Assembly (NCBI GenBank): GCA_964454175.1
Contig: CAYVSA010000001.1
Span: forward strand, 9,993-73,992
DNA from: an uncultured Pseudomonadota bacterium
GTDB taxonomy: Bacteria > BMS3Abin14
Length of the DNA: 64,000 nucleotides
Reading direction: 5' to 3'
Shown: positions 1 to 64,000 of the stretch, piece after piece
How positions within the stretch are numbered: the first letter of the stretch is position 1
How the letters are laid out: each line of letters begins with the position of its first letter
The notes under the pieces: generated by a model
The model's database searches: none
Told to the model about the DNA's origin: nothing
What the model saw: the letters and a program-made list of their open reading frames with translations, nothing else
Position numbers and translations under genes: made by a program

Positions 1-520
1 TGCCAGGGAGATAGAGCTTCGCAGGGTGGCAGCTGCGGTCATGGAACTTGTCGTCGAAGACATCAACGGTGCCTTTATCCGAGAGGGGGTGCTCCCGTTT
101 TTCGTTGGTACTGATGACTTTAACCAGGACGACCCCTCAGACAGGGTAGCCTTCATTACTACTTCCTCGCTGCCGGTTGATCCCATGTCTTTTTCAGGGG
201 ACCTGGCCGAGGTGGAGTACTCCATTTTTGTTGACGGCGACGGAAAGAGAGCGCTCTTCAGGCGGGAGCAGTCTCCTCCCCAGACGCCTGACGAGGAAGG
301 CGGGCCTAGCCAGGAAGTGACAGCCCTGATCCGGTCCCTGAACATACGCTACTGGGACGGTTCCGGCTGGTTAGATGAGTGGGACAGCCTTGACAGTACG
401 AGCAAGAGTGCCTACGGACGGCTTCCCAGTCGTGTTGAGGTCGAGATGACCTTTATGGCCGGCGGATCCGAGGTTACTTTCAAGACGGGGGTGGCACCGC
501 CAATGGCGGCTGTTGAGTAA
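1..520 (+). CDS. Pseudopilin-like protein (type II secretion GspJ / type IV minor pilin-like), 5'-truncated at the window edge
   Basis: The reading frame is open to position 1 with no upstream stop. The C-terminal 'IRYWDGSGWLDEWDS' region resembles the conserved C-terminus of GspJ-type pseudopilins. Recalled from memory only; no search was run. Confidence 0.35.
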   Translation, partial: AREIELRRVAAAVMELVVEDINGAFIREGVLPFFVGTDDFNQDDPSDRVAFITTSSLPVDPMSFSGDLAEVEYSIFVDGDGKRALFRREQSPPQTPDEEGGPSQEVTALIRSLNIRYWDGSGWLDEWDSLDSTSKSAYGRLPSRVEVEMTFMAGGSEVTFKTGVAPPMAAVE

Positions 521-581
521 GATCAGCTCAATGTCCCAATCTCTTCTTGTTACCATAGGTGCCTTCCGCTAAACTTCAAAC

Positions 582-1700
582 ATGCCATCTTCCGACCTTC
601 CGTTATTCCACTTCGCTCAGAGCTACAAAGACTCAAATCAGTTCTATCTGACACAGTTCCTGTGCCCCGACCCCTTTGCTGTTCTTGAGCTGCCAGGGGG
701 AAGGGCAGTCGCGGCTGTCTCAGCCATGGAGCACGGCAGGGCTGAAAGGGAGTCAACCTGCGAGGCCGTCGAGGTTCTCACCCGCAGGAAGGGAGGGCCT
801 CCGGAGTCGGCCCTGACGGCTTTTCTGAAAAAGCACCGGGCAGATCGCATCCGTGTCCTGCCTTCTTTCCCGGTTGGCCTGGCAAGGTTCCTTGAGTCTG
901 AGGGTTTTTCCCTCGAAATTGATGGTACTTCCGTATCCGGCCGACGCCGGAGAAAGTCCGCCAGGGAGATAGAGCTGATCCAGAACGCCCAGAGATCCAC
1001 TGAAAGAGCAATGGAAACGGCAAGGCTGGTCCTTGCCGGATGCACCGTGAAAAAGAGCACCCTCGAGCACGATGGTCAAGTCCTGACAGCACAGCGGCTG
1101 AGGAGTATCGTAGAAGTCTTTTTGCTGGATGAAGGTTTTGAATCCATGGATACTATTACTGCGCCGGGGAAGTGCGGTGCCGATCCTCACGAAAAAGGGA
1201 TCGGGCCCATACGCGCCGGGGTGCCTATAGTAATAGACCTTTTTCCCAGGGACAAGGTCAGCAGGTATCATTCCGACATGTCCCGGACTTTCGTCGTTGG
1301 CAAGGCTTCCGGTGCGGCAAGGGAGATGCATGCGGCAGTAGCAGAAGCACAGGATGCCGCAATTGACCGTCTGAAACCTGGAGTTTCACTCGCCAGTGTA
1401 CACGATGCGGTATGTGACGTTTTCAGGGCCAGGGGATATCCTGTTCCGGGGAAGCCTGGCAAGGTTTTGAAAAGAGGCTTTCTCCACAGCACCGGTCACG
1501 GGCTCGGGCTCGATGTGCACGAAGCTCCGTCGGTATCTTCTGAAGGGGATGAGTTAAAGGCGGGGGACGTCATTACGATCGAACCCGGGCTTTACGACCG
1601 CAGGGTAGGCGGCATCCGGATAGAGGATGTGATCGCAGTCATGCCGGACGGCAGCGTGAGAAACCTGACCCGATTTGACAGGGAGCTGGAGATACTTTGA
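582..1700 (+). CDS. M24 family metallopeptidase (Xaa-Pro aminopeptidase/dipeptidase-like)
   Basis: The C-terminal pita-bread fold motifs 'HSTGHGLGLDVHE' and 'GIRIEDV' are typical of M24B. A creatinase-like N-terminal domain is present. Length is 372 aa. Confidence 0.8.
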   Translation: MPSSDLPLFHFAQSYKDSNQFYLTQFLCPDPFAVLELPGGRAVAAVSAMEHGRAERESTCEAVEVLTRRKGGPPESALTAFLKKHRADRIRVLPSFPVGLARFLESEGFSLEIDGTSVSGRRRRKSAREIELIQNAQRSTERAMETARLVLAGCTVKKSTLEHDGQVLTAQRLRSIVEVFLLDEGFESMDTITAPGKCGADPHEKGIGPIRAGVPIVIDLFPRDKVSRYHSDMSRTFVVGKASGAAREMHAAVAEAQDAAIDRLKPGVSLASVHDAVCDVFRARGYPVPGKPGKVLKRGFLHSTGHGLGLDVHEAPSVSSEGDELKAGDVITIEPGLYDRRVGGIRIEDVIAVMPDGSVRNLTRFDRELEIL

Positions 1701-2842
1701 CTCTCCCCGTTTCCCTGGTCCGATGTAAAAGTTACGACCCCGATGAAGTCAGATCAGCGGTCCGCGAGTCCCTCGAACCCCTGGGCGGCATGGCGTCCTT
1801 TGTCAGATCCGGCCAGAATGTGCTCCTTAAGCCAAACCTTCTCACACCCCAGCAATCCGACAAGGCTGTAACAACCCACCCTGAGTTCATACGCGCAGTT
1901 GCCATGGAGGCTCAGGAGGCTGGGGGACACCTGTTCCTGGGAGACAGCCCAGCGTTCGGCACGATGGGGGCAGTTTTGTCAAGGAGTGGGGTAGGACGCA
2001 TTGTAAAAGAACTTGGAATTACCGTCGTCCCCTTCAAGAACCCTGTCACCCTTGCTGTGCCTGACGGCATTTATTTTAAAACCCTGGAGATAGCAGAAGA
2101 GTCCCAGAAGTTCGATGTTCTGATAAATCTCCCCAAGTTGAAGACCCACACGCTGATGCTCCTGACCCTGGCGGTCAAGAACCTCTTCGGCACGGTGGTG
2201 GGCGTTTCGAAAACAGGCTGGCACCTCAGGGCGAAAGACGACTGGCGCTTTGCCGACCTGCTTCTTGACGTCGCGAGGCTGGCAGGACCGGACTTGAACA
2301 TCCTGGACGGGATACTGGGCATGGAGGGCAACGGACCCAACTCCGGCGATCCTGCGTGGACCAGTATAGTGGCCGCCTCCCCGTCAGCAATAGCCCTTGA
2401 CCAGGTCGTTGCCTCTGCCCTGGGGGCTGGTCCGGAAAAATTCATGGTCCTGGCTCGCGCTCAGAAGCAGGGCCTTGAGGGCTCTATGCCGGAGCAGGTC
2501 AAGGTCATCGGGCTTCCGGCCGGGGAGGCAGTTGCGGCTGACTTCAGACTTCCCGATACCGCCAGGAGTGTGGATTTTATGATCCCGTCCTTTATCCGGG
2601 GAAGGATGAGGCAGTCCCTGTCATCCTATCCCATGCTGGATCCCGGCAGATGCACATCCTGCGGCGCCTGCAGGGACACCTGTCCGGTGAGCGCTATCAG
2701 TCTGCACGATGGCGGGGGTGGCGATGTGGATCGGAGCCTGTGCATAAGCTGTTTCTGCTGTCAGGAGATCTGCCCGGAATGGGCCATCGATCCTGTGGAC
2801 GGCAAGATGTTGAAGATAATGAAGAAGATGGGGATCGCGTAA
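1697..2842 (+). CDS. DUF362 domain protein with C-terminal 2x[4Fe-4S] ferredoxin domain
   Basis: The N-terminus 'VRCKSYDPDEV...NVLLKPNLL' is typical of DUF362. There are two CxxCxxCxxxCP motifs (CTSCGACRDTCP, CISCFCCQEICP). It overlaps the upstream gene by 4 bp (ATGA). Confidence 0.6.
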   Translation: MTLPVSLVRCKSYDPDEVRSAVRESLEPLGGMASFVRSGQNVLLKPNLLTPQQSDKAVTTHPEFIRAVAMEAQEAGGHLFLGDSPAFGTMGAVLSRSGVGRIVKELGITVVPFKNPVTLAVPDGIYFKTLEIAEESQKFDVLINLPKLKTHTLMLLTLAVKNLFGTVVGVSKTGWHLRAKDDWRFADLLLDVARLAGPDLNILDGILGMEGNGPNSGDPAWTSIVAASPSAIALDQVVASALGAGPEKFMVLARAQKQGLEGSMPEQVKVIGLPAGEAVAADFRLPDTARSVDFMIPSFIRGRMRQSLSSYPMLDPGRCTSCGACRDTCPVSAISLHDGGGGDVDRSLCISCFCCQEICPEWAIDPVDGKMLKIMKKMGIA

Positions 2843-2956
2843 TTTGACAGTTGAAAGTAAAAAATGGCTGACGTTTAACTTTTTAACCTTCAACCTCCGG
2901 CACGACTTAATTCCTAATGCTAGAATTTCCAATTTCCAAGGCTGAAGCTGGCGGCT

Positions 2957-3973
2957 TCAGCCCCCAATATGGCTCATTGTCCTGGAACAGGGCGGCGCGA
3001 AACCAGCGCCGTTGATGTGATGCCCTTCCGGTTTGGTTACAAGGGCGGTCTTGATGGCACTTAGCACCGCCTGGTCGCTGCAGCCCTCTCTCATCAGGGA
3101 AAGAAGATCGGTTTCGGCGTCCGAAAAAAGGCAGGTCCTCAAAAAACCGTCTGAAGTGAGCCTCACCCGGTTACACTGCACGCAGAACTCAGATGATATG
3201 GGAGTTATGAATCCCAGAGTTCCCAGATGTCCGGGTACCTGGTACCTCTGGGCAGGTCCGGCCCCCCGGCCCTTCCCCAGGGAGATCAGGTCGTATTCCG
3301 TTTTGATCCTGGCTGCAGCCTCTTTAGCGGTAAATACCCTGTCCGCAGACCAGAACCCGTTTGCCCCCAGGGGCATGAACTCAATGAAACGAACTTCGTA
3401 CTCCTCGTCGCGAGTCATGGCAACAAAGTCCATGAGTTCATCGTCGTTAAAGCCCCTCATCAGCACCACGTTGATCTTCACAGGGGTAAGGCCGGCCTCA
3501 GAGGCTGTTCGAATGCCCTCAAGGACCCGTGAGAGTCTTATGGCGGTTCCTGGGTCGTTCCTGTGGGTAATCCACCCGAATCTGTCATCTTTGAGGGTGT
3601 CCAGGCTAACATTTACCCTGGATAGGCCAGCTGCCTTGAGGGATAAAGCTCTCTGGGCGAGGAGGGTGCCGTTTGTGGTGAGGCTGAGATCTGATATCCC
3701 CGGTAATTTTGCCAGTGACCCAACGAGGCGCTCCAGGTGTTTTCTCACTAGAGGCTCACCGCCGGTAATGCGGACGCTGGAAACCCCTCGTTCACCCAGG
3801 ACCGCTACTATTCGTTCGATCTCCTCGTAGGTCATTATCTGCCCGTGGGCCAGATCTACGAAGTTATCCGGCGGGATGCAGTAAAGGCATCTCAGGTTGC
3901 ACCGGTCTGTCACCGATACCCTGACGTACTTTATTGGTCTGTTAAAACTGTCTAGCAATCGTTCACTGGTCAT
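2957..3973 (-). CDS. moaA: GTP 3',8-cyclase MoaA (radical SAM, molybdenum cofactor biosynthesis)
   Basis: It has the 'CNLRCLYC' radical-SAM cluster motif and a MoaA-like C-terminal cluster (CVQCNRVRLTSDG). I place the start at the internal Met 'MTSERLL' (ATG at 3971-3973). The 49 in-frame upstream codons overlap a structured leader and are not called coding. Confidence 0.9.
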   Translation of the reverse strand: MTSERLLDSFNRPIKYVRVSVTDRCNLRCLYCIPPDNFVDLAHGQIMTYEEIERIVAVLGERGVSSVRITGGEPLVRKHLERLVGSLAKLPGISDLSLTTNGTLLAQRALSLKAAGLSRVNVSLDTLKDDRFGWITHRNDPGTAIRLSRVLEGIRTASEAGLTPVKINVVLMRGFNDDELMDFVAMTRDEEYEVRFIEFMPLGANGFWSADRVFTAKEAAARIKTEYDLISLGKGRGAGPAQRYQVPGHLGTLGFITPISSEFCVQCNRVRLTSDGFLRTCLFSDAETDLLSLMREGCSDQAVLSAIKTALVTKPEGHHINGAGFAPPCSRTMSHIGG

Positions 3974-4138
3974 AGAATACAAAAAGGCTCGCTTCTGGCG
4001 AGCCCGGCCGCATAAGGACCTCTCCTTTCCAAAAACGGGAGGCCCATCCGTTTCCAGATGAACCCGTCGGCCGCTGACCGTAGGCTTGTCCGTTAGGCGC
4101 GCGGCTCGGAGAGCATGCATGAACTTAACAGAAATACC
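3974..4138 (-). ncRNA. Candidate Moco (molybdenum cofactor) riboswitch in the moaA leader
   Basis: The minus-strand leader contains 'CUCUCCGAGCC', 'CCUACGG' and 'GGAAAGGAGAGG' elements reminiscent of the Moco RNA motif. A terminator expression platform sits immediately 5' of the moaA ATG. Moco riboswitches classically precede moaA. The motif is recalled from memory, not scanned. Confidence 0.35.
3976..4004 (-). terminator. Intrinsic terminator hairpin (GGCUCGC-cagaa-GCGAGCC + UUUUU), about 10 nt upstream of the moaA start
   Basis: A perfect 7-bp GC-rich stem (3986-4004 on +) is followed on the minus strand by a U5 tract. It lies between the MshEN gene and moaA, with no room for a promoter downstream of it. 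Confidence 0.6.
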
Positions 4139-5200
4139 CTACAGCATCAATATCTTGCTTTTCAGGATGAGTATCTCGAAGGCGATAGAGGCCTTTCGCA
4201 TTATCCGGACAAGAAACTCCAGGTCATCTTCTCCGGGTTCGTTTTTCCAGGAGAAACCTACGATCGCAGCCACCGTGCGTTTCCTGAGAACGAGGGGGCA
4301 GACTGTTATCTCCGCAGGCGGGGAGGAGGACAGGTTGGCCAGCCACGGGTTGGTGCTGTACAGGTCCTTGCCACTCCCCCTGAAAACACTCCTTGATTCC
4401 TGAATAAGGCTCAGGATGTTATGGGGCTCCAGATCGATCTTCCATGAACCGAAATCTCCTCCAGGCTTCACCTTGCCTCCGGACATCCAGCCCTGCGCCT
4501 GATTCCCCTTTAAAAGAAACATGAACACGTCGTCAAGGACCTGCAGGCTGCCGCTCACTACCGTGTGAGCCACATCGTTCCTGTTAGATATCTCCATGAA
4601 TGACCTGGTGATATCCTCCAGCATCGCGGCATCTTCTTCAAGGATATCGTGAGCTTCAAGATCGTGGATCTCTTCAGGTTCATCCCCGGTTTTTTTCACG
4701 CGTTTTGGCGTGTGTGATGGAACCGCGATATAACGGGCTTCACTTTTTATGTTGTAGTACCTGTCCAGTGCCTGTGTGATCCGCAGTTCGCTCGCCACCG
4801 CCGATTTGATCACACAGTCGGTCCTGAAAGAGACCTCGTCGACTACGTCCAGCCTGGTCGGGTCTCGCATGGCCAGGACGATACGTTTTCCTTCTTTTTT
4901 TAGAGGAATTATCCGGTGCTGTTCGATAAGATCCCTGGGGACGCAATCCAGTATGTTCTGGGTGATGTTTTCAAAGTGGTGTGCTTCTGCAAAGGGGACG
5001 TTGTGCTGCGAGGCAAGCTCTTTGAGGAGGGTTTCCTCATCCACGGCACCCATCTCCAGGAGATTTGTTCCAAGCCTCCCCCCAAAGATCACCTGTCTTT
5101 GAAGTGCCTCTTCCAGAATGTCCATGGTGATGATGCCATGGTCCAGAAGCAGACTACCCAGGTTCTTCTTCATCAGGTGTGTCCTCACCTTCATCGACAA
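4139..5200 (-). CDS. MshEN / T2SSE_N domain protein (putative c-di-GMP receptor) with an uncharacterised C-terminal domain
   Basis: The N-terminus carries two tandem MshEN c-di-GMP-binding motifs: 'KNLGSLLLDHGIITMDILEEALQRQ' and 'RLGTNLLEMGAVDEETLLKELASQ'. There is no ATPase domain. Confidence 0.55.
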   Translation of the reverse strand: MSMKVRTHLMKKNLGSLLLDHGIITMDILEEALQRQVIFGGRLGTNLLEMGAVDEETLLKELASQHNVPFAEAHHFENITQNILDCVPRDLIEQHRIIPLKKEGKRIVLAMRDPTRLDVVDEVSFRTDCVIKSAVASELRITQALDRYYNIKSEARYIAVPSHTPKRVKKTGDEPEEIHDLEAHDILEEDAAMLEDITRSFMEISNRNDVAHTVVSGSLQVLDDVFMFLLKGNQAQGWMSGGKVKPGGDFGSWKIDLEPHNILSLIQESRSVFRGSGKDLYSTNPWLANLSSSPPAEITVCPLVLRKRTVAAIVGFSWKNEPGEDDLEFLVRIMRKASIAFEILILKSKILML

Positions 5201-5921
5201 GAGGTTTGCGGCCGAAAACTTTGGCCACCTGCACGCTCACCTCGAAAAGGATGAGCAGCGGACCTGCCATCATCATTTGCGTTGCGATATCCGGCGGCGT
5301 CAAGGCCGCGGACAAAACAAATACGATGACGATGGCATAGCGCCTGTTTTTTGCCAGTGATTCATATGATAATAGACCGATCCTGGAAAAGAAATAGGAT
5401 ATAAGGGGCAGCTCAAACACCAGCCCGAAGGCAATAAGCAGCTTTGTGGCAAAGGTGAAATACTCCCTGACCGATGGAAAGGGGCGTATCCCCTCGTTGG
5501 CAAATCCCATGAAGAATTTGAAACCGAAAGGAAATACAACGAAGTAACCGAACATGGATCCTGTTACGAAAAAGATCGTGGAGAAAATTACGAAGGGAAT
5601 AACGACAGTTTTTTCTTTCTTGTACAGGCCCGGTGCTACAAAAGCCCAGAACTGGTAGAATATCACCGGCAGTGCGAGGAATATCCCGGCCAGCAGCGAC
5701 ACCTTCAGGTAGGTAAAAAACGCCTCGGCAACACCGGTAAAGATCATCCACGAGTTCTTCTCCGGCAGACTGGCCAGCAGGGGGATCGCTATTAACTCGA
5801 AGATACGGTCCTTGAAGGCGTAGCAGCCGAGAAACCCGACCCCGACCGCAATGACGCAGATAATGAGGCGCCGCCGCAGCTCTTCCAGATGGGAGGAGAA
5901 GGGAAGCCGTTGTTCAGACAT
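5154..5921 (-). CDS. tatC: Twin-arginine translocase subunit TatC
   Basis: It is polytopic with TatC-like 'SHLEELRRRL' and 'PGLYKKEK' motifs. I place the start at the internal Met (MSEQRLPF), which overlaps tatA by a few nt. Confidence 0.85.
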   Translation of the reverse strand: MSEQRLPFSSHLEELRRRLIICVIAVGVGFLGCYAFKDRIFELIAIPLLASLPEKNSWMIFTGVAEAFFTYLKVSLLAGIFLALPVIFYQFWAFVAPGLYKKEKTVVIPFVIFSTIFFVTGSMFGYFVVFPFGFKFFMGFANEGIRPFPSVREYFTFATKLLIAFGLVFELPLISYFFSRIGLLSYESLAKNRRYAIVIVFVLSAALTPPDIATQMMMAGPLLILFEVSVQVAKVFGRKPLVDEGEDTPDEEEPG

Positions 5922-6288
5922 CCCTGTCTTCGTCATCCGCTATGCCGCCCTCGATCTCTTCGGGTGAGTATGTGAGCTCAGGTTCTGTGTCAGGGTCGCT
6001 GGGAACGTCCCCGGCTGGCTTCAGGTCCGTCTGTTCGGTGGTAGTGTCGGAACCCTCCTGGTCCTGCTCGCCATCCGGGATGAGATGAGGGTATTTTTCG
6101 GCCAGATCCTTGCGGTGCTCCTTTTCAAGGTCTACCCTGACTGAATCCTGAAAGTCGTCCGTGGCCTTTTTAAACTCGGCAAGTCCTTTACCGAGATGCC
6201 TGGCAAGCTCGGGAAGGCGTTTGGGACCGATCACAATGAGAGCGACCACCAGGATAACCAGTATTTCGGGCATACCTATGCCGAACAT
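5914..6288 (-). CDS. tatA: Sec-independent translocase TatA/TatB family protein
   Basis: The N-terminus 'MFGIGMPEILVILVVALIVIGPKRLPELARHLGKGLAEFKKA' is the canonical TatA/B TM + amphipathic helix. It has an acidic C-terminal tail. Confidence 0.8.
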   Translation of the reverse strand: MFGIGMPEILVILVVALIVIGPKRLPELARHLGKGLAEFKKATDDFQDSVRVDLEKEHRKDLAEKYPHLIPDGEQDQEGSDTTTEQTDLKPAGDVPSDPDTEPELTYSPEEIEGGIADDEDRDV

Positions 6289-6436
6289 TCTATCTCTCCG
6301 TTGGGAAAAATCTCCTAAACCTCTTTGATGTAAAGGATTTATATGTTATTTAGAAAACCCTGTCAACGAAAGGTGCCAGGGATCGGTTGATGGCTGGGCG
6401 GGACATCCTGCGAGCCGGAAGCGTTGGCGATAACTT

Positions 6437-7372
6437 GTGAGGAAGCTTGAGATGCATGACGAAAAAACAAAGGCGAGGATCAGGGAACTCCTGAAGGAAC
6501 GAAATGCTGTAATGCTGGCGCACAATTATCAGCGGGATGATATCCAGGAGATTGCAGACCATACAGGTGATTCTCTCGGGCTTTCACAGCTGGCCGCCAA
6601 GTCAGATGCCGAGGTGATAGTCTTTTGCGGCGTCCACTTCATGGCCGAGTCAGCCGCAATACTTGCTCCAGACCGAACGGTGCTCTTGCCGCGCCACGAA
6701 GCAGGGTGCCCCATGGCCGACATGATCGACCCGGAAGGCGTCCGATCCATGCGCCAGCGTTATCCCGGGGGAACTGTCATTGCCTACGTGAACACATCTG
6801 CTGCTGTGAAGGCTGAAAGTGACATATGCTGCACCTCGGCCAATGCTGTAAGGGTGGCCGAATCCCTTCCCGTGGAAGGTGCCCCCCTGATCATGGTCCC
6901 TGACATGAACCTGGCACAGTACATCGCATCTCAGGTTGATAGAGAGGTGGTCTGGTGGGAGGGTTACTGCCCCATTCACAATGCCTACGGTGCGGAGGAT
7001 GTGCTCAAAGTAAAAGAACGTCACCCTGACGCGGTGTTTGCGGCCCATCCGGAGTGCAGGCCAGAGGTTCTTGAGCTGGCGGACCACATAACGAGTACTT
7101 CGGGAATGTACAGGTTTGCCAGGGAAACTTCTGCAGAGGAGATCATTGTTGGCACAGAAAAGGGCGTCCTGTACCGTATGAGACTGGAAAGCCCGGGAAA
7201 AACCTTTATTCCCCTTTCCGAGAACATGATCTGCCCCAACATGAAGCTGACAACCCTGAAAGATGTAATGGATGCTCTGGAAACCATGGCTCCGGTCGTC
7301 ACGGTCCAGGAAGACATACGGCTCAAAGCCGTCATGGCCCTTGAAAGGATGCTGGCAGTGCCGAGGGACTGA
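6437..7372 (+). CDS. nadA: Quinolinate synthase NadA
   Basis: It has the conserved 'MLAHNYQ', 'VHFMAESA' and 'CCTSANA' regions of NadA. Length is 311 aa. Confidence 0.9.
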
Positions 7373-7440
7373 ATTGCAGTGAGGGTCCCATGGCCCAGGT
7401 CCCACGCCCCACGAAAAAAATCTATCAGAAAAAAATCAGA

Positions 7441-7490
7441 AAAATGCCTGCCGTAGAAAAACCTCCGGCAGGCATTTTATTGGAGTATTG
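7441..7490. terminator. Bidirectional rho-independent terminator between the convergent nadA and moaC
   Basis: 'AAAATGCCTGCCG-n12-CGGCAGGCATTTT' forms a 13-bp stem flanked by T-runs on both strands. Confidence 0.6.
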
Positions 7491-7538
7491 AAAATTAAAT
7501 TTTGGATATTGGACATTTGATATTTCTGCCCTGGTGTT

Positions 7539-8018
7539 CTATTTAGCCCTGTACACTCCGCTCTTGCCGCCATCCTTGAAAGTCAGCCTGACGTTCTGAA
7601 TCCGCATGCCCTTGTCAACCGACTTCAGCATGTCGTAGATCGTGAGAGCAGAGACAGCTACTGCGGTGAGGGCCTCCATCTCCACGCCGGTCCTCCCTGT
7701 AGTGGATGCGGCTGCTTCTATCCTGATGCCGGGAAGAGATTCGTCCGGTTCAAGCTCAACCCTGAGTGAGTTCAACGGTATGGGGTGGGTAAGGGGTATC
7801 AGGTCAGATGTTTTTTTCCCGCCAGAAATTCCCGCGATACGGGCAGCAGCAAAGACATCTCCCTTCGGTACCTGACCGTCAAGGACCGACCTGAGAGTCT
7901 CGGGCAGGGTCACAACCTCACCACGGGCAATTGCAGTACGTCTTGTCTCGTCCTTGCCGCCGACATCCACCATTCGGGCCTGTCCAGAACCGTCCAGATG
8001 GGTGAGTTTGCGGCTCAA
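7539..8018 (-). CDS. moaC: Cyclic pyranopterin monophosphate synthase MoaC
   Basis: 'MVDVGGK...TRRTA' and '[20 protein letters not shown]' are the MoaC signature. Length is 159 aa. Confidence 0.9.
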
Positions 8019-8019
8019 T

Positions 8020-8388
8020 TTACTCTTCCTCAGAGAGAAACTCTGTTATGATGAGAAGGTCTTCATCGGCGACCTGATCGAATCGAATGCCGAGCCCGAA
8101 GTGACCGTTTTCGAGCTCTCTCTGGTGAATTATTGCCCCGCGTGCCTTGATTATATTATCCTGAATTCCAAGGGTAAGCTCGACTTCTCTGGCGGTGGAG
8201 GGGAGAGGGTTGGGGATCTCCAGCATGATGCCTCCCTCTGAGAGGTCGAGGGTCCGGCCGGCTGTTTCGAGGTCAACGTGCCCTTCCGGAGCGTAGTGTG
8301 AAAACGATACCAGGTTGACGGTCTCGAGACGCTTTAGCCTTGGTTTGAGCTCCTTTTTGGTCACTAACGAACCTCCTTGGTGAGCCAA
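8020..8388 (-). CDS. PilZ domain protein (c-di-GMP binding)
   Basis: It has the 'DLSEGGIML' (DxSxGG) motif and an upstream R-rich 'PRLKRLE' segment. Its start lies 1 bp from the moaC stop. Confidence 0.55.
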
Positions 8389-8528
8389 CCGTTAGCATAT
8401 TTCCTTAACTATTGCAATTGGTTTGCCGGTTATCTTTGACATTTCATCTGACCTTATTCTATATTCAGATGATTTACCGGCAAAGTTGCGTAATACAGGA
8501 AACTTTCTTCGATGCGGTGACCCGTTAT

Positions 8529-8924
8529 ATGGATGAGTTCAAGATAGTTACGAGAAAAAGGGAAGAGCTCATCGACATCACCGCCAGTGTTGCCGACATC
8601 CTCTCCTCCGCCGGCGTATCTTCTGGAATTTGTGTCCTGTACTGTCCCCACACTACTGCGGCCATTACGATAAACGAAGGAGCGGATCCGGATGTTGCGT
8701 CGGATATTATCATCGGCCTGGCCCGGCTGGTTCCGTCCACCTGGCCATTTGCACATCTGGAGGGCAACTCTGACGCACACTTGAAAGCGAGCCTGGTGGG
8801 CCCCTCCCAGACAGTGATGATCAGAGAAAACGAACCTGTCCTTGGTACATGGCAGAGGATTTTTTTCTGTGAGTTCGACGGTCCCCGCACCAGGTCCGTC
8901 CTGGTTAAAATAGTAGAGGGCTGA
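8529..8924 (+). CDS. YjbQ / UPF0047 family protein (secondary thiamine-phosphate synthase-like)
   Basis: 'TASVADIL...GICVLYCPHTTAAITINE...HLKASLVGPSQTV' matches the YjbQ family. I place the start at the internal ATG at 8529; the upstream in-frame extension looks non-coding. Confidence 0.7.
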   Translation: MDEFKIVTRKREELIDITASVADILSSAGVSSGICVLYCPHTTAAITINEGADPDVASDIIIGLARLVPSTWPFAHLEGNSDAHLKASLVGPSQTVMIRENEPVLGTWQRIFFCEFDGPRTRSVLVKIVEG

Positions 8925-8926
8925 GA

Positions 8927-10870
8927 GTGCAGGGGACGAAGGATGAAGGTTTGAGCATCGAAGGCTATCGCGAGTGCCACCTGTGTTCAGTCCAGAACAA
9001 GACAAAAGCACGAAGGTGCAGGATGTGCACAGGACTTCTGAGCATGCGCGACCTTCTCTACCTGGAGATAGAGCGGGCACGGCGAAAGAAGATAGCCCCC
9101 TGGCTGTCCGCCATTGTGCCAGGCCTCGGGCACTGGTTCACCGGCAGAAGGTATATCGGGACTTTCTATTTCGCACTGTCACCCCTGGCCCTGGGCCTTG
9201 TTCTGTCTACCTACCGCGGCTGGAACTGGGGCTACACCATTCTCTCCCTAGGTTTCTTCCTGATATGGGTCATGGCTATTGTGGACGCTGGCAGGGGCCC
9301 TGGTGAATTTCACGCGCCGTGCCAGCTGGCGTGTCCTGGAAAGGTTCCGTGTTCCCACTACGTTCACCTTGCTGCCGAGGGAAAAGACCTTCAATCTCTG
9401 GAAATAGTAGAGCTTGTGTGTCCTTTCCCCGGGACTATCGGAAGGATATGCCACCATCCATGCGAAAGGGACTGCAACAGGGGCAAGGATGGAGAGCCCA
9501 TAGCCATCTGTGTTATCAAGCGATTTGTAGATGATCAGGTCAAAAGGCCCTACAACATCTACCGTCGGGAGATCCAGGATCATCCCGCCGCAATCGACAA
9601 GAGCATTGCTGTCGTCGGTTCCGGCCCCGCAGGTCTAACAGCTGCACTATTCCTCAGGATACTGGGTTTTTCAGTCACCATCTTTGAGGAACGGGATACT
9701 GCGGGAGGGACACCGGACATATACTCTCCTCATTTCCGGCTTCCGCGTGATGTTTACAAAAGAGAGGTCGACAGGATCCTCGACCTGGATGTAGAGACAA
9801 AATTCGGACAGTCACTGGGTAGAGATTTTTCCCTGGCGGACCTTAAAGCCCAGGGTTTTGCCGGTGCTTTTCTCGCGATCGGGTCCATGAGACCCGTCCA
9901 GCTCCCCCACACGGGAAAAGCAGAAGAAGGGTTCCTGGACGGCAGGGACCTTCTGGTCAGAGCTGCAGCGGGTGATGTCCATCCTCTTTCCGGAAATGTG
10001 ATCGTAATTGGCGGGGGGAACGTCTCGATGGATGTTGCCAGGACCGCTCTGAGGATCGGCGCTGAGAAAGTAACTGTGGTCTGTCTGGAAAAAAGGCCTG
10101 AACAGCGGGAAAAGATGTTCAGGCACATAGGGGCAGAGTGGACGGAGATAAAATACGAGGATCATGGCGAGTTCATGCCGGCTAACCTCTGGGATATTCA
10201 GGATGCGGTGGACGAAGGAGTTGAGATCATGGACAGTTCGGCTACCATCTCCTTCGATACCGATAGCGGCAGCCTGTCGAGGGCTTTTTGTCAGAAAGTG
10301 TCACATATTGAAAGTTCCGAGCATGGACGGCTGGTTCCGGTTTTCAAAGAGGGAACGGGTTTCTGGCTCGACGCGCAATGGGTGATCACCGCCGTGGGAT
10401 CTGTTCCCGACTACTCTTTCCATGGGGGAAAGCCCGACATGAACCCCCTGCTTGCGGAAGTGCCGTTAGCCGAGGTTTCGGCCTTGTCAGATGAATCATT
10501 CATCGTTCTTGCGGGTGGGGACAACGTACACGGGCCAGCTTCGATCATTGAAGCTATCGCTGCCGGCAGAGAGGCTGCCAAGCACTTTTACAGTAGTGTC
10601 GTTGGCAAAACACCTGTCAGCATAAGGTACACGAGCCGTCGGATCAAGCCTCCATGGGCCAACTACCTGGACAGCTACGATATGAGGCGCCGCAGGCAGG
10701 AAGTCTCTCTGGCGCCCGGAGCAAGAGTGACTGATTTTGCCGAGGTACACAAAGGTTTCCCCAAAAGGGTGGCAATGGAGGAAGCCGACCGCTGCATGCG
10801 CTGCGACTGGACACTCACAAGGCAGTCCAAGGTGGATAAATATCTTGCTAAACTGAAAAAAGAGGAATAG
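8927..10870 (+). CDS. Membrane-anchored GltD-like NAD(P)H-dependent FAD/Fe-S oxidoreductase (zinc ribbon + TM2 domain + glutamate synthase small-subunit-like domain)
   Basis: The N-terminal CxxC...CxxC zinc ribbon is followed by a TM2-domain signature 'LSAIVPGLGHWFTGRRYIG' with two TM helices. Next comes a GltD-type Cys cluster 'ICHHPCERDC', a Rossmann 'VVGSGPAGLTAA', a second 'VIGGGNVSMD', and a C-terminal 'RCMRCD'. Confidence 0.6.
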   Translation: MQGTKDEGLSIEGYRECHLCSVQNKTKARRCRMCTGLLSMRDLLYLEIERARRKKIAPWLSAIVPGLGHWFTGRRYIGTFYFALSPLALGLVLSTYRGWNWGYTILSLGFFLIWVMAIVDAGRGPGEFHAPCQLACPGKVPCSHYVHLAAEGKDLQSLEIVELVCPFPGTIGRICHHPCERDCNRGKDGEPIAICVIKRFVDDQVKRPYNIYRREIQDHPAAIDKSIAVVGSGPAGLTAALFLRILGFSVTIFEERDTAGGTPDIYSPHFRLPRDVYKREVDRILDLDVETKFGQSLGRDFSLADLKAQGFAGAFLAIGSMRPVQLPHTGKAEEGFLDGRDLLVRAAAGDVHPLSGNVIVIGGGNVSMDVARTALRIGAEKVTVVCLEKRPEQREKMFRHIGAEWTEIKYEDHGEFMPANLWDIQDAVDEGVEIMDSSATISFDTDSGSLSRAFCQKVSHIESSEHGRLVPVFKEGTGFWLDAQWVITAVGSVPDYSFHGGKPDMNPLLAEVPLAEVSALSDESFIVLAGGDNVHGPASIIEAIAAGREAAKHFYSSVVGKTPVSIRYTSRRIKPPWANYLDSYDMRRRRQEVSLAPGARVTDFAEVHKGFPKRVAMEEADRCMRCDWTLTRQSKVDKYLAKLKKEE

Positions 10871-10959
10871 CGGGATTTTGTTCGCTGATGTGGGTAAACC
10901 TGGTCCAGGACCCAAAATCTAATGGCTAATGTTCTAATATCCAATGTTCTAATTTCTAT

Positions 10960-11250
10960 CTAATAGATTTCTTCCTCGATCTTCTCGCTGGAAATAACGG
11001 TGTAGCAGGACTGTCCCTTTGCAGGGGTCGCGGGTATCTCTTCGACCCTGATGATAACTTTTTCCCGGGGGTATCGTATAGCTATCTCGTCTCCAACCCT
11101 GACGCTCTTACCCGGGGGCGCCAGCCTGCCGTTAAGTGTTACCCAGCCATTTCCGCATAGCTTGGAGGCGAGGGACCGTCTTTTGACGAGACGGGCGCGT
11201 TTCAAAAACAGGTCCACCCTGAGCTTTTCCAGCCCGAACCTATCCCTCAT
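10960..11250 (-). CDS. S4 domain RNA-binding protein (Hsp15/YlmH-like)
   Basis: 'LRVDLFLKRARLVKRRSLASKLCGNGWVTLNGRLAPPGKSVRVGDEI' is an S4 domain. Confidence 0.6.
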   Translation of the reverse strand: MRDRFGLEKLRVDLFLKRARLVKRRSLASKLCGNGWVTLNGRLAPPGKSVRVGDEIAIRYPREKVIIRVEEIPATPAKGQSCYTVISSEKIEEEIY

Positions 11251-12154
11251 CCGTAAAGATCTCTATGTAGGTCTTCTCCTTCAGGTCTTTTATCCATAGG
11301 CCACGCTGGGTGCCTTCCTTTTCAGACCTGATCTGGTCGATGATCTTTTCCCTGACCTTTTCAAGTGGCTGGCGAAGTGAACTTCGTCCCGTGAGGTAAA
11401 GCAGGTGAACTCCGAGGTCTGATCGAATCGGTCCCGCTATTTCTCCCTCCCGCAGTTCAAGGGCAGCCTTTTCAAGGGCAGGCAAAAGCTCTCCCCTGGC
11501 AAAAGTACCCAGGTTCCCTCCCAGTGAGGCTGTTCCCTGGTCCTCGGAGTATTCACTGGCCGCTGCGGCGAAGGAAAGACCGTTGTGGATCTTTTCCAGA
11601 AGATCGTCAGCTTGAATCAATGCAGCCTCTTCATCCTGAGGCGGGGCATCGGTAGGCAGCCTGAACAGTATGTGGCTCAAGGACAGCATTGGCCTGGGAG
11701 GGTAATCCCTGTCGTACGCCACCCTGATCTCATCTTCTGAGATCTGTACTCTTGTCGCCAGGGCAGCGGATACGGCTCTGCCAATGACCACCTGCTCACG
11801 GACTCGCTGCCTGTACGTTTTAAAATCCTGACCTCTGGCAATGAGCGCGCTTTCCAGTTCCTCTCTCGTGGTTTTGTTTTTTTCCATAACGGACACAACG
11901 ATCTTGTCAAGCTCCTTGTCCGTAACTCGGACCTCGTTCTGCCCTGCCCACTGCAGGACCAGGCTTCGCTCTATGAGCAGGTCAAGTGCCTGCAGGTAGG
12001 AAAGTTTGCCAGACTCTTCCAGAACCATAAGGACTTCCCTGTTAGTGATGGGCTCATGACCCACCGCCGCTACAACAAAGTCAGAGGCGGAGGCGGGGAT
12101 AGCTGATATCATAAGCACTGATGATATTAATATTGTCAGAAGATATCTTTTCAA
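11240..12154 (-). CDS. SurA-like periplasmic chaperone / parvulin-type peptidyl-prolyl isomerase
   Basis: It has a signal peptide, a SurA-N-like region, and a PpiC domain 'LSHILF...GGNLGTFARGELLPALEKAA'. Confidence 0.65.
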   Translation of the reverse strand: MKRYLLTILISSVLMISAIPASASDFVVAAVGHEPITNREVLMVLEESGKLSYLQALDLLIERSLVLQWAGQNEVRVTDKELDKIVVSVMEKNKTTREELESALIARGQDFKTYRQRVREQVVIGRAVSAALATRVQISEDEIRVAYDRDYPPRPMLSLSHILFRLPTDAPPQDEEAALIQADDLLEKIHNGLSFAAAASEYSEDQGTASLGGNLGTFARGELLPALEKAALELREGEIAGPIRSDLGVHLLYLTGRSSLRQPLEKVREKIIDQIRSEKEGTQRGLWIKDLKEKTYIEIFTDEG

Positions 12155-12225
12155 GCTTCTATCTCATGTCTGGTTTTTGTTTCCATAATAATGACTCTGG
12201 ACATTGGACTTTTGGGCTTGTCTGC

Positions 12226-13191
12226 TTACTCTTTATTTTCAAGATTCTCCAGATAGAGAGTGATCTGGGCCTGGTCTTTCAGGTGCCCGAGCCATTCATT
12301 GAAAAACGATTCCTGTCTTGCCTGAAAGATCTTCTGCCTTATCTGCTCGCTCACCTCGTCCAGGGTCTGGGTCCGTGGCCTTATGCGGTGCTCTACCTTG
12401 AATATGTGAAACCCGTAGGGTGATTTCACGACGCGACTGACTGAGCCAACACGATATCGGAACACTACTTTATCGAATTCCTCCGGCATCTGTCCCTTGG
12501 CAAACTTCCCAAGGTCCCCGCCCTGCTCCGAATCGGGACTCAGAGAAAAACGTTTTGCCATATCAGCGAAATCCGCGCCTTTTAGTATCTTCGACCTTAT
12601 AGAGCGCGCTTCTTCCTCAGTAGCCACAACTATCTGCCTGGCTCGCACCATAAGGGGCTGCTGAAACTCTTTTTTATTTGCCTTATAGTACTCTTCCACG
12701 TCCTGGTCGCTCACGTGTATGATGCTGTCGATCTCCTGCTCTATCAGTTTGTCGATAAGCAGCTTTTCGACCCTGTCCTTCTTCCATTCCTCCAGCTGCA
12801 CGCCGATCCTTTCCAGGGCCTCACTGAGGGTGTCCTTGGGATAATCCTCCTTCAGGAGGTTGATCTCGTGGTTAAGTTCCTCATCCGAAACAGTCAGCAT
12901 GCGCAGATCCGCCTCCTGCTTGAGCAGCTCGGTCTCGATTATTTTGTTCAAGAAGCTAACCTTGAGTTCTCTTATTGCCTCCGGGCTGCTTCCCGGCAGG
13001 TGGATCCGTTTGGTGAAGCGATCATATTTCGCCTGGAAGATCTCCCGGGTAATGGGTTTACCGTTCACTTCCGCGACAATACCTTCTGTCGGGATCGGCT
13101 TTTTTTCTCCAGTGGGTTGCTCCAGGCCGTTGACCCAGATAAAAACGGCGACGGCGATTGCGAATATGATTACTGCAGCTAATTTTTTCAT
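12226..13191 (-). CDS. Parvulin-type peptidyl-prolyl cis-trans isomerase (SurA/PrsA/PpiD-like)
   Basis: It has a signal anchor and a PpiC domain 'ARQIVVATEEEA...GGDLGKFAKGQMPEEFDKVVF...GFHIFKV'. Confidence 0.65.
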   Translation of the reverse strand: MKKLAAVIIFAIAVAVFIWVNGLEQPTGEKKPIPTEGIVAEVNGKPITREIFQAKYDRFTKRIHLPGSSPEAIRELKVSFLNKIIETELLKQEADLRMLTVSDEELNHEINLLKEDYPKDTLSEALERIGVQLEEWKKDRVEKLLIDKLIEQEIDSIIHVSDQDVEEYYKANKKEFQQPLMVRARQIVVATEEEARSIRSKILKGADFADMAKRFSLSPDSEQGGDLGKFAKGQMPEEFDKVVFRYRVGSVSRVVKSPYGFHIFKVEHRIRPRTQTLDEVSEQIRQKIFQARQESFFNEWLGHLKDQAQITLYLENLENKE

Positions 13192-13201
13192 GGCAGGATA
13201 T

Positions 13202-16200
13202 TTAAGTAACAGATGATTGGAGGGAGCGCAAGATTTCCTTTAGGAATACGACTCTGTCATCAGGAGAGCCCAGATTGGATACGTCGATCCGTAAGGTCGT
13301 CGGAGGAATAAAACTGACCCTTCTATCATTAGACAGCATGTTTACCAGCGCGTCAGGAGACACCCTGGCCTCAGGATGAAGCACGATAATGTAATATGGT
13401 TCGGCCATGTCGATGTGCTCCACAAGAAGCTGTCTTGCAAGCACTGTTACTTCAGCCTGCTTGAAAAGGGCTCTCACCTCAGGGGTAAACCGGCCGAATC
13501 GGTCCAGGACCTCTTCCCTCATGGCATCGAGTTCCTCGTCGGAAGAGGATCTGGCAAGTCGTTTGTAGAGAGTCAGCCGCTCTCCCGCGTCGGGAAGATA
13601 TTCCTGAGTGAGTAAGGCTGGGAGACCGAGATTCACGGAAGGCTCCACAGCGGGCATGGGCTCATCGCCTGAGGCTTCACGAACGGCCTGCTCCAGGAGC
13701 TGCGAAAACAGGTCAAGCCCCACGGATGCGATCTGGCCTGACTGCTCCTCCCCAAGGAGGTTCCCGGCCCCCCTTATTTCCATGTCATAGGAGGCCAGCT
13801 TGAAGCCTGAACCCAGTTCCGCCAGATCTTTAAGAACCGAGAGCCTTTCCCGGGCTTTTTTTGTCAGGCTTCCTTCCTGGGGTATCATGAGATAGCAGTA
13901 GGCTCGCAGGCTGGACCGCCCCACCCTTCCCCTGAGCTGGTAAAGCTGAGCCAGGCCGAACCGGTCAGCTCTGTTCACAATGAGGGTGTTCACGTTTGGA
14001 ATATCAAGACCTGATTCGATGATCGCTGTGGTCACGAGAACATCGAATTCGCCCTTTAAAAACAGTACCATTATTTCTTCCAGTTCCTTTTCGGCCATCT
14101 GGCCATGGGCCACCGCGACCCTGGCCTCGGGTACAGTTTTTTTGACCAGATCAGAAAAAGCGTGGATGCTCAGGACCCTGTTGTGCACCACGTATACTTG
14201 TCCTTCGCGACCCATTTCTCTGAGGATGGCGTCCCGCATCAGTTCCTCGTCGAAATACCTGATCTCAGTATGGACGGCTTTTCTGTCCACAGGAGGTGTG
14301 TGGATTAAGGAAAGGTCCCGAAGTCCTGAAAAAGCCTGATAAAGAGTCCTGGGTATAGGTGTTGCCGAGAGGGTCAGGACATCTACCGTCTTCTTGATCT
14401 TTTTAAGCCTTTCCTTGTGGCGGACCCCGAATCTGTGTTCTTCGTCGATGACGAGCAGGCCGAGCTCACTGAACCTGACGTCCTCAGACAGGAGCCTGTG
14501 TGTTCCGATCACGATATCCACAGTACCCGCGGCGAGTCCCTCCAGTGTTTTTTTCGTTTCGTTTCCCGAAACGAACCTGCTCATCACGGCTACCCTCACG
14601 GGAAAGCGTTCCAGCCTCTCGGTAAAGTTCTGAAAATGCTGCTGAGCAAGTACGGTAGTGGGCACCAGGACAGCGGCCTGTTTGCCTCCCAGCACGGCCA
14701 TGAATGAAGCCCGCAGGGCTACCTCGGTTTTGCCGTATCCGACATCTCCACAGACGAGCCTGTCCATGGGCCTTGGCGACATCATATCTGTGAGGACTTC
14801 CGAAATACATTTTTCCTGGTCTGGTGTTTCAGTCCAGGGAAAGGACGCTTCAAACTCCCTGAAGATGGAATCCGGAGGGTCGAATTTATGCCCCGGCCTG
14901 CTTTTTCTGGCTGCGGACAGGCTGATGAGTTCGGTGGCCATGTTTTTCAGAGTTCTTCGTGCGCGTTCTTTGACTTTTCCCCAAGCTCCGGAGCCGAGCT
15001 TGCTGAGGGGCGGCGGTTTTTCTGCGGCGCTTCGATAGCGCTGTACCCTGTTCATGTCCTGCACAGGAACATACAGGGTGTCGCCTCCGGAAAAGGCCAG
15101 GTGAAGGTATTCACCGAACTGTGCGGCCACGTCCATCTGTTTGAGCCCGTCGAAGCGGCAGATCCCGTGCTCAATGTGAACGACCGTATCACCGGAAGTC
15201 AGCGATCCGACCGGAAGGTCCCATTCAGGAGAAGCTGATCTGCCGATCCTCGCCTTTTTGGGTTGCCCGAAAATATCTGAATCGCTGAGGATGGCGAGCT
15301 TGTCATCCTGAAGGACAAAACCGCCGGACAGTTGACCGGGTACAATGCCGAACCCTGTTTTTGGAGGCGCAGCCGAAAAACTCTCATATCCGGGCGCGTC
15401 AATGCCCTGGTCCGTGAGCAGCATGGTGATGCGCTGGGCAGAGGACTTTGATCTTGCGGCGATCAGGGCCCCAAAACCGTGTTTTTTTCTGATCATGCGC
15501 ATAAAATCAAGAACACCCTCAAGCCGTCCGGGACGGGAACCAGGAGCCAGTGGAGGACTGCACCGAACGTGGGTGGATCCCCTGGTGCCGGCGAGGCCGG
15601 CAAGAATATGCCGCCTGGAGACCAGGTGTGAATAGATCTGGTCTGGGTCTTTGTAGACCTTGCCGAGGTCCGGAAGGCCTTCCCCTGCTCTTTCGGCGGC
15701 AAAAGTGTAGAAATTTTTCATGGCAGAGATGATCTCACCAGGTTCAACCAGCAGCAGCGTGGAATTTTCATTCAAATAGTCCGCTGGAGAACTGTGTTTT
15801 CCATAGATCGCTGGTAAAAAAAGGTTGATCCCCGGAAAGCCTGATCCGTTATCCCATCCCTCAAGGAAACGCTCCCTTTCTCTGGATGTTACTTGTACGG
15901 CAGACAGGGCCGCAGAAAGTCTTGCCCTCCCTTCAGCCCTCACGTCTGCATTACGGACGATTTCGGAGACTGGAAGAATCTGGAATTCGATGAGCGTCCC
16001 GGTGCTCCTTTGGAGGTCGGGGTCAAAAGCCCTCAGGGAATGGACCTTGTCCTCCCAGAGTTCGATCCGGCACGGGAGCTCGTGGGCAGGGGAAAAAATA
16101 TCCAGGATGCCGCCCCTGACTGCAACCTCCCCTGCCTGTGTTGTCACAGGTACCCTTCTGTATCCCCAGGCAAGGAGAGTCCTCAGAAGTTCGTCCCTGT

Positions 16201-16603
16201 CCAGCACACTGGCCGCACGAACAGTTACGATGGCTGATGTCAGAGTCTCTGGGGGAGGGGCTGGCTGCAGTAGTGCCAAAGCGGGGATCACGACTGGTCC
16301 TGTACCGCGAGAAATGGCCAGAAACGCGCGCATTCTTGCAGAAGCCGTTTCCATGTCCGGCAGCATTCGCTCCATGGGATTGTTCTCAGTTGCGGGGAGG
16401 ATCACTACCTCGTGCCCGGACAGGAAAAAGGAAATATCCCCTGCGAGGGCCGCTGCTGAGGCGGCATCGGGGGCAACTGCGACGAGCTTGTCAGGTTCGG
16501 GTAGTTTTGATACCAGGTAGGCCGCGGCTGATGGGGGCAGGCCTGAAAGACTCACATGCCCAGCTCTGTCCAGGTCCGTTGCGACCTGTACTGAGAGGGT
16601 CAT
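13202..16603 (-). CDS. mfd: Transcription-repair coupling factor Mfd
   Basis: The helicase motifs 'GDVGYGKTEVA', 'DEEHRFGV' and 'LSATPIPRT' are present, with RNAP-interacting and TRG domains. I place the start at the internal Met 'MTLSVQV' (16603), which abuts the upstream gene's stop at 16605. Confidence 0.9.
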   Translation of the reverse strand: MTLSVQVATDLDRAGHVSLSGLPPSAAAYLVSKLPEPDKLVAVAPDAASAAALAGDISFFLSGHEVVILPATENNPMERMLPDMETASARMRAFLAISRGTGPVVIPALALLQPAPPPETLTSAIVTVRAASVLDRDELLRTLLAWGYRRVPVTTQAGEVAVRGGILDIFSPAHELPCRIELWEDKVHSLRAFDPDLQRSTGTLIEFQILPVSEIVRNADVRAEGRARLSAALSAVQVTSRERERFLEGWDNGSGFPGINLFLPAIYGKHSSPADYLNENSTLLLVEPGEIISAMKNFYTFAAERAGEGLPDLGKVYKDPDQIYSHLVSRRHILAGLAGTRGSTHVRCSPPLAPGSRPGRLEGVLDFMRMIRKKHGFGALIAARSKSSAQRITMLLTDQGIDAPGYESFSAAPPKTGFGIVPGQLSGGFVLQDDKLAILSDSDIFGQPKKARIGRSASPEWDLPVGSLTSGDTVVHIEHGICRFDGLKQMDVAAQFGEYLHLAFSGGDTLYVPVQDMNRVQRYRSAAEKPPPLSKLGSGAWGKVKERARRTLKNMATELISLSAARKSRPGHKFDPPDSIFREFEASFPWTETPDQEKCISEVLTDMMSPRPMDRLVCGDVGYGKTEVALRASFMAVLGGKQAAVLVPTTVLAQQHFQNFTERLERFPVRVAVMSRFVSGNETKKTLEGLAAGTVDIVIGTHRLLSEDVRFSELGLLVIDEEHRFGVRHKERLKKIKKTVDVLTLSATPIPRTLYQAFSGLRDLSLIHTPPVDRKAVHTEIRYFDEELMRDAILREMGREGQVYVVHNRVLSIHAFSDLVKKTVPEARVAVAHGQMAEKELEEIMVLFLKGEFDVLVTTAIIESGLDIPNVNTLIVNRADRFGLAQLYQLRGRVGRSSLRAYCYLMIPQEGSLTKKARERLSVLKDLAELGSGFKLASYDMEIRGAGNLLGEEQSGQIASVGLDLFSQLLEQAVREASGDEPMPAVEPSVNLGLPALLTQEYLPDAGERLTLYKRLARSSSDEELDAMREEVLDRFGRFTPEVRALFKQAEVTVLARQLLVEHIDMAEPYYIIVLHPEARVSPDALVNMLSNDRRVSFIPPTTLRIDVSNLGSPDDRVVFLKEILRSLQSSVT

Positions 16604-16604
16604 T

Positions 16605-17087
16605 TTAACTGCTGGATCCTGTGATCCTGTCGATGATGCTGGAGGTGGATTCTCCCAGCCGGAAGGGAAGGGCGAGCACTTGGCCTCCGTTTCCCTTAAC
16701 GAAATCTCCCCCGACGATCTCATCCACTGGCCAGTCTCCGCCCTTGACCAGAATGTGGGGTTTGACTGCCTGGATCAGAGCAATCGGTGTTTGTTCCGCA
16801 AAGGGCACGACGGCGTCTACCCACCTTAACGAGAGAAGGATCTCGACCCTGGCGGCCTGGTTGAGAACAGGCCTTCCGGGGCCTTTCAGTTCCCTTACAG
16901 AATCATCAGAATTCAAGCCAACCACGAGAATATCACCCAGTGCTTTTGCCTGTTTCAGATAGCTGGTGTGGCCGGGATGGATCAGGTCAAAGCATCCGTT
17001 AGTAAAGACCACGGTCAAATCGTTGGCACGCCAGTGCGCTGCCCTTTCCTTTATGGATTCATGTGTATATTCGGATGGTTCAACCAT
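16605..17087 (-). CDS. hldE: D-glycero-beta-D-manno-heptose 1-phosphate adenylyltransferase (RfaE/HldE domain II, cytidylyltransferase family)
   Basis: 'VVFTNGCFDLIHPGHTSYL' is the nucleotidyltransferase (H/T)xGH motif, and 'VLVKGGDW' matches RfaE-II. Length is 160 aa. Confidence 0.75.
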   Translation of the reverse strand: MVEPSEYTHESIKERAAHWRANDLTVVFTNGCFDLIHPGHTSYLKQAKALGDILVVGLNSDDSVRELKGPGRPVLNQAARVEILLSLRWVDAVVPFAEQTPIALIQAVKPHILVKGGDWPVDEIVGGDFVKGNGGQVLALPFRLGESTSSIIDRITGSSS

Positions 17088-18079
17088 CAGGGCATCTGTT
17101 CCTTGACCAGAGCCAGCAGTAGGGGGAGGAGGATCTCATGATGGCCCGTGAGGGCAAAACTGCGCCCGCCGTAGGCAGTGGGCCGACCCAGTACGTTCAC
17201 GCGGGGTCTGTAATGCTGGATGAAATCCATATTCACGGTAGTAAGGCCCTTGACCGGATGTCCGAGGTTCCGTGCAAGCGAGAGGGCCTTGAGGAACACC
17301 TCAGGCATAATGACAGCCGACCCGAGATTTATGTATACACCATTATCCAGGGCAGCGACCTGACTTGCGAAAAGTAAAAAATCGGTCATGGATGCCGCGC
17401 CGGTGGCTGCTCCGTCACAACTTGGATGCATGTGGATTATGTCCGTGCCGATGGCTACGTGGACCGTAGCTGGTACAGGGGTTCTGGCAGCCGCAGCAAA
17501 AACACTGAGCCCGGAATGCTTCAGCCCGCCCCCTTCTATCATGCTTCCGACCGCATGCCCGATCCCTGTTCCTTCAGCAGCGGCCTGCGAAATAGCACTG
17601 TTGAGCGACACTGCTGTCTGCTCTGCCATCCCGAACTGACCGGACTCAAGACCTGCGCCCACATCCTCGGAAGTTTTTCCTGAGGCTGCAAGCTCATAGT
17701 CGTGAATGATCGCTGCACCGTTGGTGGCAATCCCGGTGAGTATGCCGGTTTCGATTGCATCTGCCAGGAGCGGGCCGAGTCCGACCTTGATCGGGTGGGC
17801 TCCCATGCCGAGAAGGACTCCGCAGCCATTTTTCCTGGCGACTGCTATTGCCTCGGCCGTTTCTTTCAGGTCACTGGATGCAAGGATATCCGGCAAGCTG
17901 TCAGTAAATTGGGATAATGTTGAGCCGCCCACGAGGGGTTTGCCCAGATCCTCAGCGCTGACTTTGCTTTGCCGTGAGTGAAGGGAGCAGGTTTTTACCT
18001 CACCCGGGATTATGCCTCTTGTCGGGGTGTTGGGATACTTTTTATCAATCATTTTTTCCTGCAAAGACAAGTATCTCAA
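17087..18079 (-). CDS. Conserved hypothetical protein of unknown function, sitting between gmhA and hldE-II
   Basis: It is a 330-aa Gly/Ala-rich soluble protein. It has no ribokinase-like kinase motifs and I do not recognise the family. Its 5' end overlaps the gmhA stop, so the true start may be an internal Met. Confidence 0.3.
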   Translation of the reverse strand: MRYLSLQEKMIDKKYPNTPTRGIIPGEVKTCSLHSRQSKVSAEDLGKPLVGGSTLSQFTDSLPDILASSDLKETAEAIAVARKNGCGVLLGMGAHPIKVGLGPLLADAIETGILTGIATNGAAIIHDYELAASGKTSEDVGAGLESGQFGMAEQTAVSLNSAISQAAAEGTGIGHAVGSMIEGGGLKHSGLSVFAAAARTPVPATVHVAIGTDIIHMHPSCDGAATGAASMTDFLLFASQVAALDNGVYINLGSAVIMPEVFLKALSLARNLGHPVKGLTTVNMDFIQHYRPRVNVLGRPTAYGGRSFALTGHHEILLPLLLALVKEQMP

Positions 18080-18635
18080 GGAGTTCGGCCATGATGTGGA
18101 GGACCAGGTGATGGATTTCCTGCACTCTGGGCGTGCTGATCTCGCCGGGTGCCAGATAATAGTCGCACAAATCGGCCATAGGGCCTTCCTCGGGACCGCT
18201 CATGCCCACTGTCATCAGGGACTGCCTGTTTGCCGCTTCCAGAGCTCTCAGGATGTTGGGCGAGGTCCCGCTTGTGGATATGGCGATCAGTGCGTCTCCC
18301 TCTTTTCCCACTGCTTCGATCTGCTTGCTGAAGATCAGGTCGTAGGAGTAATCGTTTGAGATGGAGGTTATGACCGAGGTGTCTGTCGCAAGAGAGATGC
18401 AGGGAAGGGGCCGCCGCTCCATGAGAAACCTGTTTACAAGTTCCCCTGCGAAATGCTGTGCGTCAGCCGCGCTGCCGCCGTTGCCCGCAACAAGGATCTT
18501 TCCTCCGCTACCTACTGCTCTTGCCAGGCTTCTGGCAGCCTGCAGGATCTGCTCCGAGGCCCGGTGGCAGTATACTTCCTGGGCCCGGGCGCTCTCGGCG
18601 CCCCTCTGTACAATTATTTCTTCCAGTTTTTTCAT
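18045..18635 (-). CDS. gmhA: Phosphoheptose isomerase (SIS domain) GmhA
   Basis: 'ILVAGNGGSAADAQHFAGE' and 'ISTSGTSPN' are the SIS/GmhA motifs. Confidence 0.8.
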   Translation of the reverse strand: MKKLEEIIVQRGAESARAQEVYCHRASEQILQAARSLARAVGSGGKILVAGNGGSAADAQHFAGELVNRFLMERRPLPCISLATDTSVITSISNDYSYDLIFSKQIEAVGKEGDALIAISTSGTSPNILRALEAANRQSLMTVGMSGPEEGPMADLCDYYLAPGEISTPRVQEIHHLVLHIMAELLEILVFAGKND

Positions 18636-18677
18636 GGCATGCCGTTTTTATATTATAAAGGGTCCACCCGCGGTAAA

Positions 18678-19322
18678 CTACTCGTTTGCAAGCTGGAATG
18701 CCAGACCCTCCAGGTCGATGGCAAAATCAACATTTCTCAGTATCGTTCCTGGCGGTACCTTGAGGGTAGCCGGAGTAAAGTTAAGTATGCCTTTTATGCC
18801 TGCATCAACAAGTTGATGGGCAACCTGGAAGGCGTTTTCCGGGTTTACCGCGATTATTCCTATCCTGATGCCCAACTCTTCCACAACGCGCCTCATCTTG
18901 TCCATGGAAAAGAGGGGGATATCCTTGAATGAACCCATCTCAACGAGTATGGGATCCTGCTCGAATATCGCCGCAATTTCAAATCCTCTCTTGGCCAGGG
19001 AATCGGTTCCGAGGAGTGCGAATCCCAGGTTTCCTGCTCCCACCAGAGCACAGCTCCAGGATCTGTCTATGCCGAGGGCCCTCTTGATATCCTCCTGAAG
19101 GTTCTCCACGTAGTACCCTACACCCCTGACCCCGAACTCGCCGAAATATGCAAAATCCTTCCTGATCTGAGCCGGGTTGGTCCCGCATTTTCGGGCAATG
19201 TCAGAGGAGGAAATGATCCTCTGTCCCGACTTCTGAACCTCCTCAAGGCACCTGTCGTAAAGGGAGAGGCGCCTTATAGTCGCTTCCGGGATCTTAACCC
19301 TGCTGACTTTTCTAAATACCAT
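18678..19322 (-). CDS. rex: Redox-sensing transcriptional repressor Rex
   Basis: The N-terminal wHTH 'IPEATIRRLSLYDRCLE' and the Rossmann NADH-binding 'ALVGAGNLGFAL' are present. Length is 214 aa. It overlaps the upstream cytochrome gene's end by 11 bp. Confidence 0.85.
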   Translation of the reverse strand: MVFRKVSRVKIPEATIRRLSLYDRCLEEVQKSGQRIISSSDIARKCGTNPAQIRKDFAYFGEFGVRGVGYYVENLQEDIKRALGIDRSWSCALVGAGNLGFALLGTDSLAKRGFEIAAIFEQDPILVEMGSFKDIPLFSMDKMRRVVEELGIRIGIIAVNPENAFQVAHQLVDAGIKGILNFTPATLKVPPGTILRNVDFAIDLEGLAFQLANE

Positions 19323-20676
19323 TTCTCACCTGCCTTGTAAGTTGCATAGCATTATCCAGGTCACTGCTGACTTTTTCCAGCACTTTCATAGTATAGCTGT
19401 AATTGTGGACCGGCACTCCGGCTTCGACAAAGGAGAGGTCGTTCCTGCTTTCAGACAGAAGCCTGCTGGCTTCATCCTTTCGATCTGATTGCGCCATGGA
19501 GGAGATGCCGGTATCGGCACTGCGAATCCTGGCCCGCACCGCGGCTATGGTTCTTGCCAGTTCATCACTCCAGGAAAGGAGCAGGTCCCCGCGACCAGTC
19601 TCATGGCAAAGTTCGCACCTTTTGCCGTCGGCCCTCATGCCGGGTTTGGCGGAATCGGTGCCGGACCCCTCCCTGGCGGCAGGTCCGTGACATGCCACGC
19701 ATTCTACTCCAGCGAGATACATTGGGGATGGTTCGGGCTCTACACCGGATATCCCTTCTCCGCCGTATAGCGACATGATGGCCCTGTGCCCGCCGCCATG
19801 ACAGAGGACGCAGCCGTTTTCAAGAACGACTCTCTGCTCCGGAAGCTGATGGCGTATAACGCTGTGGCATTCGCTGCACTCTACCTTGTGATCGGTTACG
19901 TGGCGTCTGTGAATGGTCTCGACGGATTCAGATGCTGTGACTTTGCCTGTCCTGCTGTGGCAGTCGGCGCAGTTCTCGTACAGGACATCGCCGCTTCCCT
20001 GGACAATGTCCAGGTGGCAGTAGCGGCAGTCTACTGATCTTTCCATAAAATCGGTGTGATCCAGCTTTCCGCCGGCATATTCCACAGGGTTTTCCGGCGG
20101 AGTGTGGCAAAGGGTACACGTGGCGGTGGGGGGATTGTTCTCGAACCCTTTGAAATGGCAAATAAAGCAGGCGCTTTCAGCAACGGTCATGTGATCTCCC
20201 ATGGCGATATGGGAGTGACACGTGGTACAGCGCAGTATCTTGCCACGGCTTAATTTCTGCATGTGGGGTTTGTGATCGAAAATAACGCCTTCCTTGTAAA
20301 CGACCTGACCCTCCAGCAGCCTGCCGGAATGGCATTCTGTCTGCAGGCAGTTAGCGTCCAGGACCTCTGCCCTGGTTCTTTCGCCATATGTGCGGGTGAA
20401 ATAGCTGCCGAGCTGCATAAAAGCGCGGAACCTGGGCATCAGGTGGCCGTCCTCATCAGGCCGGGTGTGGCACTGGACGCAGGGTACATTGTTGTGAGTC
20501 GATCCCTTCCAGTCTTGGTAATAGTGCTTCATGACGTGGCAGGTGTTGCCGCAAAATACCGCGGTTTCAGTCACCTTCAGAGTTGCCCACGTTGAGAAGA
20601 ACAGCAGCGCCAGGACAATGAGAAGAACTTCATAGAAGCGAAGCTTCCCGAGAAATTTAACTCCCCTCTCTTTCAT
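19312..20676 (-). CDS. NapC/NirT/NrfH-like membrane-anchored multiheme cytochrome c (about 12 CxxCH)
   Basis: There is an N-terminal TM helix, then 'CGNTCH' plus at least 10 further CxxCH motifs, including a CxxxCH variant. It is the last cytochrome gene of the operon. Confidence 0.8.
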   Translation of the reverse strand: MKERGVKFLGKLRFYEVLLIVLALLFFSTWATLKVTETAVFCGNTCHVMKHYYQDWKGSTHNNVPCVQCHTRPDEDGHLMPRFRAFMQLGSYFTRTYGERTRAEVLDANCLQTECHSGRLLEGQVVYKEGVIFDHKPHMQKLSRGKILRCTTCHSHIAMGDHMTVAESACFICHFKGFENNPPTATCTLCHTPPENPVEYAGGKLDHTDFMERSVDCRYCHLDIVQGSGDVLYENCADCHSRTGKVTASESVETIHRRHVTDHKVECSECHSVIRHQLPEQRVVLENGCVLCHGGGHRAIMSLYGGEGISGVEPEPSPMYLAGVECVACHGPAAREGSGTDSAKPGMRADGKRCELCHETGRGDLLLSWSDELARTIAAVRARIRSADTGISSMAQSDRKDEASRLLSESRNDLSFVEAGVPVHNYSYTMKVLEKVSSDLDNAMQLTRQVRNGI

Positions 20677-20880
20677 GACTGCCCTCTGACCGGGTCTTTA
20701 CAGGCTGGAATCTCGCTGTATAACAGGCCCGGTAAAGTCGAGATTGTGAATAACCCGACAGTTTGAGAAGATTAGCACAGGTCACCTTTGGTGTCAATTA
20801 ACATGCGGGTTTCACTAACATCGTGCCAGCAATATTAACCCCATACAGGCAAAGTTTAAGATACATCTGGGTACAAGTCC

Positions 20881-21750
20881 TCATCGGATCTCCATGAGGG
20901 CAGAGTAGATGATAAAGAGGACCATGGTCAGCCCGAGACCATAGGCCGCAAAACCTGCGATCCGTGACCAGATAACGGTGGTTCGGGTTGGCGGATCTGT
21001 TGTCAGATCTTCCAGTTTGCCCGCTTCAACAAGCCTTCTGTACTCTGCGGGTCTTTCGTGGACCAGTTCTTCCTCGGTTATCCTGCCCGTGAAGATGACA
21101 TTGTCCAGGGGGAACTTCTCGGGGCGAAGGTGGGTATTGAAAAAATGTACCGTGAATATGAAGCCTGCCGCCAGCAGTGCCTCATCGGAATGCAATATAA
21201 TAGAGACGTTAAAAGCCCAGCCAGGAAGGAACTTTGAGAAGAACTCCGGGAACCATAGAGTCAGCCCTGAAAAACCGATTATCCCGACACCCCAGAAGAC
21301 AGCGAGGTAGTCAAATTTCTCCCAGTATGTGAACCTGTCAAAATCAGGCCTGCTGCCCTTGCCGAGGAACCACCTGAAATGCCCGATGATATCTTCAAGA
21401 TCTTTTTTCCAGGGCATCATGGAATTAGGCCCTGTCAGGAAGGCAAAGAAGGGCTCCTCCCGAAGGCAGACAATATAATAGGCTGCCCATGCGAGGTGCA
21501 GCGTGAAGTAAACGAATGTAATGAAGCCGCAGACGCGGTGGATATAACCTGCAGTCTGGATGCCGCCCAGAAAAAGCGCAAAGGTCCTGGCCCAGGCAGC
21601 CTCACTGTACTTTAAGGGCATGCCGGTCAGGACCAGACCCATGAAACTGATGATTATCAGGGCGTGCAGAAATCGGTGGTAGTATTGGAACCGGAGGTAG
21701 TAAATGGGGTTTTTCTCCCCGTTCCGGAGGTCGTTTGCATAATTTATCAT
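20881..21750 (-). CDS. Membrane b-type cytochrome (Ni/Fe-hydrogenase or formate dehydrogenase gamma / PhsC-like di-haem b subunit)
   Basis: It has 5-6 TM helices with conserved His pairs in the TM segments (HRFLHAL, IHRV, HLAW, HFFNTH). It is flanked by the two multiheme c genes. Confidence 0.55.
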   Translation of the reverse strand: MINYANDLRNGEKNPIYYLRFQYYHRFLHALIIISFMGLVLTGMPLKYSEAAWARTFALFLGGIQTAGYIHRVCGFITFVYFTLHLAWAAYYIVCLREEPFFAFLTGPNSMMPWKKDLEDIIGHFRWFLGKGSRPDFDRFTYWEKFDYLAVFWGVGIIGFSGLTLWFPEFFSKFLPGWAFNVSIILHSDEALLAAGFIFTVHFFNTHLRPEKFPLDNVIFTGRITEEELVHERPAEYRRLVEAGKLEDLTTDPPTRTTVIWSRIAGFAAYGLGLTMVLFIIYSALMEIR

Positions 21751-21770
21751 TTCGTCCTCCCGCCTGTATT

Positions 21771-22967
21771 TCAGTTCAAATTATCTTTTTTCCTCTCTTC
21801 GATGTGCCCCCTCACCAGCCACAGTGCTGTGTGGATACCGAAGAATATGAATACCCCGGAGAGCAGGAGCACCATTGCCAGGTAGAGGTAATAGAGTCCG
21901 GGATAATTTTCCTTGTCGTGGTAATCGGCATGCGGAAGGTATTTGACGAAGTTGGCGTTGGCCCCAGGGTGGCAAACCCCGCAGGTTTTGACCAGGTTGC
22001 CGGGATGGACCATTGATTCATTGTCATCCCTTGGCAGGATGTTGTGAGCTCCGTGGCAGTCTGGACATTGGGCGGCTTTCGAATACCCCATGCCCGTCAC
22101 CTGCCCGTGGTAGGTGTTCTTGAAGGTGTCACTCTCCTTTTCGTGACAGCCTGAGCACCGCCTGGTCACTGTAAGCATAAAATCCTTGTCCATGGCACGG
22201 TCTACCTTGTGAGCACCGTGACAGGAGATACAGGTTGGTGCCTCCTGGCTGCCCTCGGTGAACGCACTGCCATGGACACTGGAATTGTAAACGTTCACTA
22301 TGCCGGCGTGGCACGAACTGCAGGTGGTATTGATCCTGTTTCTGTGGGTCATTGCCCTCTCATCGTCTGCGGAATAGATGTTGTGGCTGCCGTGGCAGTC
22401 ATTGCATACGGCCGAAAAGATCATGCCGCTCCTGAAAAGAACGATGCCGTGCATGCCCTCCTCGAAATCGGAGCACACGTCAGATCTGAGAGCAGGATGT
22501 CTTTCGAGGATCTCAGGGCTGTCGTGACAGGTGCAGCATGTTGCCGGCAAGTTCAGCTCATAGGCTCTGGATTGGACGTTGCTGGTTGGCAAAATGTCGT
22601 GCTTGCCGTGGCAGCTGGAGCAGACCGGCAGGTCCGTCCGGGTCCGCGCATTCCCTGGCGAGTGGTCGCTTACCCTGAATTTGGCGACCATGTCGTCATG
22701 GCAGCGGCCGCAGTCTACAGCTTCCACTTCCTCATCGTGTTCATCTTCAGCGTCTTCCAGTTGAACATGACAGTCTGTACAGTCCAGGTCCCCGTGTATC
22801 GATCGGGAGAAGACATCCTCATCTATAAACAGAGAAAGCTCCTCCCCATCTACTTCTTTTGTGAGTGTGTCATCAGAATGACAGTCGAAGCAATCTGAGG
22901 TGGTCAGGGCCTGGGCCGGAGCGTAAAGAAGAAGTATGGCCACCGACAGAATAAACGCATATCTCAT
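21771..22967 (-). CDS. Periplasmic multiheme cytochrome c (11 CxxCH) with a C-terminal TM anchor
   Basis: It has a Sec signal peptide and 11 CxxCH motifs, and ends in 'LYYLYLAMVLLLSGVFIFFGIHTALWLV'. It is the first gene of the operon. Confidence 0.8.
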   Translation of the reverse strand: MRYAFILSVAILLLYAPAQALTTSDCFDCHSDDTLTKEVDGEELSLFIDEDVFSRSIHGDLDCTDCHVQLEDAEDEHDEEVEAVDCGRCHDDMVAKFRVSDHSPGNARTRTDLPVCSSCHGKHDILPTSNVQSRAYELNLPATCCTCHDSPEILERHPALRSDVCSDFEEGMHGIVLFRSGMIFSAVCNDCHGSHNIYSADDERAMTHRNRINTTCSSCHAGIVNVYNSSVHGSAFTEGSQEAPTCISCHGAHKVDRAMDKDFMLTVTRRCSGCHEKESDTFKNTYHGQVTGMGYSKAAQCPDCHGAHNILPRDDNESMVHPGNLVKTCGVCHPGANANFVKYLPHADYHDKENYPGLYYLYLAMVLLLSGVFIFFGIHTALWLVRGHIEERKKDNLN

Positions 22968-23082
22968 TTTGCCCCCCTTCAGAACTTGATCGCGCTGGGC
23001 GCCGGATCGCTTGATAAAGTGTTAACTTTCACAAGTTCAAGCGAAACAAAAGGGGAGGGTGTTGTGCTCCTCCCCTTGGGGT

Positions 23083-23427
23083 CTACAGTTTAAACAGGAG
23101 CATCAGGGAAATAACCAGAGAGTAGATAACCAGTGACTCGATGAGAGCCAGACCGATGATCATGGTCGTCATAATCTTTCCTGAAGCACCGGGGTTCCTG
23201 GCAATACCCTCCATGGCTCCCCTGATAGCGATGCCCTGACCAATACCGCCGCCTAAAGCAGCGATGCTGACACAAAGAGCAGAGCCAAGCGCTAAGGCGA
23301 AGCCAATATTTCCGGGTTGAACGTCAACTCCAGCTGCCTGCGCTCCTTCCTCAGCTGCAAGGGCGAGCGGCGCCAAAGCTAGCACAACGATGGCCGCCAG
23401 AAGTGATATGGCGATCTTCTTCTTCAT
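23083..23427 (-). CDS. atpE: F-type ATP synthase subunit c with an N-terminal signal-like extension
   Basis: It is a c-subunit hairpin with 'GGGIGQGIAIRGAMEGIARNP' and 'IIGLALIESLVIYSLV'. I place the start at Met 'MKKKIAISLL'. Confidence 0.85.
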   Translation of the reverse strand: MKKKIAISLLAAIVVLALAPLALAAEEGAQAAGVDVQPGNIGFALALGSALCVSIAALGGGIGQGIAIRGAMEGIARNPGASGKIMTTMIIGLALIESLVIYSLVISLMLLFKL

Positions 23428-23488
23428 GGATGCACTCCTCCTTTCCAAGATTCTATTCATATATATCAATCAGCATAAAAAGGCCAGC

Positions 23489-24202
23489 TTAATGAGCCTC
23501 CTCCAGTGCTCCAGTGATGTAAATGATAGAGAGAAGAGTAAATACGAAAGCCTGGATAAGGGCAACGAATATGCCTAGACCCATAAAAATTACGGGTATG
23601 AAAAGAGGCACAAGGCTGACAAAGATAGCAAGGAGCAGATGGTCTCCGAACATGTTGCCGAAAAGGCGGAATGAAAGGCTCACGATCCTTGCAAAATGTC
23701 CGATGAGCTCAACGATTATCATGAGAGGGGCCAGCCACAGGACCGGGCCCATAAAGTGCTTAATGTAGCTTGCCCCGTGGGTTTTAATTCCCACATAGTG
23801 GGTGGATAAAAAGATCACCAGAGCACAGGCAATGTTGGTATTCAGGTTGCTGGTGGGCGGTTCGAAGCCCGGGATGGTTCCCAGTAGATTTGAAAAGAGG
23901 ATGAAAAAGGCTGTTGTCCCGATGAGGGGCAGGAAACGTCTTGCGTTTTCACCCATGAGTTGTTCCATGAAATCAAGGAGCAGCTTGACCCCCAGTTCCA
24001 GGAGGTTCGGTATGCTGAAGGTGCGGCCCTCAGGCATTACCCTGCCGCTTTTAAGTGAGCGATTAATTAGAATTGCTGCTCCTATGAGCAACAGGGAGAC
24101 CAGGGCTGCGTGCATCACGGGCGCGGCATCAAGGCCCTCGATCTTCTCCAGGGCGTGTGCAATGGGTGTGTGTTCCAGATATATGAAAGATTCAGCTACC
24201 AT
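23489..24202 (-). CDS. atpB: F-type ATP synthase subunit a
   Basis: It has the conserved 'LSFRLFGNMFGDH' region containing the essential Arg. It is polytopic. Confidence 0.9.
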   Translation of the reverse strand: MVAESFIYLEHTPIAHALEKIEGLDAAPVMHAALVSLLLIGAAILINRSLKSGRVMPEGRTFSIPNLLELGVKLLLDFMEQLMGENARRFLPLIGTTAFFILFSNLLGTIPGFEPPTSNLNTNIACALVIFLSTHYVGIKTHGASYIKHFMGPVLWLAPLMIIVELIGHFARIVSLSFRLFGNMFGDHLLLAIFVSLVPLFIPVIFMGLGIFVALIQAFVFTLLSIIYITGALEEAH

Positions 24203-24590
24203 CAGTGCTCCCGTTTTTCTTTTTGTTCCCCGGGAAGATCAGAAAGTCAGCAATCAGGCCTGCCGGCAGGACCAGAAGTCCGATTACCAGACCCAGGTAT
24301 GAACCAATTTTCCAGTGCATGAATCCAGCTATAATACCTGCAGTAAGGGCAAGTTTGGTTAGGTAGATCAACCCGTAAACCGCTCTTGCCAGAACCCCAC
24401 CGGTAAAAAATGAGCCTACGACCTTCTCTGTGCCAAGAAGGTTCAAGATGATCAGGAAACCGCCCGCCATGACACCCTTGGTATATGGCGGTTTTCCCAG
24501 TATGAGAAAAAACAGTGCGGCTCCAAGCGTCAGTACCACGACCCAGAACTTGAGCCGCCTGAGCCTTCCACCGTCAGGGTGGGAATTCAA
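24192..24590 (-). CDS. atpI: ATP synthase protein I-like small membrane protein
   Basis: It is a 4-TM hydrophobic 132-aa protein upstream of atpB. Confidence 0.45.
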   Translation of the reverse strand: MNSHPDGGRLRRLKFWVVVLTLGAALFFLILGKPPYTKGVMAGGFLIILNLLGTEKVVGSFFTGGVLARAVYGLIYLTKLALTAGIIAGFMHWKIGSYLGLVIGLLVLPAGLIADFLIFPGNKKKNGSTDGS

Positions 24591-24820
24591 TCTTTCGCTT
24601 CTTCCTCTTCTTCGAACACTGAGCCGCGAACGGCTTTTATGAGAGCCCGCCCCGCGGCAACGAAACCTAAGATCATGAAGAGCAGAGTCAGCCAGGGATC
24701 AGTGCCCAGCTTACGGTCCAGAAACATTCCAATAAGGAGGCCTATAACGACTGCCGCCCCCATTTCCAGACCCAGGCTGCTGTACTTTAAAAGATCGTAG
24801 AACGCCCGACCCTTGGCCAT
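24587..24820 (-). CDS. atpZ: AtpZ/AtpR-family small membrane protein (PF09527-like)
   Basis: 'SSLGLEMGAAVVIGLLIGMFLDRKLGTDPWLTLLFMILGFVAAG' matches the family signature. The start is uncertain: the ORF could extend to 24928. Confidence 0.45.
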   Translation of the reverse strand: MAKGRAFYDLLKYSSLGLEMGAAVVIGLLIGMFLDRKLGTDPWLTLLFMILGFVAAGRALIKAVRGSVFEEEEEAKD

Positions 24821-24997
24821 TCGCTCTTCTCCTGCCGGGTCCGGATAATAAACCCTCCCGGGAACACCGCCGAAAAGATACAGAGTGACCAAGTGATTGT
24901 CAAGCAATATGGGGTTACTGACGACCATTTGCAGAGCTTAAACACTCTGGAATCAGCGTGTTTTCAAACGATATAAATTAACGGTCCAGATCACTGA

Positions 24998-26281
24998 TTA
25001 TAGCATGACCTTTTCAATAGCCTTTTCATGCGCTTCTGCAGTTCTCGCAATATCCTCTTCAGTATGCGCCAGGGACACGAAGGCCGCCTCGAACTGTGAC
25101 GGGGCAAGATAAACACCCTCAGAGATCATCGCCATGAAATAGGATCCAAATATCCGGGTATCAGATGCCTTTGCGCCCGCGAAATCTGTAACGGGTCCCG
25201 GGTTGAAAAACGTTGTGAACATGGATCCAACCCTGTTGAAGGCGAGCTTGGCCCCGAGCTTTTTGTTGACGGCGGCCAAGGCCATGGCCAGATCAGATGC
25301 CATTTTCTCCAGGGATTCGTAAGTGCCGGGCCGTTCGAGAATCTCCAGGGTGGCTACTCCTGCTGCCATGGCAAGAGGGTTCCCGGAAAGGGTGCCGGCC
25401 TGGTAAATGGGCCCTTCCGGTGCCATTTGCGACATGAACCTGGCTTTGCCGCCATAGGCTCCAACGGGAAGGCCTCCCCCAATGATCTTGCCCAGAGTGG
25501 TGAGGTCCGGATCGATGCCGTAAAGCTCCTGGACGCCCCCAAGGGCGACCCTGAACCCGGTCATTACCTCGTCGAAGATGAGCAGGGCCCCCTCGCGGCT
25601 GGTTATCTCCCGAAGACCTTCCAGAAAACCTTTTCCGGGAACCATCACGCCCATGTTGCCGGGTACGGGTTCAACGATCACCGCAGCTATCTGTTCGGGG
25701 TTCTGTTCGAAAAGAGCCTCTACCGATCCCAGGTCGTTGTACTCTGCTATGAGTGTGTTCTTTGCGTAATCTTCGGGTACGCCCGGGCTGTCGGGTACGC
25801 CGAGGGTGAGGGCGCCGGAGCCGGCCCTGACCAGGAGGCCGTCTGCGTGGCCGTGGTAGCATCCGTTGAACTTGATTATTCTGTCCCTGCCTGTTGCCCC
25901 CCTTGCAAGCCTTATAGCGCTCATAGTGGCCTCGGTGCCGGAGTTGACCATCCTGACCATCTCCATGGAAGGAACCGCGGCTATGACTTTACCGGCAAGG
26001 GTCAGCTCCATCTCGGTCGGGGCGCCGTAGCTCGTTCCCCTCCCTGCGGCTTCAATCACTGCGGAGATGACCTCCCCATTGGCATGTCCCACTATCATTG
26101 GTCCCCAGGACCCCACGTAGTCGATATAGGTGTTGCCGTCAACATCCTCGATCTTTGATCCATGCGCCCTGGCAATGAACAGAGGATTGCCCCCTACAGA
26201 GCGAAAAGCCCTGACAGGACTGTTCACTCCACCGGGAATGAGTTTGATGGATTTAGAAAAAAGGTCTGATGATCTGGTCAT
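24998..26281 (-). CDS. hemL: Glutamate-1-semialdehyde 2,1-aminomutase HemL
   Basis: '[13 protein letters not shown]' and the PLP-lysine region '[19 protein letters not shown]' are present. Length is 427 aa. Confidence 0.9.
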
Positions 26282-26413
26282 GAAGCGGCTCCTTTAATAA
26301 AAAAACCCTTTAAAATTAATGGTTTTCCATCTAGCATAGAGCAGTTTGACTGTCAAGTACCAAGTGTTATTTGCTCCCGGGTACGCAATATTGGTGAAGA
26401 AATTCTCTTTTCA

Positions 26414-26443
26414 TTGACATGTCAGGTGATTTTCGTGTATAGA
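26414..26443 (+). promoter_or_regulatory. Candidate sigma70-type promoter for the nuo operon (TTGACA-N18-TATAGA)
   Basis: A TTGACA at 26414-26419 and a TATAGA at 26438-26443 lie about 130 nt upstream of nuoA, in the hemL/nuoA divergent region. Confidence 0.3.
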
Positions 26444-26571
26444 CTTGCATCTGAATAAGTACTGCCTGCATACATTATACTGAATACATTAGAGTTTTTG
26501 AGTAGCCTGGCTGTACAGTCCGGTTGAACTGGGGGGGCGGCATCCATGGTTGACGCGGCCTCCACGAGGGA

Positions 26572-26958
26572 TTGGCTCGAGCGATGCAAGAAGATCTAAT
26601 TCTTGGTTACCTGCCCATATTCATTTTCCTGATAATTGTCGCGGGCATGGGGTCCATGATGATCATGGTCTCGGCGATAATTGGAAGGAAAAACCCCTCA
26701 AAAGAAAAGCTATCCACCTACGAATGCGGAATGACTCCGACTAAGGACGCTCGCAGAAGACTGGACATCCGCTTTTACCTGATCGCCATGCTATTTATCC
26801 TTTTCGATATCGAGGTAGTCTTCCTATATCCATGGGCTATCCTCTTTGACCGATTTGACCCCATCGTCTTCGGGTTCATCGAGATGGTAATGTTTATCAT
26901 CGTCCTGCTCTTCGGGTACATCTATGTGTGGAGGAAGGGTGCGCTTAACTGGTCATGA
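26572..26958 (+). CDS. nuoA: NADH-quinone oxidoreductase subunit A
   Basis: It is a 3-TM protein with 'YECG...[22 protein letters not shown]'. Confidence 0.9.
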
Positions 26959-27506
26959 AGAAGAATCGCAGCAGTTTTTCCAGAGGTCCGTTACCCACAG
27001 AAGATAATATCCTCCTGACTACAGTCAGCGCGGTGATGAACTGGGCTCAGCGCTCGTCCGTCTGGCCGCTTCAGTTCGGCCTGGCTTGCTGTGCCATCGA
27101 GATGATAGCCGTGGGATGCGCAAGATACGATATTGCAAGGTTCGGCGCAGAGGTTTTCAGGGCCTCCCCCAGGCAGGCCGACCTGATGATAGTTGCCGGC
27201 ACTGTAACCAACAAGATGGCGCCCGTTGTAAAAAAGCTCTACGATCAGATGTCCGAGCCCAAGTGGGTGCTGGCCATGGGAAGCTGCGCTACCTGCGGTG
27301 GTATCTTTCAGACCTACAGCGTGGTACCCGGTGTTAACCGTATCATACCGGTAGACGTTTACGTTCCTGGGTGCCCCCCAAGGCCCGAGGCCCTGCTCCA
27401 CGGCCTTATGACCCTTCAGAACAAGATCGACAGCCAGGTCCATTTCCGCGCTGCGCCGCTGGATCTCAAGCCGGGTTTCAGGGGCCCCGGAATAAAGGAT
27501 GACTGA
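26955..27506 (+). CDS. nuoB: NADH-quinone oxidoreductase subunit B
   Basis: '[14 protein letters not shown]...GSCATCGG...PGCPP' are the N2 cluster ligands. Confidence 0.95.
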
Positions 27507-27509
27507 GAG

Positions 27510-28016
27510 ATGACTGTAGGTTGGAATAGACAGAATTTCTCAGGGGACAGCCCCGGAGAACACCCCGCTGTAAAGGCCATCGAAGAGAATTTCCCCGCGG
27601 CATTCATTGAGTCCGGATCCTTCAGGGGTGAAGTGTGGGCGGTAGTAAAACCTGAAAAATGCAGAGCTGTCCTGCACTTCCTGGCAGAGGAGCCATCGCT
27701 CTCCTTTAATTACCTGTCCGACCTGACGGCCGTACACGAACCCCGCAAAGACGAACAATTCGAAATAGTATACCAGGTGTATTCCCTGTCAAGGCACTCC
27801 CGCTTCAGGGTCAAAACAAGGCTCGAAGAGGGCATGGAGGCCGACAGCGTTGTCTCCATCTGGCAGGGCGCTAACTGGCTCGAGAGGGAAGTTTACGATA
27901 ATTTCGGTGTAGTTTTTTCCGGTCATCCCGACCTGAGGAGGATCATGAATCCTGAAGGTTTCGACGGCCACCCTCTGAGGAAAGATTTTCCCGTCGGCGG
28001 ACGGGTGAAATGGTGA
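27510..28016 (+). CDS. nuoC: NADH-quinone oxidoreductase subunit C
   Basis: It has a NuoC/30-kDa fold: 'YQVYSLSRHSRFRVK...ANWLEREVYDNFGVVFSGHPDLRRI'. Confidence 0.9.
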   Translation: MTVGWNRQNFSGDSPGEHPAVKAIEENFPAAFIESGSFRGEVWAVVKPEKCRAVLHFLAEEPSLSFNYLSDLTAVHEPRKDEQFEIVYQVYSLSRHSRFRVKTRLEEGMEADSVVSIWQGANWLEREVYDNFGVVFSGHPDLRRIMNPEGFDGHPLRKDFPVGGRVKW

Positions 28017-28025
28017 GGTAGGATC

Positions 28026-29198
28026 TTGGCAAGACAGGAGATAATGACCATTAATATGGGTCCCCACCACCCCTCGACCCACGGGGTGCTCAGGGTGATC
28101 CTTGAGCTGGACGGTGAGACGGTGATAAATGCCGTGCCGGATATCGGCTATCTCCACCGGGGCATAGAAAAACTCGCCGAGCACAAGAAATACATCCAGG
28201 TCCTGCCGCTCACCGACAGGCTGGATTACCTCGCTTCTGGTACGAACAACCTCGCCTATATCCTGGCAGTGGAAAAGCTGCTGGGTCTCGAAGCCCCCAG
28301 ACGGGCCAGGTACATCAGAACCATATTCGCCGAGCTGACGAGGATCGGGAGCCATCTTCTCTGGCTGGGTACTCACGCCGCCGACATCGGAGCCATGACT
28401 GTGCTCCTTTACGGCATGAGAGAGCGGGAGGACGTCCTGGACATCATCGAGGAAACAGCGGGTACACGCCTCATGATGACGTACTTCAGGCCAGGCGGAG
28501 TCGTGAGGGATCTCCCTCCCGGCTTTGACAAGAAGATAAAGAGCTTCCTGAAAACATTCCCCGCAAGGATCGACGAATATGAAAGGCTTCTGACGAAGAA
28601 CAGGATATGGCTCCAGAGGACTGTGGGCATCGGTACGATAAGCCGGGATGAAGCCGTATCCCTGGGGCTTTCGGGTCCGGCTCTGCGCGGTTCGGGAGTG
28701 GACTGGGATATCAGGCGTGACGAGCCTTACGAGGCCTATGATGAGATCGAGTTCGACGTCCCCGTTTATGAGGGCGGCGATGTCTATTCCAGGTATCTGG
28801 CCAGAATAGGTGAACTCAGGCAGAGCGTGCGAATGCTTCTTCAACTCGTGGAAGGCCTGCCCGAAGGGCCATATATCGAAAGGACCGCCAAGTACGTACT
28901 CCCTGCCAAAGAAAGGCTGGACAGCTCCATGGAGGCCATGATCCACCACTTCAAGCTCGTTGTTGAGGGTATGACCCCCCCTGTGGGCGAAGTGTACTCC
29001 ACAATAGAATCTCCCAAGGGTGAGATCGGGTTCTACATCGTGAGCGATGGCAAGCCGCATCCGTACAGGCTCAGGATCAGGCCGCCGTCTTTCGTAAACC
29101 TCCAGTCCCTGTTAACCATGGCAAAGGGGAACATGATTGCTGATGTTGTAGCAATTATCGGAAGTCTTGACATAGTTCTTGGGGAAATTGATCGGTAG
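28026..29198 (+). CDS. nuoD: NADH-quinone oxidoreductase subunit D
   Basis: 'MTINMGPHHPSTHGVLR' matches the 49-kDa subunit. Confidence 0.95.
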   Translation: MARQEIMTINMGPHHPSTHGVLRVILELDGETVINAVPDIGYLHRGIEKLAEHKKYIQVLPLTDRLDYLASGTNNLAYILAVEKLLGLEAPRRARYIRTIFAELTRIGSHLLWLGTHAADIGAMTVLLYGMREREDVLDIIEETAGTRLMMTYFRPGGVVRDLPPGFDKKIKSFLKTFPARIDEYERLLTKNRIWLQRTVGIGTISRDEAVSLGLSGPALRGSGVDWDIRRDEPYEAYDEIEFDVPVYEGGDVYSRYLARIGELRQSVRMLLQLVEGLPEGPYIERTAKYVLPAKERLDSSMEAMIHHFKLVVEGMTPPVGEVYSTIESPKGEIGFYIVSDGKPHPYRLRIRPPSFVNLQSLLTMAKGNMIADVVAIIGSLDIVLGEIDR

Positions 29199-29200
29199 CG

Positions 29201-29683
29201 ATGATGAAACTGTTCGATTCGGAAGAAACAAAAGAGATGGAGGGCATAGCATTACGCTATGCGGCTCCTGCATCCGCGATAATGCCGCTCCTGCACTTTG
29301 TACAGGAAAGGAAGGGCTATCTGGCCGAGGAGTACCTGGTCTTTATCGCCGATTTTCTGGAGATCCCCCACGTCAGGGCCTTCGAGGTGGCAACCTACTA
29401 CACCATGTACTTCACTAAACCCGTAGGCAGGCACCTCATTCAAGTCTGCAGAAATCTGAGCTGCTCTGTAAACGGTGCGCCCGAAGTTATTGCATCTCTC
29501 AGGGAGACCCTGGGTGTTGGCATCGGTGAGACCACTTCCGACGGCATGTTCACGATCGTGGAAGTTGAGTGCATCGGCGCCTGCGACAAGGCGCCAGCCA
29601 TGATGGTCGACGACAAACTCTTCGAGATGGTCAGCCCTGAAACCCTGGGGATGATACTGGATTCATACAGGAAGACCGCGTGA
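29201..29683 (+). CDS. nuoE: NADH-quinone oxidoreductase subunit E (2Fe-2S)
   Basis: The ligands CRNLSC...CIGACDKAP and a thioredoxin-like fold are present. Confidence 0.9.
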   Translation: MMKLFDSEETKEMEGIALRYAAPASAIMPLLHFVQERKGYLAEEYLVFIADFLEIPHVRAFEVATYYTMYFTKPVGRHLIQVCRNLSCSVNGAPEVIASLRETLGVGIGETTSDGMFTIVEVECIGACDKAPAMMVDDKLFEMVSPETLGMILDSYRKTA

Positions 29684-29684
29684 A

Positions 29685-30980
29685 ATGACTAAGATCCTGA
29701 CCCGAAACATAGACCGGCCCAACCCGGCGAATATTGACTCGTACCTCTACAACGAGGGTTACCAGGCGCTTCCCATGGCACTGAATGATATGATGCCTGA
29801 AGATGTGATCGATGAGGTAAAGGCCTCCCGCATCAGGGGCCGCGGCGGTGCCGGGTTCCCGGCAGGCATGAAGTGGGATTTTGCCTCCAGGGACCCAAGG
29901 GGGCCCAAGAACATTATTGCCAACGCCGATGAGGGTGAGCCCGGGACGTTCAAGGACAGGGTGCTCATCGAAAAAGATCCCCACGCTCTCCTGGAGGGCA
30001 TGGCCATAGCGGGCTACGCTGTCGGCGCTGAGTTGGGATTTGTCTACATACGGGGGGAATACCCGGAAGGCGCCAGAATACTTGAAAAGGCCATCGCTGA
30101 TGCAGAGGCCAGGTCGTTCCTTGGCAAAAACATCCTGAACTCGGGGTTCGATTTCACCATAACAGTTCACAGGGGTGCAGGTGCCTACATCTGTGGGGAG
30201 GAAACCGCCCTTATCGAGTCACTGGAGGGCAAGAGAGGCCAATCAAGGATCCGGCCGCCTTTCCCGGTGAACGTCGGCTACATGAATCTGCCAACAGTAG
30301 TTAACAACGTTGAGACCCTTGCTAATATCCCTCAGATCATTCTCAGGGGCGGTGAGTGGTATGCCGGGTTCGGAACCCGGGAGTGTACAGGCACCAAGCT
30401 CTACTCGATAAGCGGTAAGGTGGCCAGGCCCGGGGTATACGAATTGCCCATGGGGACCACACTCAGAGATCTGATATTCGAGCACTGCGGCGGGATGAAG
30501 GACGGCAGGAGCTTCAAGGCCGCATTCCCGGGCGGTGCTTCCAGCGCCTGTCTTGACGAGACCGGGCTCGATGTCCAGCTGGACTTCAACTCCCTCGCGG
30601 CAGCTGGCAGTATGCTGGGTTCAGGGGCCGTCATGGTCCTCGATGATTCGGACGATATGGTCAAGGCTGTTCATGTCCTCATCAAGTTTTTCGAGCACGA
30701 GTCGTGCGGTAAATGCACTCCCTGCAGGGAGGGGCTGTTCTGGATAAGGCAGATATTGGACAGGATCCTCGCAGGGGGAGGGACCGAGAGCGACCTGGAA
30801 CTTCTTCTGAACATAAGCGAAAATATTGCGTCCACTTCATTTTGCGGCCTTGGAGAAGCTTCGGTAAGCGCTCTGGTCAGCACTATTAAAAAGTTCAGGA
30901 GCGAATTTCTGGCTTACATAAACTCTCCTGAGGAAAAAGCCGAAGAAACATCGGCATCGGGGCAGGAGCAGGCATCGTGA
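29685..30980 (+). CDS. nuoF: NADH-quinone oxidoreductase subunit F (FMN/NADH-binding, 4Fe-4S)
   Basis: 'GRGGAGFPAGMKW', 'ESCGKCTPCREG' and 'CGLG' are present. Confidence 0.95.
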   Translation: MTKILTRNIDRPNPANIDSYLYNEGYQALPMALNDMMPEDVIDEVKASRIRGRGGAGFPAGMKWDFASRDPRGPKNIIANADEGEPGTFKDRVLIEKDPHALLEGMAIAGYAVGAELGFVYIRGEYPEGARILEKAIADAEARSFLGKNILNSGFDFTITVHRGAGAYICGEETALIESLEGKRGQSRIRPPFPVNVGYMNLPTVVNNVETLANIPQIILRGGEWYAGFGTRECTGTKLYSISGKVARPGVYELPMGTTLRDLIFEHCGGMKDGRSFKAAFPGGASSACLDETGLDVQLDFNSLAAAGSMLGSGAVMVLDDSDDMVKAVHVLIKFFEHESCGKCTPCREGLFWIRQILDRILAGGGTESDLELLLNISENIASTSFCGLGEASVSALVSTIKKFRSEFLAYINSPEEKAEETSASGQEQAS

Positions 30981-33652
30981 TGGTCAAGATCGAAATTGAC
31001 GGCCGTCAAGTTACTGTTAACGGCCACATCACCGTGCTGGAGGCTGCGAGCAAGCTCGGTATCTACATACCGACCTTCTGCCACCATCCAAGGCTCTCGG
31101 AGCTCGGCGCCTGCAGGATGTGCCTCGTGGAAGTGGAGGGCATGGGTAAACTGCAGACGGCCTGTACGCTTGCAGTTGCAGAGGGAATGGTGATCAGGAC
31201 CAGCACTGACAGGGTGGAAAAATCCCGCCGCGCCATGCTCGAATTCCTGTTGATCAACCATCCACTGGAATGCACTGTGTGCGACGCTTCGGGAGAATGC
31301 ACCCTCCAGGACTTCGCTTTCAAGTTCGGCAGCGCCGAGACGAGGTTCACCGAGAAAAAGAGGGTATTGCGCGACCATATCATAAGCCCCCTCATCGACA
31401 GGAATCTGAACAGGTGCATCCAGTGCAAGCGGTGCGTTAGAATTTGTGACGAAGTTCAGGGCGTCACTGCCCTGGGTATGTCCTACCGCGGGGCAAAGAC
31501 TGTGGTGGGGCCATTTATGGAAAAATCACTGGACTGCGAATACTGCGGCCACTGCATATGGGCCTGCCCGGTGGGTGCCATCACTTCGCGGGTTATGAGA
31601 CACAAGATCCGCACGTGGGAGATGGACAAGGCTGAGGCTATATGCGCGTTCTGCAGCTGCGGCTGCACGCTCACATACAATCACAGGGACAACAGGGTCT
31701 ACAAGGTCACCCACGCTGACGGCAGGGGTGTTAATCAGGGCAGTCTCTGCTCGAGGGGTTATTTCGGATATGATGTGATAAACAGCCCGGAAAGGCTAAC
31801 GACACCACTTGTCCGAAAAGATGGTGAACTGGTTCAGGCAACATGGGAGGAGGCCCTTGAGACCGTTGCATCCGCGCTGGGCAAAGCTGCCGGTGAGGGC
31901 GGTGAAAACGCGGTGGGAGGCATCGTATCAGCTCGGCTTACAAACGAGGAACTATATCTGTTTCAGAAGCTGATGAGATCCTGCCTGTCCAGCAACTGTG
32001 TTGATGTGACCACCGGAGAGTGGAACAGAACAGTCCTTCCAGTACTTGAGGAAAGGCTGGGTGTCTTTGCTGCCACCAACTCCTTAGACGAGGTCACCTA
32101 TGCTGACTCCCTCATCATAATCGGCTGCGACATTACGGTGGAAAACCCCATAACTGGTATAAAGGTGAAGTCGGCCATCCACAGAGGGGGGTCGGTTTCC
32201 GAGATCAACCCCAGGAAAACAGCCCTGTCCCGCATGACAAAGAGGACCATGCTGGTTAGGCCCGGCAACGAACTTACCCTGGTTAAGGGCTTGATCAGGG
32301 CGGTCTTTGACGAGGATCTGATCAGCCAGGAGGACGGGAGCACCTGCAGCAACCTGGATGAACTCAGGCTGTCGGTATTAGACCAGGACCTGAAGTCGAT
32401 CTCCGATGAAACAGGAGTGTCTCAGGAAGACATCACAGGCCTTGCCAGGGAGTTCATGGGGGCGCGCAGGGCGTCCATAATATTCGGTGAGTCTGCTGTC
32501 ATGACTGAGCAGGGTCCGGCTCTTATCAATGCACTTATCGACCTGCTCATGCTCACCGGGAAATTGGGTCAGGAGGGTTTCGGCCTGTATCCCGTAAACG
32601 GTACAGCCAATTTTCAGGGAGCAGTGGACATGGGGGTCGCGCCGGCTCACCTGCCTGGCCACGCCCCCCTTGCTGTAAAGGGCTCGGCTAAAATGCTGGC
32701 CGACGCATGGAAGTCCTCTATCCCGGAAGGCCAGGGTCTTTCGGCTCCACAGATGCTTAAGGCTGCAGTGGAAGGTTCCCTGAAAACGCTCTATGTAGTG
32801 GGTGTAGACATAACCGGTTCTTTCCCCGACAGTTCGATCGCAGAAAAGGCCCTGTCTAACCTGGATTTCCTTGTTGTGCAGGACCTTTTCCTCACGGATA
32901 CAGCAAGGGCGGCAGATGTTGTTCTGCCCGCTGGCAGCCTGGCTGAAAAAAACGGCACCCTTACCAACGTGGAAAGGCGAATCCAGAGAACACGCAGGGC
33001 CATCGACGGGCTGGGGAAGTCCATGCCTGACTGGAGGATCTTTTCTGAACTCGGCGTAGCCCTGGGCCATATGGAAATGAAATATGTGAATGCTGCAGAG
33101 GTGCTGGACGAGATCGCGCAGACCGTGCCCTACTACTCCGGCATCAACCATCGAATACTGGCAGATAATGGGCTCCAGTGGCCCTTCACCCAGGATGACG
33201 CCAGGGAAGTTTACCATGAAGGTTATCTCGGGACCCGCCACCTCCTTTCAGGAGGAGTCGCTGACAGTCTCAGGTCATTTGCAGCCGTGAAATCCTGGGG
33301 CAAAGTGCCAGCGAACGCCGATTATCCCTATACCCTGGTCACAGGAGATCTCCTGTCCCATTCGGGCACCTTCACGCGCTACTCTGAATCGTTGAACAAG
33401 ATAGACTCTGAAGGTGCTGTCGTTATGAATCCGGAAACCGGGGCCAGCCTGGGCATAGATGATGGAGGAAAAGCCAGGGTTGTTTCGGCCCATGGTGAAC
33501 TAACTGTAAAGACCATTTATTCAGAAGACCTCATGGAGGATATTTTCTTCCTTCCGAAACATTTTGCCGACGTACCTGCAGGCAGGTTGATGAGTGCGTC
33601 GGGAAACGGCAGCGAGACTGCTGTTGTGCAGGTACGCGTGGAAAGAGCGTGA
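30977..33652 (+). CDS. nuoG: NADH-quinone oxidoreductase subunit G (long form, Mo-free molybdopterin-oxidoreductase fold)
   Basis: The N-terminal 2Fe-2S 'CHHPRLSELGACRMC', the clusters 'HPLECTVCDASGEC' and 'CIQCKRCVRICDE', and 'CAFCSCGCT' are present. There is no Cys/Sec or His at the FDH active-site position. Confidence 0.9.
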   Translation: MMVKIEIDGRQVTVNGHITVLEAASKLGIYIPTFCHHPRLSELGACRMCLVEVEGMGKLQTACTLAVAEGMVIRTSTDRVEKSRRAMLEFLLINHPLECTVCDASGECTLQDFAFKFGSAETRFTEKKRVLRDHIISPLIDRNLNRCIQCKRCVRICDEVQGVTALGMSYRGAKTVVGPFMEKSLDCEYCGHCIWACPVGAITSRVMRHKIRTWEMDKAEAICAFCSCGCTLTYNHRDNRVYKVTHADGRGVNQGSLCSRGYFGYDVINSPERLTTPLVRKDGELVQATWEEALETVASALGKAAGEGGENAVGGIVSARLTNEELYLFQKLMRSCLSSNCVDVTTGEWNRTVLPVLEERLGVFAATNSLDEVTYADSLIIIGCDITVENPITGIKVKSAIHRGGSVSEINPRKTALSRMTKRTMLVRPGNELTLVKGLIRAVFDEDLISQEDGSTCSNLDELRLSVLDQDLKSISDETGVSQEDITGLAREFMGARRASIIFGESAVMTEQGPALINALIDLLMLTGKLGQEGFGLYPVNGTANFQGAVDMGVAPAHLPGHAPLAVKGSAKMLADAWKSSIPEGQGLSAPQMLKAAVEGSLKTLYVVGVDITGSFPDSSIAEKALSNLDFLVVQDLFLTDTARAADVVLPAGSLAEKNGTLTNVERRIQRTRRAIDGLGKSMPDWRIFSELGVALGHMEMKYVNAAEVLDEIAQTVPYYSGINHRILADNGLQWPFTQDDAREVYHEGYLGTRHLLSGGVADSLRSFAAVKSWGKVPANADYPYTLVTGDLLSHSGTFTRYSESLNKIDSEGAVVMNPETGASLGIDDGGKARVVSAHGELTVKTIYSEDLMEDIFFLPKHFADVPAGRLMSASGNGSETAVVQVRVERA

Positions 33653-33665
33653 GGAGGTATAGACG

Positions 33666-34133
33666 ATGATCGATATCAGCCAGCTCAAGGCAATATCCTC
33701 CCTTGAAGGAGTGTCAGAGGACGCACTGTCGGAATTGGCCAGGGTAATGCAGAAGAGGGTCTACAAAGACTCTGACCCTATTTTTAACGAGAACACCGAA
33801 GGCGGTGACCTTTATCTCGTGGGCGAGGGATCCGTGAAGTTGGAGAAAAGGGCAAAAGAGGGAGAGGCCCAGAGCCTGTCAGTGGTTCGTGCCGGCGATT
33901 TCCTCGGGATAATGACCTTCCTTGTGGGCGGCAAGCACTCTGCAAGCGCCGTGGCCCATGACGACTGCACACTTTACGTCCTGGACAAGGCCTCTTTTGA
34001 TGCTTTCGTTGAAAAGTTCCCGGCCGATGCCAACAGCATCTTCATGATATTTATAGAACGGCTCATCGAATCAGTCAGAAGCATGTATGAGCGGTACATC
34101 GATATGGTCAACTACATGTGGAGGTGGCGGTGA
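33666..34133 (+). CDS. Standalone cyclic nucleotide-binding (CAP effector-like) domain protein
   Basis: 'LYLVGEGSVKLEK...VVRAGDFLGIMTFLVGGKHSASAVAHDDCTLYVLDKASF' is a cNMP-binding beta-barrel. There is no DNA-binding HTH. Its stop overlaps the next start by 16 nt. Confidence 0.6.
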   Translation: MIDISQLKAISSLEGVSEDALSELARVMQKRVYKDSDPIFNENTEGGDLYLVGEGSVKLEKRAKEGEAQSLSVVRAGDFLGIMTFLVGGKHSASAVAHDDCTLYVLDKASFDAFVEKFPADANSIFMIFIERLIESVRSMYERYIDMVNYMWRWR

Positions 34134-34651
34134 ACCCTGAGGAAATTGAGGGATACGAGGAAGAAGAAGAGCTCGATCTTTCTCCCGTCAATGACATACT
34201 GAGTGACCTGGGCGACGCGAAGGGGATGCTGATCCCGCTTCTGCAGGAAGTCCAGAAGGTTTTCGGGTATGTACCTGAAGACGCCGCCAATATGGTTGCC
34301 GATGGGCTGGGCCTTTACCGCAGCCAGGTCTATGGTGTTCTGACATTTTATACGCAGTTCCACCTGAGCCCCAGGGGACGGCATATCATACGCGCATGTT
34401 CCGGGACTGCCTGCCACGTCAGGGGCGGTAAGAGCGTTATTGCCAGGCTGGAGAATCTCCTGGAGATCGAACATGGAGAGACCACAGAAGACGGGCTTGC
34501 TTCCTTTGAAAAAGTTGCCTGCCTCGGGGCGTGCGGTCTCGCCCCGGTGATCATGATAGACAACGATGCCTTCGGACAGGTGGATCCAACAAAGACCGAG
34601 CGGATAATCGAGAACCTGCGCGAGGTGTCCGGCACACAGAAAAGTGATTGA
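34118..34651 (+). CDS. Second NuoE/HoxE/FdsG-like 2Fe-2S subunit
   Basis: The ligands 'CSGTACHVRGG...CLGACGLAPV' are present. It has an acidic N-terminal extension. Confidence 0.85.
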   Translation: MEVAVNPEEIEGYEEEEELDLSPVNDILSDLGDAKGMLIPLLQEVQKVFGYVPEDAANMVADGLGLYRSQVYGVLTFYTQFHLSPRGRHIIRACSGTACHVRGGKSVIARLENLLEIEHGETTEDGLASFEKVACLGACGLAPVIMIDNDAFGQVDPTKTERIIENLREVSGTQKSD

Positions 34652-34681
34652 TCGGCCGTAACAGGGAGGGCCGAAAGAGAT

Positions 34682-37600
34682 ATGTCTAAAAGTTCAAACG
34701 ATAAACTGATCGTACTGGGAATGGGCACATGCGGCCTGGCTTCCGGCGCGCGTGGAGTCCTCTCCCAGGTTGAAGAGGAACTTACCAGCCTCAAGCTGGA
34801 TGTGCCTATCCTTAAGACCGGCTGCATAGGGATGTGCTACCAGGAGGTTCTCCTGGACGTGTCACTCCCTGGCCGTACCAGGGTCACCTACGCCAAAGTT
34901 CAGCCCGAGATGGTCTCAAAGATCATTGAAAGCCATGTCGTAAAGGGAAAACCCGTAAACGATTACGCCATCGGGCAGATACAGCAGAACGGTGAAAAGG
35001 CGTATAAGGGCATCCCGACTTACGACGAGATGGATTTCTTCGCGAAGCAAAAGCGGATCGTTCTTCGGCGCTGTGGATTCATCGACCCTGACAAGATCGA
35101 GGATTACCTTGACACAGATGGTTACAAGGCCGCGGAAAAGGCCCTGACAACGCTATCGCCGACCGTGATCAGGGAGATCGTCAAGAAGGCTGGCCTGAGG
35201 GGCCGCGGCGGAGGCGGATTCCCCACCGGTCTCAAGTGGGAGTTCTGCGCCACGGCGGCAGGGGAACCGAAGTACCTCATCTGTAACGCGGATGAGGGTG
35301 ATCCGGGCGCCTTTATGGACAGGAGCGTTCTGGAAGGTGACCCGCACGCGCTGCTGGAGGGAATGATCATTGCGGCCTATGCTATCGGCGCAGAATACGG
35401 CTATATTTACTGCCGCGCAGAGTATCCCCTGGCGATCGAGAGACTGGGAACCGCTATTGCCCGGGCCGAGGAAAAAGGATTCCTGGGAAAGAATATATTC
35501 GGTACTGACTTTTCCTTTACCCTCAGGATCAAGGAGGGCGCCGGAGCTTTCGTCTGCGGCGAGGAAACTGCTCTCATGGCGTCCATCGAGGGTAAACGGG
35601 GCATGCCCCGATCGAGACCGCCTTTCCCTGCTCATAAAGGTCTCTGGGGTAAACCTTCCAACATCAACAACGTCGAGACTTTTGCCTGTGTCGCCCCCAT
35701 CATCCTTGGAGGCGCTGACAGTTATTCCTCGATCGGGACCGAAGGCACCAAGGGCACGAAAGTTTTCGCCCTTACCGGAAAGATCAATAACACGGGGCTG
35801 ATCGAGGTCCCCGCCGGTACCCAGCTAAAGGAGATAATTTACGATATCGGGGGCGGTATTGTTGGTGGAGGCAAGTTCAAAGCCGCCCAGCTCGGGGGCC
35901 CTTCAGGAGGCTGCCTGCCCGCCGAGATCGTTGAAACACCCATCGATTACGATTCACTGATCGAAGCCGGAGCCATGATGGGTTCGGGCGGCGTAGTTAT
36001 AATGGACGAGCGGACTTGCATGGTGGACGTTGCCAGGTTCTTTTTGAACTTCACAACTTCCGAGTCCTGCGGGAAATGTGTGCCCTGCCGCCTTGGGACC
36101 AAGACAATGCTCAGCATCCTGGAGCGTATCACCGCTGGCAAAGGTACCATGCAGGACCTTGTCAACCTGGAGGAGATGGGTGCACAGATAAAGACTACTT
36201 CCCTGTGCGGTCTGGGACAGACTGCCCCGAACCCGGTACTTTCCACCATCAGGTACTTCAGACACGAGTACGAGGCCCACATATTAAACAAGAGATGCCC
36301 CGCGGTAGTTTGCAAGGAGGTCATCTCATCACCGTGCCAGCATGTATGCCCTATCGAGACGGATGTTCCAGCATATGTAACCCTTATCGGGCAGGGGAAA
36401 TTCACGGCCGCTCTTGATCTCATCCGCATGACCAATCCCCTCCCGGCTGTCTGCGGCAGGGTCTGCCATCATCCGTGCGAAAGCAAGTGCAGACGCGGAG
36501 AACTGGACAGGCCTATCAGCATCAGAAACCTCAAGAGGGTAGCCTCCGATAACGCTGCCGCCGATGCTGCCACCGGAAAGTACCAGATCAAGTCAAAGAA
36601 GATCTCCGGCAAGGGAAAGAAGGTCGCTATCATCGGGGGCGGGCCTTCCGGTCTCACGGCAGCCCACTTCCTCGCACTCAAGGATTTTTCCCCTGTCATT
36701 TTCGAAAAACAGAGGGTAGCGGGCGGCATGCTTATGCTGGGAATACCTGAGTACCGCCTGCCGAGACAGACACTGAACCATGAGATCAGGGCAATCGAAG
36801 ATATGGGTGTCCAGATCCATTACAGCACCCCGGTGGGCGAGGCTGTCTCCTTCGATCAGCTCAGGATGGATCATGAAGCTGTATTTATTGCATCCGGTGC
36901 CCACGTCGATCTCAAGATGGGCATACCAGGTGAGGATTCCGAAGGGGTGTATGAAAGCCTCAGCTTCCTCAGAAGGGTTAACCTGGGAGAAGAAGTGGCA
37001 CTGGGAAACAAGGTTGCAGTCGTTGGTGGAGGCAATACCGCCATTGACGCATCGAGGATCGCCAGGCGCCTGGGTGCTGACGTGACGATCCTCTACAGGA
37101 GAACGCAAAATGAAATGCCCGCTGATGACATGGAGATCCATGAGGCTCTCCTGGAGGGTATAGAGCTGGAAACGCTCGTGGCCCCGGTGAAGGTACTTTC
37201 GTCCGGCGGGAAAATGACTGGCGCCACCTGTATCAGGATGGAACTTGGCGAGCCTGATTCTTCCGGAAGACGAAGGCCGGTTCCCATAGAGGGGTCCGAG
37301 TTTGACATTCACCTCGACAACCTGATCGTTGCAGTTTCAGGCAAGCCCGACCTTTCATACCTCACCGACAAACACGGGATAGGACTTTCCAGGTGGGATA
37401 CGGTGGATGTTCACCCCTACACGCAGATGACCAACGTGGAAGGCGTGTTTGCCGGGGGCGACGTGGTTACAGGCCCATGGATGGTCATAGATGCAATTGC
37501 AGCCGGCAAGAGGGCGGCAGCACACATGGAGCTGTTCTTAAACGGGGAGGAAGTTGCCCCATTGTACGATGTCACAAAACCCAATATCTCGGGAATAGAG

Positions 37601-37765
37601 GCAATTGAGCTTACGGATGAGGACATGACCCTTACGAGGCCTGACATGCCCACACTCGAAGTTGTCAAGAGGTTAAAGGACTTCGCTGAGGTTGAACTGG
37701 GTTTTTCCAAAGAAGAGGCTATGAAAGAGGCCAGGCGCTGCCTGCGCTGTGACATTTCTGATTAA
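34682..37765 (+). CDS. Fusion protein: thioredoxin-like 2Fe-2S domain + NuoF/HoxF/FdsB-like FMN-NADH domain + GltD-like NAD(P)H/FAD domain
   Basis: The N-terminus 'GMGTCGLASGA...CIGMCYQ' precedes the NuoF core with 'GRGGGGFPTGLKW', 'ESCGKCVPCRLG' and 'CGLG'. After that comes 'CQHVCPIE...CGRVCHHPCESKC', then the Rossmann folds 'VAIIGGGPSGLTAA' and 'VAVVGGGNTAID', and a C-terminal 'RCLRCD'. Length is 1027 aa. Confidence 0.85.
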   Translation: MSKSSNDKLIVLGMGTCGLASGARGVLSQVEEELTSLKLDVPILKTGCIGMCYQEVLLDVSLPGRTRVTYAKVQPEMVSKIIESHVVKGKPVNDYAIGQIQQNGEKAYKGIPTYDEMDFFAKQKRIVLRRCGFIDPDKIEDYLDTDGYKAAEKALTTLSPTVIREIVKKAGLRGRGGGGFPTGLKWEFCATAAGEPKYLICNADEGDPGAFMDRSVLEGDPHALLEGMIIAAYAIGAEYGYIYCRAEYPLAIERLGTAIARAEEKGFLGKNIFGTDFSFTLRIKEGAGAFVCGEETALMASIEGKRGMPRSRPPFPAHKGLWGKPSNINNVETFACVAPIILGGADSYSSIGTEGTKGTKVFALTGKINNTGLIEVPAGTQLKEIIYDIGGGIVGGGKFKAAQLGGPSGGCLPAEIVETPIDYDSLIEAGAMMGSGGVVIMDERTCMVDVARFFLNFTTSESCGKCVPCRLGTKTMLSILERITAGKGTMQDLVNLEEMGAQIKTTSLCGLGQTAPNPVLSTIRYFRHEYEAHILNKRCPAVVCKEVISSPCQHVCPIETDVPAYVTLIGQGKFTAALDLIRMTNPLPAVCGRVCHHPCESKCRRGELDRPISIRNLKRVASDNAAADAATGKYQIKSKKISGKGKKVAIIGGGPSGLTAAHFLALKDFSPVIFEKQRVAGGMLMLGIPEYRLPRQTLNHEIRAIEDMGVQIHYSTPVGEAVSFDQLRMDHEAVFIASGAHVDLKMGIPGEDSEGVYESLSFLRRVNLGEEVALGNKVAVVGGGNTAIDASRIARRLGADVTILYRRTQNEMPADDMEIHEALLEGIELETLVAPVKVLSSGGKMTGATCIRMELGEPDSSGRRRPVPIEGSEFDIHLDNLIVAVSGKPDLSYLTDKHGIGLSRWDTVDVHPYTQMTNVEGVFAGGDVVTGPWMVIDAIAAGKRAAAHMELFLNGEEVAPLYDVTKPNISGIEAIELTDEDMTLTRPDMPTLEVVKRLKDFAEVELGFSKEEAMKEARRCLRCDISD

Positions 37766-37813
37766 CGGGAGCAGCCTGCGTTAAAGCAGTTAATGAGGAG
37801 TAGGGAAAAGAGC

Positions 37814-40597
37814 ATGTTCAACGTCATCGTAGACGGCAGACCGGTAAGCGTACCCAGGGGCTCAACGATCCTGGAGGCAGCCAGGAAACTGGAAATCGAA
37901 ATTCCGACTTTCTGCGACCACAAGCACCTGTTCCCATACGGATCGTGCCGTATGTGTGTTGTTGAGCTTGAGGGCTCAGACAGGCTGTTTGCCTCCTGTG
38001 TTACGCCGGTTACCGACAAGATGGAGATATATACTGACACTGCCAGGGTCAAGGCGGCAAGAGAGACTGTGCTTGAGCTTCTCCTGACCTATCATCCCCT
38101 GGAGTGTCCCGTGTGCCCTCAGTCGGGCCGCTGCATGCTGCAGGACATGACCTTTGAGCACGGGAAGGACAGCGGCAGGTTCGGCTCGGTGGGCGTTGAC
38201 AAGAGAATTGACTACCTCTCGCCTCTAATAGAGATGAACCAGAACAGGTGCATTCTCTGCGGAAGATGCGTGAGAATATGCGATGAGGTTCAGGGCGAGG
38301 GGGAGCTGGATTTTGTGAATCGCGGGTTCCCCACTGTGGTTGAACCGTCCTTTGAAAGGCCGATGGATTGTGAATTCTGCGGCCAGTGTGTACAGGCCTG
38401 CCCCGTGGGCTCGCTGTACAGCAGAATCTACAAGCACACGGCCCCATCGTGGGAACTGACTCCGGTAAGGACTACATGCCCCTTCTGCGGCGTAGGCTGC
38501 ACCCTCAATCTTGAGGTCAAGGGGGATCATATCTATCACGTACTGGGAGTGGATGACGAGGGCTCCAATAACGATGGGAACCTGTGCTGTAAAGGCAGGT
38601 TCGGATACGAATACGTCCATAGCCCAGAGAGAATAATGCAGCCAATGGTGCGCAAGGGCGAAGACCTCGAACCCGCAACGTGGGAAGAGGCCTACGATCG
38701 CATCAAAGAGGGCTTCGGCCGGATTCGTGACGAGCACGGACCGGATGCCCTTGGCGGTATAGCATCCGCAAGGTGCACTAACGAAGAAAATTATCTCTTC
38801 CAGAAGTTCATGAGAGCCGCGATAGGAACAAATAACATTGACTCTGTTGCCAGATTTGGCCACTTCCCCGGGATGGAGGCACTGCTAAAAGCTTTCGGCG
38901 TCGGGGCACCCACCAACTCCCTGGCAGACCTGGCACACACTGATCTGATTTTTGCCATCGATTCCAACATCACTGAAGACGACCATGTGGCGGGGTTGAA
39001 GGTTCTCAAACGGGTTCGCTACGGTGGGGCTCAGCTTATTGTTGCCAATAGCCGCAAGATCAAACTTACAAAATTTTCAGATGCCTGGATGAGGCACAGG
39101 CCCGGTTCCAGTGTGGCACTGTTAAATTCGATGGCGTGGGTTGTTCTGGAGGAGGGGCTGGAAGATGAGGAGTTCTGCCGCAAGAGGGTTGGCGGAATAG
39201 ATGATCTGAGAGCTTTTCTCAAAGACTACGCGCCTGAAAAGACGGCCGCCATTACTGGTGTGGCCGCAGAAGCAGTGCGGGAAGCCGCCAGGGCCATCGC
39301 TTCCTCCGCGAACGTCACCATACTGCTCACCCTCGGCGGTGCGAGCCCATACACCGGGGAAGACACCGTTGCAGCAGCAGCCAACCTCGCTCTCATTACC
39401 GGCAACGTTGGCCGCCAGGGCGCGGGGATAATTCCCTTGTCCGAGTACAACAATGTTCAGGGCTCCATGGATGTGGGGGCCCTCGCCCAGTTCCTGCCCG
39501 GTTACCAGAGCGTTACAGATAGCGGAATAAGATCCTGGTTCGAGGAGACCTGGGGAGTTGACCTGCCCGGGAAGCCTGGGCTTGAAGCTATGGAGATGTT
39601 TGCCGCGGCGAAAGAGGGAAAACTCCGCGGGCTGTACATAATGGGGGAGAACCCGCTCTCTGCATTCCCGGACAGGGAGTCGGTGATCGACGGTCTTTCA
39701 AGCCTGGACTTTCTTGTGGTTCAGGACATGTTCCTGACGCAGACAGCCCTCTTTGCCGACGTGGTATTGCCCACCTCTGGCGGGCCGGAAAAGAACGGTA
39801 CCTTCACCAACACCGATCGCAGGGTCCAGAGGGTGCGAAAGGCGATCAAGTCGCCGGGAGATACCAGGGACGACTGGAGGATCCTTACCGATCTCTCCGC
39901 GGCGATGGGGTATCCTGCCGAATATGCCGATGTTATGGAGATCACGGAAGAGATTGCAAGCGTGGTTCCTTTCTACGCCGGGATAACGCCTGAAAGGCTT
40001 GAGGGAAACGGCCTGCACTGGCCCTGTCCCAGGGAGGATCACCCCGGGACGGATTTTCTTCATGAGAACAGATTCCCTTCAGGGCTTGGCCGCACTCGCG
40101 CAATTGACGGCAGGCTCCAGAAGAAATCCTCTGCGAACTACCCTTTCCTGCTGGTGCCGGGCCTTCTCCTGTACCACTCCGGGACGACCACCACGAGAGC
40201 TAAAGGTCTCAACGAAGTTGCTCCTATCGCCCTTGCGGAGATAAACCCCGAAGACGCCCGGAAGCTGGACGTAAAATCCGGAGACTGGGTAAAGCTCACC
40301 AGTCTGAGAGGTATGGTGGACATAAAAGTTCTCGTCACGGATAAGACTATGGAAGGGACGATCTTCGCACCCACTCACTACCACGGCACACCTGTCAATG
40401 CCCTGCTGACTTACGACCACGTGAACGAGAATGCCGTCACAAGCGTCTCCGTGGAGAGGATCGAGAAGAGATTAGAAGATGAGAGAACAGAGCCGGTGGA
40501 AGGACAGGTAACCAGGCTGAAGAAGATCGTTAAGGATATACAGAAGAAGAGGCAAAGAGCCCACCATGGACAGGGCTCCGACGCCTCGGGAGGATGA
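37814..40597 (+). CDS. Second NuoG-like / degenerate formate-dehydrogenase-alpha-like subunit (FdsA/SfrA-like)
   Basis: The 2Fe-2S 'CDHKHLFPYGSCRMC', 'HPLECPVCPQSGRC', 'CILCGRCVRICDE' and 'CPFCGVGCT' are present. The motif 'VARFGHFPG' aligns with FdhF 'CARV-U-HGPS', with Gly at the Sec/Cys position but Arg and His kept. I place the start at the internal Met 'MFNVIVDG'. Confidence 0.8.
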   Translation: MFNVIVDGRPVSVPRGSTILEAARKLEIEIPTFCDHKHLFPYGSCRMCVVELEGSDRLFASCVTPVTDKMEIYTDTARVKAARETVLELLLTYHPLECPVCPQSGRCMLQDMTFEHGKDSGRFGSVGVDKRIDYLSPLIEMNQNRCILCGRCVRICDEVQGEGELDFVNRGFPTVVEPSFERPMDCEFCGQCVQACPVGSLYSRIYKHTAPSWELTPVRTTCPFCGVGCTLNLEVKGDHIYHVLGVDDEGSNNDGNLCCKGRFGYEYVHSPERIMQPMVRKGEDLEPATWEEAYDRIKEGFGRIRDEHGPDALGGIASARCTNEENYLFQKFMRAAIGTNNIDSVARFGHFPGMEALLKAFGVGAPTNSLADLAHTDLIFAIDSNITEDDHVAGLKVLKRVRYGGAQLIVANSRKIKLTKFSDAWMRHRPGSSVALLNSMAWVVLEEGLEDEEFCRKRVGGIDDLRAFLKDYAPEKTAAITGVAAEAVREAARAIASSANVTILLTLGGASPYTGEDTVAAAANLALITGNVGRQGAGIIPLSEYNNVQGSMDVGALAQFLPGYQSVTDSGIRSWFEETWGVDLPGKPGLEAMEMFAAAKEGKLRGLYIMGENPLSAFPDRESVIDGLSSLDFLVVQDMFLTQTALFADVVLPTSGGPEKNGTFTNTDRRVQRVRKAIKSPGDTRDDWRILTDLSAAMGYPAEYADVMEITEEIASVVPFYAGITPERLEGNGLHWPCPREDHPGTDFLHENRFPSGLGRTRAIDGRLQKKSSANYPFLLVPGLLLYHSGTTTTRAKGLNEVAPIALAEINPEDARKLDVKSGDWVKLTSLRGMVDIKVLVTDKTMEGTIFAPTHYHGTPVNALLTYDHVNENAVTSVSVERIEKRLEDERTEPVEGQVTRLKKIVKDIQKKRQRAHHGQGSDASGG

Positions 40598-40601
40598 TGA
40601 G

Positions 40602-41600
40602 ATGATCTGCCCGGAATGCAATCTGCTCATACCGGAGGACAGCCGGTTCTGCAAGGAGTGCGGCTATAAACTGGAGGCCAGTGTGGAGGAGCGTGATGCT
40701 CTCTCCAACCAGGAAAAGGCGGAGAAGCTTTACCGGGAGGGTATCGTCCAGTACCACCAGGGTCAGTTTGACGAGGCTATTTCACTTTGGGACGAGGCGG
40801 TTGGTCTTATTCCGGACTTTCAAATGACGAACTACTACCGGGGAGTGGCGTACTACGACAAGGGCATGCTGTCTGTTGCCATGGAGTGCTTTAAAAAATC
40901 TGAGGCTTCGCATCCCACCTCCTCTGCTGTCCACTACCGTCTTGGTCTGACTTATTATGCATTGGGGCTTTTAAGCGAATCTGAATACCACTTCAAGAAA
41001 GTGGAGGCACTGATACCCAATACCGCCCAGATCCACTACAGGCTGGGCCTTCTGTACCAGAAAAACGCGGCCCTGGACGAGGCCGTTTCAGAACTGCTGA
41101 AATCACTGGAATTTTCACCTGACTTTGCCAGAGCTTACTTCACACTCGGAGTGACTTATTTCCAGAAGGGAATGCTTGCCGAAGCAGCCGAGGCGCTGCG
41201 CAAAGTTGTGGATATTTCACCGAGATATGTCATGGCCTACTATCACCTGGGCATTGTGCTGTTTCACAAGGGCAACCTTCCCGAAGCCATCAAGGCATTT
41301 GACGAGGCGGTTCTGCTGTCCCCGAACTTCACGGCGGCCTACTACCACCTGGGAGTGTCCCACGCCAGGAAGGGTGCCCACGAAGATGCAGTGTCAAGCT
41401 TCATCAAGGTGAACGGTCTGGACCCCATGGATTCCTCAGCTCTCTACCACCTTGGGAACAGTTATGTGCATCTGGGGATGCTGGACAAGGCTGAAGATAC
41501 ACTGCAGGAGGCACTGAGGCTTAACCCCGACAACTCCGAGGCCTACTTCCTCCTTGAAAAGGTTGGAGAGATCAAGCGCTCCGGGGCGTTGGAGTACTAG
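40602..41600 (+). CDS. Zinc-ribbon + TPR-repeat protein
   Basis: The N-terminal 'CPECN...CKECGY' ribbon is followed by about 8 TPR repeats (AYYxLG/AxxxxxxAL periodicity). I place the start at 'MICPECN', after the upstream stop. Confidence 0.6.
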   Translation: MICPECNLLIPEDSRFCKECGYKLEASVEERDALSNQEKAEKLYREGIVQYHQGQFDEAISLWDEAVGLIPDFQMTNYYRGVAYYDKGMLSVAMECFKKSEASHPTSSAVHYRLGLTYYALGLLSESEYHFKKVEALIPNTAQIHYRLGLLYQKNAALDEAVSELLKSLEFSPDFARAYFTLGVTYFQKGMLAEAAEALRKVVDISPRYVMAYYHLGIVLFHKGNLPEAIKAFDEAVLLSPNFTAAYYHLGVSHARKGAHEDAVSSFIKVNGLDPMDSSALYHLGNSYVHLGMLDKAEDTLQEALRLNPDNSEAYFLLEKVGEIKRSGALEY

Positions 41601-41612
41601 GGGCAAAAAAAT

Positions 41613-42632
41613 ATGGATAACACAACCATGTACATACTTCTTTCTCTTTTCAAGATCGTTCTGGTCCTTGCCATAACGCTGACTTCGGTCCCGATAATGG
41701 TCTGGGTGGAGAGGAAGGTGTCCGGCCACATCCAGAACAGGCACGGACCGCTCTACGTTGGGCCCTTCGGGCTGCTGCAGCCCTTTGCCGACGTTGCCAA
41801 GCTGCTCCTTAAGGAAGACATTATACCCACCGAGGCGGACAAGGTGCTTTACGTTCTGTCGCCGCTCATGTCCTTTGTACCGGCGCTTCTGACTTTTGCG
41901 GTCATACCCATCGGGCCGCACCTGAACATAACAGACATCAACATCGGCATAGTCTACGTTCTGTCCGTTTCATCGCTGGGTGTATACGGGCTTGTTATGG
42001 CAGGGTGGTCGTCCAACAATAAATACGCCCTCCTGGGCGGTCTCAGGTCAGCGGCGCAGATGATAAGCTACGAGATAACCCTGGGGCTGTCCATTATAGG
42101 CGTTCTTATGTACTCCAGGTCACTTTCAATGGTCAGGATCGTGGAGATGCAGGCAGACACGTGGTTCGTCCTGCCCCAGTTCCTGGGATTCATTCTGTTT
42201 CTCGTGGCATCTTTTGCAGAGACCAACAGGCTGCCCTTTGACCTTCCGGAGGCGGAACAGGAGCTCATAGCGGGCTACCACGTCGAGTATTCCAGCCTCA
42301 AGTTCGCCCTGTTCTTCCTTGCCGAGTACGTTGCCATGCTCTCGGCTTCGTGTCTTATCGTCACCCTTTTCTGGGGGGGCTGGCTGCCGATCCCTTACAT
42401 CGGACCGCTGGTGGAGGGCCTCCTGCCGCAGGTTGTAGTAATGTACGTAATGCCTATCCTGTGGTTCCTGGTTAAGGTTGCTTTCTTCATGTTCTTCTTC
42501 GTGTGGGTTCGCTGGACCTTCCCCAGGCTGCGTTACGACCAGCTGATGTCACTCGGCTGGAAAGTGCTGCTTCCCCTGGCGGTATTAAACGTTTTCATCT
42601 CTGGCGTCATCAGGATGTCGGGAGTTATGTAG
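41613..42632 (+). CDS. nuoH: NADH-quinone oxidoreductase subunit H
   Basis: 'VWVERKVSGHIQNRHGP' and 'RLPFDLPEAEQELIAGYHVEYS' are present. Confidence 0.95.
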   Translation: MDNTTMYILLSLFKIVLVLAITLTSVPIMVWVERKVSGHIQNRHGPLYVGPFGLLQPFADVAKLLLKEDIIPTEADKVLYVLSPLMSFVPALLTFAVIPIGPHLNITDINIGIVYVLSVSSLGVYGLVMAGWSSNNKYALLGGLRSAAQMISYEITLGLSIIGVLMYSRSLSMVRIVEMQADTWFVLPQFLGFILFLVASFAETNRLPFDLPEAEQELIAGYHVEYSSLKFALFFLAEYVAMLSASCLIVTLFWGGWLPIPYIGPLVEGLLPQVVVMYVMPILWFLVKVAFFMFFFVWVRWTFPRLRYDQLMSLGWKVLLPLAVLNVFISGVIRMSGVM

Positions 42633-42643
42633 GAGACTGACTA

Positions 42644-43090
42644 TTGGGTTTGATCACGAATATATTCCAGACTGACCTTTTAAAAGGTCTTTCACTGACA
42701 CTCAAGAACTTCTTCGTTCGGCCTGTCACCCTGAGGTACCCGGAAGAGAAGTGGGAGATGCCCGAACGGTTCAGGGGCGCCCAGGTGCTCAAGAGGCACG
42801 AAGATGGAAAAGAACGATGTGTGGGCTGCGGCCTGTGTGGGGAGATCTGTCCTTCCAGCGCTATTACTATTGTCACCTCGGAGGGAGTTGACCACGCAAA
42901 GAAGATAGACTTCTACCAGGTCGATCTTGGCCTTTGCATCTACTGTGGTTTCTGCGAGGAGGTTTGCCCGGTCAACGCAGTTTTCATGGGTAAGGATTAC
43001 GAGCTGTCTGTGACCGATCCCGGCAGGCTCAAAGTTTCCAAAGAACAGATGCTCGAGAAGGGGGACTCCCCCCGATACGATAAACTCTAG
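42644..43090 (+). CDS. nuoI: NADH-quinone oxidoreductase subunit I (2x4Fe-4S)
   Basis: 'CVGCGLCGEICP' and 'CIYCGFCEEVCP' are present. Confidence 0.95.
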   Translation: MGLITNIFQTDLLKGLSLTLKNFFVRPVTLRYPEEKWEMPERFRGAQVLKRHEDGKERCVGCGLCGEICPSSAITIVTSEGVDHAKKIDFYQVDLGLCIYCGFCEEVCPVNAVFMGKDYELSVTDPGRLKVSKEQMLEKGDSPRYDKL

Positions 43091-43097
43091 GGAGTTA

Positions 43098-43613
43098 GTG
43101 ATGGGCCTTCAGGACATATTTTTCTACTATTTTGCCATCGTATCCGTTGTTACTGCTCTGCTGGCGGTCTCTCGATACAATCCTGTCCACTCGGTGCTGT
43201 TCCTGGTTCCCTGCTTTTTCCACATAGCGGGGCTGTTCGTGCTGCTGGGGGCAGAGTTCCTGGCTGCCATCCAGATACTGATCTACACAGGTGCCATCAT
43301 GGTCCTGTATCTGTTTGTCATCGCCCTGCTTAACCTCTCAGGCATCAGGGGACGCAAGATCACTCACCGGCAGAGTTTCCTCGCGGCCATCGCCGTGCTG
43401 GTCCTTGTTGTCCAGCTCGTAGTGCTGGCTATCACAGCGACCTTCCCCGGGCCTTTCGAGAAATTCGCGTCGGCGTCGTTTCTGGGTAACACAGAGGCGG
43501 TGGGGTCGGTGATGTATACAACCTTCCTGTTCCCCTTCGAACTGGCTTCCCTGGTTCTGCTCGTCGCTATTTTCGGGGCGGTTGTCCTTGCCAAGAGGGA
43601 GGCGGGTGAATGA
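43098..43613 (+). CDS. nuoJ: NADH-quinone oxidoreductase subunit J
   Basis: It is a hydrophobic 171-aa protein in the conserved operon position, with '[21 protein letters not shown]'. Confidence 0.85.
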
Positions 43614-43912
43614 TCACACTGACCCACTATCTGGTGCTGGCCGCTATTATTTTCCTGATCGGAGTTCTCGGTGTGCTCATGAGGCGCAACATCATCATAA
43701 TTCTCCTGTCAATTGAACTGATGCTCAACGCCGTCAATATCAACCTTGTGGCCTTCTCACATTACTTTCACAACATGGCTGGCCAGGTTTTCGTGTTTTT
43801 CGTTCTTACCGTTGCCGCTGCAGAAGCTGCGGTGGGATTGGCTATTGTCGTCGCACTCTTCCGCAACCGCGAGACGGTCAACGTGGATGAGATCAACCTG
43901 ATGAAGGGCTAG
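43610..43912 (+). CDS. nuoK: NADH-quinone oxidoreductase subunit K
   Basis: It is a 100-aa 3-TM protein with '[18 protein letters not shown]'. Confidence 0.9.
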
Positions 43913-43923
43913 GAGATCAAACG

Positions 43924-45858
43924 ATGTTAGAAGCTGTAGCCCTGGTTCCTCTTTTTCCGCTGTTGGCGGTGCTGACAAACCTCCTGCTTGGCAGAAGGCT
44001 GTCGAGGGCTGCCGTGGGTGTTCTGGCCTGCGGAGCGCTCGCAGCGTCATTCCTGGCTTCGGTAGTTGCAGTGTTCGGCCTGGCTACGGCAGAGCATGGG
44101 GCCAGGTCTTTTACCTACACGCTCTACGAGTGGATCGGCTCCGGGAGCTTCACCCTGGACCTGGGATTGTTACTGGACCCACTCTCGGCGGTGATGATCC
44201 TGGTGGTGACCGGCGTTGGGTTCTTGATCCACGTCTACAGCATCGGCTACATGCACCACGACGAGGGTGTAAGGAGATATTTCCTCTACCTCAACCTCTT
44301 CGTTTTTGCCATGCTCCTGCTCGTGCTCGGAGACAGCTACCTGCTCATGTTTGTCGGCTGGGAGGGAGTTGGCCTTTGCTCCTACCTGCTCATCGGGTTC
44401 TGGTTTAAAAAAGAGAGTGCAAGCTCAGCCGGCCGCAAGGCCTTCGTGGTTAACAGGGTGGGGGACTTCGGTTTCATCCTTGGCATGCTTCTCATCACCG
44501 TCAAATTCGGTACCCTGTCTTACAATGAGATCTTCGCCAATGCCGGGCACCTGTTCGCCAAGGGTGATCCCACGGTGACAATAATAACGCTCCTGCTCTT
44601 TGTGGGGGCCACAGGGAAGTCCGCCCAGCTTCCCCTGCACGTCTGGCTTCCAGACGCAATGGAGGGCCCGACCCCGGTTTCGGCCCTCATCCATGCTGCA
44701 ACAATGGTTACTGCCGGCGTCTACATGATCTGCCGGAGCCATGTTCTTTACGAACTCGCACCACTGTCCATGACGGTGGTTGCTGTCATAGGTGTCACCA
44801 CTGCCTTCTTTGCCGGGACTATCGCCCTTGTACAGAACGACATCAAGAGGGTGCTTGCCTATTCCACGGTGAGCCAGCTCGGATATATGTTCCTTGCTGC
44901 AGGCGTGGGCGCCTACACTGCCGCTATCTTTCACCTCATGACCCACGCTTTTTTCAAAGCCCTTCTCTTTATGGGTTCGGGCAGCGTTATACACGGCCTG
45001 GACGGAGAACAGGACATTCGTAAAATGGGCGGCTTAAAGGACATTATGCCCGTCACACACAAGACGTTCCTCATTGCTTCCCTCGCCATATCGGGGATCC
45101 CGCCGCTTGCCGGGTTCATGTCAAAGGATGAGATACTCTACTCGGCATTTAACTCCAGTCATGGCGGCGGAGCAGGGTTTATATTGTGGCTGGTGGGAAT
45201 AATCACAGCGCTCATGACCGCTTTTTACATGTTCAGGCTTGTTTACAGGACTTTTTACGGTGAATCGAGGCTGGATCCTGAAGTCGCCAAACACGCTCAC
45301 GAATCACCTCCAGTAATGACAGTGCCGCTTTCGATACTGGCTTTCCTTTCCATAGTGGGTGGTTTCGCGGGTGTACCCATATTCAAAAAGTTAAACATCA
45401 TGCACAACTGGCTGGGCCCGTTGTTCGAGGCAGTAGCGGAACACGGGGCAGATGCAGCCGAGACAGCACACCACCTTTCTACCGAGCTGGGCCTCATGGG
45501 ACTGTCGGTCCTGGTGGCGGCAGGGGGCATAGGTCTTGCGTTCCTCATCATCCTGCGCAAGCCGGAAGTGTCCGAGGAGCTGAGAAACGATTACAGTTTC
45601 CTCTACGACCTGTTCCTTAACAAGTGGTGGGTCGACGAACTGTACGACACGGTAATCATAAAACCCCTCAGGGCAGTATCCCGTTTCTTCTGGACGGATT
45701 TCGACGTCAAGCGGATAGACGGGGTTCTTCACGGGACTGCCGAGGCCGCACAGCGTTCCGGCGGGTTCCTGGCAAGCCTGCAGACGGGTTTTGTGCAGAA
45801 CTACGCACTGGTGATGACTGTCGGCGTAGCCCTGATGCTTGTGCTGGCCTTCTTTTAG
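43924..45858 (+). CDS. nuoL: NADH-quinone oxidoreductase subunit L
   Basis: It is an antiporter-like subunit with 'WLPDAMEGPTPVSALIHAATMVTAGVY' and a long C-terminal amphipathic extension. Confidence 0.95.
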   Translation: MLEAVALVPLFPLLAVLTNLLLGRRLSRAAVGVLACGALAASFLASVVAVFGLATAEHGARSFTYTLYEWIGSGSFTLDLGLLLDPLSAVMILVVTGVGFLIHVYSIGYMHHDEGVRRYFLYLNLFVFAMLLLVLGDSYLLMFVGWEGVGLCSYLLIGFWFKKESASSAGRKAFVVNRVGDFGFILGMLLITVKFGTLSYNEIFANAGHLFAKGDPTVTIITLLLFVGATGKSAQLPLHVWLPDAMEGPTPVSALIHAATMVTAGVYMICRSHVLYELAPLSMTVVAVIGVTTAFFAGTIALVQNDIKRVLAYSTVSQLGYMFLAAGVGAYTAAIFHLMTHAFFKALLFMGSGSVIHGLDGEQDIRKMGGLKDIMPVTHKTFLIASLAISGIPPLAGFMSKDEILYSAFNSSHGGGAGFILWLVGIITALMTAFYMFRLVYRTFYGESRLDPEVAKHAHESPPVMTVPLSILAFLSIVGGFAGVPIFKKLNIMHNWLGPLFEAVAEHGADAAETAHHLSTELGLMGLSVLVAAGGIGLAFLIILRKPEVSEELRNDYSFLYDLFLNKWWVDELYDTVIIKPLRAVSRFFWTDFDVKRIDGVLHGTAEAAQRSGGFLASLQTGFVQNYALVMTVGVALMLVLAFF

Positions 45859-45957
45859 GTAATATTTTTGAGGTCAGGTAATGACGGCTTTGACGAAAAC
45901 ATGACGGCCGGAAAATAACAGACGCACTTAAACGAAAAAAGGACTGAGAAGGAATAA

Positions 45958-47550
45958 ATGGAAACACTTAACATGCCAATCTTATCGGCGATCGTCTACC
46001 TTCCAGCTGTTGGTGCGCTCCTGCTGGCCCTCTTTGTGCCGGGCCGTAAAACAGGGCTGGTGAAGAAGGTCGCCCTGGGTGTTGCTCTGGCTGATTTCGT
46101 ACTGTCTCTTCTGCTCCTCGCAAGGTTCAACGTCGGGTCCGGCGACTTTCAGCTAGTTGAAAGAGTGAACTGGATTTCCGGGATTGGGATCCAGTACCTG
46201 ATGGGTGTTGACGGAATAAGCCTGCTCCTGGTCCTGCTCACAACAATGCTGGGGGCTCTGGCAATACTCTCGTCTTTCACGGCCATCACCGACAGGGTGA
46301 AGGAGTACATGGTATGCCTGCTCCTTCTGCAGACCGGTATGCTGGGTGTGTTTTTCGCCCTTGATATAGTGCTCTTTTACGTGTTCTGGGAAGTTATGCT
46401 AATTCCCATGGCGCTGCTCATCGGTATATGGGGAGGCCCGAGGCGGGTCTATGCTGCGGTTAAGTTCTTCCTGTACACGCTCGTCGGGTCCCTTTTCATG
46501 CTCATCGGCTTCCTGGTCATCTATTTTTCCTATCATTCAGCCACCGGGATCTACACTTTTGACCTGACGCGGCTGATGGCGGCCGATTTCCCGTCAAACG
46601 TGCAGACATGGGCCTTCTGGGCGCTGTTTCTTGGCTTTGCCATCAAGGTGCCGCTCTTCCCGTTCCACACATGGCTCCCTGATGCTCACGTTGAGGCACC
46701 CACTGCGGGCTCTGTGATCCTGGCAGGCGTACTGCTCAAAATGGGAACCTACGGATTCATACGTTTTTCAATTCCCGTCCTTCCGGAGGCCTCCATTAAA
46801 GCGGTTCCGGCCATCGCTACCCTCTCAATAATCGGCATCATTTACGGGGCCCTCGTTGCCTGGGTGCAGCATGATGTGAAGAAACTGGTAGCTTACTCTT
46901 CGGTGAGTCACCTTGGATTCGTGATGATCGGGCTGTTCACCTTCACTATCCAGGGCATTCAGGGCAGTGTCCTTCAGATGATCAACCACGGCATTTCAAC
47001 CGGTGCACTGTTCCTCCTGGTCGGAGTACTATACGAGCGGCGCCATACAAGGATGATGGACGATTTCGGTGGTCTTGCTGCACAGCTGCCGCTTTTTGCC
47101 GCTGTCTTCGGGATAGTCACATTCTCTTCAATCGGTCTGCCGGGACTGAACGGATTTATCGGGGAGTTCCTGATACTCCTTGGCACCTTCAAGGCAGGCA
47201 TGTACGGGTTTGGAGCGCTCGCTGCCACGGGGATCATCCTTGGAGCTGTGTACATGCTGCACATGTACAAGAACGTCATGTTCGGCGAGATCGTACACGA
47301 TGAAAACAAAAAGATATCAGATTTCAATTTCAGGGAGATCATAACACTGGCCCCCCTGGTAGTACTCATTTTCTGGGTTGGCCTTTATCCCAAGCCGTTT
47401 CTGAATATCCTGGAGCCCTCGGTAACCAGGGTCGTGGTAAGAATGGACACGGCAAGGAGCGGGATGGAGCAACTTAAAAACGACAAGACCGGCGAAGTTC
47501 AAGTGGCTGGGACCGAAGACCTGCACATCGCTGTCGATAATAGGGAGTAG
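45958..47550 (+). CDS. nuoM: NADH-quinone oxidoreductase subunit M
   Basis: 'WLPDAHVEAPTAGSVILAGVLLKMG' is present. Confidence 0.95.
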   Translation: METLNMPILSAIVYLPAVGALLLALFVPGRKTGLVKKVALGVALADFVLSLLLLARFNVGSGDFQLVERVNWISGIGIQYLMGVDGISLLLVLLTTMLGALAILSSFTAITDRVKEYMVCLLLLQTGMLGVFFALDIVLFYVFWEVMLIPMALLIGIWGGPRRVYAAVKFFLYTLVGSLFMLIGFLVIYFSYHSATGIYTFDLTRLMAADFPSNVQTWAFWALFLGFAIKVPLFPFHTWLPDAHVEAPTAGSVILAGVLLKMGTYGFIRFSIPVLPEASIKAVPAIATLSIIGIIYGALVAWVQHDVKKLVAYSSVSHLGFVMIGLFTFTIQGIQGSVLQMINHGISTGALFLLVGVLYERRHTRMMDDFGGLAAQLPLFAAVFGIVTFSSIGLPGLNGFIGEFLILLGTFKAGMYGFGALAATGIILGAVYMLHMYKNVMFGEIVHDENKKISDFNFREIITLAPLVVLIFWVGLYPKPFLNILEPSVTRVVVRMDTARSGMEQLKNDKTGEVQVAGTEDLHIAVDNRE

Positions 47551-47565
47551 GGGAGAGCAAGGCTG

Positions 47566-49035
47566 ATGCTGACGATACTTCTTCCGGATTTCAGGGTTAT
47601 CGCACCGGAGCTGATACTGACTGGCACTGCTTTTGCGGTGATACTGTGGGAGCTTATCACCCGCGTAAAGGACCATACAGTTTCAGCCATGATCTCAGCT
47701 GCAGGCGTTCTGGCTGCCCTGGCTGTTGCGGTAAAGTACTCAAGCCTGGTTATCTCAACATTTTCTGGAACCATCGTTCTCGACCCCTATGCGTCATTTT
47801 TCAAAGTAATTTTCCTCTTCGGGCTGATCCTCACGATCACGATTTCTCTGCGGTATATAAAGGATGGCGGCACAGCTGACCACGCCGAGTACTATGCTCT
47901 TTTACTCCTTGCCACAGTGGGTATGATGGTGATGGCCATCGGACGCGAGCTGGTAACCATCTTTCTGGGTCTTGAACTTCTGTCCATGTCCCTTTACATT
48001 CTTGCCGGGTTTTTCAGGGATGACGGCAGATCGAACGAAGCGGCGGTCAAATACTTTATCCTGGGATCCTTTGCCACCGGTTTCATGCTCTTCGGGATGT
48101 CATATGTCTACGGCGTTGCTGGCAGTACCCACCTGAAATCTATCGCTTCCATTCTTTCACAACACCCCGGGGCATTAAAATCCAATGCACTGCTCCTGGG
48201 GATGTTCATGATCATAATGGGGTTCGGGTTCAAGGTGTCTGTTGTGCCTTTCCACCAGTGGACACCTGATGTTTATGAAGGTGCCCCAACGCCGGTGACC
48301 GCTTTCATGTCTGCCGGGCCGAAAGCTGCCGGGCTGGCCGCACTTATCAGGATTCTAATGGAAGCCATGCCCCAGCTGATGGGGAAATGGGAACTCCTGT
48401 TGACGATCCTGGCCATCCTGACCATGACGCTGGGCAACCTCGGTGCCCTGGCACAGAAGAACATTAAACGCATGCTGGCTTATTCGTCCATCGCCCACGT
48501 GGGATACATCATGATCGGCATCGTTGCTTCCGTGAATGGGCGTTTTGACAGGGCTCTTTCCTCGGTGTTGTTTTACCTCCTGGCCTATACTTTCATGAAC
48601 ATCGGTGCTTTCGGGATATTGATATTCATGAAGCGTGAAGGAGTGAAGGGAGATAACCTTGAAGACTTCACGGGCCTTTCACGCAGAGCACCAGGAGTGG
48701 CCCTGGCCATGCTCGTCTTTTTGTTTTCTTTGGCGGGGATACCTCCAACAGCGGGCTTTGCTGCAAAATTGTCTATATTCTACGCTGCTGTCCAGGGAGG
48801 CTACTATACGTTAGTCGTGATCGGCATCCTGAACAGCGCGGTCGCAGCTTACTACTACCTGAGAGTGATCGTTGTCATGTATATGCAGGAACCTTCCACC
48901 CAGGAAGGTTTCTCTGGCACCTCGCCGCTCCTGTGGGCGGGAATTTTCATTGCTCTTGCCGGCACGCTGGTCCTGGGAATACTTCCCGGCGGCGTCCTGG
49001 AAGCGGCCCGCCTGTCCGTCATGTCCCTCCTCTAA
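47566..49035 (+). CDS. nuoN: NADH-quinone oxidoreductase subunit N
   Basis: 'FHQWTPDVYEGAPTPVTAFMSAGPKAAG' is present. Confidence 0.95.
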   Translation: MLTILLPDFRVIAPELILTGTAFAVILWELITRVKDHTVSAMISAAGVLAALAVAVKYSSLVISTFSGTIVLDPYASFFKVIFLFGLILTITISLRYIKDGGTADHAEYYALLLLATVGMMVMAIGRELVTIFLGLELLSMSLYILAGFFRDDGRSNEAAVKYFILGSFATGFMLFGMSYVYGVAGSTHLKSIASILSQHPGALKSNALLLGMFMIIMGFGFKVSVVPFHQWTPDVYEGAPTPVTAFMSAGPKAAGLAALIRILMEAMPQLMGKWELLLTILAILTMTLGNLGALAQKNIKRMLAYSSIAHVGYIMIGIVASVNGRFDRALSSVLFYLLAYTFMNIGAFGILIFMKREGVKGDNLEDFTGLSRRAPGVALAMLVFLFSLAGIPPTAGFAAKLSIFYAAVQGGYYTLVVIGILNSAVAAYYYLRVIVVMYMQEPSTQEGFSGTSPLLWAGIFIALAGTLVLGILPGGVLEAARLSVMSLL

Positions 49036-49221
49036 AAAGTAATTTCTCCTGGTTCATCTTTAGAGCAGCCCCTATCGTACGGTGCGGTGCTACTAAATCG
49101 TGTATTCAGTTTTGAGACCAGAGTCAATCCATCAGAAGGTGTTTTCAAAAAGGTATGCGGTCCACCACCGGCACTTCACGCGCGTGGTGCTTGAGGCGCA
49201 CTGACTGGGCCGAGACTGGTT

Positions 49222-49569
49222 TTAACCGGGTTCTTCCAGCGAGAGGCGGCTGTGGACGTATTCGTCAAGCAAATCTGCATCCTGCTGGCTTATATCCTGG
49301 AACTGGATACCCATTCCCGGCGGGCCGGCGGCGGTGGCCATATTTCTGCTCCAGGCAACGGAGCCCGTCACATTGAAAGAGTGACCAGCGTCGGGCAGGT
49401 AGAAGTTGATCTGCAGGAGAGCGCCGGGTTTTAAAGGCGAGAAGGTTTCGATAAAAAGGCCCCCTCTACTGATGTTCAGGATATACTCAGTGACGTCCTC
49501 GGCTACTTCGCCGAAGCTGACTTCAACATATAGGGGTACTCTTGGGTGTCTGCGCTGCTCAGAGTACAT
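49222..49569 (-). CDS. PilZ domain protein (c-di-GMP binding)
   Basis: It has the canonical motifs 'RRHPR' (RxxxR) and 'NISRGGLFI' (N/DxSxGG). Length is 115 aa. It is convergent with nuoN. Confidence 0.7.
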   Translation of the reverse strand: MYSEQRRHPRVPLYVEVSFGEVAEDVTEYILNISRGGLFIETFSPLKPGALLQINFYLPDAGHSFNVTGSVAWSRNMATAAGPPGMGIQFQDISQQDADLLDEYVHSRLSLEEPG

Positions 49570-49866
49570 TTTTCTTTCTCCTGTCAGTTTGATAAGGTGG
49601 GGCAGCTTTGTCTGTTTAGCGGACCTTTATGTAACTTATACATGTTTGGTACTCTTCTTTCACTAATTTTTATCGTTCGGTTTCGCTTTCCCCAAGCTGA
49701 TAAAATCAAGTTGGTTGACCTTGAACAGGGTTATTAGTAAAAGATAATTGGAAGGGACAGGATATTGTAGTTACCAGCTATTTTACTCAGGCCGCCTTCT
49801 GTACCGGCAGGTATATCCGTTTTTCCGAAAATTGTTGATAAACGCGTCAGGGTCCCATGGATCGAG

Positions 49867-51507
49867 GTGAAGATGATGTTTAACAGAGCTGCAGCCCTTT
49901 TATGCGATATAGCCGGGTATGGCAACATGGCCCTTTCTTCTGATGCTACTGTAGGAGAGATGATTGAAAAGATGTTCGAAAATTCAAAGGGCGCTGTTGT
50001 GATCCTGGGAGAAGGGGACCGTCCAGTCGGTATCCTGACCGAAAGGGATGCTGTCAGGATGCTCTTCGAAGGAGTGGATCTGGAGAAACCTGCCATAGAT
50101 CACGCAAAAAAGTCCATCATCTCCGCTCTGGGGGACAGATCCGTTGGACACGCCCTCAATCTGATGCTGGAAAACAATATCCGGAGGCTGGTGGTGGTGG
50201 ACGAAATGGACATCTTCCTCGGTCTGGTGACGCAGCAGGACCTGATGATACACCTGGAGGAAGATTTCTACAGGGCCGCTATTAAAGCCAGACATATAAG
50301 GGATCAGCTCAAAAAGCTGGTCAGTTCATCGCCCAGCGAGTCTATCAGTTCGGTTCTTGAAAAAATGGTTCTGGAAAACGTCAGTGCGGTCCCCGTACTC
50401 CAGAAGGGCAAACCGGTGGGCATGGTAACGGAGATGGATTTGCTGGGAATAGTGATGGAGGGTGTGCCCTTCGGTGACAAGATAGGGCTGTACATGTCTG
50501 ATTCCGTTGAGTGCGTTGAAATGGACGACAAACTGGTGGACATTGTAAAGGTTCTTAATGCAATGGATGTCCGGCGGGTAGTCCTGTGCGACGAGGAAGG
50601 TCTTGCTGTGTCCGTTATCACGAACAGGGATCTGGCCAGCAACCTGGAGGGGGACTACAGCGAATTTCTGGAAAAGAAGCTGACTTACTCCAAGGAGATC
50701 CTGAACCTGTTGCCGGAGATGATCATGGAGCTCGTGGACACAGGAGAAGACCAGCTTGTGCTGTGGTGTAATGACAAGGTGGCGGGCAGGTTCGGTGAGA
50801 ATATCATTGACTCATCCATAACCAGGCTCGTCCCGCCCGAGCGGTGGAACAAGATATGTGGTGTTCTCAGGAGGCAGGGCCGGGTAGAGGACGTAAAGTA
50901 TAAAAAGGACGGAACTGTTTATGAATTTTCAGGGTTTTACCTGCCCCTGGATAAGCCTTCCGAGATGGGACGGATACAGCTCATAGTAAGGGACATTACC
51001 GAAGAGGAGATGCTTGCCACAACGGATCCCCTGACCAGCGTGTACAACAGAAGGTACATGAACGAGTTCCTCGGTAGAGAGATACAGAGGAGCAGCCGCA
51101 TGGCAAAGGAGTTTGCGGTTATCCTGGTCGACATTGACGATTTCAAGAAGGTCAATGACACATTCGGCCATGCGTCTGGTGACTACGTGCTGAAAACAAT
51201 TGTTGGGGTTATCATGTGCGGCACCAGGGATTATGACGTTGTTGGCAGGTATGGGGGCGAAGAGTTCCTGATAATACTTCCTGAAGTGGACCGCCTGGAC
51301 GCCAAGCTGGTGGCTGAAAGGATAAGGAGTGCTATTTCAGAGAAGAAGTTCGAGGTAATTGGCGGCGAGGTAGTAAAACTTACTGCCAGCCTTGGGGGCG
51401 CCTGTTACGGGGTCGACGGAGCCTCCCAGGATGACCTGCTTACCATGGCTGACAGGAGAATGTACAAGGCAAAAGAAGCAGGGAAGAACAAAGTGGTTTT
51501 CGATTAG
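49867..51507 (+). CDS. Diguanylate cyclase with two CBS pairs and a GGDEF domain
   Basis: Four CBS-like modules in the N-terminal 300 aa are followed by the GGDEF core 'DPLTSVYNRRY...DIDDFKKVND..GH..GD..L...RYGGEEF'. The catalytic site is the GGEEF variant. Confidence 0.8.
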   Translation: MKMMFNRAAALLCDIAGYGNMALSSDATVGEMIEKMFENSKGAVVILGEGDRPVGILTERDAVRMLFEGVDLEKPAIDHAKKSIISALGDRSVGHALNLMLENNIRRLVVVDEMDIFLGLVTQQDLMIHLEEDFYRAAIKARHIRDQLKKLVSSSPSESISSVLEKMVLENVSAVPVLQKGKPVGMVTEMDLLGIVMEGVPFGDKIGLYMSDSVECVEMDDKLVDIVKVLNAMDVRRVVLCDEEGLAVSVITNRDLASNLEGDYSEFLEKKLTYSKEILNLLPEMIMELVDTGEDQLVLWCNDKVAGRFGENIIDSSITRLVPPERWNKICGVLRRQGRVEDVKYKKDGTVYEFSGFYLPLDKPSEMGRIQLIVRDITEEEMLATTDPLTSVYNRRYMNEFLGREIQRSSRMAKEFAVILVDIDDFKKVNDTFGHASGDYVLKTIVGVIMCGTRDYDVVGRYGGEEFLIILPEVDRLDAKLVAERIRSAISEKKFEVIGGEVVKLTASLGGACYGVDGASQDDLLTMADRRMYKAKEAGKNKVVFD

Positions 51508-51703
51508 ATTTCAGCTGGACTACGCTGAGTAGTATCGCTATGAAATGATATCAAAAAGATAGCTTGTCCTGGATTCTTTGCGACCTTTTGCATATTCCCG
51601 GGCAGCCGGGACTTAGAAGACCTACCGGGTTCTGGCGCCACATGAACTCCAGCCCTGGAACTATTTGTACACGCCTTGTTATCACAGGCTCAGACAGGGT
51701 GAA

Positions 51704-52606
51704 TCAGACCGACTCAGGTTCAATAAAAATACGCTTTACCTCAGGATGGTTCTCCTTAATGGACCTGTCCAGTTCCATAAGGATCCTTTCCACCTCGCCG
51801 GCGGGTATTTTGTCGGTAAAGTCCACGGCAAGGTTTGCCAGGATGTAATCAGGGCCCATGTGAAGTGTCAGGACTTCCTTGACAGACTCAATTTCGGGAA
51901 CGGACTCAGCAAGGAGGCGAATGCTTTTTACCGTCTCTTTATTCGCGCTCTCTCCGATCAGGAGGCTTTTGGTCTCATAAGCAAGCCAGATCGCTGTTCC
52001 GCCGAGGATCAGTGAAATGACGATGGAGGCCGAGCTGTCGAAAAAACTATTCCCTGTAATGTGACTCAGTAATACTCCTGCAAATGCGGCAAAGATCCCG
52101 AGAATGGCAGCAGAGTCTTCAAAGAATACAACGAACAGGGAAGGGTTCTTGCCCCTCCTGACGGCCTCGAAATACCCAAGATTGCCTTTGGTTTTTGCGA
52201 ACTCCCGCCTGGCGATGTTCCAGGTAATACCCTCAAATATCATTGCCAAAGCAAGAACCATGTAGTTCACGTATGGACTTCCGAGTGTGCCGGGGTGGCG
52301 CAGGTTGTGTATGCCTTCGTAGGCAGACAATCCCGAACCCAGTGAAAATATCAAAATGGCTACGACAAAACTCCAGAAATAAATTTCTTTACCATGTCCA
52401 AAGGGAAACTCATCATCAGGAGGTTGGGATGCTCTGTTGATGCCGTATAAGAGCAGGACCTGGTTGCCCGTGTCTACGAGCGAGTGTATGCACTCAGCCA
52501 CCATCGCTGAGCTGCCGGTGATGGCGGCAGCGCCGAATTTCGTCACTGCTATCAGCAGGTTGCCGGCGAAGGCGGCAAGGATGACTTTTTTTGAACCCGT
52601 CGACAT
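51704..52606 (-). CDS. Cation diffusion facilitator (CDF) family metal efflux transporter
   Basis: 'AAFAGNLLIAVTKFGAAAITGSSAMVAECIHSLVDTGNQ' is present, with 6 TM helices and a C-terminal cytoplasmic domain. Confidence 0.8.
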   Translation of the reverse strand: MSTGSKKVILAAFAGNLLIAVTKFGAAAITGSSAMVAECIHSLVDTGNQVLLLYGINRASQPPDDEFPFGHGKEIYFWSFVVAILIFSLGSGLSAYEGIHNLRHPGTLGSPYVNYMVLALAMIFEGITWNIARREFAKTKGNLGYFEAVRRGKNPSLFVVFFEDSAAILGIFAAFAGVLLSHITGNSFFDSSASIVISLILGGTAIWLAYETKSLLIGESANKETVKSIRLLAESVPEIESVKEVLTLHMGPDYILANLAVDFTDKIPAGEVERILMELDRSIKENHPEVKRIFIEPESV

Positions 52607-52801
52607 CAGTTCAACTCCGGTCAGCTAGACTTCCATATGGTATTTACCATCTGCCGGCAGAAAGATACAGCAGGCAGGAGATTTGATTCCGTAATCTTTC
52701 GGAGTGCGTTGGCATAATACAGGACATTGAAATGGAGTAAAAGCATCAGGGAACCGGCTGAAACAAGGACTTCATTTTGATGGTAAACATTAAACATCTA
52801 T

Positions 52802-52820
52802 TGATATCATTTTTATATCA
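52802..52820. promoter_or_regulatory. Inverted repeat TGATAT-N7-ATATCA in the AT-rich divergent region between the CDF transporter and slyD
   Basis: The two arms are perfect 6-bp inverted repeats seen directly, in a 380-bp AT-rich intergenic region flanked by metal-related genes. Confidence 0.25.
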
Positions 52821-52986
52821 CAGACTGATATTCTGTTCATTAAGTTCATATTTGGCTGCGTGGCTGCTGATCCACCGCCAGAAAAATCGCTAACTTATGT
52901 TCAGGCGGGTTATAGATTCCGGTGGGTTGCAATTTCCGGAAATAGACTTATAATCCACGCTTATGCCTTGAAAGGAGGACGTAAAA

Positions 52987-53466
52987 GTGAACGTTAAAAA
53001 GGACATGGTAGTAACTATTGATTACACGCTCCGGGATGAGGACGGGGAAGTGATAGACTCGTCCAGTGATCACGGACCGCTGACATATCTGCATGGTGGC
53101 GGGAATATCATACAGGGCCTTGAAGATGCCCTGGAAGGAAAGTCGGCAGGTGACACCTTGAATGCTGAGATAGCCCCCGAAGGCGGTTATGGCCTTCGCG
53201 ACGAAGGCCTGACTCAGGTTATTCCCAGGGATGTATTCGGTTTTGAAGGGGACCTCGAGGCCGGAATGCAGTTTCAAGCGCCGACAGAAGACGGCGACAT
53301 CGTGGTAACTGTTGTGGAGGCCACAGAGGACAGCGTTACTGTAGACGGCAACCATCCCCTCGCCGGAATGCCTCTTCATTTCGAAGTGACTGTACTTGAA
53401 CTCAGGAAGGCAACGGCAGAGGAACTGGAAAGCAGCCACGTACACGGAGCCTCCTGCGAACACTGA
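52987..53466 (+). CDS. slyD: FKBP-type peptidyl-prolyl isomerase SlyD-like (metal-binding C-terminus)
   Basis: 'VVTIDYTLRDEDGEVIDSS...PLTYLHGGGNIIQGLEDAL' is an FKBP + IF domain. The C-terminus is His/Cys-rich: 'SSHVHGASCEH'. Confidence 0.8.
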   Translation: MNVKKDMVVTIDYTLRDEDGEVIDSSSDHGPLTYLHGGGNIIQGLEDALEGKSAGDTLNAEIAPEGGYGLRDEGLTQVIPRDVFGFEGDLEAGMQFQAPTEDGDIVVTVVEATEDSVTVDGNHPLAGMPLHFEVTVLELRKATAEELESSHVHGASCEH

Positions 53467-53626
53467 GAAAACATTTACCCTGATTTGCTGGCGGTCGGGG
53501 CCCGAGTCTATTGAACCTGATGCATCTCCCGGAATCTTCATTTCCTTGACGCAGGCTTTAGTTGCGTCTAGATTAATTTAAGTTCATCTGTTTCGGTTTG
53601 AGGAGTCCGAGCCGTCCTGCTCGACA

Positions 53627-54625
53627 ATGATGGGCCGCAAAACAAATGCGTGGTCCGGCCAGAGGAGGTGTGTTGTGAAGAAGCTGTTTGTTTCCTGGAT
53701 AATTGTTGTAATTGCTGTGAGTATCGGGGCCCCGGCTGGTGCAAGGAGCTACACTGTTTCGGTGAACCAGATAGTGGAACACCCTGCACTTGATGCCGTT
53801 CGAAAAGGGTTTCAGGATACGCTGAAAGAGAAGGGGTACGATGTTAAGTACAATGTTCACATTGCCCAGGGCAACATCTCCACGGCAAACCTTATAGCCA
53901 GACAGATCCTCGGTGAGAAGCCCGACCTGGTGCTCGGCATTGCAACACCAACATCACAGGCATGCGCACAGGTCATCAAAAAGACGCCTATACTGATCAC
54001 CGCTGTGACGGATCCTGTTGGTGCGGGACTCGTAAAAAGTCTTGATAAACCAGGGGCCAATATTTCCGGGATGACAGACATGAGCCCCGTTGACCGCCAG
54101 GTTGAGCTTATTAAGGAGTTCCTGCCCGGGATCAAGAAGCTGGGTATTATTTATAATTCAGGTGAGGCTAACTCTCTCAGTATCCTGAAGGTCCTGAAAA
54201 AAGTCAGCGCCGAATCGGGGATAACTGTTGAGGAGGCGACCGTAGTCAACTCCGGGGGAGTCACCCAGGCCGCAAGAAGTCTTGTTGGCAGGGCCGAAGC
54301 CATCTACATCCCGACAGACAACACGGTGGTTTCCGTGTTCGAAGCCATAACGAAAGTATCATCCGAAAGCGACCTGCCCCTTTTTGCAGCTGATGTAGAC
54401 TCCGTCCCGAGGGGGGCAATAGCAGCCCTTGCCATTGACTACTACAGAATGGGGCGTCAGACGGGGGATATGGCCATCAGGATCTTTGAAGGTGCCGATA
54501 CGGCAACCATGCCAGTTGAGACCCTTAAAGATCTCAAATTGTACGTGAACCTCAACTCGGCCAGAGACATGGGAGTGAAGGTCCCGGAATCGGTAATGAA
54601 GGGTGCCGACAAGATAATCCAGTGA
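53627..54625 (+). CDS. ABC transporter substrate-binding protein (COG2984-type)
   Basis: It has a signal peptide (a start at the internal GTG/'VKKLFV' is likely) and a periplasmic-binding fold. It is followed by cognate permease and ATPase genes. Confidence 0.65.
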   Translation: MMGRKTNAWSGQRRCVVKKLFVSWIIVVIAVSIGAPAGARSYTVSVNQIVEHPALDAVRKGFQDTLKEKGYDVKYNVHIAQGNISTANLIARQILGEKPDLVLGIATPTSQACAQVIKKTPILITAVTDPVGAGLVKSLDKPGANISGMTDMSPVDRQVELIKEFLPGIKKLGIIYNSGEANSLSILKVLKKVSAESGITVEEATVVNSGGVTQAARSLVGRAEAIYIPTDNTVVSVFEAITKVSSESDLPLFAADVDSVPRGAIAALAIDYYRMGRQTGDMAIRIFEGADTATMPVETLKDLKLYVNLNSARDMGVKVPESVMKGADKIIQ

Positions 54626-54709
54626 CCCCGGCGTGGGAGCAACTATTTGGAACAGGGAGGGCGTAATGGGAATTGCGCCCTCTTTTGCTGAGAATACAGA
54701 AAGCCGCAG

Positions 54710-55597
54710 ATGACCTGGTACGCTTTCTCCGGAGCCCTTGAGCAGGGGTTTGCGTATGGGCTCATGGTCCTGGGGGTCTACCTGACGTTCAGGGTACTTG
54801 ATTTTCCTGACCTCACTGTGGACGGCAGCCTGCCCCTGGGAGCAGCCGTCAGCGCTGTGGCAATAACAAAGGGCGTTGACCCCTATGTTTCTCTTCTTCT
54901 AGCCGCCGGAGCCGGCTTCCTGGCCGGTATGGTCACCGGTATCCTGAATACCAAATTCCGGATTCTACACCTCCTGGCCTCTATCCTGACCATGATTGCT
55001 CTTTATTCGATCAATATAAGGATCATGGGAAGGCCCAACATGACGCTCCTTGGCAAAAGGACCATACTTGACCCGCTTTACTCAGCCGGCATGTCACCGT
55101 CCCAGGCGGCGCCACTGCTGTTTGGGGTTGTTTCCATCCTGGCAGTCGTATTCCTGATGTGGTTTCTCCATACCGAAATGGGCCTTGCCATACTGGCTAC
55201 CGGCGACAACAAGCAGATGATAACCAGCCAGGGGGTCAACACCCACAGTGTGATCATTTTCGGTGTGGGTCTGTCTAATGGCCTCGTGGCGTTGTCCGGG
55301 GCAATGGTCTGCCAGAACCAGGGGGCCGCAGACGTTAATATGGGCGTCGGTACAATAGTGGCGGGGCTGGCATCGGTGATAATCGGAGAGACTGTCCTTG
55401 GCAGCAAGTCGATTAACATGGCTGTGATAGCAGCTCTTGCCGGTTCAGTCATCTACCGTGTGTCTATAGCTCTGGCACTGGGCCTAAAGCTGGGCAGGTT
55501 CTCCTTCACCCCCAGTGACCTGAACCTCATTACAGCTATCCTGGTGGTCGCGGCCTTGACCCTCCCGAAGGTCAGGCAGAAGTTGAGGCTGAAATGA
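54710..55597 (+). CDS. ABC transporter permease (COG4120-type)
   Basis: It is a polytopic 295-aa protein that overlaps the ATPase gene by 4 bp. Confidence 0.7.
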   Translation: MTWYAFSGALEQGFAYGLMVLGVYLTFRVLDFPDLTVDGSLPLGAAVSAVAITKGVDPYVSLLLAAGAGFLAGMVTGILNTKFRILHLLASILTMIALYSINIRIMGRPNMTLLGKRTILDPLYSAGMSPSQAAPLLFGVVSILAVVFLMWFLHTEMGLAILATGDNKQMITSQGVNTHSVIIFGVGLSNGLVALSGAMVCQNQGAADVNMGVGTIVAGLASVIIGETVLGSKSINMAVIAALAGSVIYRVSIALALGLKLGRFSFTPSDLNLITAILVVAALTLPKVRQKLRLK

Positions 55598-56388
55598 TCC
55601 AGCTGGAACAAATTACAAAGTACTTTCACAGGGGCAGTATAAACGAGGTCCTGGCCCTGGAGGATATCAGCCTCAAGGTGAAGAGAGGGGACTTCATAAC
55701 TATTATCGGGTCAAACGGCGCCGGCAAATCGACCCTCCTTAACTGTCTTGCGGGGAGCTTTCCCGCGGATGCCGGTTCCGTACTGTTTCACGGTCAAGAT
55801 GTCACAGCCTGGCCAGAGCACCGACGGGCCGCGTTTATCAGCAGGGTATTCCAGGATCCACTGCTGGGAACCTGCGCATCACTCACTATTGAACAGAACC
55901 TCGCCCTGTCGGCAATGCGTGGCAGAATACACGGACTTGGCAAGGGCGTCAGGAAGAGCAGTCGTGAGCTGTTTCGGGACAGGCTGGGCAACATAAGTCT
56001 TGGGTTAGAGGACCGCCTCAAAGACAGGGTGGGACTGTTATCGGGCGGTCAGAGGCAGGCATTAACGATGCTGATGGCTGTTATGGTGCACCCGGAGGTT
56101 ATGCTCCTTGACGAACATATCGCAGCGCTTGATCCTAAAACGGCCAATCAGATCCTCCATCTTACCGAGAAAATGGTATCTGAAAACAGGCTCACGACCC
56201 TTATGGTGACTCACAACATGAAGCAGGCGATCCGGATGGGCAACCGGCTCATTATGATGCACAGGGCAAAAATTATCCTGGATGTTGAGGGAAAGGAGAA
56301 AATGAGCCTCACGGTTGAAGACCTGGTCGAGAGGTTCTACACGGCAGGGGGGGAGGAATTCTCTCAGGACAGGATGTTACTTATTTGA
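55594..56388 (+). CDS. ABC transporter ATP-binding protein (COG1101-type)
   Basis: The Walker A 'GSNGAGKST', signature 'LSGGQRQ' and Walker B 'MLLDEH' are present. Confidence 0.85.
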
Positions 56389-56402
56389 ATAAGGGGCTGT
56401 AA

Positions 56403-57473
56403 ATGGACAATACAGAGATCGTTGACCTGCGTTCTGACACTGTTACAAAGCCCACATCTGCCATGAAGCGGGCAATGGCCGAGGCCCGGGTTGGGGACGA
56501 CGTATACGGTGAGGACCCCACTGTAAACAGTCTGGAAGAGCTGGCTGCGGAAAGGCTGGGAAAAGAGGCGTCTCTTTTCATGCCTTCTGGAACCATGGGC
56601 AACCAGACTGCTCTGCACACCCATTGTTCGCCCGGCAGTGAGGTCATCGTTGAAGAAAAAAGCCACATCTCCAACTTCGAGATGGCTGCCATGGCAGCGC
56701 TCTCAGGTCTCCTGGCACACCCGGTCTGCACCGATGACGGCCTCCTTACTGCGCAGCAGGTAAAGGACGCAGTCAGGCCGGATATCTACTACCTGTCCAG
56801 GACGGGCCTTGTCGCGCTGGAAAACACCCACAACATGGCCGGCGGCAAGGTTATGGACAGAAGTTGTACGGAACAGATCCTGGAAGTTGCAGCGAAAGCC
56901 GGTGTACCCACCCATCTTGACGGGGCCCGTATATTTAACGCTGCTGCTTTCCTCGGCAGGCAGGCAAGTGACCTTGCAGAGGGGTTTGACTCGGTTATGT
57001 TCTGTCTTTCAAAGGGCCTCGGAGCTCCGGTGGGGTCTATGCTGTGCGGCTCTGAGAAGTTCGTGGCAGAGGCGCGGCGTGTGCGGAAGATGTTCGGCGG
57101 CGGCATGAGACAGGCAGGTGTGATAGCAGCTGCAGGCCTGGTAGCCCTGAGGGACATGACCGGGCGCCTTGGCCAGGACCACGATGCGGTTCTGGCGCTG
57201 GCAGAAGGGCTTTCATCGATCAGGGGGCTCGAGGTCCCCGTTTTACCGGAAACAAATATCCTGATGGTGAAGATCGGCAGCGAGTGGTACCAGGATCAAC
57301 TGGGCAGACCGGTCCCTGGTGACATGAGCCTTGCGGGAGGTTTTGTTTCCCACCTCAGGAGGGCCGGCGTCCTCATGCTTGCCCTGAACGATGAACTTGT
57401 GAGGATGGTCACTCATTACGACCTGCCGGAGAACGGGATAGAGAGGGCTGTTGAGGCGGCACTCACAAACTAA
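56403..57473 (+). CDS. ltaE: Low-specificity L-threonine aldolase
   Basis: It has the characteristic N-terminus '[12 protein letters not shown]' and a PLP-fold-type I '[10 protein letters not shown]'. Confidence 0.85.
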
Positions 57474-57821
57474 TCTATATATGTCCGGGAACCCGGTGCA
57501 ATCCCCCGCCTTCGCAAGAGCCTTTGAGCTTCGCTTCGTGATTCACCCGGACCCCTCTTTACATAATGTTAACAAGAAAAAAGACTGCCTAAAAAATACG
57601 TCTTTTTGGGCCCGCCTCAATGTAGAATCCAACGCTGACTGGATTTTTGTCGGAGCCCAAAGTCACTTGACCCAGGCCAGGTATGGAAAATCACGGTTCT
57701 TGATTTTGATTAGCGGTTTTGTGTAGTCTGAGGGTTGTTGGCGGAGTGTGGGGTTTGCAGGCTGGTCAGGTTTAAATCCTCAGATCAATGATCCAGGTAA
57801 TAGAAACAAAGGAGAACTTTT

Positions 57822-59108
57822 ATGGCAGACGTTTCCAGTAGAGATTTCGAGAAGGCTCTTGCAGTTGGGCGCCCGCCCAATATAGTGAGGCTGTTTCCCA
57901 ACTCCAGAGCACTTATTGTGAGTGGGAAGGTTATAGACAGAGCCTTGATCGCCAAGGGAAATGCCATGACCATAGCCGCAAATGGCCGGAATCAGTTTGT
58001 CATAAGGGGCGCTCTTGCGGCAGCACAGAGGGCCAATGCAGCTGTCATCCTGGAGATAGCAAAGTCCGAGGGGGGCGCCAGCGCGTACTGTGCGGTCAAT
58101 TTCTGGAACCTGGCCAGGATAGCAGACGCCATTGCCAATGAACTGAAGATCACTGTTCCAGTGGCCATTCACGCCGATCACTATGGCATCAAGGGAGACG
58201 AAGATGTCGAGAGGGCAAAAGTCGAGATACCCTCCATGTTTGATGCTGGCATAACTTCCATCGCCATTGACGCGTCTCACCTGCCCGACGACCGAAACCT
58301 CCTTGCGAGCCTGGCCCTGGCGGATTACGTTCCAAAATGGGCCGGACTCGAGACGGAAGTTGGAGAGATCAAGGGAAAGGAGGGCCTTTCTACCGAAGAG
58401 GAAGCACTGTTCCTGGTGCAGGGACTTAATGCCCACGATGTGTTCCCCGACTGGATAGCCCTGAATAACGGCACTACCCACGGCATAGAGAGTTCTGATG
58501 CCGGTATTCAGGTAGATCTGACGTCAAGAATTCACAAGACTATCGAGCCCTACAAAATCTCCGGTGCCCAGCACGGAACTTCCGGCAACAGCAGTGAACG
58601 CTTGAGAAAGATAGCGTCCGAAACCAACACCACGAAAGCTAACGTTGCCACTGCACTTCAGATGATAACTTGGGGTGTGAAGGTGAATGATTACGGCAAT
58701 GCGATGCTCGACGATGCGGGAAATTTTGCCAAGGTTTCCGAATCCGGCGTAACAGATAAGATGTGGTCCGATATGGTTGCTTTTGCAGCAGAAAAAGGCC
58801 TCAAGGGCGGGGATTACAAGAAGCTCAACCTCCCCTTTGAGAACCACCTCCTGGGCCAGCCGGAAGATGTCAGGGTAAGGATGGCCGGTGCGGTAGAGGA
58901 TTTTGTCTACACTCTTCTGACAGAAGTTTTCAACGCCGGCGACACAGCCACCCTTGCATTAGATGCAATTCTTTCAGCCGGTAATTACGACCTCGGCCCC
59001 AAGACAGGCAGGACCGAAGACCCTGCCGAGTGGACAGAGGACAAGATCATCTCAAAGGCTGCTGCTATCGACTCGGACAAGGGGCCCTCAGGCGATTTCG
59101 AGGATTGA
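57822..59108 (+). CDS. Class II (metal-dependent) fructose/tagatose-bisphosphate aldolase family protein, long form
   Basis: 'VAIHADHYG', 'ALNNGTTHG' and 'GAQHGTSG' correspond to the class II aldolase metal and phosphate-binding motifs. Length is 428 aa. Confidence 0.6.
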   Translation: MADVSSRDFEKALAVGRPPNIVRLFPNSRALIVSGKVIDRALIAKGNAMTIAANGRNQFVIRGALAAAQRANAAVILEIAKSEGGASAYCAVNFWNLARIADAIANELKITVPVAIHADHYGIKGDEDVERAKVEIPSMFDAGITSIAIDASHLPDDRNLLASLALADYVPKWAGLETEVGEIKGKEGLSTEEEALFLVQGLNAHDVFPDWIALNNGTTHGIESSDAGIQVDLTSRIHKTIEPYKISGAQHGTSGNSSERLRKIASETNTTKANVATALQMITWGVKVNDYGNAMLDDAGNFAKVSESGVTDKMWSDMVAFAAEKGLKGGDYKKLNLPFENHLLGQPEDVRVRMAGAVEDFVYTLLTEVFNAGDTATLALDAILSAGNYDLGPKTGRTEDPAEWTEDKIISKAAAIDSDKGPSGDFED

Positions 59109-59137
59109 CCGCCATTGTCCGACGTGAACATGAACTG

Positions 59138-59170
59138 AAAATGGCGCCCTATGGCGCCATTTTCTTGTTT
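59138..59170. terminator. Bidirectional intrinsic terminator between the aldolase gene (+) and the cupin gene (-)
   Basis: 'AAAATGGCGCC-ctat-GGCGCCATTTTCTTGTTT' forms an 8-bp GC stem with T-tracts on both strands. Confidence 0.6.
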
Positions 59171-59219
59171 ATGAAAAAAGGGTCCCCGTTCCGCACATGT
59201 CGCACGTGCCGGTACCGGT

Positions 59220-59570
59220 TTAATCCCGGACCATCACCAGCAGCATCTTGAAGCGTTCAATGGCACTAAGGGCGTGGGGAATGTTGGCCGGCATCATCAC
59301 TGACTGGCCTGTGGAGGCTGTTACTGTTTCTTCCCCGATCTTTATCTCAACCTTTCCGTCCAGGACCTGGACAAGAGCGTCGAAAGGAGCGGAGTGTTCG
59401 CTGAGCCCCTCTCCCTGGTCGAATGAAAACAGGGTCACAGTGCCTTTACTGCTCTTGACTATAGTGCGGCTAACAACCGAACCTGATGAGTAATCAACGA
59501 GGCTCTCCAGGTCCAGCGCTTCTGAGTGGGGCATGCCGGATGACATGTCGCCCTGCTTATGTTCTGCCAT
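59220..59570 (-). CDS. Cupin domain protein
   Basis: It has a small beta-barrel signature: 'LFSFDQGEGLSEHSAPFDALVQVLDGKVEIKIG...GQSVMMPANIPHAL'. Confidence 0.6.
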   Translation of the reverse strand: MAEHKQGDMSSGMPHSEALDLESLVDYSSGSVVSRTIVKSSKGTVTLFSFDQGEGLSEHSAPFDALVQVLDGKVEIKIGEETVTASTGQSVMMPANIPHALSAIERFKMLLVMVRD

Positions 59571-59814
59571 CGTAAACTCCTTTCAATAATAGTGCTCTAT
59601 ACGCTGATTTTAACAGGTTTCGAGTAAAGAATATCCAAAGATACGTCGCCCGACATTGATATACCTCAAACAGAACATTGTTTTTGACCAGTGTGTTTTT
59701 GGTTGTTGATTCGAGAGGAAAGGGAAAATGACACTTTTCGTTTTCCGAGGAGTAAAAAGCCACTCATGGACTTTTTACGACACTATCAAAGTTATATATT
59801 GAAGGTTAACGGAC

Positions 59815-60930
59815 TCAATCTTTTTCGTCTAATTTACGCTGGACAACGCAGTATATCCCTCCCTCTCTCATGCCCGGCCGGAAGCACAGGTTGCACGAGA
59901 TGCAGGTGGCTCGGTGAGATGGGTCATCCTTCCAGATATTTATCAGGTTCGGTTCCCTGATCAGGGGCCTCGAGAGGGCGAACATGTCAGCGGCGCCGTC
60001 CCTTAAGAGGTCCTCAATAAGGGAAAATGTCCTCAGGCCGCCCACGAGGATCACTGGTATACTGACGTTCTTTCTTATCTCTGAGGACAGGCGTGCATTG
60101 TAGGCTTCCTTTTCTGGCCTGTTAATGCCCTTGCGAACGGGGACGCCGTCGCCGGACCCGGAGGTGCCGGCGCTGACCTCGATAGCGTTAATACCCAGTT
60201 TCTCCAACCGGACAGCTGTCCGGACAGCTTCCGCAATTTCGATGCCTCCCTCAAGATTGTCCGATCCGGAAAGTTTGATAGTCACGGGGAAGCTATCTCC
60301 TACGGTGCTTCGAACTGCTTTAACAATTTCCGCCAGGAAGCGGAAGCGCTTTTCTTCCGATCCTCCGTACTCGTCCGATCTCCTGTTGGTGAGGGGTGAC
60401 AGGAACTGGTTGATCAGGTAGCCATGGGCCCCGTGAAGCTGGATCCCGTCGAAGCCTGCTGCAGCAAGCCGACCCGCGGCGAGCGCAAAATCCATTATAG
60501 TTCCATCGATCTGCGTGACCGTCATCTTCCGGGGAACTCCTGAATAGAACGGGCTCGGAACAGGAGACGGCGCCATGGGTATTCTTCCTGTTGCCCTCTG
60601 GGATGTCTGGGCACCGGCGTGCATCAGCTGGGGAAACACAACTCCACCTGCTTCGTGTACAGCCTCGGCCAGGTGTCGAAGGGAAGGGATGATATCATCG
60701 GCCCACGCGCCGAGAGTACCAACCATCTGCTTTCCGTGGGGGTGTATATAGGTGTAGCCGGTTGTTATGAGGCCTACGCCGCCCCCGACGAGGTCACAGT
60801 AGAGTTTTTCGAGCCTTTGAGTCGGGCGGCCGTCATCATCACACATCCCCTCCCAGGTTGCGCTCCGCACGAACCTGTTTGGGATAATTACATTGCCGAT
60901 CTCGATCGGTTCGAACAATCTGCTGTCCAA
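59815..60930 (-). CDS. Old Yellow Enzyme family NADH:flavin oxidoreductase
   Basis: 'IGNVIIPNRFVRSA', 'HAGAQ' and 'GFDGIQLHGAHGYLINQFLSPLTNRR' are the OYE TIM-barrel motifs. Confidence 0.8.
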   Translation of the reverse strand: MDSRLFEPIEIGNVIIPNRFVRSATWEGMCDDDGRPTQRLEKLYCDLVGGGVGLITTGYTYIHPHGKQMVGTLGAWADDIIPSLRHLAEAVHEAGGVVFPQLMHAGAQTSQRATGRIPMAPSPVPSPFYSGVPRKMTVTQIDGTIMDFALAAGRLAAAGFDGIQLHGAHGYLINQFLSPLTNRRSDEYGGSEEKRFRFLAEIVKAVRSTVGDSFPVTIKLSGSDNLEGGIEIAEAVRTAVRLEKLGINAIEVSAGTSGSGDGVPVRKGINRPEKEAYNARLSSEIRKNVSIPVILVGGLRTFSLIEDLLRDGAADMFALSRPLIREPNLINIWKDDPSHRATCISCNLCFRPGMREGGIYCVVQRKLDEKD

Positions 60931-60958
60931 TCTTTCCTCCTGCGGGGTGCCTTCCTTT

Positions 60959-62089
60959 TTACGGTCTTATTGTCCGGTCCAGGACTTCCCTGTACCTGTC
61001 TGCCAGGCTGTCCCAGGAGAGGTGTGTCATATCTGGCGCCTTCCGGCATCTGATCTCGTCGGGGTTCCTCACCATTTCCCTTAGCCTGCCTGCAAGTTCG
61101 ACAATCTCCGCATCCGGGTCATTCAAACAGGACTTGAACCTGAAATCATCAGGTATGAATTCCATATAGGCCAATCGGTCAGGAACCAGGGGAAGACACC
61201 CTGAAGCAACCGCCTCCAGCAGGGCGATACCCTGGAATTCGTGAAGCGATGTGGATACTACTACATCACTCTGTCGTATTATCTTTCTGTATTCTGACAC
61301 ATCTTCAACAAAACCCCACGTGCTTATGTGTCGTGCAAGGCGTTTTCTGGCCTCAGGAAAGATCTCCGGGCACTCTCTGAAACGCTGTCCGAGTACGTTG
61401 AGCCTGAAGCTGCCGCCACCTTCAGATATCTCGTAAAGAGCTCTGAAAAAGCGATCAGGCGCCTTGTCGTATTCCCAGCGGTGGTTCCACAAAATTGTGA
61501 GTGGTGAACCTTTTTTGGGTGGTTTTCCGGGGTTGTAGCAGTAACTGTCAAGCGGCACGGGGACAATCTCGGAACGGGCTTCAATGCCCTGGATAACTCC
61601 GTCAGGTATACAGTCAGGGAGCATACCCAGGAGGCTGGCGGCACCTTCCAGAAATGAGTCCCTGTTGTAAATTGAGTTAAATACTACCAGATCGGAGGCC
61701 ATGGCTGTGTAGAGGTTCGTTATCATGTAATTCTGCCCCTCTTTACGTTCCAGGCGTTCGGGGTATGCGAACTGATTTTCATGAAAGTAGACAACACTGG
61801 GTAGTGCTGCAAGGGAAGGGACCATCCCCTTCAGGGCCGAAAGGTCGGTCATGGATGTTGCCAGGAGAAGGTCGTGGCCCTGTTCCAGAATATCACGCGA
61901 ACCTGCCGCCCAGGTAAGAGCATTTCCCCTGCTTCGCCATGCAAAATTACGTGGCGGCAGGGACAGGACAGACCAGGAATGTTCTGGAATGTGCTCTTCG
62001 AGTTGCTCCCTCCAGCGCCGGTGGCTGCCGGCATCGTAAGCGGAAAGCAGCAGCACCCTTGTCTGGGCTGATCCGGGCTCTGTTTTCAA
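60959..62089 (-). CDS. DUF3524 + glycosyltransferase family 1 protein (GTDC1/queuosine-tRNA mannosyltransferase-like)
   Basis: The N-terminus 'VLLLSAYDAGSHRRWREQL' is typical of DUF3524. The C-terminal GT-B half contains 'EFQGIALLEAVASGCLPLVP'. Confidence 0.55.
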   Translation of the reverse strand: MKTEPGSAQTRVLLLSAYDAGSHRRWREQLEEHIPEHSWSVLSLPPRNFAWRSRGNALTWAAGSRDILEQGHDLLLATSMTDLSALKGMVPSLAALPSVVYFHENQFAYPERLERKEGQNYMITNLYTAMASDLVVFNSIYNRDSFLEGAASLLGMLPDCIPDGVIQGIEARSEIVPVPLDSYCYNPGKPPKKGSPLTILWNHRWEYDKAPDRFFRALYEISEGGGSFRLNVLGQRFRECPEIFPEARKRLARHISTWGFVEDVSEYRKIIRQSDVVVSTSLHEFQGIALLEAVASGCLPLVPDRLAYMEFIPDDFRFKSCLNDPDAEIVELAGRLREMVRNPDEIRCRKAPDMTHLSWDSLADRYREVLDRTIRP

Positions 62090-62133
62090 CAGCCTGCACC
62101 GAAGAAATTAATGTATGTAAGTGGGATCAAATC

Positions 62134-62634
62134 TCAGCCGATGGCAGCCAGAGCGCTGTCATAGTCAGGTTCCTGAGAGATTTCCGGGACCTGTTCGCTG
62201 TAAAGGATCCTTCCGTCCTCTCCAATTACAATAACAGCCCTTGACATGAGCCCGGCAAGTGGTCCGTCTGCGATCCTGACCCCGTAATTGTCACCGAAGC
62301 TCCTGTACCTGAAGCACGAGAGGGTGATTACGTTATCCAGGCCCTCGGCTCCGCAGAACCGCTTCTGGGCGAAGGGCAGATCCTTTGAGATGCAAAGCAC
62401 TTCAGTGTTGGTGAGTTTGCCGGCCTCCTCGTTGAATTTCCTGACTGAGGCTGCACAGACGTCAGTATCCAGACTGGGAAAAACGTTCAGGACAAGACGT
62501 TTGCCGGCGAAATCCTCCAGGGAGACATCTGCAAGATCATTCGAAGTCAACAAAAAGCCTGGAGCCATGCTCCCGTTTTCGGGCAGGTCTCCGACAGTAT
62601 TGGCCGGATTTCCCTTAAGAGTGATCTGAGCCAT
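62134..62634 (-). CDS. tpx: Thiol peroxidase (atypical 2-Cys peroxiredoxin) Tpx
   Basis: '[21 protein letters not shown]' carries the peroxidatic Cys, and '[11 protein letters not shown]' the resolving Cys. Confidence 0.85.
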
Positions 62635-62776
62635 TAGTAACCTCCTTGTTCGGATGTCATGTAAAATATCATTATAAACCTTATTTCTATTATAATTTAA
62701 GTTTTACAAAAGGCTATTTGGTAACGCATTAATTGAAGTCAGACACCTTAAAAATCTGACAATTGACAACAAAATC

Positions 62777-62790
62777 TATTAATATTAATA
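62777..62790. promoter_or_regulatory. Perfect 14-bp palindrome TATTAATATTAATA overlapping a TTGACA-N17-TAATAA promoter-like element in the tpx/thioesterase divergent region
   Basis: Both are seen directly: the TTGACA at 62763-62768, and the palindrome at 62777-62790 in the spacer/-10 region upstream of the + strand thioesterase gene and the - strand tpx. Confidence 0.3.
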
Positions 62791-62819
62791 ACTTACATCA
62801 TGTTTAGCGTTGATTAATC

Positions 62820-63320
62820 TTGCTTCGAATTGAATATGAGTGTAACCTCCAAGGCTGGAAAAGGGGCGGCACAAAAAGGGAGGACCAATTGGATAAAAAC
62901 CTGGATGGACTCAAAAAGTTTATGTTGGAGGAAGTTCCGTTCCATTCATTTCTCAAGCTGAAGATCGTTGACCTCGAAGAAGGCTACGCAAAACTCATGC
63001 TCCCGTTCAGGAAGGAATTCCTGGGTGACGTGCGAAGGCCAGCCCTTCACGGCGGTATCATATCTACGCTGATCGATGTCAGCGGCGGCGCTGCAGTCTG
63101 GACCCACTTCAGCGTAGATGACGGCATCTCAACTATCGACATAAGGGTAGATTATCTGCGGCCTGGCCCTGACGGCGACCTCGTTGCCGAGGCAAATGTG
63201 GTAAGAGTTGGCAACCGGGTAGCGGTAGTGAGCACTAAGGTCTACATCAAGGGCAATAAGGAGAAGGTGATCGCCGAGGGCCGTGCGGCTTACAATATCA
63301 GGCGCGCCGACGATATATGA
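62820..63320 (+). CDS. PaaI/YbgC-type hotdog-fold thioesterase
   Basis: 'GDVRRPALHGGIISTLIDVSGGAAV' and 'EANVVRVGNRVAVVSTKVY' are present. The true start is probably an internal Met (MLEEV). Confidence 0.65.
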   Translation: MLRIEYECNLQGWKRGGTKREDQLDKNLDGLKKFMLEEVPFHSFLKLKIVDLEEGYAKLMLPFRKEFLGDVRRPALHGGIISTLIDVSGGAAVWTHFSVDDGISTIDIRVDYLRPGPDGDLVAEANVVRVGNRVAVVSTKVYIKGNKEKVIAEGRAAYNIRRADDI

Positions 63321-63486
63321 TCAGTTCCACATCGAAATTTCTTTGCGGCCCTTCACGCCGTGTATTTTCACCGGTATTTTCCAGGCAAAAATAATACGCA
63401 ATGTGCTAAATTTTGTAATGGATCGCCTCCAGGGTTGTCTAACCTTTATTGAACAGTAAGGCTTATGGTTTCAAAGCCCGTTCCTG

Positions 63487-63783
63487 GTGGGGCGCGTTGT
63501 TTCCGGAGGCCTGTTGTTGAAAGCCCACCCGGTGGGCATAGAGGAGGCTGCAATGCTGATCTGGATAATAATAGCTCTGATCCTCGCTTTCCTGACGCTG
63601 GCCGAGGTAGCTCTTGGCTTTACTATTCCTTTCGTCGCCCTGAGGAGCTCTGCTCTCTTCCTGGTGATCCTCGGAATGGCGTACAGGATATATATCATGC
63701 AGCGAATGGGCGAGAAGGAGGACATGAAGAGGCGCATTAAAGAACTTGAGGATAAGGCCAGGGAGGAAACATTGACTGTTTGA
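63487..63783 (+). CDS. Small membrane protein (2 TM) with a charged C-terminal coiled segment
   Basis: It is hydrophobic: 'MLIWIIIALILAFLTLAEVALGFTIPFVALRSSALFLVILGMAY'. It is followed by a strong terminator. The start is probably the internal Met at about 63553. Confidence 0.4.
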   Translation: MGRVVSGGLLLKAHPVGIEEAAMLIWIIIALILAFLTLAEVALGFTIPFVALRSSALFLVILGMAYRIYIMQRMGEKEDMKRRIKELEDKAREETLTV

Positions 63784-63808
63784 AATAACGAGAATTTCCT
63801 GCAATGCA

Positions 63809-63836
63809 GGAGGCCCTTCGCGGCCTCCTTTTTTTA
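63809..63836 (+). terminator. Rho-independent terminator (GGAGGCC-cttcgc-GGCCTCC + T8)
   Basis: A 7-bp GC stem followed by TTTTTTTATT lies 25 nt after the stop at 63783. Confidence 0.7.
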
Positions 63837-64000
63837 TTCTGCCTACCCTCAGACAGCCCCGTGTCTGTTCCGGGTGCCGGCCCTGGAGGTGCGGGCTTTC
63901 CCAATTTGTCTGTCTACGGAAGACATCATCCTGTCAGCGCCTGGCCTTGCCGCGGGCCTTCCTGTACAAGGACATGAGCTCAGGGTTTACCATGGCTGGC

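Follow-up and report, generated by a model that had tools for sequence, protein, structure and literature searches.

The 165-nt leader of moaA in the window—the whole 64-kb stretch of DNA that was analysed—carries an aptamer of the Moco/Tuco riboswitch family RF01055, lacking the helix P3 and followed by an intrinsic terminator hairpin. That the leader is a genuine member of this family is close to certain; the element is an ordinary, Rfam-detectable member of a class described in 2008, occurring here in a previously unsampled lineage. It probably acts on moaA by transcription termination, a reading to which, judging from the folding models and the relatives, a probability of about 0.8 may be given. 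Most likely, moaA would be shut off by an early end of transcription when the cofactor is plentiful, a direction that we infer. The features of the locus are as follows:

4139-5200, minus strand: MshEN-domain gene (c-di-GMP-binding type; Pfam PF05157), its stop lying 15 nt before the Rfam match
4122-4150, minus strand: candidate promoter read from the sequence, TTGATG (4150-4145), 17-nt spacer, TAAGTT (4127-4122)
4006-4123, minus strand: Moco/Tuco riboswitch aptamer in its P3-less form (RF01055 match), the structure being kept in relatives with compensatory changes
4108-4113, minus strand: P1 5' strand CUCUCC, pairing with GGAGAG 4025-4020 (cmscan alignment, pair list); the conserved CGAGCC core 4108-4103 comes next and overlaps it
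4070-4105, minus strand: P2 helix with the CCUAAC/CUACGG internal loop, similar to a GAAA-tetraloop receptor (cmscan alignment)
4040-4065, minus strand: P4 hairpin of 11 bp with the GAAA tetraloop 4054-4051 (cmscan alignment, RNAalifold, covariation)
4029-4039, minus strand: P5 mini-hairpin CC-CGUUUUU-GG (cmscan alignment; invariant in relatives)
4020-4025, minus strand: P1 3' strand GGAGAG, Shine-Dalgarno-like (cmscan alignment, pair list)
4088-4112, minus strand: predicted antiterminator 5' strand, composed of the P1 5' strand, junction and P2 5' strand of the aptamer
3994-4019, minus strand: predicted antiterminator 3' strand, pairing with 4112-4088 over 21 bp, including GGCUCG 4004-3999 with CGAGCC 4108-4103
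3981-4005, minus strand: intrinsic terminator, stem-loop GGGCUCGC-CAGAA-GCGAGCCU (4005-3985) plus U5 (3985-3981)
3963-4013, minus strand: speculative 16-codon uORF (MRPGSPEASLFVFYDQ, then stop), its ATG 5 nt after GGAGAGG and its stop 8 nt past the moaA ATG
2957-3973, minus strand: moaA (GTP 3',8-cyclase, 338 aa; Radical_SAM and Mob_synth_C domains; TIGR02666), the regulated gene

Identification of the aptamer

As read from the sequence, the leader spans positions 4138-3974 of the minus strand, from the TAG (4141-4139) that ends the MshEN-domain ORF to the moaA ATG (3973-3971). The original prediction had proposed a Moco RNA motif upstream of moaA because of a leader of this length with several elements—CUCUCCGAGCC (4113-4103), CCUACGG (4085-4079) and GGAAAGGAGAGG (4030-4019), all on the minus strand—and a hairpin with U5, every one of which is found in place. 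The search with RF01055 that it suggested was run and bears the motif out: with cmscan and Rfam 15, the reverse complement gives a match at 4123-4006 with 63.5 bits (E 6.1e-13), well above the gathering score of 36 bits and spanning the full model (positions 1-135 of 135, not truncated), so that the signal of the leader and its hairpin is not due to chance. This is the sole Rfam match above the gathering score in the whole window, and a permissive scan (E ≤ 1) of the same 64 kb yielded nothing beyond RF01055.

The core sequences CUCCGAGCC (P1/J1-2), CCUCCC and GGAAAGGAG (closing P5/P1) are present with posterior probabilities near 1, all three being invariant across the window sequence and the relatives L001, L004 and L006. 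The P4 tetraloop reads GGAAAC at 4055-4050, and P2 bears the bulge formed by CCUAAC (4096-4091) and CUACGG (4084-4079), the assignment of which as receptor-like was read from the sequence and modelled on Regulski et al. 2008 (PMC2408646). The helix P3 is missing—model positions 59-73 are deleted, with GCCG-AC-GGG alone joining P2 to P4. When folded from the start of the aptamer, the full-length RNA gives at minimum free energy (MFE) the helices P1, P2 and P4 as well as the terminator, P5 being extended by one pair relative to the Rfam model. The MFE structure obtained with the upstream coding sequence included (4140-3960) does not reproduce the aptamer, which is not counted against the riboswitch because the Rfam structure is recovered when folding begins at the aptamer. 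It should also be mentioned that a pattern scan returned a second terminator-like site at 4065-4040 on the minus strand, an 11-bp stem followed by CCCGUUUUUG; it was rejected, since in the Rfam alignment it corresponds to the aptamer's own P4 followed by the P5 loop.

Conservation among relatives

Relatives were looked for in a collection of 185,579 species genomes as well as in the JGI metagenomes. There, the closest MoaA proteins, all of them from uncultured bacteria, share only 60-66% identity, and no relatives nearer than the best one of 66% were found for a fine-scale covariation analysis of the platform. L001, L004, L006 and L008 share the gene order tatB-tatC-MshEN-moaA with a convergent gene after it. 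Matches to RF01055 of 50-77 bits, all of them P3-less, lie upstream of moaA in five relatives with enough upstream DNA, P3 being absent from the aptamers of L001, L004, L006, L007 and L008; the element in the window sits in the 5' leader of a cofactor-synthesis gene as it does in the aptamer-bearing relatives. More broadly, within the group of 50-66% MoaA identity, all loci with enough upstream DNA have a P3-less aptamer before moaA, with the exception of L081 and L084, which carry a deletion of it.

A custom covariance model, built from the window sequence and those of L001, L004 and L006, detected 12 aptamers among the first 81 sources, to which the metagenome loci added another 14. Among 11 distinct relatives, 94.3% of the cells are paired and 17 of the 30 pairs have changed on both sides, values to be read with the caveat that the alignment had been fitted to the model; in the controls, none of 500 shuffles reaches the observed level, and slid partners pair in only 25-50%. 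Double changes affect all six pairs of P1 (helix 1) and five pairs of P4 (helix 6), P5 (helix 7) being invariant. RNAalifold applied to a plain MAFFT alignment also recovered P1, P2 and P4, the last of these with compensatory changes. Judged from these sequence comparisons, the aptamer is real, conserved and under structural selection.

The two exceptions represent a natural deletion of the aptamer that keeps the terminator. In L081 (1140-1251) and L084 (830-950), corresponding to window positions 4145-3975 and with MoaA 66% identical, the ~105-nt aptamer is gone and the MshEN stop abuts a remnant of the P1 3' strand, (G/A)GAGAGGTCC, and the hairpin. The latter is intact in L084, with U7, and decayed in L081, where the moaA ATG follows immediately.

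Another element met in moaA leaders of relatives is a repeat of ~85 nt with two hairpins, GGAARNGRAAAYGACRYTTTTCRCTTYCC and then GGAGTAAAAAGCC-N6-GGACTTTTTRCGAC, for which no Rfam match was obtained. The unit occurs once or twice between the terminator and moaA in L001-L003 and L082-L085—six of these loci display the strict pattern of its first hairpin, L001 only at a second site—and the window has a copy in an intergenic position at 59708-59790 on the plus strand. It folds at -23 kcal/mol (z -1.7) and is highly similar in nucleotides across loci whose MoaA proteins share only ~66% identity.

Terminator and expression platform

The hairpin at 4005-3985 consists, according to the terminator scan, of eight pairs, six of them G-C; it folds alone at -14.0 kcal/mol and has a pair probability of ~0.9 in the full-length ensemble. 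The U5 run ends at 3981 and only 7 nt (GUAUUCU) separate it from the moaA ATG at 3973, close to the ~10 nt estimated originally. Two further expectations, that a terminator with no room for a downstream promoter implies regulated read-through and that mutually exclusive terminator and antiterminator folds should exist, agree with this gap and with the alternative pairing into which the aptamer can enter: the predicted antiterminator 3' strand combines the 3' flank of P1 with the 5' arm of the terminator, and folding of the window sequence gives both structures, with the following energies:

Full length from the aptamer start, MFE structure (aptamer and terminator): -58.6 kcal/mol
Full length, antiterminator forced: -57.0 kcal/mol
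Cut before the terminator 3' arm, MFE structure (antiterminator): -50.8 kcal/mol
Cut before the terminator 3' arm, aptamer fold with P1 forced: -47.4 kcal/mol

In the transcript cut before the terminator 3' arm, the antiterminator has a pair probability of ~0.8 and P1 one below 0.01. The energies look like those of a kinetically controlled OFF switch, the kinetics being presumed from the model. The antiterminator duplex of the window sequence (-26.0 kcal/mol) compares with -19.7 ± 3.3 kcal/mol for shuffled sequences, 37 of 1000 being as good or better; for L001 and L006, the corresponding counts of equal or better shuffles are 33 and 154 of 1000, respectively, and no such pairing better than shuffles was obtained in L007 and L008. 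The pairing would therefore be specific to the subgroup of the window sequence, L001 and L006. Within this subgroup, the terminator 5' arm GGCUCGCC is constant and the 3' arm varies (GCGAGCC, GCGGGCC and CGGGCCC, respectively), which fits a 5' arm with two partners. In the cut transcript of L001, however, the aptamer fold (-50.4 kcal/mol) is more stable than the forced antiterminator (-46.2 kcal/mol). For the specific antiterminator pairing predicted from these models, the chances thus seem to us evenly balanced.

Hairpins follow the aptamer in the relatives as well:

L001: AGGCUCGCCAAAAGCGGGCC followed by U6
L006: GGGCUCGCCAAAAACGGGCCC followed by GGUUUCUUUC
L007: AAAAAAUGGGCC...GGCCCAUUUUUU

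Directly behind the aptamer, L082, L083 and L085 (L001 type) and L087, L089, L090, L093, L095 and L096 (L007 type) also have a hairpin with a U-run. Since the distance from aptamer to moaA varies, from 33 nt in the window to ~270 nt in L006, while the hairpin stays next to the aptamer, it is tied to the aptamer rather than to the start of the gene. A different arrangement, a translational design with the ribosome-binding site (RBS) in P1, is seen in L004 and L086, where the moaA start codon lies 7 nt after the P1 sequence GGAGAGG. Both platform types, RBS-in-P1 and terminator, have been described in the family, together with an OFF logic (PMC2408646).

According to the mechanism proposed here, transcripts would either originate from a promoter that overlaps the MshEN gene at its end or be read in from the tat-MshEN genes, because the Rfam match begins only 15 nt after the MshEN stop. 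The candidate promoter would start the RNA at ~4116-4114, just before P1, and a likewise arranged TTGATG-17-TAGATT is found in L001, L082, L083 and L085. It is a weak match, missed by the consensus scan because its -10 hexamer agrees in only three of six positions. The only site returned by that scan, a sigma-70-like one at 4227-4200 (9/12), was rejected as no better than chance, 1.6 such sites being expected. Once transcribed, the aptamer (4113-4020) would fold into P1, P2, P4 and P5. With the cofactor bound, its 5' half would be held in P1 and P2, so that the hairpin 4005-3985 with U5 could form and RNA polymerase would terminate 7 nt before the moaA ATG. With the cofactor scarce, the segment 4019-3994 would invade and pair with 4112-4088; this antiterminator would take the terminator 5' arm (GGCUCG) away from its 3' partner, and the polymerase would read into moaA.

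Alternative modes of control

The hairpin may be asked to do more than serve the riboswitch. As an alternative to regulated read-through, the original prediction had considered that it might simply be the terminator of the MshEN gene, and one part of this stands: the hairpin 4005-3981 is the only terminator available to the upstream tat-MshEN genes and, with only 15 nt between the MshEN stop and the Rfam match, it must also end their transcripts. What does not hold is the exclusivity, a shared terminator being compatible with a riboswitch. In the stricter version, the hairpin and U5 would be a constitutive tatB-tatC-MshEN terminator, the aptamer would be a relic or act by another route, and moaA would be expressed by read-through or from an unrecognised promoter. 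Besides the crowding just mentioned, this version can draw on L084, which still has a hairpin and U-run right after the MshEN stop; the hairpin can therefore persist without the aptamer. A constitutive terminator would, however, silence moaA in the window, the 7 nt left before the ATG giving no room for a promoter, and the full conservation and covariation of the aptamer oppose its being a relic. Moreover, an alternative pairing with the aptamer is predicted, and in relatives of the L007 type the hairpin follows an aptamer whose upstream neighbour is a promoter-like, AT-rich spacer of 40 nt and not the end of an MshEN gene. Constitutive termination is thus regarded as very improbable, and regulated termination by the riboswitch is preferred.

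It could also be considered that the aptamer is real and the control mainly or additionally translational, with P1 hiding GGAGAGG (4025-4019) as the Shine-Dalgarno sequence of the uORF and moaA, having none of its own, being translated by termination-reinitiation. The uORF has its ATG at 4013, 5 nt after that motif, 16 open codons across the hairpin and a TGA at 3963, 8 nt beyond the moaA ATG, the 20 nt before which contain no purine-rich motif, whereas about two thirds of the window genes are preceded by one; several other window genes, however, also lack a visible Shine-Dalgarno sequence. The relatives speak in both directions. L004 and L086 have the start codon of moaA itself at the position 7 nt after GGAGAGG, in the classic design where P1 sequesters the RBS, and in L007 a 27-codon uORF begins at the same position, its TGA overlapping the GTG start of moaA (GTGA). 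In the closest relatives, on the other hand, the uORF is not conserved: in the L001 group, a GTG frame of 12 codons ends 163 nt before moaA, and the short frames abutting moaA in L001, L083 and L085 lie in the repeat element and do not occur in L002 and L084. A conserved, moaA-coupled uORF was rejected on this ground, not being kept in L001-L003 and L082-L085 apart from the repeat-element frames, and the frame in the window was demoted to speculative. Its peptide exhibits no conservation, its AUG is itself paired in the antiterminator fold, and by a rough estimate (not computed) such a uORF would arise by chance in a few percent of cases. Translational control of this kind therefore appears unlikely. 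A slightly more doubtful extension would be a double control exerted via one helix, with the formation of P1 both releasing the terminator and hiding the Shine-Dalgarno sequence of the uORF, whose translation across the hairpin would deliver ribosomes to moaA. If true, an RBS-in-P1 design of the kind seen in L004 and L086 would be ancestral and would have turned into a terminator design with the old start codon kept as that of a coupling uORF.

Nature of the ligand

Concerning the ligand, the original prediction of a Moco riboswitch holds with respect to the RF01055 family and has to be qualified with respect to the metal: the aptamer is of the P3-less form, tied in the literature to the tungsten cofactor, Tuco (PMC2408646, PMC11725836). 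In the comparative study of Regulski et al. 2008 (PMC2408646), P3 was missing from 58 of 176 RNAs, and this form was proposed as the sensor of the tungsten cofactor; tungsten-metabolism genes were found in 17 of the 19 organisms having such RNAs, which almost exclusively precede genes of MPT synthesis or tungsten enzymes. In E. limosum, P3-less RF01055 RNAs with terminator platforms are treated as Tuco riboswitches, the genes being up when W is limiting (PMC11725836). The ligand is unstable, and even with the RNA of E. coli no direct binding was demonstrated (PMC2408646); a literature search for a solved structure or a ligand-binding study of the Moco riboswitch returned nothing relevant.

From this background, and with the missing P3 as its only ground, Tuco appears somewhat more probable as the ligand than not. 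No tungsten genes (tup, wtp, AOR) were found among the window ORFs scanned against Pfam and NCBIfam, and no molybdate transporter genes were seen in the 64-kb window; since no tungsten-specific gene occurs in these 64 kb, the missing helix is all that the Tuco assignment draws on. The same architecture and mechanism with Moco as the ligand, or with an RNA that does not discriminate between Mo and W, is possible, if clearly less probable. In its favour is that the 64 kb contain no gene for a tungstate transporter or an aldehyde:ferredoxin oxidoreductase, that the only cofactor-using candidate nearby—a formate-dehydrogenase-like subunit—could use either metal, and that the product of moaA is a precursor that both cofactors share. 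In addition, the P3 rule is a correlation (17/19 organisms) to which its authors note exceptions, and deletion of P3 in the E. coli RNA left the specificity unswitched (PMC2408646). Against it, every clade member is without P3, and both the published comparisons and the transcript data from E. limosum tie P3-less RNAs to tungsten metabolism (PMC2408646, PMC11725836). All in all, the element seems to fit the E. limosum Tuco description, Tuco being the expectation based on the literature and Moco a possible ligand.

The missing P3 may thus be taken as a hint that the organism uses tungsten enzymes, possibly the formate-dehydrogenase-like module in the nuo operon. This complex I operon (26572-49035, plus strand), the nuoG of which (30977-33652) passes TIGR01973, has an insert after nuoG that encodes a cNMP-binding protein, a second NuoE, a fusion of NuoF with a GltD-like pyridine-nucleotide oxidoreductase (1027 aa), the formate-dehydrogenase-alpha-like subunit and a TPR protein, before nuoH-N follow. 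The formate-dehydrogenase-alpha-like protein (37793-40597, 934 aa) scores 661.9 bits, just below the TIGR01591 cutoff of 666.25, and has its own NuoE/NuoF-like partners inside the operon. A 423-aa ORF on the minus strand (27789-29060), without a family match, is a shadow frame over the plus-strand genes nuoC (27510-28016) and nuoD (28026-29198). Elsewhere in the window, on the minus strand at 18678-22967, the gene for a Rex-type redox regulator adjoins two multihaem cytochrome genes (c7/c3-type, 454 and 398 aa); these suggest an anaerobic or metal-respiring lifestyle of the host.

moaA and its genomic context

MoaA passes the equivalog TIGR02666 with 367.8 bits, the cutoff being 284, in a match that begins at residue 6 of the form starting at ATG 3973. 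The ORF caller had chosen ATG 4120, in frame and 49 codons upstream, a start lying on top of the aptamer; the tblastn matches of the relatives begin at residues 1 to 6 of the short form, and their in-frame upstream extensions (0, 1, 24, 28 and 42 codons) have unrelated lengths. The 49-codon N-terminal extension is thus an artefact of ORF calling, as had been suspected. Because the next gene after moaA, encoding a DUF362/ferredoxin protein, is convergent, moaA is apparently monocistronic. The same strand carries, upstream of moaA, tatA/B (5914-6288), tatC (5154-5936) and then the MshEN-domain gene. As to the other gene of cPMP synthesis, an equivalog-level moaC (7539-8018) is located directly behind a small PilZ-domain gene (window 7539-8388, minus strand), so that moaA and moaC both adjoin genes for proteins of the c-di-GMP-binding type, MshEN-domain and PilZ, respectively; the Rfam scan of the 64 kb gave no riboswitch at moaC.

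For the annotation, the value of the element is that the moaA start is fixed at 3973, the spurious extension is removed and the strong hairpin before the gene is explained. For pterin synthesis in this uncultured lineage, it also points to moaA, not to moaC, as the step under feedback control. To riboswitch biology, it adds nothing new.

Relationship to described riboswitches

Compared with the P3-less subclass of RF01055 (PMC2408646), the window element shares the full covariance-model match, the helices P1, P2, P4 and P5 with the CUCCGAGCC and GGAAAGGAG cores, the GAAA tetraloop of P4 and the lack of P3; it likewise precedes a gene of MPT synthesis and continues into an intrinsic terminator, one of the two platforms described. 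Nothing structural sets it apart. It differs in its host, which is uncultured and has a MoaA at most 66% identical to those in the collections searched, and in its position 15 nt behind the stop of the upstream gene instead of in a roomy intergenic region.

With the Moco riboswitch of the E. coli moaABCDE operon it has in common the family, moaA as the first regulated gene and, presumably, the OFF logic. The E. coli element, however, possesses P3 and is translational, with the moaA ribosome-binding site in P1, whereas in the window P3 is absent and the terminator sits between P1 and the start codon; it is the clade relatives L004 and L086 that use the E. coli-like RBS-in-P1 design.

The 'Tuco' riboswitches of E. 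limosum at focA and fetABC1 (PMC11725836) resemble the window element in having a P3-less aptamer, a hairpin with poly-U after it and a proposed alternative pairing that involves a complementary region overlapping with a conserved helix of the aptamer's 5' part. They control transporters and not moaA, and their transcript levels are up under W limitation. Their host is a Firmicute with documented tungstoenzymes, whereas the element described here is one known from its sequence.

Follow-up and report, generated by a model that had tools for sequence, protein, structure and literature searches.

The gene and its surroundings

The window, a stretch of 64,000 nucleotides (nt) from the genome of an uncultured Pseudomonadota bacterium (GTDB lineage BMS3Abin14), carries a gene for a 647-amino-acid (aa) protein in which a zinc ribbon and a predicted membrane hairpin precede an iron-sulfur flavoprotein core (Table 1). 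The reading frame is unbroken and begins with GTG, and a Shine-Dalgarno-like GAGGG lies 6 nt before the start. In the window, the gene is flanked by yjbQ and by a gene for an S4-domain protein. Because the stop codon of yjbQ is only 2 nt away from the start of the target gene, the two genes are probably co-transcribed, and their adjacency recurs in six of seven genomes of clade 1, one of the two main clades of the family. A promoter-like sequence upstream of yjbQ is a possible start of this transcription unit, judging from its match to the consensus.

A preliminary description of this DNA had assigned to the protein a zinc ribbon, a TM2-type anchor, and a GltD-like core, and every motif quoted there is present (CHLC...CRMC, LSAIVPGLGHWFTGRRYIG at residues 60 to 78, ICHHPCERDC, and VVGSGPAGLTAALFL). 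It had also allowed that the N-terminal region might be a separate small gene, through a missed stop or a frameshift. This was excluded by the continuous reading frame, by an identical 647-aa product at NCBI (P0001), and by 54 full-length homologues (40 to 84% identity) that keep ribbon, hairpin, and core in one chain. The complete arrangement was found in about 60 protein clusters, which come from metagenome-assembled genomes of BMS3Abin14-like bacteria and Rokubacteria. The anchored family is a conserved, unnamed family of uncultured bacteria. Anchored relatives without the ribbon also exist in other lineages, at about 30% identity.

Table 1. Features of the target gene, its upstream region, and the NuoF' paralogue (positions in the window)
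Feature	Position	Strand	Evidence
Promoter-like TTGACA-18-TATATT, upstream of yjbQ	8436..8465	+	11/12 consensus positions
yjbQ (UPF0047)	8529..8924	+	Pfam UPF0047, E = 4.8e-40; in-frame ATG at 8529
Target gene, membrane-anchored NfnL/GltD-like iron-sulfur flavoprotein (predicted), 647 aa	8927..10870	+	ORF, Pfam, conservation, AlphaFold2
Putative zinc ribbon, residues 13-36, GY-x2-C-x2-C-x10-C-x2-C-x-G	8963..9034	+	Four invariant Cys, weak Zn_ribbon_RanBP match, codons
Basic helix (residues 37-57), then S-x3-PG-x-GH motif (58-73)	9035..9145	+	AlphaFold2 helices 40-63 and 67-71; K+R; invariant residues
Predicted transmembrane helix 1, residues 75-95	9149..9211	+	Kyte-Doolittle, AlphaFold2
Predicted transmembrane helix 2, residues 101-122, with invariant D120 at its end	9227..9292	+	Alignment, Kyte-Doolittle, AlphaFold2
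Fixed-length junction, end of helix 2 to first cluster Cys (D120 to C132 = 12 residues)	9293..9319	+	Homologue spacing
Iron-sulfur domain, residues 132-206, two predicted [4Fe-4S] clusters	9320..9544	+	Fer4_20, invariant ligands, structure mapping
FAD- and NAD(P)H-binding Rossmann domains, residues 224-560	9596..10606	+	Pfam, alignment, structure alignment, motif census
24-residue insertion, residues 391-414, predicted beta-hairpin	10097..10168	+	Alignment gap; AlphaFold2 strands 398-401 and 404-407
EEA-x-RC-x-RC-x-W motif, residues 616-628	10772..10810	+	Invariant residues; alignment to EASRCLEC of 9bov_A
Short basic C-terminal helix, residues 633-647	10823..10867	+	AlphaFold2 helix 633-646
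NuoF' C-terminal NfnL/GltD-like domain, residues 548-1026 of the 34682..37765 product	36323..37762	+	Sequence alignment, Pfam

A zinc ribbon and a two-helix hairpin at the N terminus

In the family alignment, the invariant residues of the N-terminal region are C17, C20, C31, C34, S61, P65, G66, G68, H69, G78, G102, and D120. The four cysteines have the RanBP2-type spacing C-x2-C-x10-C-x2-C, which makes the ribbon a putative zinc site; the Pfam model Zn_ribbon_RanBP scored 21.7 bits, below its cutoff of 27. When the 27 ribbon codons were compared between the window and locus L005, 15 had synonymous changes only and 1 had an amino acid change. This comparison indicates that the ribbon is under purifying selection.

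The preliminary description had taken residues 60 to 78 as the anchor and had allowed that topology prediction might find no transmembrane segment at all. Neither point held. The Kyte-Doolittle profile has exactly two strongly hydrophobic segments, at about residues 76 to 96 and 101 to 122 (mean above 1.6, peaks of 1.80 and 1.94), and the AlphaFold2 model (pLDDT 89.2, pTM 0.90) has helices at residues 75 to 94 and 101 to 123, with a loop of about 6 residues between the two. These membrane helices follow the segment with the S-x3-PG-x-GH motif (residues 58 to 73), which is only weakly hydrophobic (Kyte-Doolittle mean of about 0.5) and probably lies at the membrane interface. The mean K+R value is 8.3 before the hairpin (residues 37 to 75), 0.57 in the loop, and 2.2 after the hairpin. 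Hydropathy, charge, and the AlphaFold2 model together indicate an integral membrane hairpin with both termini in the cytoplasm (N-in/C-in), and the basic helix at residues 37 to 57 is placed on the cytoplasmic side. A topology of three helices that would put the catalytic domain on the outside was ruled out: the motif segment is weakly hydrophobic, the charges favor N-in/C-in, and the cytoplasm is where a flavoprotein that uses NAD(H) belongs.

The outer loop bears on another suggestion of the preliminary description, that of a receptor-like protein. Such a redox-sensing regulator would sense the NAD(P)H/NAD(P)+ ratio through its flavoprotein part and signal via the zinc ribbon, which would suit the N-terminal position of the ribbon and the membrane location. 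However, a loop of about 6 residues means that there is no extracytoplasmic sensor domain, all of the catalytic and cluster-binding residues are invariant, and neither an output domain in the protein nor, in the loci compared, a linked regulator gene was found. We therefore regard a regulator as very improbable.

The fusion of ribbon, anchor, and core is real and conserved, but the TM2 label did not survive. The Pfam TM2 model (PF05154, cutoff 27.9 bits) had no match in the window protein, either at E <= 1 for the whole protein or at E <= 10 for its N terminus alone; it weakly matched 2 of 21 family N termini (best E = 0.025), and TM2 membership was rejected on this test. The nearest Pfam model is DUF6677 (PF20382). 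It gave 13.9 bits (E = 0.085) for the window N terminus, below its cutoff of 24.3, and weakly matched all 21 family N termini, each below threshold (best 6e-4). When the family N-terminal profile was searched against a library of 1.84 billion proteins, proteins scoring above the DUF6677 and TM2 thresholds matched it with whole-protein E values of 1e-10 to 1e-11. Through these intermediate proteins, the anchor appears to be homologous to the DUF6677/TM2/DUF5683 group.

Modules of this group occur in uncharacterized small membrane proteins of bacteria, often behind a zinc ribbon. They share with the window protein the motif S/A-x3-PG-x-G-(H/Q)-x-(Y/F)-x-G, two hydrophobic helices, and a terminal Asp, and stand-alone ribbon-plus-hairpin proteins (P0157 and P0159) match the whole N-terminal profile of the anchored family. 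In contrast to the window protein, which is below every Pfam threshold for these families, they have no catalytic domain. The anchored family would be a first enzymatic context for a very common, uncharacterized ribbon-plus-DUF6677-like hairpin module. Literature searches on DUF6677, on GltD-like and transmembrane, on NfnB and membrane-anchored, and on TM2 domain and zinc ribbon found nothing relevant. The impression of novelty in the preliminary description was borne out to this extent, as the literature searched held no description of a membrane-tethered GltD/NfnB-like protein.

The core resembles the NfnL-like module of NfnA and StnC

Pfam matched Fer4_20 at residues 120 to 206 (55.9 bits; cutoff 25.8) and Pyr_redox_2 at residues 226 to 392 (53.4 bits; cutoff 26.1). 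The best Foldseek matches were NfnA of C. saccharolyticus (9bov_A, E = 3e-37), T. sibiricus NfnA, and StnC, with NfnB, GltD, and DPD next; the E values ranged from 3e-37 to 1e-26 against 9bov_A, 5jca_L, 4ylf_B, and 2vdc_G. In fold and motifs, the core belongs with the NfnB/GltD/DPD-type iron-sulfur flavoproteins (Fer4_20 plus Pyr_redox_2).

We mapped the cluster ligands onto 9bov_A and 8oh5_C with the ligands published in PMC11829005 and PMC10482914. The eight candidates (C132, C136, C175, C179, C183, K198, C623, and C626) are all invariant in the family. C136, C175, C179, and K198 correspond in the alignment to Cys108, Cys147, Cys151, and Lys170, the published ligands of the A7 cluster of 9BOV, and would bind the proximal [4Fe-4S] cluster. 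For the distal cluster, we infer C132 and C183 together with the C-terminal C623 and C626, the latter two pairing with C132. The EEA-x-RC-x-RC-x-W motif that holds this C-terminal pair is the first half of the motif for the distal cluster in its permuted position, and E619, A620, R622, C623, R625, C626, and W628 are invariant within it. The protein ends 21 residues after C626, and the chains of the family end 4 to 25 residues past RCxxC.

The two nucleotide-binding motifs are GSGPAG for FAD (residues 231 to 236) and GGGNV as the second Rossmann motif (residues 362 to 366). Invariant across the family are G231, G233, P234, and G236 in the former and G362, G363, N365, and D369 in the latter region. 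Where NfnB has YRR, which holds the 2'-phosphate of NADPH (PMC7596348), the window protein has C386-L387-E388. YRR marks an NADPH-specific subgroup made up of NfnB, StnC, and DsrL-2, to which the window protein does not belong. This motif is also missing from DsrL-1 enzymes, which use NAD(H) (PMC7596348), and from its loss we predict that the anchored enzyme prefers NADH. The 24-residue insertion comes directly after the nucleotide-binding strand; it is found in clade 1 except P0039 and is missing from clade 2.

The closest known relative is the NfnL-like module of Bfu-type NfnA/StnC (PDB 9BOV, 9N5U, and 8OH5), which is the best match both in sequence (E = 4e-64) and in fold. Both have the same circular permutation, with PC-x3-CP at the start of the module and EA-x-RC-x2-C at its end, a Lys on the proximal [4Fe-4S] cluster (K198 = Lys170), a flavin-adjacent Arg (R271, invariant in the family, = StnC R239), and FAD and nicotinamide-nucleotide Rossmann domains. 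However, the window protein has the zinc ribbon and hairpin where NfnA/StnC has a soluble N-terminal domain, it lacks the N-terminal [2Fe-2S] domain, and its chain stops after RCxxC where NfnA/StnC continues into the next cluster domain. With no such NuoG/Fdh-like domain, and no adjoining NfnB/NfnC (BfuBC) genes, it was rejected as an NfnA/StnC subunit of Bfu-type NfnABC. It also has C-L-E for YRR.

More distant relatives share less of this arrangement. NfnB/NfnL of NfnAB (NfnSL) (4YLF and 5JCA) and GltD (2VDC and 6S6S) have the same three-domain fold, two [4Fe-4S] clusters, FAD, and an NAD(P)H site, but they work with a soluble partner, NfnA/S or GltB. NfnB further differs in its normal N-terminal motif order, Glu ligand, bifurcating flavin, and YRR for NADPH. 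DsrL-1, an NAD(P)H:acceptor oxidoreductase of sulfur oxidizers, is likewise related to NfnB and lacks YRR, and it is a simple donor of electrons from NAD(H) to a partner protein (PMC7596348). In contrast to the window protein, DsrL is a soluble protein that carries a ferredoxin domain at its C terminus, and its gene is linked to dsrAB.

The GltD-like label of the preliminary description was right as to domains and fold, but the NfnL-like module of NfnA/StnC is a nearer match to the core than true GltD is: the core has the Lys ligand, a permuted cluster motif, and no YRR. The same three features speak against the small subunit of glutamate synthase, which some database records name for these proteins ('glutamate synthase [NADPH] small chain') and with which they do have the GltD fold in common. 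The NCBIfam GltD models scored far below their cutoffs (TIGR01317, 126.9 versus 447.7 bits; TIGR01318, 136.9 versus 482.95 bits), and no gltB-like gene was found in any locus looked at. This annotation is almost certainly wrong.

The paralogy with the C-terminal domain of NuoF', encoded in the same window, was confirmed (31.8% identity over 507 aa, E = 3.6e-60). Both are NfnL-like modules with the same terminal RCxRC motif, but the NuoF' domain is soluble, is fused to a NuoF flavoprotein within the nuo operon, as part of its second NuoE'F'G' module, and keeps YRR, hence is of the NADPH type. Because NuoF' keeps YRR and is only 32% identical, the paralogy appears to be old. A crude neighbor-joining tree, without bootstraps and unreliable in its deep branching, groups NuoF' with NuoF-fused proteins, apart from the anchored family; this placement and the low identity ruled out a recent duplication of NuoF'.

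A possible route for electrons from NADH to the membrane

From the invariant Asp that closes helix 2 to the first Cys of the clusters, 76 of the 78 anchored homologues have a spacing of 12 residues and the other 2 have 13; the 78 include ribbon-less relatives at about 30% identity. This constancy speaks for a rigid junction and against a loose tether. We propose that the protein is a membrane-integral, NAD(H)-dependent iron-sulfur flavoprotein that would wire NADH to an acceptor in the membrane, and we give this reading a probability of roughly 0.55. In this arrangement, the cytoplasmic four-Cys ribbon and basic helix would lead into the DUF6677-like hairpin, and 12 residues past it the chain would enter the NfnL/GltD-like catalytic domain. 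The first Cys pair and the C-terminal RCxRC would build the cluster farthest from the flavin, and the fixed-length junction would hold this distal cluster close to the membrane face. By analogy with the StnC/NfnA module, whose flavin in StnC has been described as non-bifurcating (PMC10482914), electrons would pass from NADH to FAD, to the proximal [4Fe-4S] cluster (three Cys and Lys198), and to the distal one. From there they would reach an acceptor in or on the membrane, either menaquinone or a redox protein of the membrane whose gene lies elsewhere. The suggestion in the preliminary description that electrons from NAD(P)H might be delivered at the membrane is plausible.

NfnL/GltD-like modules are the usual entry points for NAD(P)H in soluble redox machines, among them glutamate synthase, the Nfn/Stn transhydrogenases, DsrL, and dihydropyrimidine dehydrogenase. 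If such a module is integrated into the membrane, with a fixed-length junction and its exit cluster beside the bilayer, it would newly connect the pyridine-nucleotide pool to membrane electron transport. Two observations weigh against the proposed route: the conserved residues of the hairpin (S-x3-PG-x-G-H/Q, Gly, and Asp) are generic DUF6677-like residues found in hundreds of unrelated small proteins, and a full Nuo complex, which serves NADH:quinone transfer, is already encoded in the same genome.

The generic hairpin also raises the possibility of a tether and nothing else, with an ordinary oxidoreductase between NAD(P)H and ferredoxin or another soluble acceptor kept close to the membrane, perhaps beside a complex that consumes ferredoxin, and with no electrons entering the membrane through it. 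The hairpin is widely reused and has no enzyme-specific conserved polar residues. The distal cluster of NfnB is the exit that faces ferredoxin (PMC10482914), and no quinone-site motif was identifiable in the target family. Nothing resembling a dedicated quinone or heme site was seen in the helices, and heme ligation by His69 was set aside because this position is Gln in the ribbon-less anchored relatives. However, the length of a simple tether should vary among homologues, whereas the Asp-to-Cys spacing hardly does, and the proximal cluster would have the StnC-type Lys rather than the low-potential Glu of ferredoxin-reducing NfnB. We consider this alternative possible but unlikely.

A stronger form of the proposed link from NADH to the membrane is that the family is a new class of respiratory NADH dehydrogenase, in which a single polypeptide, integral through its two-helix hairpin, would carry electrons from NADH through FAD and two [4Fe-4S] clusters directly to menaquinone at the membrane face. 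We hold this to be doubtful, somewhat more so than the tether. NDH-2, the type II NADH:quinone oxidoreductase, is a single-polypeptide flavoprotein that passes NADH electrons to the membrane, and the anchored protein would be its minimal, non-pumping, iron-sulfur counterpart. NDH-2 is a functional analogue only: it has no iron-sulfur clusters, is monotopic via amphipathic helices, and belongs to a different flavoprotein family. If the anchored protein does reduce a quinone, metabolic reconstructions of BMS3Abin14-like bacteria, Rokubacteria, and the lineages with ribbon-less versions miss an NADH dehydrogenase.

Gene neighborhoods bear on a further alternative, in which the protein is one subunit, the one that takes in NADH, of a larger complex in the membrane with its other subunits encoded elsewhere, and in which the hairpin and ribbon are docking elements. 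Were it docked in this way, it would mark an unrecognized membrane redox system. We found no redox partner gene shared across seven clade 1 genomes, four Rokubacteria loci, and three distant anchored homologues, and in the loci compared no neighbor is common to both main clades or to the clades and the ribbon-less relatives. The synteny of clade 1 consists of housekeeping genes (MoaC, PilZ, the S4-domain protein, SurA, and Mfd), and the window has no Fer4_5 gene beside the target. These results make such a subunit improbable. In its favor, the NfnL/GltD-like module of every characterized relative passes electrons on, to GltB, to NfnA/S, or to a NuoG-like domain, and zinc ribbons commonly serve in protein-protein contacts. 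Near two distant anchored homologues lie genes for NapH-like Fer4_5 membrane iron-sulfur proteins, and one of these two homologues adjoins a gene for cytochrome c3 with ResB and CcsA.

Coding evidence for the full-length protein

The target gene is a single uninterrupted ORF with a GAGGG sequence 6 nt upstream of its start, and every motif quoted in the preliminary description was found in its translation. Fer4_20 (residues 120-206) and Pyr_redox_2 (residues 226-392) matched well over the Pfam thresholds. An NCBIfam scan gave below-cutoff matches only, to PRK12771-type "NAD(P)-binding protein" and GltD-type models, and the source databases give the protein only generic names. A search of 5.8 billion proteins returned an identical 647-aa NCBI entry, as well as about 60 clusters of 635 to 685 aa that cover 96 to 100% of the target at 40 to 84% identity. 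Past these, there was a steep fall to about 36% identity and about 77% coverage, which represents the core only.

In 54 of the full-length homologues, a single chain contains ribbon, PG-x-GH motif, and core. In a 25-sequence alignment, ribbon residues C17, C20, C31, and C34 were invariant, as were G13, Y14, V22, K25, G36, R53, S61, P65, G66, G68, H69, G78, G102, and D120. Across the 27 ribbon codons, the window and its closest genomic relative (locus L005) differ by 15 synonymous-only changes and 1 amino acid change. This pattern indicates that the ribbon belongs to the protein, is translated, and is under purifying selection. We therefore rejected the idea that the N-terminal region is a separate gene, given the fused homologues, the continuous ORF, and the constrained ribbon codons. 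By these comparisons, the target represents a conserved family, not a one-off, with a predicted function.

The N-terminal module and its predicted membrane topology

The preliminary description had placed the membrane anchor in the motif segment at residues 58-73. The family-averaged Kyte-Doolittle hydropathy of this segment was merely about 0.5, and the hydrophobic segments come after it: values above 1.6 (19-residue window) were reached only at residues ~76-96 and ~101-122. A confident AlphaFold2 model built from a 65-sequence alignment (mean pLDDT, 89.2; pTM, 0.90) shows, in order, a long helix (40-63), a short one (67-71), and two further helices (75-94 and 101-123). The mean number of Lys and Arg residues was 8.3 ahead of the hairpin, 0.57 in its six-residue loop, and 2.2 directly past it. 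The simplest reading of the sequence and the model is a hairpin of two helices in a protein whose N- and C-termini are both cytoplasmic; the S-x3-PG-x-GH element would then be positioned at the inner face of the membrane. Thus, neither of the findings that had been named as counting against the original proposal, a lack of transmembrane segments or a separate N-terminal gene, was made.

The anchor had also been called TM2. Pfam gives no TM2 match for the window protein, so membership is unsupported, although "TM2-like" is fair as a resemblance. When 21 family N-termini were scanned alone (E <= 10), all matches were under the Pfam thresholds: DUF6677 in 21 (best E, 6e-4), DUF5683 in 8 (0.053), Zn_ribbon_RanBP in 6 (4e-5), and TM2 in 2 (0.025). 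With a profile of the first 122 residues, we obtained 629 matches at E <= 0.001 from a library of 1.84 billion representative proteins; most are small membrane proteins that carry the hairpin in one to four copies. The Pfam DUF6677 and TM2 thresholds are exceeded by several of these small proteins, and stand-alone ribbon-plus-hairpin proteins of 123 to 159 aa (P0157 and P0159) match the whole profile. On these matches, we identify the N-terminus as a module of two parts that belongs to the DUF6677/TM2/DUF5683 group and has been reused widely.

The same profile search found ribbon-less anchored NfnL/GltD-like proteins of 529 to 564 aa (P0136, P0166, P0168, P0178, P0223, P0263, and P0266), in which PGLGQ replaces PGLGH, and more divergent ribbon-bearing enzymes (P0125, P0128, and P0240). 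The distance from the terminal Asp of helix 2 to the first Cys of C-x3-CP is 12 residues in 76 of 78 anchored sequences and 13 in the other 2, and it is kept even between proteins only ~30% identical. The C-terminal RC-x2-C sits 4 to 25 residues before the chain end in all 78. A junction of fixed length argues that it matters how the hairpin and the catalytic domain are placed relative to each other.

The catalytic core and its predicted substrate

The best solved relative by sequence was NfnA of Caldicellulosiruptor saccharolyticus NfnABC (9bov_A; E, 4e-64), followed by StnC of Sporomusa ovata (8oh5_C; 6e-55) and Thermococcus sibiricus NfnA (9n5u_A; 1.2e-54). NfnB, GltD, and DPD ranked after these, and the Foldseek order was identical. 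The alignment to NfnA and StnC spans residues 125-629 and takes in both the N-terminal PC-x3-CP and the C-terminal EEA-x-RC-x-RC. Thus, the cluster motif is circularly permuted in exactly the same way as in NfnA and StnC, whereas it is normally N-terminal in NfnB and GltD. That the target is a true GltD is poorly supported.

In NfnA, the flavin-proximal cluster A7 is bound by Cys108, Cys147, Cys151, and Lys170 (PMC11829005), which align to target residues C136, C175, C179, and K198, all invariant in the family. StnC Lys170 is the position equivalent to NfnA Lys170; StnC has been reported to have a non-bifurcating flavin, for which such a Lys ligand is typical (PMC10482914). The invariant target residue R271 corresponds to StnC R239 (NfnB R201). 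From the usual logic of two-cluster ferredoxin motifs, we infer that C132, C183, C623, and C626, also invariant, bind the distal cluster. The fold, cofactors, and permuted motif are already known; we found no description of a membrane-integral form, with or without the ribbon, in the searchable literature.

The YRR motif of NfnB holds the NADPH 2'-phosphate, and DsrL-1 enzymes without YRR use NAD(H) (PMC7596348). YRR is present in many soluble relatives and in NuoF', the paralogue encoded in the nuo operon. At this position the target has C386-L387-E388, and the main ribbon family has (C/F/S)-L-E with almost no exceptions. Therefore, we predict from this motif that the substrate is NADH, not NADPH. 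The insertion that follows the nucleotide-binding strand occurs in nearly all proteins of clade 1 (the window type); it is absent from one clade 1 member, the homologue P0039, and from all of clade 2 (the Rokubacteria type).

A proposed path for electrons

The supported picture is that of a membrane-integrated NADH:acceptor oxidoreductase facing the cytoplasm. NADH would give its electrons to FAD, from which they would reach the proximal [4Fe-4S] cluster and then the distal [4Fe-4S] cluster, the latter formed in part by residues that begin 12 positions past the membrane helix. The target chain stops where NfnA and StnC would run on into the next cluster domain. For both reasons, the most likely acceptor is one situated at the face of the membrane: menaquinone or else a membrane redox protein. 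In the leading alternative, the hairpin would merely tether an enzyme serving a soluble acceptor. In favour of this alternative, the residues conserved in the hairpin are those generally found in the module, and we saw no evident quinone or haem site; the invariant length of the junction speaks against it. A role as a sensor is poorly supported.

Distribution and gene context

Nine loci came from a pattern scan that covered one genome per species. Three belong to clade 2 (two labelled Candidatus Rokubacteria/Rokuibacteriota and one only "uncultured bacterium"). The others are in MAGs labelled Pseudomonadota/Proteobacteria bacterium or plain "bacterium", including the complete chromosome CP070682.1, and one homologue cluster carries the name of bacterium BMS3Abin14. 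In a crude neighbour-joining tree without bootstraps, the main ribbon family formed one clade with two subclades, and the NuoF' domain clustered with other NuoF-fused proteins. The proposed paralogy with the NuoF' C-terminal domain held (31.8% identity across 507 residues; E = 3.6e-60), and on its placement in this tree it is old.

The neighbours in clade 1 are syntenic housekeeping genes, in the order NadA, MoaC, PilZ, usually YjbQ, the target, an S4-domain protein, two SurA-like PPIases, and Mfd; the Rokubacteria loci have other housekeeping genes. yjbQ adjoins the target in 6 of 7 clade 1 genomes and does not in BMS3Abin14 or Rokubacteria. It also lies ~1.6 kb from a distant ribbon-less homologue (locus L014). 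The listed yjbQ start, a TTG at 8412, is probably too early, since an in-frame ATG at 8529 agrees better with homologues. Among the three distant anchored homologues examined, there was no common partner gene. NapH-like Fer4_5 membrane iron-sulfur proteins adjoin two of them (loci L015, 8595-9470, and L016, 8877-12617), and the L016 homologue also adjoins genes for cytochrome c3 and the cytochrome c maturation proteins ResB and CcsA. These redox neighbours could be chance or a hint of a partner.

Other features of the window

Features of the window and their coordinates
Feature	Position	Strand	Remarks
Target gene	8927..10870	+	647 aa; GTG start
24-residue insertion	10097-10168	+	Residues 391-414; predicted beta-hairpin directly after nucleotide-binding strand
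yjbQ (UPF0047)	8529-8924	+	Stop 2 nt before target gene; promoter-like site at 8436-8465
Cluster with two multihaem cytochrome c genes	19312-22967	-	c7/c3-type, 454 and 398 aa; flank cytochrome b561-like gene
nuo operon	26572-49035	+	Two NuoEFG-type modules in succession
Antisense ORF	27789-29060	-	423 aa
nuoD	28026-29198	+	
nuoE	29201-29683	+	First module; follows nuoA-B-C-D
nuoF	29685-30980	+	First module
nuoG	30977-33652	+	First module
Cyclic-nucleotide-binding protein	33666-34133	+	Between nuoG and nuoE'
nuoE'	34118-34651	+	Second module
nuoF'	34682-37765	+	Second module; 1027 aa; N-terminal extension; C-terminal NfnL-like domain, keeping YRR, aligns to target
nuoG'	37793-40597	+	Second module
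Zinc-ribbon-plus-TPR protein	40566-41600	+	344 aa; between nuoG' and nuoH; nuoH-N come after

The second NuoEFG-type module looks like an NADPH-linked unit of the Bfu/Stn kind that has been inserted into complex I. The zinc-ribbon-plus-TPR protein, whose ORF shares 32 nt with the end of nuoG', combines an N-terminal ribbon (CPEC...CKEC) with about eight TPR repeats. It lacks membrane segments, and its sequence is not similar to the N-terminus of the target. The antisense ORF overlaps the real nuoD and exceeds it in length, and we rejected it as an artefact of listing ORFs mechanically in coding DNA of high G+C content. The cytochrome b561-like membrane protein between the two multihaem cytochromes is 289 aa long, and this cluster is possibly a quinol-linked extracytoplasmic electron-transfer module.

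Follow-up and report, generated by a model that had tools for sequence, protein, structure and literature searches.

Gene content and boundaries of the locus

Why does a gene for the NADH/NAD+ sensor Rex lie directly behind a run of multihaem cytochrome genes, and does Rex govern them? The locus that raises this question lies in a 64-kb stretch of DNA from an uncultured Pseudomonadota bacterium (64,000 nucleotides, hereafter the window, to which all positions refer), in which four minus-strand ORFs were confirmed:

cytC1, 22967..21771, minus strand: 398 aa, 11 CxxCH motifs
cytB, 21750..20881, minus strand: 289 aa, FdnI/HydC-fold cytochrome b
cytC2, 20676..19312, minus strand: 454 aa, N-terminally anchored cytochrome with 12 predicted haems
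rex, 19322..18678, minus strand: 214 aa, predicted NADH/NAD+-sensing transcriptional repressor

On its 5' side, the cytochrome unit is bounded by the terminator of the preceding atpE gene:

atpE intrinsic terminator, 23044..23077, minus strand: 9-bp G+C-rich stem, then UUUUGUUU

The RNA fold of this terminator has an energy of -16.5 kcal/mol (z = -2.69), and a hairpin with a T-run is found at the equivalent position in the relatives L001, L004, L006, L008 and L013. At the other end, gmhA begins 42 bp downstream of rex and the gene string continues past rex. RNA fold analysis revealed no terminator in the rex–gmhA gap and no terminator-like fold in the cytB–cytC2 gap. The extracellular role proposed in the initial annotation finds no support in the window, where cytC1 and cytC2 are the only multihaem ORFs found within 64 kb and a search for a donor-side enzyme or an outer-membrane conduit found none.

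cytC1 and cytB resemble a split bc cytochrome

CytC1 contains exactly 11 CxxCH motifs; a hydrophobic signal lies at its N-terminus (residues 3–23) and a transmembrane (TM) segment at its C-terminus (356–386). It matches Cytochrome_C7, c3_2 and Paired_CXXCH in Pfam. In agreement with its first description as a secreted 11-haem cytochrome, the product is predicted to be exported to the periplasm by its signal peptide, to bind 11 haems as a c-type cytochrome and to be anchored by the one TM segment at its C-terminus. CytB, described from the start as a polytopic b-type cytochrome, has zero CxxCH motifs, nine His and five TM-like segments, with conserved His residues within the TM helices. Its Pfam Ni_hydr_CYTB score of 28.7 bits is slightly short of the 30.1 cut-off, the NCBIfam formate-DH-gamma match reaches E = 1.1e-6, and the FdnI fold was confirmed. 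CytB is probably a di-haem cytochrome b with five TM segments, and is predicted to be a quinone-interacting subunit.

The two proteins align collinearly to fused 11-haem (L010) and 9-haem (L093) proteins, each with six TM segments. CytC1 is 39% identical to residues 1–381 of the fused 662-aa L010 protein, and cytB and the b-domain share 51% identity. Together they are predicted to be the split form of a CbcL/CbcBA-type bc cytochrome, the likeness to CbcL, CbcBA and ImcH being judged from published architectures.

CbcL has 9 CxxCH motifs and six TM segments and is HydC/FdnI-like (PMC6295460). In CbcL (GSU0274), MtrH and MtoC, a periplasmic multihaem c domain precedes six TM segments that include the HydC/FdnI-type b part, an arrangement that cytC1 (one TM segment) plus cytB (five) equals in order and TM count; with 11 motifs, cytC1 also falls within the 3–23 CxxCH reported for this family. 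CbcL is, however, one polypeptide with 9 haems, whereas here two separate ORFs 20 bp apart account for 11, and the potential-dependent role in extracellular respiration belongs to CbcL. In CbcBA, the c subunit ends in a TM helix and the di-haem b part is a subunit of its own (bioRxiv 10.1101/2023.05.03.539133). CytC1 and cytB share with CbcBA (GSU0593-0594) this two-subunit design of a multihaem c with a single C-terminal TM segment and a separate b subunit, probably di-haem in cytB, but CbcA has 7 haems and CbcB four TM segments against 11 and five here, where the c gene precedes the b gene and the regulator context is unlike that of CbcBA. The comparison with Geobacter Cbc complexes, made initially for the b and c cytochromes together, thus holds for cytC1 and cytB, but cytC2 stands apart as an NrfH-type protein with an OcwA/NrfA-like module.

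cytC2 joins an NrfH-type head to an OcwA/NrfA-type module

CytC2 has one N-terminal TM segment (residues 8–36). Its haem motifs are 10 CxxCH, a CGNTCH (CX3CH) located 6 residues past the TM segment, and a CLQTECH (CX4CH), so that its 24 Cys form 12 pairs. As 49 homologues keep every one of the 12 Cys pairs with its His, the 12 haems counted initially are a reasonable prediction; the correction concerns the motifs, of which only 10 are CxxCH and two are atypical.

The NrfH model TIGR03153 aligns with cytC2 residues 17–157 over positions 6–136 of its 138, scoring 58.2 bits against an equivalog cut-off of 134.2. A profile of the cytC2 family matches NrfH (2j7a_C), OcwA (6I5B, E = 1.7e-23) and the C-termini of NrfA (E = 4e-6 to 1e-4). 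These NrfH matches bear out the NapC/NirT-like N-terminus recognized earlier. The first haem motif, C42-GNT-C46-H47-V48-M49 (CX3CHXM), has one extra residue between the Cys relative to CXXCHXM, the haem-1 signature of NrfH (bioRxiv 10.1101/2023.05.03.539133). The C-terminal half (~208–448) matches OcwA residues 249–497 and, in a model with a pLDDT of 73.7 that contains no haems, has helices at 362–392, 398–419 and 426–451; these resemble the oligomerisation helices of the OcwA/NrfA superfamily (PMC9250108). CytC2 is thus predicted to start with an NrfH-type tetrahaem quinol-dehydrogenase module (17–157), to continue with c3/c7-like haems and to end in an OcwA/NrfA-type module.

Like NrfH, NapC and NirT, cytC2 has a single N-terminal TM segment with the tetrahaem module, whose alignment spans the whole NrfH model, directly after it. 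Those proteins, however, are typically ~140–200 aa long with a dedicated reductase partner gene, whereas cytC2 is 454 aa long with 12 haem sites, and no nrfA, napA, torA or dorA was found near it; NrfH and CymA both have 4 haems. ImcH shares the CX3CH first motif near the TM segment (PMC4251993, PMC6295460), but has 7 haems (6–10 among homologues) and, in Geobacter, three TM segments against one in cytC2, and its gene is monocistronic, whereas cytC2 is predicted to be co-transcribed with rex. The CX4CH motif and the OcwA/NrfA-like C-terminal module also differ from NrfH, CymA and ImcH. With OcwA, NrfA, ONR and MccA, cytC2 has in common a homologous C-terminal haem module, which in cytC2 has three long terminal helices. 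OcwA of Thermincola potens (6I5B) is a soluble nonahaem terminal reductase of the Gram-positive cell surface, whereas cytC2 is inner-membrane anchored and fused to a quinol-dehydrogenase head.

rex is predicted to be translationally coupled to cytC2

The rex product scores 261.8 bits against the NCBIfam equivalog NF003993 (cut-off 217), contains the domains PF06971 (E = 5.5e-20) and PF02629 (E = 4.3e-15), and carries GAGNLG, the GxGxxG of the Rossmann NAD(H)-binding domain. Its residues 9–213 match the solved structures 5zz5, 3wg9, 1xcb and 2vt2 (E = 1e-45 to 1e-32, the best being 5zz5 at 1.1e-45), and identity within the lineage is 81–93%. These matches identify it as a genuine Rex.

The 11-bp overlap of rex with cytC2 (19312–19322), noted initially, was confirmed, and the start of rex lies within the preceding gene:

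rex ribosome-binding site AGGTGA and ATG, 19320..19331, minus strand: within the last cytC2 codons

In 10 related genomes, the two genes overlap by up to 11 bp or stand at most 14 bp apart, the AGGTGA site is conserved, and the junction persists while cytC2 diverges to 42% identity. The 19320..19331 interval is the predicted translational-coupling junction of rex to cytC2. Because these 10 junctions leave no room for a promoter or terminator that would separate rex from the cytochromes, the co-transcription of rex with the last cytochrome gene proposed at the outset is upheld as a prediction, and its origin at the internal promoter P2 (see below) is likely. L091, a deep member of the lineage, differs: it is without cytC2, a terminator stands ahead of rex, and cytB is separated from rex by the gene of an unrelated 491-aa membrane protein with terminators around it, which means that cytC2–rex coupling is not universal.

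Insertion of cytochrome genes into an older backbone

In L092 (Nitrospinota), L094 and L095 (Rokubacteria; rex-mfd-surA there), atpZIBE is followed directly by rex. The synteny indicates that atpZIBE-rex(-mfd-surA) is the older backbone, found cytochrome-free in Nitrospinota, Rokubacteria and one other lineage, and that the cytochrome genes are an insert into it in a single uncultivated lineage, with the atpE terminator and its Rex-like box on one side and rex on the other. The cytochromes joined rex, rather than rex being recruited to a cytochrome operon; as a consequence of the insertion, rex would now be expressed from the downstream end of a cytochrome mRNA. We hold the protein identities and the insertion history, taken together, with high confidence.

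Outside the lineage, an adjacent cytC1-like and cytB-like pair is present at 26 of 76 cytC2 loci and rex in the flanks of one; the three-cytochrome neighbourhood recurs across many phyla without rex. In two related Thermodesulfobacteriota MAGs, rex lies directly behind a cytC2-like gene without the atp context.

Promoters and Rex-like sites

Two non-coding regions, P1 upstream of cytC1 and P2 between cytB and cytC2, hold the elements that bear on regulation:

conserved non-coding box CTTGTGAAAGTTAACACTTTATCAAG, 23010..23035, minus strand: just past the atpE terminator, ~45 nt upstream of cytC1
internal promoter P2, 20744..20797, minus strand: TTGACA, 17-nt spacer, extended -10 TGcTAATCT

Within the P1 box, a Rex-like site, TTGTGAAAGTTAACACTT, differs from TTGTGAAnnnnTTCACAA at 4 positions. 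The box is kept in the window, L001, L004/5, L013, L006 and L008, where the flanking spacer is unalignable. In L094, where the order is atpE terminator, box and rex, the equivalent position is occupied by TTGTGATTGTTAACACAA, and the P1 box resembles this pre-rex box in position and sequence. A search of P1 for promoter hexamers found none convincing, and the box is a candidate for either a Rex operator or an element of the promoter.

At a fixed distance beyond P2 come a TTCTCAA element and the Rex half-site TTCACAA, which is invariant. Its pattern (TTGACA-17-TGnTAAnnT) recurs in 9 genomes of the lineage and marks a conserved sigma-70 promoter between cytB and cytC2; in L008, L012, L013 and L075, an inserted Rieske/cytochrome b/9-haem gene set stands between this promoter and cytC2. 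With P2 in this gap and no terminator after rex, the view of a single operon closed by rex was abandoned.

Rex-like sites are concentrated in these regions. P1 has 2 against 0.07 expected, the cytB–cytC2 gap has two with 4 mismatches (20744 and 20763) against 0.13, and three respiratory intergenic regions together have 5 with at most 4 mismatches against 0.37 expected from shuffles. No operator with at most 3 mismatches to TTGTGAAnnnnTTCACAA was found in the 64-kb window or at related cytochrome promoters, and with 27 copies against 25.8 expected, the window shows no enrichment of the relaxed core TTGTG-N8-CACAA. Rex boxes precede rex in the related loci L093, L096 and L094; in L093 and L096, a promoter and then a Rex box with 1 mismatch separate a cytC2-like gene from rex. 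The DNA-binding region of Rex appears canonical, so the degenerate boxes may bind Rex only weakly. Of the control by Rex first proposed, what stands are the conserved Rex-like boxes and half-sites at both cytochrome promoters, but not a close operator in the window; such control is plausible but unproven, and we put it slightly short of even.

A model of redox-coupled expression and its alternatives

From the observed gene content, folds, family relations, synteny, junction conservation, promoter and boxes, we infer transcript structure, Rex binding, electron-flow direction and electron partner. The explanation that we favour overall, by a modest degree of belief, combines two quinone-linked modules, transcription from P1 and P2, a coupled rex and Rex feedback. 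Two inner-membrane modules would connect chains of periplasmic haems with the (mena)quinone pool. In the first, cytC1 would be tethered through its C-terminal TM helix to cytB; the second would consist of the cytC2 TM helix, its NrfH-type tetrahaem head and eight more haems with an OcwA/NrfA-type helical end. P1, past the atpE terminator, would drive cytC1–cytB, with read-through beyond cytB possible because no terminator lies behind it. P2 would drive cytC2 and the translationally coupled rex, probably onward into gmhA, so that Rex synthesis would be tied to expression of the NrfH-type module. Rex would bind the degenerate boxes at P1 and P2, and a rising NADH/NAD+ ratio would derepress the quinol-oxidising cytochromes together with rex, which amounts to negative autoregulation.

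Known Rex systems are typically autoregulated and govern respiratory genes, and S. coelicolor has a rex-hemACD operon. The predicted Rex regulon of Desulfovibrio already includes the multihaem quinone-linked qrcABCD, dsrMKJOP and dhcA-rnf (PMC4045070). Here, in contrast to both, translation of rex would be coupled to that of a multihaem cytochrome, and the boxes are degenerate only; the multihaem quinone-linked parts are of known kinds, and the novelty is limited to their wiring with rex.

The adjacency could instead be a historical accident in which Rex does not regulate the cytochromes, the overlap reflects compaction, and the boxes belong to another regulator (e.g. of the CRP/FNR type, which likewise recognises TGTGA-N6-TCACA) or to the promoters themselves. 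The cytochrome-free backbone in three other lineages, the absence of a canonical Rex box from the window and the related cytochrome promoters, the unenriched core pattern, the terminators around the 491-aa protein gene of L091, and the lack of rex at 75 of 76 out-of-lineage cytC2 loci all fit this account. We nevertheless consider it unlikely: the junction and its internal ribosome-binding site are kept in 10 genomes despite the divergence of cytC2, the Rex-like sites cluster precisely at both cytochrome promoter regions, the P1 box corresponds to the pre-rex box of L094, and the two Thermodesulfobacteriota MAGs have rex behind a cytC2-like gene without atp genes.

Alternatively, cytC2 may be an enzyme, a self-contained quinol:substrate reductase with an NrfH-type anchor and an OcwA/NrfA/MccA-type catalytic module acting on soluble periplasmic nitrite, hydroxylamine, NO or a sulfur oxyanion, with cytC1–cytB as a second entry to or exit from the quinone pool. 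The profile matches to OcwA and, in their C-terminal parts, to NrfA and octahaem nitrite reductases agree with this, as do the top, though weak, Foldseek matches (MccA, NrfA and ONR). The nearly invariant H297 of cytC2 (CVLCH-GGG-H) aligns with an HH pair of OcwA, perhaps H380/H381 if the chain numbering is offset by ~29. H380/H381 adjoin a five-coordinate haem in OcwA, and all members of the OcwA/NrfA/MccA superfamily reduce nitrite or NO in vitro (PMC9250108). Homology to a known nitrite or sulfite reductase, named initially as an observation that would count against a conduit, extends to the C-terminal half of cytC2, which belongs to this superfamily, so a catalytic role can still be entertained. 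Yet it is rather improbable, as the cytC2 sequence has no CxxCK motif, the NrfA match is limited to C-terminal haems and helices without the catalytic N-terminal part, 9 invariant and 2 nearly invariant non-motif His plus Met49 could, by count only, six-coordinate all 12 haems, and the Foldseek matches have E > 0.04 on a model with the modest pLDDT given above.

The FdnI fold, as in cytB, acts as a quinone reductase in E. coli Fdn-N. Uptake from a periplasmic or extracellular donor through the haem chains to the quinone pool, the direction put forward for MtoC and the CymA homologues of Fe(II) oxidisers, is nonetheless quite improbable: although the CbcL/MtrH/MtoC family has Fe(II)-oxidiser members and no sequence feature tells quinol oxidases from quinone reductases (PMC6295460), the window is without a donor-side enzyme or outer-membrane conduit, and Rex-type derepression at high NADH would suit an electron outlet over an inlet.

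Composition of the locus

Four minus-strand genes, three for cytochromes and one for the NADH/NAD+-sensing repressor Rex, make up the locus.

22967..21771, minus strand: cytC1, 398 aa; 11 CxxCH motifs, signal-like segment at the N-terminus, TM segment at the C-terminus
21750..20881, minus strand: cytB, 289 aa; five TM-like segments, c-haem motif absent
20676..19312, minus strand: cytC2, 454 aa; one N-terminal TM segment, 10 CxxCH motifs plus one CX3CH (CGNTCH) and one CX4CH (CLQTECH)
19322..18678, minus strand: rex; 261.8 bits against the NCBIfam Rex equivalog cut-off of 217

Coordinates, motif counts, the Rex score and the overlap confirm the gene set described in the initial annotation, including the 11 bp that rex shares with the last cytochrome gene, which is a real overlap. 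Solved Rex proteins align over the full length of the window Rex. The ORFs, motif count and TM segments also agree with an 11-haem cytochrome with a C-terminal anchor accompanied by a b-type cytochrome. Single proteins of 657–662 aa, with 9 or 11 CxxCH motifs and six TM segments, align to cytC1 and then to cytB with the order kept, and the cytB part of this alignment is 51% identical. As published, CbcL has nine CxxCH motifs, six TM helices and a HydC/FdnI-like b domain (PMC6295460), matching the fused relatives in published architecture only. The split layout of cytC1 and cytB is like that of CbcBA, with a c subunit bearing a C-terminal TM helix and a separate b subunit (bioRxiv 10.1101/2023.05.03.539133), again a likeness to the published design only. 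Because of the fused-protein alignment and these two designs, the proposed Cbc-type resemblance is well founded for architecture. A DmsE/MtrA-type decahaem identity for cytC1 was rejected, its 54 bits falling short of the 192-bit cut-off.

Residues 17–157 of cytC2 span the whole NrfH model (58 bits, under the equivalog cut-off), and 49 homologues keep every one of its 12 Cys pairs with the associated His, which together with the single TM segment bears out its description as an N-terminally anchored, NapC/NirT-like 12-haem cytochrome. The haem-1 motif is CX3CH followed by xM: the first feature is shared with ImcH, whose first haem motif is CXXXCH (PMC4251993), and the trailing xM with the NrfH signature CXXCHXM. 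In profile searches the C-terminal half picks up OcwA of Thermincola (6I5B; E = 1.7e-23), along with NrfA and octahaem nitrite reductases over their C-terminal parts. Three long helices close the predicted structure. Foldseek matches to the PDB were weak (E > 0.04; same superfamily as OcwA/NrfA), owing to a mediocre model built without haems (pLDDT 73.7), and the fold-family assignment rests on the sequence profile in preference to Foldseek. Judged by sequence, cytC2 is a predicted composite of an NrfH-like N-terminal part and an OcwA/NrfA-like C-terminal half. ActA/ACIII gave only a marginal local match (6lod, 6btm) and was discarded as its family.

At E <= 1e-30 the cytC2 family comprises 526 clusters (50% identity), with members in at least 587 species genomes. 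Searchable literature yielded no experimental characterisation of a 12-haem NrfH–OcwA fusion family, and an exact-sequence look-up of the window's cytC2 (P0001) returned no record. Most family members are 600–750 aa long with a further C-terminal extension; four relatives (P0422, P0450, P0470 and P0505) reach 1300–1440 aa and carry the whole 12-haem module C-terminally, at about residues 880–1310.

Insertion of the cytochromes beside an older rex

Outside the window's lineage, 76 cytC2 loci were surveyed, from Bipolaricaulota, Binatia, Methylomirabilota, Gemmatimonadota, Acidobacteriota, Planctomycetota and others. A cytB-like gene lies in the flanks of 39, and 26 have an adjoining cytC1-like and cytB-like pair (23 of these on the cytC2 strand), versus a single locus with rex in the flanks, at 37% identity, on the opposite strand and 6 kb off. 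The three cytochromes therefore make up the functional unit, with rex as a lineage-specific neighbour. Genes for a CbcL-type module and an NrfH/ImcH-like module repeatedly occur side by side across many phyla that are known chiefly from metagenomes.

Relatives of the window Rex at 65–100% identity form a tight clade, and the next ones stand at 53% or less. Sampled clade members share the gene order hemL-atpZ-atpI-atpB-atpE-cytC1-cytB-(insert)-cytC2-rex-gmhA-...-mfd-surA. Outside the clade, in L092 (Nitrospinota), L094 and L095 (Rokubacteria), rex lies directly 3' of atpZIBE, with mfd-surA after rex in L095 and hemL upstream in L094. The atpZIBE-rex backbone therefore predates the cytochromes, which were inserted between atpE and rex.

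In the deep clade member L091, a 9-haem cytC1 and cytB are followed by a terminator, a membrane protein gene, another terminator, the repeat TTGTGAACGACTTTGTGAAC and rex; cytC2 is absent from this locus. The protein at the cytC2 position (7277–8752) is an unrelated polytopic one of 491 aa, without haem motif or Pfam match, and both terminators flanking its gene are strong.

Two Thermodesulfobacteriota MAGs (L093 and L096) carry a 16-CxxCH cytC2-like gene, then directly rex, then hemL, with a fused 9-haem CbcL-type gene near rex; here rex is served by a promoter of its own, along with a Rex box carrying one mismatch. This near-perfect operator (TTGTGAAGGGACTCACAA and TTGTGAAAGGGGTCACAA; L093 8915–9020, L096 8907–9020) overlaps the annotated GTG rex start and sits just 3' of a TTGACA...TATTAAAT promoter. 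In both MAGs, translation of rex probably begins 3' of the annotated start, and the gene is probably autoregulated.

Transcription units

The intrinsic atpE terminator (-16.5 kcal/mol plus a U-run) is kept in relatives, and a conserved box stands directly after it.

23010-23035: conserved box CTTGTGAAAGTTAACACTTTATCAAG, recognisable in six genomes, the surrounding spacer being unalignable

Its core, TTGTGAAAGTTAACACTT, resembles TTGTGATTGTTAACACAA of L094 at the equivalent position, where the order is atpE terminator, box, rex. In L004 (7221–7709; L005 has an identical stretch) three ~110-bp direct repeats enlarge the atpE-cytC1 spacer to 489 bp, each with internal hairpin-like parts, all 3' of the conserved TTGTGAAAG box. 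Sigma-70 and sigma-54 hexamers were rejected for the box at P1, the inferred start upstream of cytC1, because the 12-nt spacing fits neither.

No terminator-like fold was found in the 204-bp cytB-cytC2 gap. It holds a predicted promoter, P2 (TTGACA-17-TG(c)TAA(t/a)(c/a)T), kept in nine genomes, and an invariant TTCACAA 29–30 nt 3' of TGTGCTA. Four relatives (L008, 5107–8004; L012, L013 and L075) have genes for a Rieske protein, a cytochrome b, a ~145-aa protein and a 9-haem cytochrome c between P2 and cytC2, and there one predicted promoter would be common to the bc-type complex, cytC2 and rex. In ten genomes cytC2 and rex either overlap by up to 11 bp or stand at most 14 bp apart, with AGGTGA always preceding ATG; such spacing therefore cannot accommodate a promoter or terminator. 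Downstream of rex we found a weak hairpin lacking a U-run and no terminator, and gmhA begins 42 bp on.

The best reading has two predicted start points, P1 and P2, and cytC2-rex as one predicted transcription unit. Read-through from cytC1-cytB into cytC2-rex is possible, and transcription probably runs on into gmhA. Co-transcription of rex with the cytochromes, as originally proposed, holds for cytC2 on the strength of the junction in ten genomes, but a single operon closed by rex does not: P2 is conserved inside the gene string, and no terminator was found after rex.

Rex-like sites

Canonical Rex operators with up to 3 mismatches are missing from the window (0 against 2.6 expected), and in eight related loci three scattered 3-mismatch sites were found, none at cytochrome promoters. 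The relaxed core TTGTG-N8-CACAA is not enriched in the window (27 against 25.8 expected); for such sites only clustering at particular positions is informative. Sites with 4 mismatches number 23 in the window. Of these, five are within or border on three intergenic regions of respiratory genes: the one 5' of cytC1, the cytB-cytC2 gap and the hemL/nuoA gap. Shuffling these regions gave an expectation of 0.37 sites, and 0 of 2,000 shuffles reached 5. One of the five overlies the cytC1 ribosome-binding site and is doubtful. The sites coincide with the conserved box and with P2-region elements. Since the DNA-binding region of Rex is canonical, binding to degenerate sites may be weak. For the suggested NADH/NAD+ control, the promoters thus offer degenerate sites but no canonical operator, and Rex control, unproven, is plausible, with the chances about evenly divided. 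It would be no new concept for multihaem complexes, because the predicted Rex regulon of Desulfovibrio includes qrcABCD, dsrMKJOP and dhcA-rnf (PMC4045070).

Electron flow

Topology supports a periplasmic location for both haem chains, and both modules, cytC1-cytB and cytC2, contain recognised quinone-interacting parts. The 'periplasmic/extracellular' conduit first envisaged keeps its periplasmic half; no other multihaem protein, porin-cytochrome or terminal reductase was found within the 64-kb window, and 'extracellular' is therefore unsupported.

Conceivably, the OcwA/NrfA-like half of cytC2 could be catalytic. H297 aligns with a His pair of OcwA, which we take to be possibly the pair near a five-coordinate haem, but the CxxCK motif is absent from cytC2 and, by count, conserved His and Met are numerous enough for six-coordination. 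A His pair of OcwA has been placed beside a five-coordinate haem (PMC9250108).

It is possible but improbable that the FdnI-type bc and NrfH-type cytochromes pair as a cytochrome-only Mitchell redox loop. The FdnI quinone site of Fdn-N is on the cytoplasmic face, and the NrfH-type quinol site is on the periplasmic face. A periplasmic or extracellular donor would feed electrons through cytC1-cytB to menaquinone on the cytoplasmic side, reducing it; cytC2 would reoxidise menaquinol on the periplasmic side and deliver to a higher-potential periplasmic or extracellular acceptor. Proton-motive force would be built without any cytoplasmic substrate, and in the window's lineage how much Rex sensor is made would depend on how strongly cytC2, the outlet half, is expressed.

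The Geobacter inner-membrane quinol oxidases CbcL, CbcBA and ImcH are separate and tuned to acceptor potential. The locus bears on how cells choose among oxidases of these types: in one lineage production of the NADH/NAD+ sensor is firmly coupled to the NrfH-type half, and if Rex binds the conserved boxes, a simple, testable circuit would connect the redox state of the cytoplasm with which respiratory outlet is used. Known principles are unchanged, and each component (Rex, the Cbc-type bc cytochromes, the NapC/NirT-type dehydrogenases and the OcwA/NrfA module) belongs to a known kind or is a variant of one. What is new is the cytochrome insertion into the atpZIBE-rex backbone, the conserved, predicted coupling of rex translation to a 12-haem NrfH-type cytochrome gene, and the recognition that a large uncharacterised cytC2 family habitually adjoins CbcL-type genes. 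The initial interpretation as a whole is partly supported: the Cbc-type and NapC/NirT-like assignments survive, the Rex-terminated operon does not, and the extracellular role is unsupported.

Other features of the window

A molybdenum-cofactor riboswitch (RF01055, 63.5 bits; 4006–4123, minus strand) overlaps the 5' end of ORF 2957–4120, which encodes MoaA (Radical_SAM and Mob_synth_C), and the real moaA start therefore lies 3' of the aptamer. A 330-aa ORF (17087–18079, minus strand), flanked by gmhA (SIS domain) and a gene for an HldE-like cytidylyltransferase, has no Pfam match, and its synteny is kept in every related genome examined. The nuo operon (30977–40597, plus strand) encodes an 891-aa NuoG, then a 1027-aa fusion of NuoF-like and GltD/pyridine-nucleotide-disulphide oxidoreductase parts, then a second, 934-aa NuoG/molybdopterin-type protein; the extra proteins are an unusual added NAD(P)H-side module within the complex I operon.
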